From: Neocallimastix sp. 'constans'
Lineage: Eukaryota
Reading direction: 5' to 3'
Length of the DNA: 64,000 nucleotides
Assembly: GCA_050613775.1 (NCBI GenBank)
Contig: JBODTK010000014.1
Coordinates: 1,178,001 to 1,242,000, forward strand
Below are positions 1 to 64,000 of the stretch, one piece after another. The stretch's first letter is position 1, and every line of letters begins with the position of its first letter. Position numbers and translations under genes: made by a program. The notes beneath the pieces were generated by a model, which saw only the letters and a program-made list of their open reading frames with translations, made no database searches and was not told the origin of the DNA.

Positions 1-2029
1 ATTTAATGTTGAAATTTTTTTTTTAAATTTTAAAGAAATACTTAGCTTTCATATGGATTAATTGGTTGAGACTGAGACTCTTAATTTGTCAAAAATATCG
101 TATTAAGAAACACTTAAACAAACTATGATAAACACAATAGTAATTATATATGGATCAATAGTTCTTCTAAGAAAAGTATTTTATTTTAACATATTTATAA
201 CAGTATAAAATTTTATTTTTAAATTTTTATTTTTTAAGTACAAGATATATTTTATAAATAATAATTTCATGATTTTTTTATACTTTTCATTTTAAATATT
301 AATATAAGTAATTGGTAATTATTTATATTAAAAATAGATTAATTAAATTAATTATTATTTTGACAATTTTAAACATTAAATATTCTATATTCATTTGATT
401 TGTAATATTTATATTTTTTTAATATAATTTTTAATTTTTATATTTAGTTTTAAATTTCAATTCTTTAATTTATGATAAGTTTTTAAAATTATATTAATTT
501 AACATTTATTTATATTAAATCTAAAATTTGTTTATCAAATGAATTTTAACAAATATAAAAAGTATTAATGTTTAATTATTTTAATATTATTATATTATAC
601 AATGCTAAAGAATAATAATTTTTACGATATTAATTATGTATTATATATAATAATATTATATTAAAAATATTTTATAATAATTTTAACAATTTTTTTTAAA
701 TAATTATAATTTTATTTAATAAAGATTAATAATAATTTTTTATTTGATAAAAATTAATTACTATTTTTTACAGTTGATTATTTATTACTATTATTCTTAA
801 TTTACAAAATTAGATTTTGTATAAGTGAATAAAAGTATAAATACGAAATAAAATAAGATTAAAAATTTAAATAAAAATATTTTATTAGAAACCCTAAAAT
901 TCTTTTATAAGAAACTTTGATTTAATTTTAAAATTTATAATTTTATTTATTTAATTATTAATTTTTATATAAATTAATAAAGAAAATTGATTATTAAAAC
1001 TGATAAACTAAATAATAAAACATTTATTATTTAAATTAATTTATAGAATTAAATAATAAAAAATTTGATTATTAAAACTAATACTAATTTATCTAAAATT
1101 TTAGTAATGAAAAAACTAATAAACTATTATTTATTATTTATTACATATACTAAATTATCTAATATTTTAATAATTAAGTATAATTTTAAGAAATATTCAC
1201 AAGTTTTTATATTATTATTTAAACTATTTACACTAAACAATAAAATAAATAAAAGAATTAATTGTGATAAACATTTACAAATATTAAAAAAATGAAGTTA
1301 TTTTAAAAATAATTAAAATTGAAGTTATAAAATAAATAAATATTATTATAAAAAATTTAAAGTAATTTTAAAACTATGTAATTATAAGATTTTAGAATTT
1401 TTTTTGTTTATAAATATTGTTTATAAAAGTTTATATAAAAAATTATTTATTAATTGTTTACAAGTTTATTATTTTATTTATTTAAATTTTATTAATATAA
1501 AAAATATTAATTATTAATTTATTTTAGTTTTTAATTAAAATAGCTAATGATTAATTAGATTATTATTATTTTTAATTTAATTTAATTTTATATAATTAAA
1601 TTTTTAGAATGGATTTCTGTTTTAAAAGAATTAATTTATTGGATTAAGTTAAATAAGAATTTGCTATTTATTAATCATTTTGAATTTATAATTTCATTGT
1701 TTATCATTGTAGATATAAAGAATTAATTAAAAATATATAAATATATTAATAATTAATTCTTTCTATAATTAATAATAAGTATATTATTAATTGAGAAAAA
1801 AATAAAAAATAAAAATGAAAGTGAAAATTTATTTAAATTTATTTGAGTCTATTATTAAATTATAATAAGCAACACCAAAAATTAATATTGAATGTGTTAA
1901 AAATTTGTTTTGTTATAAAACTATTTTATTAAAAGTATTTTTAAAATATCTTGTGGTAATTATTATAATTTCTTATAATAATAATTCTTGATTATTTTTA
2001 CAAGAAAAAGATATTATTTTATGAATGAG

Positions 2030-2155
2030 CTATCTAAAAAGCTTTCCTATAGCTGTTTGAAGTTTTGGAAGTGAGAGAGAGAATGAACTACCTCTTGGAA
2101 TTACTGAAAATCTACATTTACATCAAGTATTTCATATTTCCCGACTAGAGATTTA
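2030..2155 (+). pseudogene. Ty3/gypsy integrase C-terminal (GPY/F region) remnant
   Basis: ttacatcaagtatttcatatttcccgactagag translates LHQVFHISRLE, matching the HPVFHVSxL motif; no open frame around it. Confidence 0.55.
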
Positions 2156-4139
2156 AACAAAAAAAAAAGAAATCCTGAACTAGAGGATGCATAATTATTA
2201 CTTTAAAAAATTTATTTAAATCAAAATAAATTGTATTGATAAATTTATTAATGTTTTTATTATTTTTGGAAGTAAATTTAATATAACTTTTATATTATTG
2301 TTTTTTTTGTTGATGTTCTTTTTTCTTATTAAAGTCGGTTATTAACGTTTTTCTGATTAATTATTATAATTGATTTTATTTAATAACACAATGATCAAAA
2401 TCTTTCCAGCTTTTTCTTCTAATTTTTTTCTGAAAAGAATTTTAATTAAGAATCGAAAAGCATTTATTTTTTAAAAAAATATAAAATAGTTATTGATTTT
2501 TTTCTTTAAAAATTCAAAAGCTATTATTAAAATAAGAAATAAAATATATAAAACATTTTAGTAAATATAAAATAAATATTTTTTAAATAAAATTTAATAA
2601 TAAAAATTGAAATATTTCAATAATAAAACCATTTTATACACTTTTATAATATAAATTTTATTATTCTTTTTTCATATTTTCAGCTCAAAAGTTTAAGAGA
2701 TTTTTTTATAATAAACTCTATTTTATAGATAAGTATTAAATTCTTATTTTTATTGTTGTTTTATTTAATATTAATAGTTTTATTTATATTAATTAGAGAT
2801 AATAATTTCTATAAACAATAGAAATTATTATATTAAATTGCTCCTGTATAAAGGAAAAATAAGTAATTTTTTAAATGACACAATAATTTAATAATAAAAA
2901 GAAATAACTATAATAAATATGTTTTATAAAGAACTTTTTATTAGTTATATAAGAAAAAGAATTACATTTAAAAATAATATAATATAAATAATAATTAAAC
3001 TATATATAAATTATTTATCATAAAAAATTTTTTCAATGCATCAAATTCTAATTGACTCCTAATTCATACTTTATTATTCATTATTTATTAATCACATCTC
3101 TTTTGTTATTGATTTTACACCTATTTATTCTTTTTTTAAAAGCTAAATCGGTGAGTTTTCAAAAATATTTTAAAATTTAATAAAATATTTAAACAGAATT
3201 GAAATTAATAATATAATTTTAATTGTTATTTTAATAAATAATTCATATTAATATATTTTAAAATATTATTTATAAATATAACTAATATTAAAAGAAATCT
3301 ATCTCCTCATTTTATACAGAAATATTAGTAATAGAAATTGTGGTAAAATAGGAATACAAATATTTTAGATTATTTGAATTATAATTTAAATTGTTAATAT
3401 AAATTTAATATTATTAATCTTATTGCATAATATAATATTGTTTTATTAATACTTATTAATAATTATGGACGTAATAATTTTTAGAATATAGGAAAGTTTT
3501 ATAAATATAAGAAAACAATAAATTTATTTTATGTGTTAAGTTGGATTAGATATACTTAAATAATAATTTTTGTTCATTTCTTATAAAAATATTAGAAATA
3601 TTATTAATGATATTGGTGTTAGTAACTATTGCCAAGAATCAACCTATTTAGGATTCGATTTGAACATATTGTTATTATTTTATGATTTTATTTTTAAATA
3701 TTTAGATTTCTTATACTTCAAGATATTACTAGAATTTCCTAATAATTTTTATATTTAATTGAATAAGTTGTACTTTATTCTATTTCTATTTCTTGTTTTT
3801 TTTATTTCTACTAAAAAATTCGAATTTAAGAACTTTTTAGAAAATTTTATTCTTTATGTTTGGTAATTTTAACTTTTCCAAAAAAATATAAATATGAGTA
3901 ATATTTTAATAATATAAATATACTTTTTTCTTTGTGTTTTATTTTTAATTTTTATTCAATAATAAAACTTAATTTTTATTAAAACCTTTTATTAAATCTT
4001 AATACTCTGTCAACCCATTCGATTTATAGTATTATAATAAATAAATAAATAAATTAAAAATAATAAATATAATAATGAAAAGAACAAATTATAACTTTTT
4101 TATATTTATTATTATTTATAATTATTATTAATATAGTTG

Positions 4140-5524
4140 AAACTATATTAAGCTAATTTAGAAAAACGCCTGCGAAACTCCTAATTATACTCCCTCCAAT
4201 ATTAACAATAAAATACAATTAGAAATAATTTTCCACAAGGAAATCGACTACTCACATTTTAAAGTTTTTGATGTAGAATTTTTCTTTTATTACCCAGAAT
4301 TTTTTCTCTTCAAATTTAACAATGCATTGTCATGTATATTCTTAAGTTAGTATCCTTATTATTCTATTTATAAATTTTTAAATTTATCTATTAACAAATT
4401 TAAATCTTAATAAACCTTAAAATTCTTTAAAGACTATCCCGATATTTCAAAGTTTCTTCATTTATTCCCAAAGAATTTTCAAAATTTATCCAAAATTCAG
4501 AAATCTGAAAGGGCAATATTCTTAGCAACAATAATTCAAACGCATTCTATAATTCAAATTAATTTCTTTTATTTCAGGGAAAGAACTTTAATATTAATTA
4601 CCAAACTTAACTAAATACTTTATATATAAGACAGTAATAATAATATTAATACCAACAATTACAACAATCTATTGGTTGTAAACACAAATAATAATAACAA
4701 AAATTTAGTCAACAATAAGCCTAATATAAAGCAAACACATTGACTCACAAAATGTGGAACAATAATAAATTGAACAAAATATTATTGATGCTAAAATTCA
4801 GAAGATTACTTAGTGAACTTGGCGTTAATGTAAGAGAATACAATTATAAGAATATTTCATGTACACTACTTTTAATGGGAAAGAATTTGGAAGAAAACAG
4901 AGTTAAAAATCAAATTAAATCTCTTTTCAATATAAATGATCTTGAAAACATTTATTTCGTAATTGAAACAAAATTCGGTAAACACATCAATGAATATATA
5001 ATACATCAAAATAATATGTAAAGGGATTCTTGAACAAATTCTATTTAAATATTAGATAATTTCTCCGACTATAAGGAACCTTAAACCTATAAAAGATACA
5101 GACTTAAAGAAAAAAGGGTTTGATGAAACGGAATACCCAAATACAGTTAGATATTTACTATACATAGCCATATGCAAGAAGTCTGATATTTTGCTTTAAA
5201 CAAAGCTGTAAGGAAAAAAAACATAGGAAGATTGGGAAAACGTTAAAAGGATACTCAAATACCTGAAATGAATACAAAATTATGGTTTAAAATTCTCAAA
5301 CGAAGGTATATTAAAGGTCTATGTGGATGCTGATTATACAGTGGACATTGAAACGAGAAGGGCCACTTTTGGTTATTTGATGATAATTGTTCAACTAGCT
5401 GGTACTCCAGATTACAAAAAATGTGTAGTAAACTCAACTGCATAAAGGGAGTATTATAGCATAAGGTGACAACTATCCTATATAATAAATCCAACTATAA
5501 TAAAATTTGATTTGAGGGGGAGAA
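4140..5524 (+). pseudogene. Decayed Ty1/copia pol fragment (integrase end, RT, RNase H start) ending in a PPT
   Basis: IDYSHFKVF, WNNNKLNKILL, LLYIAIC and YVDADY-like segments similar to the copia at 14958-19825; PPT gagggggagaa at about 5513-5524; many stops and frameshifts. Confidence 0.75.
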
Positions 5525-5789
5525 TTAAATATGAAATCACACAAATATTATAAGCATTTATATATACATAATCAATAGAAATAAATATTGATTTTTATAA
5601 ATACGAGATATACTATTATAAAATTTTTTCTCTGAATAAGAAATAAATCTAAAAACTATATAATTATAATTTTATTATATTTTCTTAATCTAGTGTCTAT
5701 TTTGTGTTTTCTTAAAATAATTAAAATTAATTAAAAATAATTAGAAACAATTAAAAATAATTAGAAACAATTAAAAATAATTAAAAAAA

Positions 5790-8700
5790 TACAATTTCTT
5801 TCTTTTGAAATTATCTTCATATAATGACTCAAGTTCAGATACGTGAATGATTGGGTAAATTTTTATATTTTTTTGAAAAATCAATTTTGTAAGTTACTGG
5901 GGAAATTTTTTCAATAATTTTATAAGGTTCTAATTTTCTTGGTTTTAATTTAATTCAAATTAGAAGGGAACTATTAACCCATACTTTGTCGTTGACTTTG
6001 AATTACGGGTTGTGTTTAATAGCGAATTTTTCTTTTTTGCTAATTACTTGTTTTAAGTTTTCTTTTAATTCTTAGAAAGGTAGAAAGGTTCTGATAAGTT
6101 TGTGAATTCTTTTAGGCGAGGAACATCGATAGAATTTGGTATAACTGGAGAGAAAGGGTATTATTACCATAATTTATATTGAAAAGTGAATTCTTTAGCT
6201 ATTCTTGAACTGAATTGTTATAACGGAATTCTGCAAGGAATAGATAATTATGCCGATTTGACTCTTTGAAGATTGAATATTATCCGAGAAATTGTTCAAC
6301 ATTAAGTTTACCCTCTACGTTAAGTAGTTAGATTGTGTAAAGATTTAATAAAATCTTTAATAATTAATTATATAATAATTAATTAATGTAATAAAATTAC
6401 ATAAATTTATGAATCTCGTATACGAAAATTTATTATAAATTTATATACATATTCTTCAAAAGGAAAAATTATTATTTAAATAATAAATTTAATTTAAATA
6501 ATTTAGTCATTTAGTTTAGTCTATTTAATTTAGTTATTTTATTTAACTTAGTTAATTTAGTTTAGTTAGTTTAAAATGCCTTAAAATTAATTTCAAGTTT
6601 TAAATAGTTAAAATTAGTTTAAATAGCTTATAAAAATAGTTTTGAATTGTAAATATATAAACATTAGTATTAATAATATTTATATAACAAATGGATAATA
6701 AATGAGTTCTTATTGGATTTAATTATTATTGTTAATAAGTTGAAAGTTTATTGAATTAATTATTGTTTAATTTTAGTTAATTATTATTTAATAAAATTAA
6801 TAAATATTTTGTTTAAAAATAGATAGTAACATATACAAATTAGATAGGAATAATATATTATAATGTAAGCATAAAAAATGTAAATACATGCAAATTTTAT
6901 TACTTAAATTATTGTATTAGTTATTAATTATTATATTATTAATAATATAGTAGAATTTAATGAATGTTTATAATGAAAAAGATTGATATTAAAAGTAAAT
7001 TTTATTAAGTTTTTTTTTAATTGTTATAATCTGTTTCTATAATCTGTTTCATAGAAAAAACTTGACAGTTTGATAGTGAAATAGAGAGGAAAGTTTTAAT
7101 GAAATTTTAATGGTTTTACAAAGAGAAGTCCAGAAATTAGAAGTGAACTGTGTACTTCTCTCGGAAAAAATTATATTTTTTAGTCGATAAAGTTTGAAAA
7201 TGTGAGTCATAAATGCTTTTGCACTGTCTTCTGAAGAAGGAACATTAAAAAAAGGGATGAAATGACCCATTTTGGTAAATCTGTTAATTACAACAAAAAT
7301 ACAAGAATAACCATTAAAAGGATGGAAATTAGTGATAAAATCCATTAATCCATTGATAGCTAAGTCCAATGTCTGTCAGGAATTTCAATCGGGTTTAAAA
7401 GTCCATAAAGTTTGTGTCTAGAGTCTTTTGAACGACAATAGATTTCACAAGATCTTATATTATCTTTGATATCCCTTTGAAGAGATGACCACCAAAAGTT
7501 GCGATTGATTAAAGAGAAAGTTTTATTGAAACCAAAATGATCAGCCGAGGGAGATTCACGGAAAATGTTTAAAAATGAGGATTGTCAATTAGAGGGAACA
7601 TATATTTTTCCTTTAAATAGTAGGATGTTATTGCTTAAGGAAAAATTATTTGATTTAGAAAAATTTTGTTTAGAATTAAGTATTTTTCTTTCCTGTATTC
7701 CTGAAGTATTTGGCCATTTAATGATGCTAAAGAAGAGATAGCACAAAAGTTTTCTAGTTTAAGGATATTGAATGAATATTAAAGAATAATTCTTCTTCAT
7801 TTGTAGCATAATCTGGTAGATGAGAAAGTACATTAGGTTTACCATTTGCAGATCCGACAATGTATGAATTCTGATAGAAAGAGAGCCTAACGAATAATTT
7901 TTTGTGACATTTTCTCAGATTTCTTTTTATACAAGAGATTACGATGGTCAGAGAAAATGGTAAATGGAATTGAAGTTTCTTTTAAAAGATGTTTCCATTG
8001 TTCTAAGGCTTCAATGATTGCTAAAAGCTCTTTATTGTCGACTGGGTAGTTTTTCTCAGCATCAGAGAGTGATCTTGAAAATAATGCAATAGAATGAGTT
8101 TTATTAAACTTATGTGATTTTTATGAAAGAATAGAGCCAATTGCGAAGTTACTGCTATCTTTTCTACAAGGGAGGGAAGGTCGCAATTTGGAAATGCGAG
8201 TACTAGAGTAGATGAAAATTTAGATTTTATTTCGTTGAATGTTTTTTAAGTATCTAATGACCAAACTTTGCATTTTTCTTTAGAAGAGAATGAAGAGGAT
8301 GAGCCAATATGGTGAATCCAGGAATAAAACGTTAATGGTAGTAACCAAGTCCTAAAAATGATTGGAGTTGTTTCTCAATAGTATGAGATGGACATTCAAG
8401 AATAGAGGAAGCCTTTTTTAGATCAATGATTATTATATTTTAAAGCTATTGAAACGGTTTCACCAATAATTAATTGATCGCTTCCAATTTCTGATACATT
8501 AGGAAGGTTATAATTAGTAGAGTGAGGAATACTGTTTTATTTTGCAAAGTCCACATCCATTAAATTGAGTTGAGAGCCACAGTCCGAAAGAATTTTAAAT
8601 TTTAATTTTTATAGAAATATTAGAGTCACTAAGAGTGAACTCAAAAATTTGAATCTTTATTTTTGTTTCAAAGAGAGCATTTATCAAGGAGATGGTCGTC

Positions 8701-9480
8701 AGATCCACAATAGTCACAAAGATTTTCTTTTCTTCTTCTTTCTTTTTCTTCGTTAGATAAAGGACCTCAAATATTAAATTTGAAAGGTTTTTTTCATTAT
8801 TTTGTCTTCTATTTTTATTGTTTCAAACATTATTATTTTTGTTATTATTATTAGATATGCATTGCGGATTAGGGAATTGTCTATGAGCAGCGATATGACT
8901 ATCTAATCTAGAAGTAATAGTTTATTATGCTAAAAGAGATCTAGGACCTGGAAACATTTCACATATTTTAGTAGTAATTTAATCATTTAATCCATTGAGA
9001 AAAGCATCCATTTTGGCTTTTTCATTCCATGAAAATTCGTCAGAATATCTATTGAATTCAAGAATGAAGTTTGTTATTTCACTGATATGTTTTTGTTTTA
9101 TTGTTTTCAGTTTCTGGTTGGAGATGAAGGTGTGTCATAGCTCTCAAATATTACTTTAAATATTTCGATAATTGATGATAATTATTTAAGCATGGCTAAT
9201 TATTTTCAATTAGAAGCAACCCAGTTCATTAATAAGCCGAAAGTCTAGATATAATATATAATATTTTAATTGGATCATGAATCTTTCGGGATCATACATG
9301 AATATTAAATTCATTTTGGCTAATAATTCTTTAAAATATTGACGATCTCCAGCGAATCCATCTTTATTTGTACCACTGGCATTTAAAAAGGTATCTTCTT
9401 CCATTTTCTTGTTTTGTTAAGTAAAGCTTAAATAATTATTTAGGGATTAAAGACTTTTATTTAAGGTAATTACAATTTAA
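5790..9480 (-). mobile_element. Decayed Ty3/gypsy (Tf1/sushi-like) element: gag, partial RT/RNase H, integrase
   Basis: ORF 7049-7369 is an integrase core (MDFITNF...RFTKMGHFIP...QFTSNFW); RNase H DSSNFAIG-like and ELLAIIEALEQWKHLL segments near 7980-8160; HVSELE near 5830; gag-like ORF 9210-9404. Confidence 0.8.
6336..7037 (+). mobile_element. Truncated LTR inserted in the gypsy remnant
   Basis: Starts tgtaaagatttaataaaatctttaata, the reverse complement of the terminus at 11811; shares attgttataatctgttt with about 11265-11282. Confidence 0.55.
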
Positions 9481-11061
9481 ATTTCCCTTTTAATGCCTTA
9501 CAACTATCGAATAATCGGAAAAAGCTACTAAATTAGAGGTTATACTGAACCTCAAAATAAAATTAAAGACTATTTAATTTCAGTATTAACATATCAAAAA
9601 AACAATATATTCATTAACTTAGATTATTATTAAAATTTATCTAAAATGTTGTACATGTTCACTTAATTTTACAATAAAATTTATCTAATGAGTTGTGTAT
9701 TTATTCATTTAAATATTTTATATAAGATAAAATATTTTCATCCATATAAATATGTTAATAAGATAAAATATTTTCATCCACATAAATATGTTTATAAGAT
9801 ATATCTAAAATAATATTTTAGTCCACTTATATTTATTATGTGAATTAATTTAAATAATATTTATTAATTTATTTATTAATAATTGTTACTGTTTTTATTG
9901 AGAATATTAAAAGGCATCCAAAAAATATAAGTAGAATTACAAAGAAGGAATTCAATGGTTGGAAGAGGTTTTTTTTTGAAAAATATTTAGTAAAAATCCA
10001 AGGAAGAATTAAAGATAAAATTGTTCTATAATTTTGAATAAGTAAGGGACTACAAAAAGTAGAAAAATTAGAAGAAAGGAGAGATCAGATCCAAAAACAA
10101 TTTTAGAAGAAGTAATCCGGAATTAGATATTTATTTAGAGATTATATAATAAGAATCGGTAGCCCAAAATATTGAAATGGAGGATTCCAATTAGTGAGTT
10201 GAAATGTGGAATGAAGAACAAAACGAAAAATTTTCTATTCTTTCTTAGTTTCTTTCTTATTTTTAATTTATTTTTATTATTTATTAGAAGTTAGAAGTAA
10301 AGTTTATTGGTGCTTTAATATAATTTAAAGTTAATGATACTGAACAAGCCATTAATTTTAGTTTGTGTTAAAAAATTAATAATGAGTATAATTATTCAAC
10401 TATAATCTAGTGAGAATTTAAATGAGTTCTTAATTAAGAAATAAAATTTATCAATAATCTTAATAATAATAATGATAGCAATAATAATATTTATAAGTTT
10501 GTTATAAATTGGATTATAATGTTGTTGAACAAATGGTTGTTACTAAAAAAAGAAAATGATAAACAAGTTAGAAAGTTAATGATATATTTAAGAACTTTGC
10601 TTTATTTATATTAAAGCAAAGTCGTTGTTTTACTTGGTATCCTTCCTTATTTTTAAAGTTTATTGCCATTAGTAAAATAAATATAATAATAAGTACTTTT
10701 CATTAGTTAAATAAATATAATAATATATAATTATCATTAGTTAAATTAAATTGAATTAACTTTATAACTTTATCAAAATGGTTTAAATCCTTTTGTTTCT
10801 ATATTCTAAATATTCCTTAAATTTATTTTTATGATAAAAATCGAATTTTAAATGAAATTGACAATAACGAAATTTAATTTCAATTCATCTATTAGTGAAT
10901 TTCAATTTCAAATCCACTAAAATTCATAATATTATTTAAATTTATTATTAGTTTATTAAGAGACTAATTAAACTTGATAAACCTTTTACAATAAATAGAC
11001 AAAGAGTATCTATGATCTGGTGGTAATAAACAATGACGATCAAGATGAACTCCCTGTGTCA

Positions 11062-11811
11062 GACTCACACTCTACCAATCTTTAATAAAACTGAATTTCC
11101 ATTTCATTTTGTTAGTCGAAACTTAAAGAAAGACGAAAAGAACTATTCAATAACCAAGCAAGAGGATTACTCTGGGTTCTACCGTATTATGAAATTTAAA
11201 TCGTACATATCGTGTAATTAATTGAAACCATATTATGTACTAACTGTATTCAATCCGTCAATTAAAACAGATTATAACAATAAAAAACACCTATACAATT
11301 TAAACAAATAAAAATAAGTAAATTCTTTTATTAATAAATTCTTTTATTAATTATAAATTTCTTTTATGTTATTAACTGTAAAATAGTAAATTGCTAATAC
11401 ATCGATTTAATTGAGAAAAATTCCATGTATTTATATTTTTTCTTATTATATTATTAATATATGATGTTATTTAATAATATATATAAAGCTATTTATTTAT
11501 AAACAAAAGATTTTTTAATTAATAATTTTATCATTCATTAATTTACTAAAACTAGAATTAATTTATTAAACTATTTATTTTATTTATTATTTTAATACTT
11601 ATAATAATTTCAATTATATATTTAACATCGAAAAATTATTTTTATTAATATTAACTATTTAAAATTATTCCTAAATTAATATTTAACTATTTAAAACTAA
11701 ACTAGGTTAACTAAACCAATTAATTAAATTAAAATTTCATATACATTAAATAAATTAATTGTACGAGAAATTAAACTATTTAATGTATTAAAGATTTATT
11801 AAATCTTTACA
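11062..11811 (-). mobile_element. Degenerate 5' LTR with PBS-like TGGTAGAGTGTGAGTC
   Basis: Minus strand starts TGTAAAG at 11811; same family as 6336; TGG-initiated PBS-like sequence at 11062-11077 just past the inferred LTR end. Confidence 0.5.
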
Positions 11812-12930
11812 ATATCTATAAGCCCTTAGTAGGTATGTTCAAAAATGTCGAACTAAGGAGAAATAATTAACCAATTGGATGTTAGAATTTAGCATAATAA
11901 AGGTTATAATAAGATATGAAAAAGGAAAGAAGAACATAATTGCTGATGCAATGTCGAGATTACCACCCCGAAAAAAAAGAATTAAGATCAGTCGTTGTAT
12001 CTAGTGCTTCATCTTATATAGAGGATTTCATGAATTCAAAAATTAATAAGGAACAATATTATAAAAAGGGAAAAAAAATAAGAAAAGTCATAAAAGATTA
12101 GGAAGAAAGAAATTGATCAAACAGGTCTACCTAGTAGTCCAAGAAGGATATCATAAGACATATACCTCTTCAAGAGAGATAATTACAGACTTATATGACA
12201 AAAAATGTCAAAATATTTATATAAACCTGTCATAAGTGCCAGCTCTACAGATTAAAACCATATCCCCAAGATTTCGAGATTATAGGGATTCCTGCTAAGT
12301 CACCTTTCGTGAAAGTTGGATTTGATTTAATTGGTTCCCTTCCCTTAACAGCTTATATGAATTAGTATATTGTGGATCCAATCGACTATTTTACAAAGTG
12401 GGTAGAAGCCAAACCATTTATCAGAATCTCATCTTCTTATATTATTGAATTCTTAACCGATGTAATTAATCATTATGGAATCCCTGAGGTTCTTGTTATG
12501 GATGATGTCAAACTAAACCAAAGGATTTCTTAACATTCTTAATGTGTATTTACATCCAGCTGATGGAAAAGTCGAAAACAGAAACTAAAAAATAGATAAA
12601 TACTTCAGATTATTAAGTAAAGAAGAAATGAAATGGGACAAGTTATTACCTTCTGCTCTTTGGGCTCTGTGGACTATTAGAAGTGAGAAGACAGGATATA
12701 CTAATTTTGAACTTTTGTAAGGATTCCGAGATACGCAACCTTTCGAACTCTTGGTCAACATAGATAAATAACAATTCGAAGAAACTAAAGAAGAATACTT
12801 TCTAAGAAAATTTATTAGACATCGTAAATGAGTTCAAGAAGCTATCAGAAATATTGAGAACGCTAACCAGCTATAGAGAGATAGAAGAGAATCAGTTAAA
12901 AGAATGAATAAGCACTATAAAGAAAGTGAC
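11812..12930 (+). pseudogene. Ty3/gypsy RNase H end and integrase pseudogene (same clade as G2/G3)
   Basis: NIIADAMSRL, PFVKVGFDLIG, DYFTKWVEA and LLPSALWAL motifs with stops and frameshifts. Confidence 0.85.
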
Positions 12931-12934
12931 ACAT

Positions 12935-13990
12935 AAAAAATCAATTTCAATAGATTTCCAAGGTCTATCAGGAATATCAAGAGGTTACAAAAGACTATAC
13001 ATATTATGTCTAATGACTTTATTTATAGTACAATAATCACATGAATTAACATATCCTGTAATGTCTTCTTGTAATTTTGAGCACAAGTTTCAATTAATTA
13101 ACTTTAAAGTTCTTTTTATACCAAGATGGCCAGAAGTGAGCTATTCATAGTATATTTGTAATATAAGCGAATCAGGAATATAATTAAATTATTATATAAT
13201 ATTAAATTATCTTTTATCTTAAACCTTTTCATTTTCCCAAAGAATTTATACATAGTTATTTTTAATATTTTGTTCACTGAAATATAATTTAATATCATCA
13301 AAGATAGCATCATTTTTAGTAGAATTTATAATTCTTTCCAAAAGGTCATTCACAATACCAACATAACAAAGAACTTCTTTAACTTTTTTAATATTTAGTA
13401 TTTTTTTTAGTTTAATGTTCTCATCACTCTTTATATAATTAAATATTCTTTAGAGACTATCAGGTTTTCCATTTTTTGTGCTTTGTCTATATATAAGTTG
13501 AAGGACATACTTTTAGAAGAATAAGTGCCTTCTATATTGTCTTTGATTACCAACTTTTTCCTCCTTATATATATATTAAATTTCTGTGATAAGTATAGAC
13601 AGTAACTTTGTCTCTAGTGCATAGTAGTAAGAGATGAAGACAATTTAAGAAAAGCATCTCTTATAGCTAACAGTTCTTTTATAGTAATTGTATAATTTAT
13701 TTAAAAACCCTGTAAACTTCTTGAAAAATAGTCAATTGGATGATATTAGCACTTTCATCTTTTTGAGATAAAACTGCACCAATGGCGTAATTACTAGCAT
13801 TACATTCTACAATAAGTGATTTTGTAATATCTAGGTGATGAAGTACTGATTAATCTTTTCTTTAATTCTTAGAAAGATTTTTGTGAAAAATTCTTCCGAA
13901 TGAATTTTATATTATTCTGGTTAAATTGTGGTGATATTTAATTTTGAATTATATTCTTAAGCCACAAGATAAATTTTTAATGTAATAATT
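12935..13990 (-). pseudogene. Ty3/gypsy RNase H/integrase fragment (Tf-like)
   Basis: Minus strand CNASNYAIGAVL (about 13775-13805) and PDRPWKSI (about 12950-12975). Confidence 0.65.
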
Positions 13991-14957
13991 TTTATAAAAT
14001 TTAATTCTGAGAAAATTATTGTTGTAAAATAATTTAAATGAATTAATTAAAGTTTAAAACAAAATAAATTAATAATTTATTTTGTGAAAATTAAGTTTCA
14101 AAATTTAATCATGACTCCTTTAACATTGTTTTTAAATCGAAAATAATTAAAGACTTTACTTATAATATTAAAATAATAAATAGATAATAAATGTACTTAA
14201 TTTTAATTATTTAGTATTTAGTTTAATTAATAATTATATTTTTCTAAATTTAGCTATAGTTTATAAATTTATTATTTAATAAAATTCATTAGGATAATTT
14301 TATATTAAAATATATGTAATTTAAATAAAACAATATATTATCAATGTATTTAGGAAAAGTATAAATAGAAGATACTTTTCACATTTTTTTCTCGATGTAA
14401 TTGTTATTTTAACAAACAACTATTAAATATTAATAAAATATATTTTTAATAAAAAATTTTTTTTTAAATAAAATTTTATTGTATTCTTTTGTTATTGTAA
14501 TCTATTTTAGTATTTTCTTTTACATATGATTAAACGGCACACACATGAATCATAAAATTATGAAACAATAATTTAAAGGTAACAACTTTAGTCAGGGAAT
14601 ATTACGATAACATATAAACAAAATACAATAAAATATAAATTAAACCTAAATAATAGATGGTCAAACTATTGAACAGAATTATATTACATAATTTAAAATT
14701 TTATTAATTTTATATAAACGATAGTCATATTATTGATCATTTTCACAGGAATGATAATAATTTAAGTTTGTTCCTAAAATAATAACAATCAATATCCAGT
14801 GATATACAAAATTTAATATAAATCATAGGACTATTAATAAACCATATAAAAAAGTAAATAAAATTTTTAAAATAAAATACAATTTTTAAACACAATAAAA
14901 ATAATACTACAATTAAAATAAACAAACTCTAAACAACATATTTCAAAATTAATTAAA

Positions 14958-16601
14958 ATGGCTAAAAGAACAAATAGACTCAATAACAATCAAGTAACTA
15001 ATATTACTGAAGAAAATCCAAACCCAAAAGGATTCTCCTTTAATTATTCAGAAAATTTTAATCATGTTACGGAACTGACTACGAAAAAATTCTTAAATTG
15101 GAAAACCAACATCTTCTACTTTTTAAGCATTAATAATTTAGACAGCTACATTGGGGATCAAAAGGTCAAGAAATTAAGAAAAAAGGATATAAGAGGAAAT
15201 TTAAACGATTATATTACGGATAAATTTGATGCATCTCTTGTATATGAACTCGGAACGTCGGAAGAAGACATCAAAAATGATATACTTGTCAAATGGATAA
15301 TCACAAACAGTCTTGGTGAAAATACAAAAAGGATCTTGAATAGTCATAATAAAACTGCCTACGAAATTTGGAAACTACTTAATAACTCGTTCACAATGGG
15401 AGAAGAACATCAAAAGATGATATTAAAGGATAAACTCAATAAGTTAAAATACAACATGGAAGATGACATACACATATTTCTATCAAAATTTCAAAACTTA
15501 ATTGATGACCTTGAGAGAATAGACAGTGACCTTAGCGATAATGTAAAGGTTGGGATGTTAAATCGATCTTTACCAGAAAACATTCGCTGGGTAAATGTCT
15601 TTCAATTCAATAATAACTGGAAGGGTTGCTGCAGTTATCTAGAGAGAATTATTCCAGACATAATATTTTCAAAAATTAGAGAAAATACTATAACCGAGAA
15701 TCAACAATGTATCTTTAATGTTACAACACACAACAAGAATAACAATGACCAAATTAAAAAGAACAACAAAAGAAAAAGAAAAAATAGTAAATGCTACTTG
15801 TGCGGAAAATTTGGTCATTACAAAAAAGAATGCTGGAGAAATAAAAAGAGTAATAACAAAAAGAAGAATAGATATAACAATAAAAGTAGAAAATTAAACC
15901 GCAAAAGAAATTATAAGTCTAGCAAGAAAAATACCTATAAAAATAACAATTATAATATTAATAATATAAATAATTATAACAGTGACATTCAGGAAGATTT
16001 TTCAACTGACTATAATACTGAAAAGTGTTTTGAAATTAATTACGCAATAATTAATAATAACAATCAATCTGACATAGTCAACTATAACAATATCACATGC
16101 TGGATACTTGATTCTGGAGCTTCCATCAGCATAACAAATAATTTAAATCAATTAACAAATATAAGAAAATGCAAAATAAATATATCTTTACCCAATGGCA
16201 AAGAAATAATCTCAAGTCACTTAGGCAATTTCGAAGGATATATAAATAATTATAAATTTGTTTTAAAGAATGTATATTATTCAAACCAAATATATAAAAA
16301 CTTAATATCAATTAATCAATTAATGTTACAAAATTATAAAGTCGTTTTCAATAATCTTAACAATTTACTAAGAGCTACAATTTACGACAATAATGGTAAT
16401 AGAGTATATGACATTTTTTCAAATCTTAAAAATACTTTTAAAATTTATTTTTCAAAGTTTCCAATAATATTCTATAAAAAATATTTAAATATCACAAACG
16501 AAATTAGTTACACACACTTAAACAAAAGTCAAATTATGGACCTCTGGCATCGCCGCCTTTGTCATTTCAACATTTCCTTAGTCAAAGATAAGTTAAAATA
16601 A
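14958..16601 (+). CDS. Copia gag (CCHC knuckle), protease and GAG-pre-integrase; ends at a frameshift
   Basis: CYLCGKFGHYKKEC, WILDSGAS, LWHRRLCH. Confidence 0.9.
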   Translation: MAKRTNRLNNNQVTNITEENPNPKGFSFNYSENFNHVTELTTKKFLNWKTNIFYFLSINNLDSYIGDQKVKKLRKKDIRGNLNDYITDKFDASLVYELGTSEEDIKNDILVKWIITNSLGENTKRILNSHNKTAYEIWKLLNNSFTMGEEHQKMILKDKLNKLKYNMEDDIHIFLSKFQNLIDDLERIDSDLSDNVKVGMLNRSLPENIRWVNVFQFNNNWKGCCSYLERIIPDIIFSKIRENTITENQQCIFNVTTHNKNNNDQIKKNNKRKRKNSKCYLCGKFGHYKKECWRNKKSNNKKKNRYNNKSRKLNRKRNYKSSKKNTYKNNNYNINNINNYNSDIQEDFSTDYNTEKCFEINYAIINNNNQSDIVNYNNITCWILDSGASISITNNLNQLTNIRKCKINISLPNGKEIISSHLGNFEGYINNYKFVLKNVYYSNQIYKNLISINQLMLQNYKVVFNNLNNLLRATIYDNNGNRVYDIFSNLKNTFKIYFSKFPIIFYKKYLNITNEISYTHLNKSQIMDLWHRRLCHFNISLVKDKLK

Positions 16602-19500
16602 AATAATTCCACCAGAAAAATGCCAAATATGTATTAACTCAAAACTCAAAAATAAACCATATAAAAACGTTAAAAACAAAACTTTTCACATTTTTGAGTT
16701 AATCCATATGGACTTGGTAGGACCAGTTACAACTTCCTTAAATGGTTATAAATATTTTCTAACAATCCTGGATGATTTTTCACTTTTTGGATGGATAATC
16801 TTCATTACAAATAAATATGAAACTTTTGAAGTATTCACACTCTGGTATAACAGAATATCAAATATTTTTAATACTAAAATAAAATATATTCGAACTGACA
16901 ATGGTAAGGAATTTAAGAACAAAAGTTTTGAACAATTCTGCCAAACTAACAATATTATTCAACAATTACAATCCCATATAATCTAGCACAAAACGGACAA
17001 TCTGAACGCTTTAACGGAACATTAATCTACTGCGCCAAATCACTCCCAAACGAATCAAAATTGAGCCATAACTTTTGGGAGTTTGCAGTGGATACCTCAT
17101 CAGGGAATTAACAATAAAATTCCCTATGAAATCTTATACAATAAACCAATTAATTATAATAATTTTCGAGTTTTTGGATGTCGTGTTTATTTTTTCATCC
17201 CTAAAGAATTTCGCTCAAAATTTGACAATAATTCTTATCCTGGTATCTTTCTAGGCTATAGCGAAAATACAAAGGCGTATAAAATTCTAGATATAATAAA
17301 TCATAAAATTATTCTTTCCAGAACTGTTGAGTTCCTAGAAAATCAACCTGGCAATACCTATTTCCATTACACCAATAACGAATTCAGAAAGGATGATTAT
17401 ACAAATAACAATTTTATTGAAAATTTAAAACATCTTGAAGACAATTATTCAAAATATAACAATTACAGCAATGATAATTATAAAAAACATAATAATAATT
17501 ACAGAAATGAAAAGAACACTCAAAGCAACAATAAAGACAATAACAATAACAATAACAATAATAATAACAATAACAATGAAAATTATACTATTCAAAATAA
17601 TAACAATAATAAAGAAAATAATTTCATGGAAAATAAAAAAGCCAATGATAATAAAGTTAATTCTACAATAAATAAAAACAACACAATCAATAATGATTAT
17701 AATGGAAACAACAAAAATTACAACAAAAATAATAATGAAAGAGAAATTAATAATAATGGTAAAATCAATAACAATTCAATAGAAAATTATTCAGATACCA
17801 ATACATCACAATTTACTATAAATAACACTAATAACGAACATTTTTTAAGTCATCAATTAAATAAAAACCTTTCATTACACAGCACATCTAAAAGAAAGTC
17901 AATGTTTAACAATAACAAATTAAATAAACGTTTTAAGTCTAACAAAAACAATAAAGTTAATATAATTAATTCCTTAACAGATCAGTTTAAAGAACCAATA
18001 AATTATAATGACATATTCAAATTAAAGGATAAAATAGAATGGATAAAAGCAATCCGAGAAGAACTAACAAATATGGAGAAACTTAAAGTGTTCGATATCA
18101 TAAGAAAAATTCCCCCAAACACCAATGTAATATCTTCAAGATGGGTATTTAAACTAAAAAGGAATTCCGAAGGAGATATCATCAAGAGGAAAGCCAGATT
18201 GGTGGCGAAAGATTATAATCAAAAATACGGAATTAATTATAAAGAAACCTTTGCCCCAACACTAAAACAGGACACACTTAGAGTATTTACCGTAATAGCT
18301 GTTATAAATAATTTTAAAATAAAACAAATAGATGTAAATTCGGCATACTTAAATGCCCCAATAGAAGAAGATATATACATGATAGCACCTGAAGGACACT
18401 ATTCTCATGGAAAATATTTTTGGAAACTCAAGAAGGCACTTTATGGATTGAAACAGGCCGGAAAACAATGGAACAACAAACTAAATGAAGAGTTACTTAA
18501 AATGAACTTTAGGAGAATTAAAAGTGAACCATGTCTGTATGTGAAATTTGATAATGATAAAAAAATAATTTGTATATTATCAGTCTACGTAGACGACATT
18601 CTGATTGCAGGAAAGGAAAATGAAACAAATAATGTCAAAAAATCAATTAAAGAGAAATTCAACATCAAAGATATTGGAGATGTCGAATTCGTTATTGGAA
18701 TCAAATTTGAAAAGGTCCAAAATGGTTATATTCTTCATCAATCAAGGTATGTGAAAGATATTTTAAATAAATATAAAATAAACAAATTAACCCCGCTTAG
18801 AAACTTTATATCAAAAGAAAATGAAAATCTAAGAAAGACAAAATTTAATGAAACAACATATAGGAGTGCTATTGGAAATCTACTATATTTAGCCATATGC
18901 ACTCGACCAGATATTTTGTTTGGAGTCACTCGAGCAGCGAGAAAGGCACGTCAACCAACATTAGAAGATTGGGAAAACGTGCTCAAAATTTTCAAATATT
19001 TAAGAGGATCGATAAATTACGGAATCAAGGTAGAAAAGAATATGAACCTCAAAATATTTGTCGATGCAGATTATGCTGGCGATCCAGGATCTAGGAAATC
19101 CACATCCGGTTTTCTTATGATGATGGGACCTACTCCTACTAGCTGGTTTTTTAAACTATAGCATTGTGTTTCAACGTTCACTGCTGATGCTGAATACTAC
19201 AGCTTAAGCAAATGCGCAAAGCATGCGTTATGGTATAAAAATCTTTTAAGCGAGTTAAATATAAATATTAAGGATATTACAATTTTTGTAGACAACAAAG
19301 CTACCATTTATAACAGTGAAAATGTATCGATAAATCCAAAATCAAAACATATCGATATTCGTTATCACCACATCCGAGACTTAGCAAGAAAATAATCAAA
19401 TTAAAATATATTAAATCAAAAGATAATATAGCTGATGGTTTTACGAAATACTTGAATAGTACATTAATGGATAATTTAGAAACTCCTTACTCACTAAAAC
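16602..19500 (+). pseudogene. Copia integrase, RT and RNase H with frameshifts and a premature TAG at 19159
   Basis: MDLVGP, IRTDNGKEF, RWVFKLK, KARLVA, YVDD, FVDADYAG, KHIDIRYH; split over ORFs 16708-16986 and 17083-19161. Confidence 0.9.
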
Positions 19501-20859
19501 ATAAATTACTTAATAGAAAATCTACTTCTTTTTTCTCTTTAATGAAGAGTTTTTTTTTGAAGCTAGATTCTAGGGGGAATGTTAAAAATATAAACATTTA
19601 TCATTTAAGTTTTTAATATATCATTAACCAATAGGTTATCATAAATAAATTAAATATACTTATATAAATTAAGAGAAATAAAATTCTTCTTAAAAATATC
19701 TTCTCTATTTTTTTATAATTAATAAATACTTTATAATAAAATATTTTAAAACACATTCTTATCTTTATAAAATAAAACTATATTTGTATTTATTAAATTG
19801 AGTGTCTCTTAACCCTTTTTTAGCATATATTTAAATATATTAAAATTTTTGAAATAAATTTGTAATTACATATTTTTATACTTAATTATTCAAATATTCA
19901 ATTATAAATTTTATATTACAAATAATTTTATATAAATAGGTCGTTAAGTATAAATTTATTTAAAGATATTATATAAAATTTTTGAAAATAATTTTAAATT
20001 ACATACATTTATTATCAGTTATTCAAATATTTAATTATTATAAATTTTATATTGTAAAGTGGTTTATTTAAATAACTGGTAAATATTAATATATATTTAA
20101 ACATATTATTACAATTTTTGAAATTAATTGAAAATAACATATATTTTATAATAAATATTTTTAATATTTAATTATTATTAATAATATACATCTAAATATT
20201 TTTATGTAAATAGATTAGTAGTATAAATGTATATTTTAATAAATTAATAATATTTTATAACTTAAATTTATTATCAATTATTTAAATATTTATTTATTAT
20301 TAGTTTTATATTATCAAAATTCAAATAATATATTTAAATTTATAATATAAAAAAATATTAATTTATAAAAATATATATTTGATTAAAAATCAATATTATT
20401 GTTTAATAATAAATTTAAGAAATTTTATTTAATCAATTAATTAATAAAATTATAAATAAATTATAAAATTTTTTAATTTTATTATTATTATTTATTATTT
20501 TTGTATTTTGTGTGTATTATTTTTTCCTTATTATATATATTATAATGGTATTAGTTTTGCAATAATTAATAATATATAATTGCTTTTATTTTTTGTTATA
20601 TCTGTATGTAATAATAATATCACCTTCTTCAAAGGTTTTATTTTTTTTATTTTATTTAAATTATATTAATTTATTTTATTAAGATTTTGTTTGTTATTAC
20701 AAATATTCTTTAGTAAAAATAAAATATTAAAAAATTTTTAACATCATTCTTTAATGAAATCTGATTCTGATGGTTGTAAATCAGCTTGAAGTAAATTCAA
20801 TATAATTTATTAAAGAGTTAATTTATTTTAAAAAATTTTAAGAAATATTATCATTTTTT

Positions 20860-20940
20860 ATCTGATCCAGATGGTATCTCTATCGAATTTTATAAAACAT
20901 TTTTTTGTAACAAAGAATGGAATGTTTTGTTTAGTAACTA
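20860..20940 (+). pseudogene. Possible LINE reverse transcriptase remnant
   Basis: gatccagatggtatctctatcgaattttataaa = DPDGISIEFYK, similar to the LINE GPDGxxxEFYK motif. Confidence 0.45.
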
Positions 20941-22502
20941 AATCATTTCTGGTGATTATTCTAAAACGCCATTCTTAGTGTGATCTGTGACTCTCTTTAT
21001 AGATATTATGTCCAAGGCTAGTATTAAACATTGGTTATTAAGCCTTTAAATTTTTTAATGCTATAATATTATAATCTATTTTTATTTGTATAGACTGTTA
21101 CATTCATAAGTAACAATCTATAATTATTTTTAACAAAAAAAAAATATATTTTCTTTGTCAAGTTATAATTAAATTACTTTTATTTAATTCATATTATATT
21201 TATGTATTTAAATATAATTAATAATTTATTTAACTATATATTAAGCATTTATTTAATTTAACAATAAAATTTTATTTAGTTAAATAGTTTTTATACATTT
21301 AAAAAATAATAATTTGTTTAATTATTCATTTAATTATCAAATTTATTTTTATATTTAAATTAAATTATAAACTAAATTATTATTCGTAATTTATCATGTA
21401 TTTTTTATTATATTTATAATGTATTTTACATTAATAATAAATTATTTTGATTTTTATGTATTGTTCTAACTAGAACTAAATAGAGAAAATTATATTTTTT
21501 AGGATCGAGATAATTTTTATTATTTTATTCTTTTATTTTCAATCATTAAATTAGATTAAATCATTAATTAATTAAAGTTTTTCAATTTACTTCATAAAAT
21601 TGTTTAAAATAAAAATATTTATAAATATATTAATACATACATGATAAAATTAATATTTTTTACATAAAGTATTTAGAGTAAAATAATAAAAGCTTATATT
21701 ATCAGCATATTTATTTTAATATTATTAAAATATGTTATTATCAATAATAAATAAATTAGTTTAAAATATGTAATTATAAATAATAAATAAATTAGTTTAA
21801 AATATGTTATTACAAATAATAAATAATTTAGTCCAAAAATTAAAGTGTTGATATGATATAAATACTATCACAAAACATCAATTTATAAGTTTTATTTTTT
21901 CATAATGAAAATAATAATTAATAATGAATATTAAATAACAATAACTCATATGTTATAACAGAAATATCAAGTCAATATATATTTATTAAATACAAAAATC
22001 TAATGAGTAAAAGATTGATTTATTTTACTCCAAAATGGATAATTTTTTAAAGCAATATTACTACTACTACTAAGAGAAATAATGATAATATATTTATTTT
22101 CATGATTAATATTCAAATTTAAATTAAAAATACTAAAGTTTAAATAATGAGTATTTACTTCTTAAAATGAAATATTTTTAAAAATGAATAAAAAAAGTTG
22201 AAACTTAATAAAAAAATTTTTTTAAAAGTTTAGGAATGATAAATATATATAGAAATATATATTAGTATTAATAAGAAGAATACTTAAAATATTTTTTTTT
22301 GTTCGAGTTTAATGTATTAAATAAATTTTTTAGAGAATGCTTTTATAATTTTTATACATAGCGTATATTATTTTTTATTTTTATTAATATATTATAATAA
22401 ATTATAATTAAAAAAAATATGTACTCAATTTTAAAGAAAAAAATATTAAAATTAGAAAAAAAAATAATAGTTATTATCAAGAGTTTACATATTACTTTAT
22501 AT

Positions 22503-22825
22503 TAAAATAAAATAAAATAAAATAAAATAAAATAAAATAAAATAAAATAAAATAAAATAAAATAAAATAAAATAAAATAAAATAAAATAAAATAAAATAA
22601 AATAAAATAAAATAAAATAAAATAAAATAAAATAAAATAAAATAAAATAAAATAAAATAAAATAAAATAAAATAAAATAAAATAAAATAAAATAAAATAA
22701 AATAAAATAAAATAAAATAAAATAAAATAAAATAAAATAAAATAAAATAAAATAAAATAAAATAAAATAAAATAAAATAAAATAAAATAAAATAAAATAA
22801 AATAAAATAAAATAAAATAAAATAA
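22503..22825. repeat. (AAAAT)n perfect microsatellite, about 64 copies
   Basis: Directly visible. Confidence 0.98.
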
Positions 22826-23343
22826 AAACAATTATTTAATAAATAATATATATTATATATATATTATTTTAATATTATTAAAATTTTCTATATATATAAA
22901 TATAAATAATTATTTATATTTATATATGTATTTAATATTTATATATTTATAAAATTATATATATATTGTTAGAAAAATGGATAATTTTAACTTATTAAAG
23001 GTAATTGATCATAATTTGATAATACTTCTATTGAAATAAGTTTTGACAGTCATAAAAAGAAGTTACTGATATTACGTATTTAAAATAATTTTTCTTAAAT
23101 ATTTAAAAATATTGATTCCTTCATTTTTATTTAATTTTTCTTTCATTAGATAAGTTCCTTACTAAATTATTTATTGGTTTTCAAAATTTTCCTTTTTTTT
23201 TTTTTTAATGGTTTATAATTTTCATTTTCATTAATATTAATTTATTTAGTAATTCTATTTTGACTAAAATCTATTATTGGAGTTAAATTCAAAATAGGAT
23301 ATATTTTTTGATATATAGGTATTTTTTTTAATTATTTTCATTT

Positions 23344-24726
23344 TCATTTTTTTGTTTGAGTTTTAGTTGTATTTTTATCATTTAAATTTGTTTCAAAAAT
23401 TAGTTTAAATCCATTTATATTATTATTATTATTATTTTTTTTTAATTTATTTATTTTGATATTGTGATTATTTTTCTTTTTCATACTTTTGATACTATTA
23501 CTTTTTAAGCAACTTTTTCTACTTTTCTTAATTATATTTCTTTTCTTATTTGAATTATTTAATGAATTATTGATTGAATTTTCTAATTTTCTTTTTCTTA
23601 ATGGCTTACAATTTTCATTTTCATTAATATCAATTTTATTTGTATTTTTGATTTGATTAAAATCTTCCAAGATGCTATGATCAGAATAAAATTCAAAATA
23701 CGATACGTTATCTGATATTCTGACTTTTTTATCTTTAGATTTAGTTTTGGCTTTAAATTTATTTTTGTCATTCAAAATTGTTTCAATAATTATCTTATAC
23801 ATATTTGTATTATTATCAGTGCTTTTTAATTTATTTATTATTTGATTATTCTTCTTCTTCTTCATACTATTAATACCATTATTATTTAAAAATTTTTTAA
23901 TCCTTTTCTTTATTATATTTCTTTTTTTATTTAAATTATTTAATGAATTATTTACTGATTCTTCTAATTTTCTTTTTCTTAATGGTTTGCAGTCTTCCTT
24001 TTCATTGATATCATTTTTATTTGTTTTTTTAATTTGACTAAAATCTTCTAAGATGCTATGATTAGAATAAAATTTAAAATAGGAAACATTATCTAGGATA
24101 ACGACTTTTTTGTTTTTACGTTTATGTTTAGGTTTAGTGTTAGTGTTAGTTTTATTATATAGAACCGTTTCAAGTGTTGTTTTATTTACATACGTACAGA
24201 TATCATGGCTTGCTAATTTATTGCTTTTTATATTTTGATTGTTCTCAGAAATACTGATATTATCATTATTTTTTTTTTCATGACAAATTGGAAGTGTTTT
24301 GAATTTTTTTAATTGATGGTTACTATTTTTTTTTGTTAATTTCTTATTATTAGTATTAATAATAGGAATATTATTCCTTTGAATATTTTCATTATAATAA
24401 TTTGCATTTGAAAAAGATAATTTAATATTGTCATTACAAAATATATAATAAGTATGTTCGTTATTAATTTTATTTTGACATAATGGACCTAGTTTTTTTG
24501 ATTCTTTCAGAATGTTTTTCATTTCATTTGCGTAATGCAAAGGAAAAGAAATATCATCATGAAAAGTTTTATTTATTGTGAATTTTTTTATATATGACAC
24601 TCTCTTGTATAATAACATATTATTATTAAAATCATTTTGTTGAATTCTAGTTTTTTCTATAATATATGATTCACCATTATTGGTGAATTTAAAAATACTA
24701 GTATACTTATTAATGGTTTTTTTCAT
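23344..24726 (-). CDS. Orphan Lys/Asn-rich protein with two internal repeats of about 125 aa; likely start MKKTINKY
   Basis: 1.4-1.5 kb open frame in AT-rich DNA; KKVxIxDNVSYFxFYSxHSILEDF...CKPLRKRKLE occurs twice, with a third frameshifted copy at about 23170-23340. Confidence 0.65.
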   Translation of the reverse strand: MKKTINKYTSIFKFTNNGESYIIEKTRIQQNDFNNNMLLYKRVSYIKKFTINKTFHDDISFPLHYANEMKNILKESKKLGPLCQNKINNEHTYYIFCNDNIKLSFSNANYYNENIQRNNIPIINTNNKKLTKKNSNHQLKKFKTLPICHEKKNNDNISISENNQNIKSNKLASHDICTYVNKTTLETVLYNKTNTNTKPKHKRKNKKVVILDNVSYFKFYSNHSILEDFSQIKKTNKNDINEKEDCKPLRKRKLEESVNNSLNNLNKKRNIIKKRIKKFLNNNGINSMKKKKNNQIINKLKSTDNNTNMYKIIIETILNDKNKFKAKTKSKDKKVRISDNVSYFEFYSDHSILEDFNQIKNTNKIDINENENCKPLRKRKLENSINNSLNNSNKKRNIIKKSRKSCLKSNSIKSMKKKNNHNIKINKLKKNNNNNNINGFKLIFETNLNDKNTTKTQTKK

Positions 24727-26199
24727 AGTTTTTAAAATAATAAAATAAAAATTTTGAATAAAAATTAAAAATGTAAAATAACTAAAATATAACATTGAAC
24801 AATATTCTACAATGGTAATATTAAATTTTTGAAAAAAAATTAAAAGTATAAAGTAATAAAAATATAACATTATAAAATATTTATAAAAAAATGTTTTTTT
24901 ATAATATTCTTTTATTATTTTTTTTTGCTGTTAATAAAATATTTAATTATATATTTTTTTATTTTTTTTTTTTTATTTATTTTTTTTATTCTATTTTTTA
25001 TAATAATAAAAATATCAGTCAATTTTTGCTTTAAAAGTAAATTTAAATAATTATAATTATAACCAGTAATAATAAAAATGATTTTTGAATTATTAAAAAA
25101 AAATAATAATAAAAATAAGAATTAAAAAAAAAAGTATTGTATTTATATAGTAATTAATTTATTGCTTAGCAAAATTTTTATTTTCAATAAAAAAAAAGTA
25201 CGGACAGTATTTTTTTCTGTCCATGTTTTTTTTTTTTGGTTTTATATTTGTTCTGACCAATTTTTTTTTTTTAAATTAATTTTAAATTCTTTTTATTATA
25301 AAATATTTAATTGTATATAAATTTTAAAAAGGTAAAAAAAAATACAGTTTTTAATTAAAAACTTTTTTTCTTTATTATTTTTTGTTTTTAAATATATATT
25401 TAACTTGTAAATTGGTTATTCCTTTATTATTATTAATATTATTAATTATTATTAAAGTTATCAATTTTTTAGCATTTGTTATCAATCTATTATATAAAAA
25501 ATTTAAAACAAATAAAATATTTATTTATTCTTTTATGATTTTATAGTTATATACAATAATAAAATGAATTATACATAAAATAAATTAGTTTTATATTATA
25601 TAATTAATACTGTATTTTTTTATTTCTTATTTTTTTATATTATATACTAGTTAATTTTTCTTTTTATTATCTTTATTATCTAAATATATAAATAATATTA
25701 TTATTTACAATATAATATAATATTTATAATATAATTATAAATTAAATATTAATATTTTTATAGAAATTATTATTATTATTATCAATAAAAGATATTATAA
25801 TACTTTTTAACTTCAATTAATTATTCATAATTATCATTAATATAAAATACTTGACATCTTTAAAAACTTAAATTTATTATTATTATTATCATAATTAATT
25901 ATTAATTAGGTTATTATATTAAATATTTGATTTAACTATTTTTATTTTAAAGAAAAATATAAAAAAAAAAATTTAAATTATAAAATAATTTATATATATA
26001 TATTATTAATTAATTAATTTTAATAATTTATATTCAAAAAAATTTTTTCTATAAAGATGTACAAAAAAGAAATAATTTTTTTTTTATATATTTATAATTT
26101 AAATATATATTTATATATTTTTAATATTTTTCTCTTATACTTTTATCTTTATTTATATTAATTTAAATTCAGTTATATATTTTTATATAATTTTATTCT

Positions 26200-26435
26200 T
26201 ATAAGCTTAAGCATTATATATGGAAATGGTCCTCTATGTAACTTAATTATATTAATTACATCAAATTACTTTATTAATATCTGCTCTATATTCAATTAAT
26301 TATTTTACTAGATTTTCGTTTCCACTTTTGCGTACATAAAATAATGGTGTATTACCACAAAATATTCTTCATTTATATCAGCTATAAGTTCAACTAAATA
26401 TTTTACAAGATTTTCATTTCCACTATAGCATGAAA
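26200..26435 (-). pseudogene. Ankyrin-repeat gene remnant
   Basis: CYSGNENLVKYLVELIADIN...GNTPLF...SGNENLVK*LIEYRADINK on the minus strand. Confidence 0.75.
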
Positions 26436-26436
26436 T

Positions 26437-26705
26437 TAATAAATAATAAATAATAAATAATAAATAATAAATAATAAGTAATAAATAATAAAAAGAGTAT
26501 TTATTAGTAAATAATAAATAATAAATAATAAATAATAAAAAGAGTATTTATTAGTAAATAATAAATAATAAATAATAAATAATAAATAATAAATAATAAA
26601 TAATAAATAATAAATAATAAATAATAAATAATAAATAATAAATAATAAATAATAAATAATAAATAATAAATAATAATTAATAAATAATAATTAATAAATA
26701 ATAAA
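26437..26705. repeat. (AATAAAT)n microsatellite
   Basis: Directly visible heptamer array with two interrupting aaagagtatttattagt units. Confidence 0.95.
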
Positions 26706-28269
26706 TATTATTATTTGTGTTAACTAATTCTTCACATCAAATTAAGAAGTTGGGTATTAAAAATACCAATTATGATTTAGACTATAAATATTCTCAATTT
26801 TCAATAAATAATTACAACAGTAGAAATATTAGTATTGATTTAGGTATAAAAATAAATGAACAAGAAAATTTTAACGATATCAAATCATCAAAATTACAAA
26901 ACAATTCAATTCCATTTAGTTTATCCTCAAATGCCAATAATAATCATTTTAATTATGGTATTATAAATACTAACAATATTAACATTAATATGAATAACAG
27001 CATTATTAATACTAATATGAGTATAAATAAAAATAATATTAATATAAATGCAGTAACACCCTATAATAGTATGATCTATTTTAATGACATAATGTATAAC
27101 AATAATATTAATAATAATATTAAGTATGAAGATAATCCTATTATCAGCAATAATATTGATTTTAAATATAAAAATAATTATTAAAAAAAATACAGTATTT
27201 CATTAAAAATATAAATATAATAAAATAAAAACAATATAGAATATATATATAATAAAGAATTATTATAATTTTTTTTTTTTTAAATATAATTATAGTAATA
27301 ATAACATATGATATAAATTTGTATTGTAAGTTATATAATCAAAAAAATAGAATTATTTGCTATAATTTGTTATTTAAAAATTATAACTATATAATAAAGC
27401 AATAATTATTATACAAAAAATATATTAGTTTTTAAAATTATAATAATATTATAAATTAAATATTGTCTTTATATCAGTTCATAATAATTACAATAGTAGA
27501 CAATTTTTATTATTAACTATTTTTTTTTAAAAAAAAAAAAAAAAAATAATTAAAATAAAATAAAAATAAATTTAAAGTAATTATCTTTATTGAATTTTAA
27601 AATTAATTAAATATCTAAACTCGAGTTATTTAAAATATAATTATTTCTAGATTTCTTTTTTATTATTATTATTTATTATTCAGTTATTTAATTATTTATT
27701 ATTTATTATTTAATAAATAGTAACCTAGTAACTATTTATTATAAAATATACATTGATAAAATTGACATAATTATAAAACCATAAATTCTTGACTTTTTAG
27801 CAATTATTATTATTATATTATTATTGTTATTATTATTATTATTTATTATTTAATATTAATAAAAATAAAGAAATTTTATGTCCATTAACAATTATGACAT
27901 TAATTATATTAATTCCAGAAAAAAAATAACCAATTAAATTATAATTTATAGGAATATTTATAAATTTATATATTTATTGGTAGAAAATTTGGAATTAAAA
28001 TAAAATTTAAATTTTATTTTAATAACTAACAATAAAGTTAAATTTAATAAAAAAAAAAAAAAGAATTTATACATACATATATCAATAGTTTTTTTTATTT
28101 TTTTATTTTTTTATTTTTTATTAATTTTATTTTAAAATAGTTATATCAAATCAAAATTATTAATTTTATAAAATATTTAGATTAATTTTTATTTTATTTT
28201 AATATCTATTAGTCGATTTAATAAAAAAAAAAAAAAGATTTCTTTACAAAGTATAAAAAAAAAATGATT

Positions 28270-28582
28270 TAAAAAAATATTATCTTTAAAATTACACCTT
28301 TTATAAAAGATATAGATAATGGAAATATAGAAAATATTAAAAATTTCAATAAATAATATCAATAAAAATAATTCAAAAAAAATTGATATGCCTTTGGAGA
28401 TCTATAAAAATGGTTTTCTTATTTCTAATAGATTAAATTTTATAATAAAAATTGTAGCTATACATATCCTCTTCTTTATTAAAAAAATGAATAAAAGATA
28501 ACGAAATTTATTTATTAAGTATTATTTTTGGTCATGGTGCCAATATAAAAATAACAGAAACATACGGTTATTCACCTATATT
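28270..28582 (+). pseudogene. Ankyrin-repeat gene remnant
   Basis: ITPFIKDIDNGNIENIK and HGANIKITETYGYSPI segments; no continuous frame. Confidence 0.55.
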
Positions 28583-28765
28583 ATTTATTATTTATTATAT
28601 ATTAATTATAAATTATTATCTATTATCTATTATTTATTATTTATTAATTATTAATTAATAACTATTATTTATTATTTATTATTATTATTATCTACTATTA
28701 TGATTATTATTTATTATTTATTATTATTATTATTATCTACTATTATGATTATTATATATTATTTA

Positions 28766-28800
<35 letters not shown>

Positions 28801-28829
28801 CTACTATTATGATTATTATTTATTATTTA

Positions 28830-28861
<32 letters not shown>

Positions 28862-28995
28862 CTACTATTATGATTTTTATTTATTATTTATTATTTATTA
28901 TTATTATTTATTATTTATTATTTATTATTTATTATTTTTATTATTTATTATTTATTATTTATTATTTATTATTTATTATTTATTATTTATTATTA
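28583..28995. repeat. (TTATTTA)/(TTA)n low-complexity tract
   Basis: Directly visible. Confidence 0.9.
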
Positions 28996-29179
28996 ACCAA
29001 CTATCTGAAGAAAAGACACAAAGACAAAATAACACCTTTAATATTGTTTTGTATTAATAATTGTTATTGACACTTTGTTTATTTCAGTTTAAGAATATAT
29101 GCTTTTAAAAGTATATCAATTATTTACATAAATACATAAATAAAATTAAATTATGAATAAATACATGTGACGTTATATG

Positions 29180-30333
29180 TGATATGTGGGACTTTTATGT
29201 GCAATTAATTTTACTAGTATAATTATTTTTTTTTTATTAATATTAATATTTTCTTATCCTGGAAAATAATCAAATCAACCTCCATTTAATAATTATGCGA
29301 AGGTCGCTAATAACTTTACATGAAGGATGAGTTATAATAGGATTTATTTTACATACAAATTATAACTTTAATAATATAAATAAATATAAAGTAATAATAT
29401 ATAAGAATATAATAAAAATATATATTAAATTATAATATAAGTAATTATAACTATTTTATTATATTATAATATATAGAAGAATTACGTATTTTTAATATAA
29501 ACTTTAAAATAAATATGAATAGTTAAGTTATATATATAATAATATTCTTATTATATATATTTAGATGAAATAAACTATTTAATAAAATATTAAATATATT
29601 TAATATTATAATTAATAATATATATATGAATATTGAATAATATATGAATAATAAAAATTATTTCAAATATTATTAATTGACAGAAGAGAGAATGTACCAT
29701 TTTACAGGGGGGGAATGTGCATTTCGCAATGTGGCTTAAATTTTTTAAATAATTGCCACATTATATAATTTTTTTAACCAATGAATAAATAATTAAATAA
29801 ATAATAAAAAACATTTTTGAAATTTGTTAACAAAGTCTTTAAATATTTTATTAAAGATTATTTTTAAATAAATAAATAATTAATAATAAATAATAAAGAG
29901 TAAATAATAAATAATAAATAAATATAATAAATAATAAATAAATAATAAATAATTAATAATAAATAATAAATAAATATAATAAATAATAAATAAATAATAA
30001 ATAAATAATAAATAAATAATAAATAAATAATAATTTAATATTATATTTATTTATATATTTATTTATTATTTATTATTGTTTGGTTATTATTTATTATTTA
30101 TTATTTATTTATTATTTATTTATTATATATTTATTATTTATTATATTTATTTATTATTTATTATTTACTATTTATTATTTATTATTATTTATTTATTATT
30201 TATTATTATTTATTTATTATTTATTTATATGTTTATTTTTTAAAAAAATTTAAGCCACATTTTAGGAAATGCATACCTCGATATGAATATAATTACTATT
30301 AAATATACAAATACACCAATTTGTTTTATATTA
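29180..30333 (-). mobile_element. Solo LTR related to the G3 LTR, 4-bp TSD TATG, interrupted by a foldback insertion
   Basis: Reverse complement matches both G3 LTR ends (gcacataaaagtccc..atatca; tataaaacaaat..tttgtatatttaata); TATG at 29176-29179 and 30334-30337. Confidence 0.85.
29690..30279. mobile_element. MITE/foldback-like element
   Basis: Imperfect TIRs (tgcatttc..aatgtggcttaaatttttt vs aaaaaatttaagccacatt..gaaatgca); interior is A-rich then T-rich mirrored arrays; absent from the G3 LTR. Confidence 0.7.
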
Positions 30334-31439
30334 TATGTTAGAATAAATTTATAAGTATATACATTTTTATATTAAATATTTTATTATTATTATATAATTA
30401 TTATATAATAATCTTGATTTTTAACAATTATTATTTATTATATAGTTTTTATTTTTGTTATAATTTTTACTTCTGTTACAATAATTAATATTTTTTATCA
30501 TTATTACTATACTATTATTAATTATTCTAATTATTAATAAAATAAATAATTAACACATATGAAATATCAAATAATTTTAATAAGAAAAGGAAATAAAATA
30601 AAAAAATAATAATAAAAATTAAAAAAAAAAAATAACAAATTAATATTTCCTTTTATTAAAATTATTTAAAAATGTTTTAAAATGTATACACATAAATGTA
30701 ATATTTTATTATAATATCAATTATAAACAATACACTTTATTTCTCTATCAATTAAATGTATACATAATTTAATATATAATAATTCATAATTAATAATTAA
30801 TATTATCTTATAAATAAATATAAATAAGTTTTTTTTTTTTTTTTTTTTTTTTTCATTATGTTCATTATTTTATTTTTATATCATTTAAGAAAAATTATTA
30901 ATAACAATATTACTTAATCCTTTTCATTGTATTGTTTGAGGAATAAAAGGTTTATATAATAATATTAATTAATAGAAAATATATTAAATTTTAATTTAAT
31001 TTAAACATTTTTTATAATTTTATTTGTATAAAATTTTAATTTGTTTTATATGAAAATTAAAACAGTTCTTACATATTTAAAATGAAAGATATTTTTTTAA
31101 AGTCATATTTCATTATTTTGAAGGTACATTAAGTTATTAAAATATGAATTCTTTTTAATATACTTCTAAAACATTCAATATTAATACTTTTTAAATTAAA
31201 TAATCCATTTTAAAATAATAATAATAATAATAATAAAAATTAATAATTAATAATTAATGATAATAATAATTAATAATTGTTAATTTAATCATAGGTTAAA
31301 ATGAGAGGTCTAATAATTTGAGTATATAACTTTTAACTATTTTAATAATTATTTATTAATTTATTAATTATATTTTTTATACTATTTTTTTTTACTTTTC
31401 GAAAGTGGATAAACAACTTATAATTAACTTATTTTTTCA

Positions 31440-32030
31440 AGATAATTAGAATATCACAAAAAGAATCCTCCTTTTTTATAATTCATCAATTAACCAATAT
31501 AAATAAGTTTATTGATTTTTAATTACACCCTAATAATGTAACTTTCTGAATAATAGTCATTTCTGAGTTGTTAACCTAATTGTACCACTACTCACATCAA
31601 TAGGTGCGTATTCTGAAAGTGGTTCATCAAGAATTTATTGAGTAATTATATTTTAATTATTATTTAAACGGATTAAAGTTTTTCCGGAAACACATTCAAA
31701 TGAAACATCTAAAACATCCCTCATGATAATATCTTCTTCACATGGTTCATTACATTTGCTTTTATAAGTGTGGTTGATATTATTAATGATCATAGTCGTG
31801 ATTAACACATTATCTAACACCACTAAGATATTATATTGGTTTCTCTCCAATTTAATTCCTTGTAAAAATTAATATTTCAATTTTAGAGTGGCATCCATTA
31901 ACTATCCAAAAGTAATATTGCAATGAGAATATTTTAAATCTTTGAAAATAACATATTTCTTTACCCCAGATAGCATTTTAATTGTTCTAGGTACTCTAAA
32001 AATTTTGTTTTCTTTTTGGATATCACTATT
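31440..32030 (-). pseudogene. Ty3/gypsy pre-protease/protease fragment
   Basis: KMLSGVKKYVIFKDLKYSHCNITFG*LMD parallels G3 KLLEGIEPYDIIEELQNTPANITLAQLI. Confidence 0.55.
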
Positions 32031-32912
32031 TTTATTATTTAACGTATATGTTTAATTTAATTTATTATTTTTTTATTAATATTTTAATTACTTTCTTGTT
32101 TACATTTTTATATTTTTGTAATTAAAAATAATTTTTCATTGTGCTTTTTATTAATTAATTAGCTAATAGGAAATTCGAAATATTACTTATTCTAATAAAT
32201 AATTTTTATATTTAATAAAATTAATTAAATTATTCTAAGTATTATAACCTGTTTATGGTTCGGGTTTTATTAGAAATTTTATTTAATTATTTAATTTTTT
32301 ATTTTTTTCTGTCTACATTTTAATTATTGAAAAACTTCACTTATTTATACTTTTTGAAAAAAAAATAAATATGTAAAGCCTTTCTACATTTTATTATCAT
32401 ATTTAAAAAAAATAATTTACTATTACTAATTACTTCAAATTTTATATCAATTTAACTTAATTCATAAGTATTTTTATTTTAATAAATTTTGTTTATATAA
32501 TTTTATATTATTTTTCATATACTAAAACTAAATTATTTAATATATACGAAAAGTAACAAACAAAATTTAAAAAGATTTTACAGAAAAATAAAGTTATTTT
32601 AATCAAGAATATTAATATAATATTCTTATATTTTATATAAAATAAATTTAAAAACTATAATATATTTAGTATTTATTATTAATCAATTAAGATTTGATTT
32701 TATTTGTGGGGAATAAAAATATTTAATAATCAATTTAAAAATAAAATAAAATACTAAAAAGAATACAATTTTAATATTGATACAATATAATAATAATATA
32801 ATAATATATTTGAAAATAAAAATAAAATTAATATTGATAATAAACACTTTAATAAAATAATAAAATTTAAGGTTAAATTATAATATTCCCCTTTATCTCC
32901 ACAAATTTTTCA

Positions 32913-33704
32913 TGGTATGGTTCATACAGTTTTGGGAAATATAAAAATAATTAACACAAATAATAAAATAACAATAAAAATATTTTTGTTTTAAAATCAA
33001 TATTTATTTATTTAAATTTATAAAAGAAAAATAATAATAAAATAATTATTTAATAAAAAAAAAGTTATTCATTATATTTTATTTCACTAAAAATTACATG
33101 TATTTATATTTTTTTATCAAATTAAAATTTGTAAAGCCTAACTATTTCTTAATAAACTAGTTACTAATTATTTTAATAAATAAAACATTTAAACTGAAAT
33201 TGAATTATTATTTTAGTTAATAATATTATTGTTATATGTTATAAATATTAGTTTTATATTATTGAATTATTAATTATTTAATAATAGTTTAATATTAATA
33301 TATATAAAATAAAAATAAAGAGATTATACAGAATATTTTAATTGTGGTTTAGTTAAATGTAATAATTAAAAATAAATTTAAATTGATACGAAAATTTTAA
33401 TAAATAATTAAATAGATTTGATTATTTTCAATATAACAAATTACAAAAGAAATATAATATTAATATATTAAGTGGGCAAGGACAATATTCTTGGCTAAAG
33501 ATTTTTAATACATTATAATGGAATCGGATCGATAATTCAAAAAGGAATTATAAGTTGATTGGTGATTTATTAACTTAAGATTTCTATTTAGTAATATTTG
33601 AAGAATATTGGAAAGTTCCAATTATATAGAATAGAATAATCTATAAGGTTAGAATAATTTATATTATTCTAGAACAATTAGTATTATTTGTTCATTCTGT
33701 ATTA
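32913..33704 (-). mobile_element. Solo LTR A1 (array 1, unit 1)
   Basis: TGGTATGGTTC...CATTCTGTATTA; near-identical to 42596-43383; strand inferred by analogy with G2 LTRs. Confidence 0.8.
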
Positions 33705-33707
33705 GCA

Positions 33708-34537
33708 TGTAAGAATCTATAATTATTTGCTAACAAATAATTATATTTTCTTAGTTAAGTTATTATAACTATAACTTTATTTAATTACATATAATATTTA
33801 TTTATTAAATTTATTTAATTTAATTTTAAATATTCATTAATTTAACAAAATTTATTTAATAATATATTTACAATATATTAATTTCTCTATTGTAACTAAT
33901 GTATTCTGTATTGTATTCTGTATTTTATTAACTATTTAATTTTATATTTTTTATATAAGGATAAATTATATGATCGAAATATCTTTTATTATTTTATTCT
34001 TTTATTTTCGATCATTAGATTAGATTGGAAAATCGTTTAATTAAGATTTTTCCCAATTACTTTTTAGAAGTAATCGGTTTTACTTAATTAATGCGATGAT
34101 CGATATGGATAGAATATCGATCGAAAACTTATCTAGGTTTTTCTATCTAATCTTTTCCTAGATAGGAGATATGTTAAGATTAGAAAACCTTCTTATTTAA
34201 CCTTATTTTCATAAAAAAATATAAATAAGGCTCTTGAGTTCTCTTTGAGAAATCAAGAGTTATTATTATAAAAACATAGTTATAATAGTAACAATTTTAT
34301 ATTTTTAACTTTAATAAATTAATAAAATATTTTATTCAAAAAACATATTTTAAAATCAAATTTATACAAATAATTCTTCTTTTGCTTTTCGTGTTATTAT
34401 TATAATTAATTTTATAATAAACTCTATAGGTAAATGATTTATTTTATTTTATTTTCTATTTTCTCAACTTAATGAATTAGTCGTTAAGTTGTAGTTAATA
34501 ATTCTGTTTTGAGTTAGTTCTTAATAGAATTATTACA
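33708..34537 (+). mobile_element. Solo LTR B (5-bp TSD class, (T/C)AGCA)
   Basis: TGTAA...TTACA; inverted relative of 39911-40874. Confidence 0.85.
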
Positions 34538-35179
34538 CAGCAGTGGTACAGGACTTTTGAAATTGATGGATGTATAATAATATATTGGTAAATAGATAAT
34601 GGACGTATTAAAAGTACTAGAAACTTATATAATATTTATTTATTTATTGACTATTTATTAATTTATTTATTTAAAAATTTATTTAACTATATATTTATTC
34701 ATCCATTTATTTATTTGTTCATTTATTTATTTATTCCTCCATTACATAAAAAAAAGAAAAGAGAGAGATTTAAAATAATATTATTACAAAATATTTTATA
34801 TATTTTGGTAATACATTGATTAGTTAAAAATAATTTTGTGTAACAATAAAATAATAATAAAATTTTAGATATGAATATTAATAATAAAAATAATAAAAAG
34901 TTTATAATATAAAATAAAATTTATCAAATGTATAATAAAAATATAATAAGAATATAATAAAATATTTATTTTATAGCAAAATATTAATAATTAATAATAT
35001 ATATATTTATATAATAATAAAGAAAATATTGATAAATTTAATAAAGATAATAATTAATTAATAAAATAGATTTAAAACATATTTATATGGAGAAATGTTA
35101 AAATTATTATAATTTAAGGTATTTGAGTAAATACCGTATCATGATGCCCCCGTTAAGTTTAGACTTCGTCCTTTGAAGT

Positions 35180-36210
35180 TTATACTTCGCATAGTCTGTA
35201 TGGTACAATGTTCTTTAAGTGAACATTTCTCTCAGCGATTTCATTAGTTACAGGATCGCAAAGTGTGACCGTGTTAAATTTCTTCTTAACTATTTTCATA
35301 GGGCCAAGGAAGAACTGGTCTAATTTTCTTCGGTTAATAAGTTTGACAAGGACAAGATCACCAGGGTTATATTCAGCCTTCATTCTCTTCATTTGTTTTC
35401 GCCTGTCTTCCCATAACTTGTTAGAAGTATTAATGTTGTTGATGGCTTCTTTAATCCAGGCATAATGTTTAGTAAATCTTCTTATTAAAAATTCTTCTTC
35501 ACTTTCGTATTTTTCTTTCTTGTCTAAGTTCAGTGTTAATTCAAAGGGTTGTAAATCGCGACGTCCATATAACAACTCAAAACTGGAAAATTTAGTAGTT
35601 TCATTCTTACAGGTGCGAATAGCCCATAAAGCGCTTGGTAGCATCTCATCCCAAATGGTAGTGTTGCGATTACAAAGAATTCTCAAGTACTTGCCTATTT
35701 CTTTATTTCTATTTTCGACTTCGCCGTTGGATTCTGGATGGTTTGTTGTAATATAGTGTACGTAAACTCCATATAAGTTGAAAAAAGCTTTCGTTTTGTC
35801 CGAACAGAATTGGGGTCCGTTGTCCGTTATTAAAATTACAGGCGTTCCATGTCGAGCAAAGACTTTGGATAGAAATTGGATAACGTCATCTGATTCAATG
35901 TTCTTAGTGGGTTCAGCTTCAACCCACTTATTCAGGTAATCTACTAAAACTATAATGTATTGATTACCTTTCTGAGTAACTGGTAGAGGTCCTACAATGT
36001 CTAGACCTACCTTAGTAAATGGAAGACCGGGTTTCGTGGCTGTATCTTCAGGTTGATAGTTAAATGTTTGTGGCTTAAAAAGTTGACAAGTTTTACAGGT
36101 TCTGACCATGTATTTAACATCTTGTATCATGTTGGTCCAATAGTAATCTCTTTTCAAGCGGTTGTATGTCTTGAAAGTACCTTCGTGACCAATACCATGG
36201 GCCTTAAGAA
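35180..36210 (-). CDS. G2 integrase (HHCC, DDE, GPY/F-like; no chromodomain)
   Basis: CKTC, VGLDIVGP, ITDNGPQF, NGEVENRN, FLGPMKI. Confidence 0.9.
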
Positions 36211-37610
36211 TAAGTTTGTTATTTCTTGCTTTAAAGCTTGAGTTTGAACTTTGGACAACCGGTATCCTTTCCGCTTGATCGGCTTTGCATTTTCTATTAA
36301 TTGAATGGTATGTGGAAGCAGTTTCGTTGGCTGGAGTTCATCAATTTTGATTGCTAGGATGATGATGAATTCATGAAATAGTGAGTTGACTTTTCTTCTG
36401 TATTTTCTTGGTAATTCATCCAATACTTTGTTCAACAGCTCTTGTTTTTTTAATTTTCCGTCTTTAACTTCTTCAATTTGATCTATTTCATCATGGTAGT
36501 TCTCATCTTTGACCTTATTTACAAGATTGTGATGCTCAGTATCGCCACTCTCCTTCGATACTTCCTCATCAGTCCCTAAAGGAGACACACGATCCCATGA
36601 TTCTTCACTGAGCATCTTGCATAAGTGATTGTCGATAGGATGTACGAATAATTTATTGTCTTTTAATGTATTGAATCCTATAAGTATATCGAAGATATTT
36701 TTATCATTTTCAACAACTCTAAATACATCTTTAATTGTGGTATCCCCAATTTTGACATCCAATAGATAAAGTTCTGAATCCAATTTCTTCTCAGAGAAAA
36801 TTTGTACAATATTATTATTTGTGTACCCCATTGGTACCAAGTTTTGTTTTTCTTTTATCCTTGTTAAGTAATTTTTTGTCACCAAGTTTAAGCTAGCATA
36901 GGTATCCAAGAAAACTATACCTTCAATCCCATAAACATAACATTTTGTGCTGGCGATATCACTTCTTGAAATAGTAGATAGAACTATTTCGTTTAGAGAT
37001 TGTCCTTAAGTATTGCTGTCCTTTAGCTTAAGTAGTTTAACTAGTTCCGATCTAAGCTTAGGACTTATATCTAGTAGCTGTGTGATGGAAATATTAGCTA
37101 GTTTGTTGTTTAAGTCATCAGAGATATCATAACTGTTCTTTCCTTCCATCAAGGCTATATGTTTTTCGGTAGATGTCCTTTTAGATTTGGCTTCTTCGGC
37201 TTTATCACTAGGAAGTTTTCCTTTTGTTACTTCTTTAGATTGATCATCTCTTGATTAATGAGTACTTGTTTCAGTTTCTTCTATTATTTCCTTTTCTTTA
37301 TCTAATTTGGTTTTTCTTTTCACGGACTTGATGGATGGCTGAGCTATCACAGAAAGGTCAATTTCTTCAAGCTTTTCTGTGGTAGTAGGTGTAGACACTG
37401 GTGATTCAAACTCCATAGCGGTATCCTGAGTTGCGGCTTTTCCTTTCCTAGATTTTTCTTTTGAAGAGTATGGGGTTTCTGCCATGCTAATATTCTTTTT
37501 CTTTCTTCTTACTACCGCTGCTAATATATCATTATTTGGAACTAGTGGTAAATGGTTCTTTTCGTTGGTTTGACTAAAGGAAGTTTCCCTTCTTCCTTTT
37601 ACCAGTTTAA
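36210..37610 (-). pseudogene. G2 pol N-terminus and protease, truncated at the start of RT
   Basis: FLDTYASLNLV; PTKLLPHTIQLIENAKPIK...LKQEITNL joined directly to the integrase zinc finger; stops and frameshifts. Confidence 0.85.
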
Positions 37611-38467
37611 AGATTTATTTTCTTTTTGAAGTTGGCCTTTTTCTTCCATCTCTGCTAATTCCCTGAAAGAGTAAGGACATTGGTTTAAGTAGTGTCCCAC
37701 TTGACCACATTTACAGCATTTTCTATTATTTTGTTGATGCGTGCTTGAGTTATCTTGGCGTCTTCTGGTCTGTACTTGATTTGACTTCAGTTTATTTTCT
37801 TTTACATACCTATAATCGGGTCGTTATCCCTTGTGTTGTATTTTCGGTTACCAAAGCCCTTGAATGGATAACCTCCGTAGTTGACTTTATAATAATAAGT
37901 TTGGTTGGATTGAAATGTTGCTAAAACAGTTTCAGGCTTACGTAGGAAATTTTCTTCAGCCCTTTCGGCTAGTTCGGCTTCTTCGAAGGTATCCTCCAGG
38001 TCATAACACCTTTGGGTGATTACTTGGGACCTTGCATAAGGTCTACTAGCAATGGATTCAATGTAATCGTCTACCGTAATGAAAGATTGGTATAGTTTGG
38101 AAAGACTATTGTAGAGCTTCTTGTACCTCCAGTAAAAGTTTTGAATACTTTCACCCTTTCTGATTCTAAGTTTCTGGAGTCTCTTACATTTTTCCTGGGG
38201 AGTAACTTCAAGAGCATCTTCTATAGCCTTTTTCATCTGGTTGATGGATGGATACTTCTTTCCTCCTTCTTCATCGGTAGTTACTAAGTCTTGAAGTATA
38301 CCTCTTAGTTTGCCTTCCACACATTCCATAGCCCAGGAATGTATATTCATAGGTTCAGTGATGTTTGCTAGTCTCATGATCCTAGCAAATTCATCACCCC
38401 AAGAATCCACATCTCTTGTTGCTTCGTTTAGACGATGTAAGATCTCTTCGAGTTCCCTGATCTTCAT
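37599..38467 (-). pseudogene. G2 gag with CCHC knuckle; frameshift near 37802
   Basis: ORF 37802-38467 is similar to G3 gag; CCKCGQVGHYLNQC lies downstream in another frame. Confidence 0.85.
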
Positions 38468-38587
38468 TTGTTTAGTATTTTTTTTTTGTTTTATTTGTTT
38501 ATTACTATTATTATTTCGTTTATAATATTTTATTTAATCTTCTTTCTTTTTGACTATCTATTAATGTTTCATATTATTATACTTTCG

Positions 38588-38604
38588 TCCTGCATAGCTC
38601 GCCA
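38588..38604 (-). promoter_or_regulatory. PBS TGGCGAGCTATGCAGGA (tRNA-Arg-like)
   Basis: 7 nt from the 5' LTR end; TGGCGAGC matches tRNA-Arg(ACG)-type PBS. Confidence 0.7.
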
Positions 38605-39112
38605 GAAATTATGGTACAGGACTTTTGAAATTGATGGATGTATAATAATATATTGGTAAATAGATAGTGGACGTATAAAAAGTACGAAAAACTTATATAA
38701 TATTTATTTATTTATTTATTGACTATTTATTAATTTATTTATTTAAAAATTTATTTAACTATATATTTATTCATCCATTTATTTATTTGTTCATTTATTT
38801 ATTTATTCCTCCATTACATAAAAAAAAGAAAAGAGAGAGATTTAAAATAATATTATTACAAAATATTTTATAAATTTTGGTAATACATTGATTAGTTAAA
38901 AATAATTTTGTGTATCAATAAAATAATAATAAAATTTTAGATATGAATATTAATAATAAAAATAATAAAAAGTTTATTATAATAATAAAAGAAATATTGA
39001 TAAATTTAATAAAGATAATAATTAATTAATAAAATAGATTTAAAACATATTTATATGGAGAAATGTTAAAATTATTATAATTTAAGGTATTTGAGTAAAT
39101 ACCGTATCAACA

Positions 39113-39905
39113 TGTAATAATTTCATTATAATATTTATTATAACAAAATTAACTACAACCTGATATTAACATCAAGTTGAGAAAATAAGAAAACAATTAG
39201 AAAAAATAAAGAAAATTTTAAGTTATCTTGACAAGGAAGAGTTTATTATAAACAAATATAATAATCAACACAAAATAAAAGAACACTTATTGAAAATGTT
39301 TGTAGATTTTATTTATTATTATTATATATTTATTAATATTTGTTATATAATAATAACTCTTGATTTCTCAAATATTTAAAGAAATCAATAGCTATTTATA
39401 CCAAAAATTAAATAATAAAATTTTATAAATTTTATATAAAATAATAATTTAAAAGGTTTTCTAATCTTAACAATTATCTTATCTAGAAAAAGATTAGAAG
39501 AAAAAACTAGATAAGTTCTTTAAGGAAAAACCAATTTATTATTATAATAAATTAGAAAAAACCTTAAAGTCCAATAAAATTAATTTATGTTTTAATAAGA
39601 AAATAAAAAACTTTAAAGTCCGAATAAGTTGATTCAAATTTTAATTAAAAATAATAATTAAATAATTAATTTATTACTATAGAAATTAATAAATTTTATA
39701 ATTAAATAAATTAAATAAAATAAATGTATACTAAATAAATTTAAAGAAAATTTTTAATTAAATTAAAATTATAATTAAATGTACAAATACATATTAACTT
39801 GATAAATAATTACTAATTTAATGAATGAATGTATAAATTATGTAATAGATAAATAATCAAATAAAGAAATTATAATTATTTAACAAATAATTATAGTTTC
39901 TTACA
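39113..39905 (-). mobile_element. Solo LTR C (5-bp TSD CAACA)
   Basis: TGTAA...TTACA; near-identical inverted copy at 47914-48695. Confidence 0.9.
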
Positions 39906-39910
39906 CAACA

Positions 39911-40874
39911 TGTAATAATTTAATTATAGAATTAATTATAATTAAATTATTAACTACAACTTAATAATAACTAAATAATAATTATTATTAAATTGAGAAA
40001 GCAAAAAAGATAAATATACTTATCTTCTATAAGAGAGAGTTTATTATAACTAATTATAATAAATTAATAACACAGAATTTTCAAAGAGAAAAGATTATTT
40101 TATTTTATTTTTAAATTTGTTTTATTAAAACTTACTTTATTAAAATAGAAATATAAAATATTTATTAATGTTATTACTATATTATAATTGTTATAATAAT
40201 AACTCTTGATTTCTCAAAGAGAATTCAAGAGCCTTATTTATACTTTTTTGAAAAATAAGGTTAAATTAAAAAATGTTTTCTAATCTTAACAAATCTCTTA
40301 TCTAGGAAAAGATTAGAGAGAAAAACCTAGATAAGATTTTTGATCGATATTCTATCCATATCGATCATCGTATCAATTAGGTAAAACCAATTACTTTTAA
40401 GAAGTAATTGGGAAAAACCCTAATTAACCGATTCGCTAATCTAATGTAATTGATCGAAAATAAAAGAATAAAATAATAAAAAATATTTCGATCATAAAAT
40501 CATAAATTTACAAATAAGGAAAATAACATAATAAACATAATAATGATATTAATAAACAAAATACAGAATACATTATTAAAATACATATTAGAATACATAA
40601 TATACTTATTTACAATTTAATTAAATAAATAAACTAAGACTAATAAATTTAATAATTAAATGTATAATTAAATAAACTATAATTATTTATAAACGTATAA
40701 ATAATAATTAATTAAATAAATTTTGTTTTATTAAATTAATGAATATTTAATATTGTGTTAAATAAATTATTAATAATATTTAAATGAATAAATATTATAT
40801 AATTAAATAAAGTTATAATTATAACTTTAAGAAACTATAATTATTTTATTTAAAAATAATTATAGATTCTTACA
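39911..40874 (-). mobile_element. Solo LTR D (5-bp TSD CAACA)
   Basis: TGTAA...TTACA with CAACA on both sides. Confidence 0.9.
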
Positions 40875-40880
40875 CAACAG

Positions 40881-41676
40881 TGTTAAGGTTTTAGAGAATT
40901 AAATAAAAATAAAAGTAAAAAAACACAAATTTTATTTATTTATTTATTATTTTATTTATTAATTTTATTAATTGATTGATGATTTTTAAAAATTGTTAGC
41001 AAAATTTACAACTATTTATACTTTTTTCAAGGCATAAAAGTTGTTCTTGCCACTAAATTGCATTTCATTTTTTTTTTATAAAAACTATTAAATTTAAATT
41101 GATTTTTATAATCAATTATATAAAATTTAATTATAACAATATAAATAAAATACATTTATAATATTAATAAAACATTTTTTTTTTTTTTTTATAATCTATC
41201 TAAAATATTACTAATACGAATTTAATTTATTGGCTATAATTTTTATTACAACCTGTTAAAATATTCAAATAAAAATAAAAATACTATTCTAATATTAAGG
41301 TTTTTAATAAAATAAAATATTTGTCAATATAAAATAAAACATTTCAATATAAAATTTTATAATAAAAGTTAAAATATAATATATAAATTTTTAATTATCA
41401 ATATATAAAAAAAATATTATTAATAAAAATTTTCATTATTAATAAAAAAGTAAGATTTATTATTAATATTGCTAATATAAGTTTTAAATATATAAAAATA
41501 TTACTATTAATATAAGATTTAATATAAAAATATAAAGTTTAATAAATTTTTAAATCCAAAGATCAAAAATTAAATCAAAAATTATATTAAAGTACAAAGA
41601 TAATAATGTACATATAATGTATTAAAAATAAATCGTAAATTTAATTAAGAATGTATTATTTAGTACATTCTTATCA
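40881..41676 (-). mobile_element. Solo LTR E (4-bp TSD ACAG)
   Basis: TGTTAAGGTT...CATTCTTATCA; ACAG at 40877-40880 and 41677-41680. Confidence 0.85.
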
Positions 41677-41692
41677 ACAGAAACAATAAATA

Positions 41693-42384
41693 TGTTAAGG
41701 AACGAACAAATAATGTTAATTTTATTATTTTTCATAAAAATAACTTAACCACTAAAATTAAATTATTTATTTCCTTACTTGGAGAACTTTCTTATGTTCT
41801 ATTACTGCCAAATTATTACTAATATTAAATTTATTATTATTAATATAAATTCTTTATTAATATCAATACTTTATTATTAAAATTAATACTATATTATTAA
41901 TATCAATGTTATTATCAATATCTAGTTTTATTAATATGATTTATTCTATCAATATTTTATTATTAAAGAAAATTTTATTTTACAAGTATTACTAATACAG
42001 ATTATTTATTATTAAAAAAATTAATATAACTAATGATTTAAAAATATTTTACTTAAATCCATGATCCTTGTCATTAAAATTAGTAATATTTTCTTCCAAA
42101 ATACACCCTATTTATAATAAGATTAATAATAGATAATAATCTAAAATACTTTTATTTAAAAATAGTATAAAATTAAATAATACTCTATTACTAATAGTTC
42201 TGTAAAAGTAATAAAATTATTTTTAAAATATATTATCACTACAATTAATAATAAATAGTTTAGAATTTAATAATATGTAATAATTATTTATTATAATAGA
42301 ATAGATTATGAATTTATAATTTAAATACAATTCAAACATGTAACTCTAAGATATTCTAAAGAAATGGCTTGATCATTTCTATCG
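41693..42384 (-). mobile_element. Probable degenerate solo LTR P
   Basis: TGTTAAGG start, CATTTCTATCG end; no clean TSD. Confidence 0.5.
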
Positions 42385-55558: not shown

Positions 55559-58500
55559 GTAATAATAGTAATAATATAAATAATAATAATAATAATAAAA
55601 ATAATAAAAATAATAATAAAGATGGCACATTGGAAAACAAAATTGACATGGATTCAGTGGAATTAAATATACCTGCATCTAATATTGGTAATAAATTTAA
55701 CGATAAAAATAATAGTATAAAAATATTGGAACAAAATAATAAGAAGAAAAAAACTACTAGGGTAGGCCAAATCATTAAATTATTAGAGGGTATTGAACCT
55801 TATGATATTATAGAAGAATTACAAAATACCCCAGCAAATATTACTTTGGCCCAATTAATAGGTATAAGTAGTGCCCTACGTTCAGATATCACTAAAAGTT
55901 TTAAAAAGGTAAGAACTGAGGATGATGATGCAGTGGTAGGATGTGCAGAATATCATAATGATATAGAAGAATTTGAAATAGTAAATAATCCTACCCATTG
56001 CTACGCTACAAGAGAAATTCAAGAACACGATATTGCTATTGTTAATGGTACGGTTAATGGTCATTCTGCTGCTGTATTAATTGATGGTGGTAGTAATACA
56101 AATTTGGTAACCAGAAATTTTCTAAATAAAAATATTAAAAATTATACCATAGTTGGTTCTACTTCTGGTAGAGTGCATCAAGCATTATCTAATACGGAAG
56201 AACGTGTTTATGAAATGGTAAAATTAGAAGTACAAATTGGTACTCTAAAAATTAATGCAGTCTTTAGAGTATTTGATAATGATGACTCAATATTTGATAT
56301 AATAATTAATTTAAAAACTCAAGCAGATTATAAATTATTAGTAGATGCAGATAGTAAATATTTATACGTAAAAAGTGGTATTAATAATGTTAATGGTGTG
56401 TTTACCTTTAGTGCGGTCCCATTGGTTCCTTTAGAAGATGTACATGAACTTCATACACAGTGTATGTTTTGTTATATATTAGAGAATAATACTAGTATTA
56501 ATAATGTAATTAGTACCAATAAAATTAATACAACTAATAAAAATAAAATTTTGGAAGAATTAATCAGCAATATGGATATCAAAGATGGAAATTTTAAAAA
56601 TGAAATTAAATCCATATTAACTTCATATTCAGATGTAATAGCTATATCTAGTGATGATTTAGAACCATCCAAATTGCTACCTCATCATATTGAATTACTA
56701 GAAGGTAGCAAGCCAATAAAACAAAAGGCATATAGGATCTCCCAGGTACAACTTTCAGCACTAAAAGAAGAATTAAAAAAATTAATAGACAAAGGATTAA
56801 TCTCACCTTCTCATTCACCCTGGTCTTCACCTATTGTTTTAGTACCAAAGAAAAATGGTAGATGGAGACTGTGCATAGATTATAGGTTATTAAATAAAAT
56901 AACAAAAAAAGATGCTTATGCTATCCCTATAATTCAAGAAATTTTTGATGCATTAAAAGATGCAGTAATATTTTCTACTATTGATCTTTTTAGTGGGTAT
57001 CACCAGATACCTATGTATGAAAGCGACCAAGAAATTACGTCTTTTACAACTAAATTTGGAAATTATTACTTTAAGGTAATGCCTTTTGGATTGACTAATG
57101 CTCCAGCAACCTTCCAACGCGAAATGAATAGGATTTTCTTTGACCTAATTAATAAATGTGTTCAAATTTATCTTGACGATATTATTGTTTATTCACCATC
57201 CATTGAACAACATTTAATCGACCTAACAAATGTATTTAAAATTCTCAGAAAATTTAAATTAAAAATGAACATTGAGAAATGTCATTTTTGTGTCTTTGAA
57301 GTGGAGGCTTTAGGACATACGATTTCAAACAAAGGATTATTACCACTAGAAAAGAAGATTGATGCAATAAAGAAATTAGATAATCCTTCTAATGTTACGG
57401 AATTACGTTCTTTTCTTGGAATGGTGGGTTACTATAGGAATTTTATTGAAAATTATGCTACATTAACTTCTCCGTTATGCAAATTACTAAGAAAAAATTC
57501 TACTTTTGAATGGACTAATGAGCATACTACTAGTATAGAAAAATTAAAGGAAGCTCTTTGTCAAGCACCTATTTTGTGTTATCCACGTTATGATAAACCA
57601 TTTATTATACGCACTGATGCTAGTTATCAAGGAATTGGTGGTGTTTTATTGCAACTATATAATGATGAAGTAGAACACCCAGTATTTTATATTAGTCGTT
57701 CCCTGCATAAATCAGAACTTAATTACCCAATAACAGAGTTAGAAGGTACCGCAGCATATTTTTGTGTAAATAAATTTAAACAATATATATTAGGTAATCC
57801 GTTCCAAACAATACTGTATACAGATCATCAACCTTTAGTCCATATCATTATGAAATGCGAACCTAATACTAGTAAACACGCTCGTTGGTGTGATTTATTC
57901 AGTCAACTACAAGTAAAAGTTGCCTACCAACCAGGGAAAAGGAATATTATTGCTGATGCATTATCTCGCATTAGAAAAAAAGAAAATATTGTAGTAAATG
58001 CTATTGTTGAAGACAATAATAATAATTTGGAAAATAATATTGAAAATAATAATAACATTGTTGATGAAAATAATGTGGAAATTATTGGTAATAACAATAA
58101 TGAAGATGATCAATCAAACTTTTTGGACGAAGTCGAAAATGAAAAATATATCTCGGAATTCATGAAAAAGTTTTTAAAAGACAGAATTGTTACTATAGAT
58201 GATAAAACATATATTAGAGATAAAGATAAATTAAGACTAGTGATAGATGATTATCTAGAAAAGATAAAAATTATCGGAATGGCTCATAGAATCGGCCATG
58301 AGGGGTTACAAAAGACGTATGATAGAATTAAGAAAAATTATTATTGGAAAAATATGATTTTAGATATAAAAAAATATATATCTATTTGTAAAATATGTCA
58401 ACTTAATAGATCTGAGCCCCTTTCTAATTTGGTTGAAATATTTCGAACTCCTGTAGAAGCTCCTTTTGTTAGAATGGGCCTAGATATTATTGGACCTTTA

Positions 58501-59301
58501 AAAACTACTACTAAAGGTAATAAATATATAATTGTTTGTGTAGATTATTTCACTTTATGGACTGAAGCAGAAGCTTATCCTTCTGTTACTTCGCAAGATG
58601 TGGTTGATTTCTTAGTGAATGTGTTTAGTAGGCATGGACTACCCCAAATAATTAATATGGATAATGGACCACAATTGAACAGTGATTATACAAAAATTTT
58701 CTTAGATTTATATGGAGTTTACATTCATTTTGTTGCCAATTATCATCCACCTTCTAATGGTTTAGTGGAAAATAGAAACCGAGAAATAGGAAAACAATTA
58801 AGGAATTTTGCTGGTAAGAACGACGAATGGGATACTCTGTTACCGTTGGCTTTATGGGCTATAAGGACTGCAAAATCCTCTGTTAGTGGATACTCTAGTT
58901 TTAAACTTTTATATGGAAGAGAAGATTTACTTCCTACTGAAATTACCTTATTGAATTCTTTGGAGGAACCTGTTGAATGCTCAATTGACGAAGTATTAAT
59001 TGAAAGAATTTTGGAACATACCAAATGGGTAAAGGATGCTGCAAACAAAAAATTAGGTACAATTAATTATTGGAAGACTAGAAGAAAAGCGAAAAGAAGT
59101 ATGGAAAAACTTCCTGAGTATAAAGTTGGTGATAAGGTAAAAATTAAATTATTTCAAAGACAAAAATTGGACCCATACTACATTGGCCCTTATACGATAA
59201 AGGAAATAACTTGGAATACGGTGAAACTACAAGAAGATAGGTCAGGAGTAATATTAAAAAGAAATATCCATATTAAAAATATTCTACCTTATAGAGAATA
59301 A
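54967..59301 (+). CDS. pol: G3 Pol (PR-RT-RNase H-IN), reached by -1 frameshift
   Basis: Frame open from 54967 (hand-translated to 55414); LIDGGS, YLDD, TDAS, IIADALSR, GLDIIGP, DNGP, YIGPY. Confidence 0.96.
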
Positions 59302-60873
59302 GTAAAATCAATTATAAATACAAAAATATAATAAATAATAATAAATTTCAAAATTTTGAATGTAAATTTCAGCAATTCATTTCAATATTTACAGCTAAAA
59401 TAGCAAAATATTATTCATATTTATGCTAATAGGACATTTAACTTATATATATATTTCATAATTAATTTTACTTTTAAATTTTCGAAATTGAAATTTCAAA
59501 ATTTCAAAATAAATTTCTAAAATTACATTTCCAATTTAAAATTTCAAAATTAATTATTAATAATTATATATATTATTCAATTATAATAATATCAAAATTA
59601 TATATAATTATTTTAAAAAAAAAAAAAAAAAAATTTTTTTTATTAATGAAAAAATTTTCAAAAATTGAGTTAAAAATTTTATAAAATTTTCAAATAATAC
59701 AATTAATCTTCATTAATACATATTTTAATAATTATTCACAAAAATATAAAATTTCTTTTAATTTTATATTTTTCCTTATTTGAACTATGATCATTTCAAC
59801 TTATTATTGAATTTGTAGCTAATTTACAGATTCAATTGAGGATTGTTCTCGTATAGAGATAAATTTCAATTTCACTAGTAATCAGCTATTTTAGCGAGGG
59901 CATTTCTGATATAAAACAAATATGTGTAGCAACATATTTGTATATTTAATAATAATTATTAAATATTAAATTTATATCTCTTTTGTCAATAATAATATTT
60001 GAAATAATTCCTTATTCATATATTATTTAATATTTATATATATATTATTCATTATAATATGAAATATATTAAATATATTAAATTAAATAGTTAATTTCTT
60101 CTAAAAATATATAATAAGAATATTATTATATATATAACTTAACTATTCATATTTATTTTAAAATTTATATTAAAAATACATAATACTTCTATATATTATA
60201 ATATATAATATAACGAAATAGTTTTAGTTATTTTAATTATAATTAAATATATATAGTTAATATTATTTATTATATTCATATTTATTATATAATTATATTC
60301 TTATATATTTAACTTTATTATTCTTATTTTCATTTTAAGAATTATATAGTTATATTTATTATATTTATTATTTTAATATATATTTATTATATATTATACT
60401 ATACTCCGATATAATATATTTTAAATGTATATTTACTATTATTAATAATTAAATTATTATAAAGATTTCTAATAACTACTTTTCTTTATTTGTAGTTTAG
60501 AGAAGACCCTTGGTTAATTGGGTTTTATAAATTAAAATATTTTAATAAAGGTTAATTAAATATAACGATACTATTAAAAATTAGTAGCACATAAAAGTCC
60601 CGCATATCAATATGACAATCACGTGTTTACATTATTTAATATATATTAATTTCAATATGTTAATAATATTTAGTTATTAGTTGGCCTAGACTAATTCCTA
60701 AATATTTTAATAAAGTTAATTTAATAATAATTATTTATTATTATTTATTAATATTGAAATTCAAATAACTGAATTATCGAAATTGAAATTGAATTGAAAT
60801 TCAGTTATTATCTTAACAATTAAGAGTATTTAATAGGAAATACAAGGTATTTAGTGACACCCCGTATCAGAAC

Positions 60874-61100
60874 TGTTATGGTTCATTGGGAAAAACAAAA
60901 TTTTTATACACAAAAGATAAAGATTTAAAATATTTATTTACACAATAACAATTTTATAATTTATTTATTTATTTAATTTTTAAATTACATTATTTATTAA
61001 ACTAATTAAATTTTATTAGCTAAATTATTACTATTCCTAATATTAATATTAATACTATTACTTATATTATTACTAATATTATTACTATTTTTATTTTATT

Positions 61101-61131
<31 letters not shown>

Positions 61132-61923
61132 TTATTATTAATTTTATTATTTATTATTATTGTTTTTTTTTTTATTTTTATTATTGTTTTGTGTTATTTT
61201 ATTTTTTTATTTAGAAGATGTTATTTTCTTCAGATATTTATATTCGATTTCATTTTTAAAGTTTAATATCTTGGAAATGAAAAAGAATTTAAGTATTTAA
61301 TTAAAAGAATTATTAATTCATTCTTAATTAAATGTTAAATAAAATTATTAATAATATGTTTAATATAAATTCCATAAAGGAATAAAAAATTATTATTTAA
61401 AAAGATATAATAAATATTTTAATTAAATGATATCTGGAATAAATAATTAAAAAGTTTTTAATAAAATTTTTAATTAAAAGTTTACAAAAATATTAATTGA
61501 ATTTTATAAAAGATAATAAATTATTTAATCATAATTTATTTTAAGTTTAATAAAAATTAATATTAATTTATAGTGTTATTGAAAGTTAATAATAATTAAT
61601 TTGATAAAAATATAATAAAAATATAAAATAATTTTAATATAGATTCAATAAAGAATTTGTTAATATAAATTTTTGAAGAGTTTATATGTATTTTAATATT
61701 AATTTAATTAAGATTCAGTAATGATTTTATAAAAAATATTTTTATAAAGATTTTAATTAATATTATAATAATTTTAATTAATTTATAATATTATATAATA
61801 AAATTTTTAATTTAATTCAGGGAAGAATATAAGAAAGTTCCATTAGTAAAGAATATAAACTTAATTATGGTTAAGTTATGTTTAAACATAACAAAATAAG
61901 TAATTTATAGTCATTCTTTACCA
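60874..61923 (-). mobile_element. Solo LTR J (TSD GAAC)
   Basis: TGTTATGGTTC...CATTCTTTACCA flanked by GAAC. Confidence 0.88.
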
Positions 61924-61927
61924 GAAC

Positions 61928-62888
61928 TGTTAAGGTTCGGAGAGAGGGAAAAATAAAAATAAGTATTAATATAAACAATAAAAAATAAACAAACAAGAAA
62001 ATTAATAAACAAAATAAATTTTTGTTTTATAAATCCTTTATTAAAATTTTTTTTTTAAAAATTACAATATTAAATTACAATATAAAAAATACAATTTTTT
62101 TACTGTTATTTATATTTTTTTTCTTAAAATAATAGAAATGGTAAAGCCATTTCTTTGTGTAATAAAAATTAATTATTAAATATTTTATATTAATTTTTTA
62201 TTATCAATAATTATTATTTAACTTATAATAAATAATACTCATATATTAATCTATTACTAATTATTTATTAACTAATCTACTTAATTATATATTTTAAAAG
62301 ACAATTTTTTTATTTTACAGAAGTTAATTCTGTGGTTTAGTAATATTTATTTAATCCTAAAGTTTAATTTTACTAAGTTTAGAAAAATAATATTTTTTAA
62401 TTATTAATATAAAATTTATAATCATTTCATCAAATTTATAATATAATATTTATAATAAAACATATAATAATAATATAACTATTTCCTTTTATGTTTAATC
62501 TTTTATTAGTAATCATTAATACAATTTTTTTAATTTGGAATTTTCCAAAGAAATAATTGATATTGATAAGTTTAATATTAATAAAAGAAATATTGATAAG
62601 ATTTTGATAAACTATAAAGAAAATTGATAAAATAAACTATATAATATTGATAAGGATTTTAATAATAATAAAATATAGATAAGAATAATAAAGGTAGCAT
62701 AGATAAGGAATTAATATTAAATACACTTTTAAATAGTATAATTTAATATGTACTAATTAGGAATATAGATTAATTTATTAGAATATAGAAAGTTCCAAAA
62801 GAATAAAGAATAAAATAATTTGTTTAAGGGTTAAATGAATCATTTAAGATGTATAACCAAAAGAACATTATTTGGGCATTCTTTATCA
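61928..62888 (-). mobile_element. Solo LTR K (target GAAC)
   Basis: TGTTAAGGTTC...CATTCTTTATCA; GAAC left, GAA right. Confidence 0.88.
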
Positions 62889-62891
62889 GAA

Positions 62892-63791
62892 TGTAAGAAA
62901 TTACTTATAAAATTAATTATAAATAATTTCTTAACTACAAATTAACATTAATTATTACTAATTAACATTAATTTGAGAAAATAAAATTAAATATAATTAA
63001 ATAAATATAAAATAATATAAATAAATAATTATACTTAACTTAAATATATGATAGAGTTTATTATAGAAAGTTTATAATAAACAATAACACAAAAGGAATA
63101 AAAGACACAAATATTTATAAAATATGTTTTATTAAAAGGGTTTTGTTTTATTAATTAATTATTTTATTTGAATTATTATTTATTATAAAAATTCTAAAAT
63201 AATAACTCTTGATTTCTCAAAGAGAACTCAAGAGAATCAAATATATATAAATTAATAATTAAATATTATTGGTTAAAATAAATACAATAATTTAATGTAT
63301 TAAATTAATGTATTAAATAAGAAAGATAGATAAATTTTATAATAAATTTATCTAAGTTTCTTACATTGCTCCCTTTACTTAATGAATTTGTATAAATTCA
63401 TTATTATATAGGAAGTAGTATATTTAAAATAAAAATTATAATTAACCAAAAAAAATATAAAATTAAATAATTTATTGAAAGTTTTGCTAACCTTAACTTT
63501 TTAACATCTAGAGAAAAGATTAGCGGAAAAACTCTAGACGAATCAATATTAAGTAAAACCAATTAACTTGGGAAAAACCTTAATATTGTTTTCTAAACTA
63601 ATATATAAATATAAGTGAATAAATAATTATAAAATTAAATAAAATAACTATAATTATTAAATGTATAAATAAAAATAAAGTTAAATAAAATGACTATATT
63701 ATTAAATGAATAAATAAATATTAAATTAAATAAATTATAATAACTAAGAAATGTAAATGAATTATTAATAAATTTATTTGTATTTCTTACA
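62892..63791 (-). mobile_element. LTR L, probably the 3' LTR of an element continuing past the window
   Basis: TGTAAGAAAT...ATTTCTTACA; followed by ttgctccttttc (minus-strand PPT GAAAAGGAGCAA) rather than a TSD. Confidence 0.8.
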
Positions 63792-64000
63792 TTGCTCCTT
63801 TTCATTTGAATTGTTCAATGAAAGAAGAACAATTTAAGAAATAATAAATTAAGAAATATTAAAAAGAAATAAAATTTAAATAAAATTAAAATAAATATTT
63901 AATTGCAATTTCAATTTAAAAAATTGAAATTTAAATTTTGAATTAAAATTTATTTTAAATAAATAATTAAATGAACAATAATTTATAAATTTATATTATA

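Follow-up and report, generated by a model that had tools for sequence, protein, structure and literature searches.

Position-specific integration beside genes that RNA polymerase III (Pol III) transcribes has been described for several Ty3/gypsy retrotransposons. Ty3 of S. cerevisiae integrates at a distance of 1-4 nt from where Pol III starts (PMC5911963) and binds Brf1 through a vestigial chromodomain (bioRxiv 10.1101/2021.07.27.453949), DGLT-A of Dictyostelium integrates 13-18 bp upstream of tRNAs (PMC6101501) in either orientation (PMC5911963), and Tj1 of S. japonicus integrates in a single fixed orientation (PMC4600332). Another comparable arrangement is the tandem transposable element dimer, known for the P element, hobo and R1, in which one copy of the target duplication lies between the units; these dimers are mostly of the same family and are driven by sequence or site preference (McGurk and Barbash, 2018, PMC5932611).

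The locus described here lies in a window of 64,000 nucleotides from Neocallimastix sp. 'constans', the window being the whole stretch of DNA analyzed. Positions 32913-41680 hold a real stack of six units (Table 1). Its junctions, in the sequence and in the junction table, are those given by a previous sequence-only reading: A1, GCA, B, CAGCAG, G2, ACA, C, CAACA, D, CAACAG, E, ACAG. Every unit starts with TG, and every unit except A1, which ends in TA, ends in CA. When the units were stripped from right to left and the left and right duplications compared at each step, 21 of 23 duplicated bases were regained over B, G2, C, D and E (E 4/4, D 5/5, C 5/5, G2 3/4, B 4/5), which bears out the claimed structure and its caveat of single mismatches in G2 and B; for A1 the match is 0/4. 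A junction motif consisting of an LTR end, a spacer of 3-6 nt containing GCA, ACA, CGA or GAA, and an LTR start was counted 18 times in 32001-64000, whereas 200 local shuffles averaged 1.2 and reached 7 at most, an optimistic test since the motif was derived from these same junctions. It occurs once in 1-32000.

Table 1. Features of the two stacks and their flanks (positions within the window)
Feature	Position	Strand	Remarks
Protease-region remnant of A1's G-class element	31315..32072	-	tblastn with P0158, E 1e-55
Primer-binding-site linker and degenerate PBS behind A1 U5 end	32885..32912	-	resembles TGG-starting PBS of G3 and L122
A1, 5' LTR of truncated G-class (4-bp class) element	32913..33704	-	U3 end on right, ends TA
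B, solo LTR, 5-bp class	33708..34537	+	duplication TAGCA/CAGCA (4/5)
G2, internally deleted Ty3/gypsy element	34544..39109	-	duplication GCAG/ACAG (3/4)
G2 integrase: H2C2, rve core, GPY/F-type C-terminus, no chromodomain	35183..36217	-	97% identical to P0169
C, solo LTR, 5-bp class	39113..39905	-	duplication CAACA/CAACA
D, solo LTR, 5-bp class	39911..40874	-	duplication CAACA/CAACA
E, solo LTR, 4-bp class	40881..41676	-	duplication ACAG/ACAG
Right flank of stack, 16 nt (target word + 12 nt)	41677..41692		no tRNA or other Rfam gene after it
Z, diverged 4-bp-class LTR akin to M/L, inverted	41693..42591	+	z 17 vs M
Neighboring stack (A2, F, H1, I, J, C2, K, H2, H3, H4, L, M, N)	42596..63791		sites CGAA then GAAC
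F, 5-bp-class solo LTR	43387..44091	+	first 76 nt identical to 3' LTR of L246 element
Q, LTR holding nested G3, itself inside H4	51981-60818		duplication ATTA
G3, young full-length G-class element	52432..60609	+	duplication ATAT; LTRs differ by 1 substitution in 703

The units fall into two classes with constant offsets. In B and C the 5-bp duplication begins 2 nt to the left of the 4-bp word, as had been noticed, and D uses the register of C again. Among the 4-bp-class duplications, the stacks have (G/A)CAG, CGAA and GAAC, and the off-junction elements G3 and Q have ATAT and ATTA, respectively; these words share no consensus. These observations support the earlier proposal of positional rather than sequence-specific targeting: a host landmark, and not the target sequence, probably directed insertion. 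A weak base preference may exist, as both stack sites have at least two G/C per four bases (p ~0.006 for two sites at 12.5% GC). At the left edge, A1 belongs as 5' LTR to a decayed element extending leftward and is no solo LTR; the protease remnant of that element carries two frameshifts and 11 stops relative to its best homolog. The unmatched left flank of A1 (TTCA), also noted before, is explained by this structure because the flank is the primer-binding-site linker. The right duplication of B, a unit oriented from its relation to D, N and F, starts with CA, whereas A1 ends in TA; this discrepancy needs a mutation, a recombinant B or a later arrival of A1.

The neighboring stack comprises at least 13 units and runs beyond the window end. 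Its offsets and polarity are those of the first stack, and the same right-to-left procedure gave perfect duplications in 11 of 13 units. Z joins the two stacks, which are separated only by 16 nt plus Z; its U3 starts 16 nt from E, and its flanks (AATA/CGAA) are unmatched. To call the first stack independent was therefore an overstatement, the more so as families are common to both: A1 and A2 differ by 4.3% and C and its inverted copy C2 by 2.8%. Decay of the A1 interior was dropped as an age marker because of this small A1/A2 distance, and an inversion between C and C2 was ruled out by the matched duplications kept by both. H2 and H3 differ by 0.7% and could be a tandem duplication.

The two classes carry distant integrases. 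G2 has the TG...CA LTRs (34544-35141 and 38612-39109, 1.6% apart), PBS, PPT and target duplication of Ty3/gypsy elements (Metaviridae), and the order gag-PR-RT-RH-IN is present in its family (P0169, G3, L118). G2 itself retains gag, PR and IN, as had been stated, but its RT/RNase H was deleted near 36211 and its gag-PR part contains stops. PF24626 and PF00385 were not found on G2, G3 or P0215. In a quick integrase tree, the G class forms a clade separate from chromoviruses (SH-aLRT 100); its placement beside plant elements that carry an additional RNase H (support 95) is flagged as a long-branch join in a tree without DGLT-A, which makes any affiliation with the Athila/Tat or DGLT-A clade tentative. 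The F family nests among chromodomain-bearing fungal chromoviruses, far from the G class. F resembles these Tf/Tcn1-like elements in its SH3_Tf2-1 domain, single ORF and 5-bp duplication, and the best PDB match of its integrase is Ty3 (E 7e-55). Unlike them, its clade is a chromovirus lineage that has lost the chromodomain: PF00385 was counted in 0/19 of the closest F relatives vs 78/101 of the next closest, and L246 is an intact chromodomain-less element of chromovirus lineage. Both integrases stop 38-54 residues past GPF. Two distant integrase lineages, both without a chromodomain, use one site. The assignment of the 4-bp class to a non-chromodomain Ty3/gypsy integrase thus holds, but it does not discriminate, because the 5-bp class also lacks a chromodomain and the chromodomain-less G3 is off-junction.

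The geometry of the stacks has a polarity. All 13 of 13 in-register 4-bp-class LTRs (nine families; p 0.004 by family) have U3 to the right; orientations in the 5-bp class are 3 vs 3. The 4-bp element is older than its right-hand 5-bp neighbor in G2/C, A2/F and M/N, a result that rules out a fixed anchor on the left. The shift of +1 shared by C2 and K relative to the end of J shows that the right side sets the register. An anchor at the U3 end of the left neighbor is disfavored, as two slips would be needed at J/C2/K. Such an anchor would account for the mismatch of B. At local base composition G-to-A is ~7-fold likelier than A-to-G, which favors E as the youngest unit.

On balance, the two Ty3/gypsy lineages were probably, if by no means securely, stacked at one target word through a tether to a host factor just right of the site, likely at a Pol III gene start, followed by collapse to solo LTRs. 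The factor that holds the integrases of both lineages would be bound immediately right of the site, Pol III machinery at a tRNA-type gene being the predicted candidate, and each new copy would land between this anchor and the preceding copy. Every insertion would duplicate the same bases again, at p..p+3 in the 4-bp class and at p-2..p+2 in the 5-bp class, the latter thereby copying the last two bases of the previous LTR. LTR-LTR recombination would then reduce most copies to solo LTRs. The stack would have grown from left to right; once G2 was in place, the target would have changed from G to A, and C, D and E would have inherited this. That distant lineages meet at a single nucleotide agrees with a host tether, and nucleotide-precise, polar insertion regardless of the target word is present, as expected of the Ty3/Tj1/DGLT-A mode.

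G3 and Q, which serve as an off-junction control, and an N-like LTR inside gag in L123 speak against tethering to a host factor, as do the discrepancy between B and A1 and the absence of an independent age gradient. At the only visible right end (that of the other stack lies outside the window), no tRNA or Rfam gene, expected ~10-20 nt from the site under Pol III targeting, was found at default thresholds, and tethering therefore needs a lost or unrecognized anchor. This end looks rearranged; Z, with its unmatched flanks 16 nt away, may mark a later deletion or rearrangement that removed the anchor. Relaxed ARAGORN settings returned AT-rich noise only. B-boxes are not in excess (5 vs 5.5 expected), with none in the stack units save one in Z, a count that rules out an LTR-internal Pol III promoter.

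Like Ty3 and Tj1, these elements integrate position-specifically, with a 5-bp duplication in the class of F, B, C and D. Orientation is fixed as in Tj1, but in the 4-bp non-chromovirus class and not in the Ty3-like class, and with a right-hand tRNA, transcription of the 4-bp class would oppose that of the tRNA, unlike in Tj1, a point against tethering. Ty3 and Tj1 further differ in that no Pol III gene lies at the visible stack end here and that deep multi-family stacks are common to two clades; in contrast to Ty3, both integrases are too short after GPF for a vestigial chromodomain, which also tells against tethering. DGLT-A has a target duplication of 4 bp. It is likewise a chromodomain-less Ty3/gypsy element with a GPY/F end, a TGG-type tRNA primer site and many solo LTRs, but its PBS is other than that of G2, its orientation is not fixed, and the tRNA link is only predicted here. 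Tandem dimers share the single duplication copy between units; here many families, two clades and different staggers meet at one polar site.

A serious, though less probable, explanation is that the U5 end of a previously inserted LTR serves as the anchor, recognized by the integrases or by an LTR-bound host protein, so that new copies land right beside any existing 4-bp-class LTR and no host gene is needed. This accounts for all spacers with one register slip (J), equal to tethering by a host factor, requires no missing gene at 41677, and could draw on a GGTTC-like motif common to several U5 ends. However, the U5 ends of G2, H and I depart from that motif, an A-to-G change would be required counter to the mutation bias, integrases from two distant clades would need to recognize the same LTR end, and the literature search yielded no precedent. 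We regard as rather doubtful the full proposition that two unrelated chromodomain-less integrase lineages land at an integrated LTR end with single-base precision and fixed polarity, without a host gene anchor, building self-propagating multi-family stacks that log transposition order.

A non-Pol III host anchor, comparable to Sap1 for Tf1, would explain right-hand register and polarity without a tRNA. It could be a fork barrier or a DNA-binding protein with sequence specificity, perhaps located in the U3 of Z, which begins so close to E; it is nonetheless improbable, for every stack member terminates in a U3 of this type, yet no sites lie 12-16 nt beyond, and no motif was identified. Weak sequence or bendability preference with purifying selection, or recombination and unequal exchange, could have built the arrays without precise tethering; the G/C-rich sites and the H2/H3 pair would suit it, and Drosophila offers documented cases of double insertion at preferred sites (PMC5932611). 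This is very unlikely: at least nine unrelated 4-bp families and the 5-bp group sit on the same nucleotide, with different words per stack, and unequal exchange yields shared LTRs, so that the class-specific 3/4/5/6-nt spacers largely refute it. An assembly artefact joining repeat copies is scarcely credible, for although all junctions are known from one assembly only, different families are joined by spacers following the two-class rule, 76/76 nt of F agree with a contig that was assembled independently, and ~40% of the region's sampled words, not junction-specific, are present in sequencing runs of other samples.

If the anchor is Pol III, tethering by a host factor would mean that tRNA-gene targeting arose independently once more, with integrases that lack the Brf1-binding domain of Ty3 arriving at it twice within one early-diverging fungal group, and in stacks far deeper than the literature search showed for yeasts or amoebae. 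The stacks would then record in order when families were active, and on a single target they would show where two intasomes each make their two strand transfers. Should the LTR end itself act as the anchor, a new targeting principle would be at work. In either case, the intact elements L246 (5-bp class), P0169 and L118 (G class) supply testable candidate site-specific integrases in a fungal group with few genetic tools.

Relatives were sought in other sequence collections. An LTR-end pattern in a single metagenome scan gave 117 loci, none matching the units of the window; a junction pattern in genome contigs gave 60 prokaryote-titled loci, judged chance by their titles, and a short junction pattern in five MAGs fell below its reversed control. 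G2 or F relatives were not found in a viral collection, where one search gave four distant matches. Among mis-binned fungal contigs, which are short and internal, a fungal tRNA or a U3-side flank occurred in 0/24 scanned (8 + 16). L118 shows a flank on its U5 side only; this flank lies in a tandem repeat of 268 bp, lacks stack geometry and is uninformative on tethering. RNA runs contained small shares of the sampled words (0.08-0.20).

The LTR stack formed by units A1, B, G2, C, D and E is a real, well-formed feature and most likely represents a previously unreported form of Pol III-type targeting. It lies in eukaryotic DNA of 18% GC (about 12-13% away from coding remnants) made up mostly of LTR retrotransposons. 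In the one assembly available, the junctions read exactly as the sequence-only reading gave them: A1-GCA-B-CAGCAG-G2-ACA-C-CAACA-D-CAACAG-E-ACAG. Removal of units from right to left recovers one target duplication each for E (4/4), D (5/5) and C (5/5), and the single mismatches noticed earlier at G2 (3/4) and B (4/5) are borne out. The same procedure in the neighbouring stack (A2 to N) yields perfect duplications for 11 of 13 units; M retains 3/4, its right copy having been split by N, and the far end of N is not a flank. The junction motif was counted 18 times, and none of 200 shuffles gave more than 7; being post hoc, the test is generous. A single rule covers nearly all spacers: elements of the 4-bp class, named like the 5-bp class for duplication length, duplicate p to p+3, and those of the 5-bp class p-2 to p+2. 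To the left of G2 the target word reads GCAG, and at every position to its right ACAG, as expected if one change was passed on to later insertions. The two stacks had been described as independent; their target words are distinct, but both lie within one LTR array of more than 30 kb and share families (A1/A2 4.3% apart, C/C2 2.8% apart). With Z, an inverted LTR, between them, they are therefore two target words inside one array.

U3 lies to the right in all 13 in-register 4-bp-class units, and the 5-bp units comprise three in sense (B, F, C2) and three in antisense (C, D, N) orientation. In G2/C, A2/F and M/N the left copy of the 4-bp element shows that it was present first, and a stack growing from a fixed anchor on the left is thereby excluded; no order can be given for A1/B, and J/C2 is not constrained. 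Both K and C2 sit one base off the end of J, so it is the right side that sets the register. The geometry shows an anchor to the right, and mutation bias favours E as the youngest unit by about 7 to 1. A1 is not a solo LTR, as its minus-strand U5 end leads through a linker into a degenerate, TGG-type primer site resembling that of G3, and a decayed interior. Its mismatched left flank, flagged previously, is this linker, the true left duplication being at the lost far end. The LTRs of G2 differ by 1.6%, and its product is 91-97% identical to P0169, an intact protein of the family. The gag, PR and IN attributed to G2 do not make a whole element, with residues 448-896 of P0169 (RT, RNase H) missing.

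The two classes carry different integrases. For the 4-bp class, G2 and A1 provide the link to coding sequence, the remaining members being assigned from LTR similarity and a common U3 start. Among the homologues of the G2 integrase are proteins whose names refer to Orpsp1 and Neocallimastix lanati, and 14 of the 20 sequencing runs that share sequence with the region carry the label feces metagenome, so the host is probably an anaerobic gut fungus. For the 5-bp class the link is F, which over its first 76 nt shows complete identity with the 3' LTR of L246, an intact element of 1349 codons from a fungal contig that had been mis-binned. The LTRs of B, C, D, N and F are related and make up one group, which C2 joins by its similarity to C. 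L246 contains SH3_Tf2-1, lacks a chromodomain and has Ty3 as its best PDB match (E 7e-55), and the G2 integrase scores better against foamy virus integrase (1e-26) than against Ty3 (1e-16). A quick integrase tree with 56 rows (two window proteins and 54 chosen from three homologue searches) sets the G class apart as a clade of its own (SH-aLRT 100) and nests the clade of F among chromodomain-bearing fungal elements. PF00385 is found in 0 of the 19 closest relatives of F versus 78 of the next 101, and 38-54 residues follow GPF in both classes versus 107-139 in two chromodomain-bearing controls. The chromodomain-less integrase proposed for the 4-bp class is indeed seen, but the 5-bp class also lacks a chromodomain, so this absence cannot tell the classes apart.

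A Pol III-type anchor on the right that steers both classes is somewhat more probable than its negation. A host tether would bring two distant integrase clades to one base, a convergence that it fits better than self-recognition does. Among chromodomain-less Ty3/gypsy elements, insertion that is precise, polar and independent of target sequence is the established hallmark of Pol III targeting. Insertions of Ty3 fall 1-4 nt from the start site, those of DGLT-A 13-33 bp upstream (PMC5911963); of 20 DGLT-A copies, 18 lie at a distance of 13-18 bp, with Tfc4 as partner (PMC6101501). Tj1 inserts in one orientation (PMC4600332). The Ty3 duplication has a C near its gene-proximal edge (PMC6673722), and at both stack sites a C lies no more than one base from the equivalent position, which hints weakly at likeness. 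Unlike Ty3, neither integrase here has room for the vestigial chromodomain described in bioRxiv 10.1101/2021.07.27.453949. The key test of the Pol III model fails at the sole place examined: to the right of E, the only visible right end, no tRNA, Rfam gene or B-box was found. That flank is interrupted by Z after 16 nt, and the unmatched flanks of Z suggest a rearrangement at the joint, which does not prove a lost gene. Z would fit the rule that U3 faces the anchor only if the anchor formerly lay between E and Z.

Alternatively, both classes may target the ends of existing LTRs. Such self-stacking, if true, would be a new mode of integration; it is rather unlikely. A host anchor of another type is improbable; all remaining explanations together are slightly less probable still. 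Stacking is not universal in either class, as G3 (of the G2 clade, 50% integrase identity) and LTR Q lie off-junction inside H4, an N-like LTR interrupts gag at the fungal locus L123, and L118, which is closely related to G2 and shares its primer site, has one visible flank without stack geometry. Searches for relatives with flanks returned chance matches or short internal contigs only.

LTR retrotransposons of anaerobic fungi are reportedly the subject of a 2024 journal paper. Within the titles and abstracts searched, neither deep multi-family, two-clade LTR stacks nor targeted integration in gut fungi is reported. Tandems from double insertion (PMC5932611, PMC12368964) and tRNA-linked build-up of solo LTRs (PMC5006619) are already known. 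Several prokaryote MAGs hold mis-binned gut-fungal retrotransposon contigs (L118-L124, L246, L259-L262, L266).

Features of the window, with positions and accompanying observations
Feature	Position	Orientation	Observation
Chromovirus-like and G-class remnants	7049-13750	both strands	Decayed, interleaved
Copia-type element	14922-19600		Few disruptions; gag_2, Pol_BBD, SH3_retrovirus, RVT_2; not in any stack
528-codon ORF	23344-24930	minus	Lysine/asparagine-rich, internal repeat, without a Pfam match; may be the sole host gene in the window
G-class protease region	31315-32072		Decayed; interior of A1's element
Second U5-like end	32250-32900		Inside the element of A1; no LTR delimited
Stack A1 to E	32913-41680		
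Family A U3 terminus	33703-33704, 43382-43383		TA, not CA, in both copies; older than F, per F's duplication
E-Z joint	41677-42595	U3 to U3	16 nt gap, equal to the Ty3/DGLT-A distance to mature tRNA
Z	41693-42591	inverted	LTR related to M and L; starts 16 nt after E; flanks unmatched
Neighbouring stack	42596-63791		
H-family LTRs	44098-45509, 49235-51980		Internal 54-bp tandem array of variable copy number; 9-bp inverted termini
Triple nesting	51981-60818		Young full-length G3 in LTR Q in H4; the two LTRs of G3 share 99.9% identity, and its two long ORFs do not share a frame; G3 and Q target duplications 4 bp, A/T only
N	62892-64000	antisense	3' LTR of a 5-bp-class element running past the window end; two copies of a polypurine tract plus LTR start (near 63367 and 63791)
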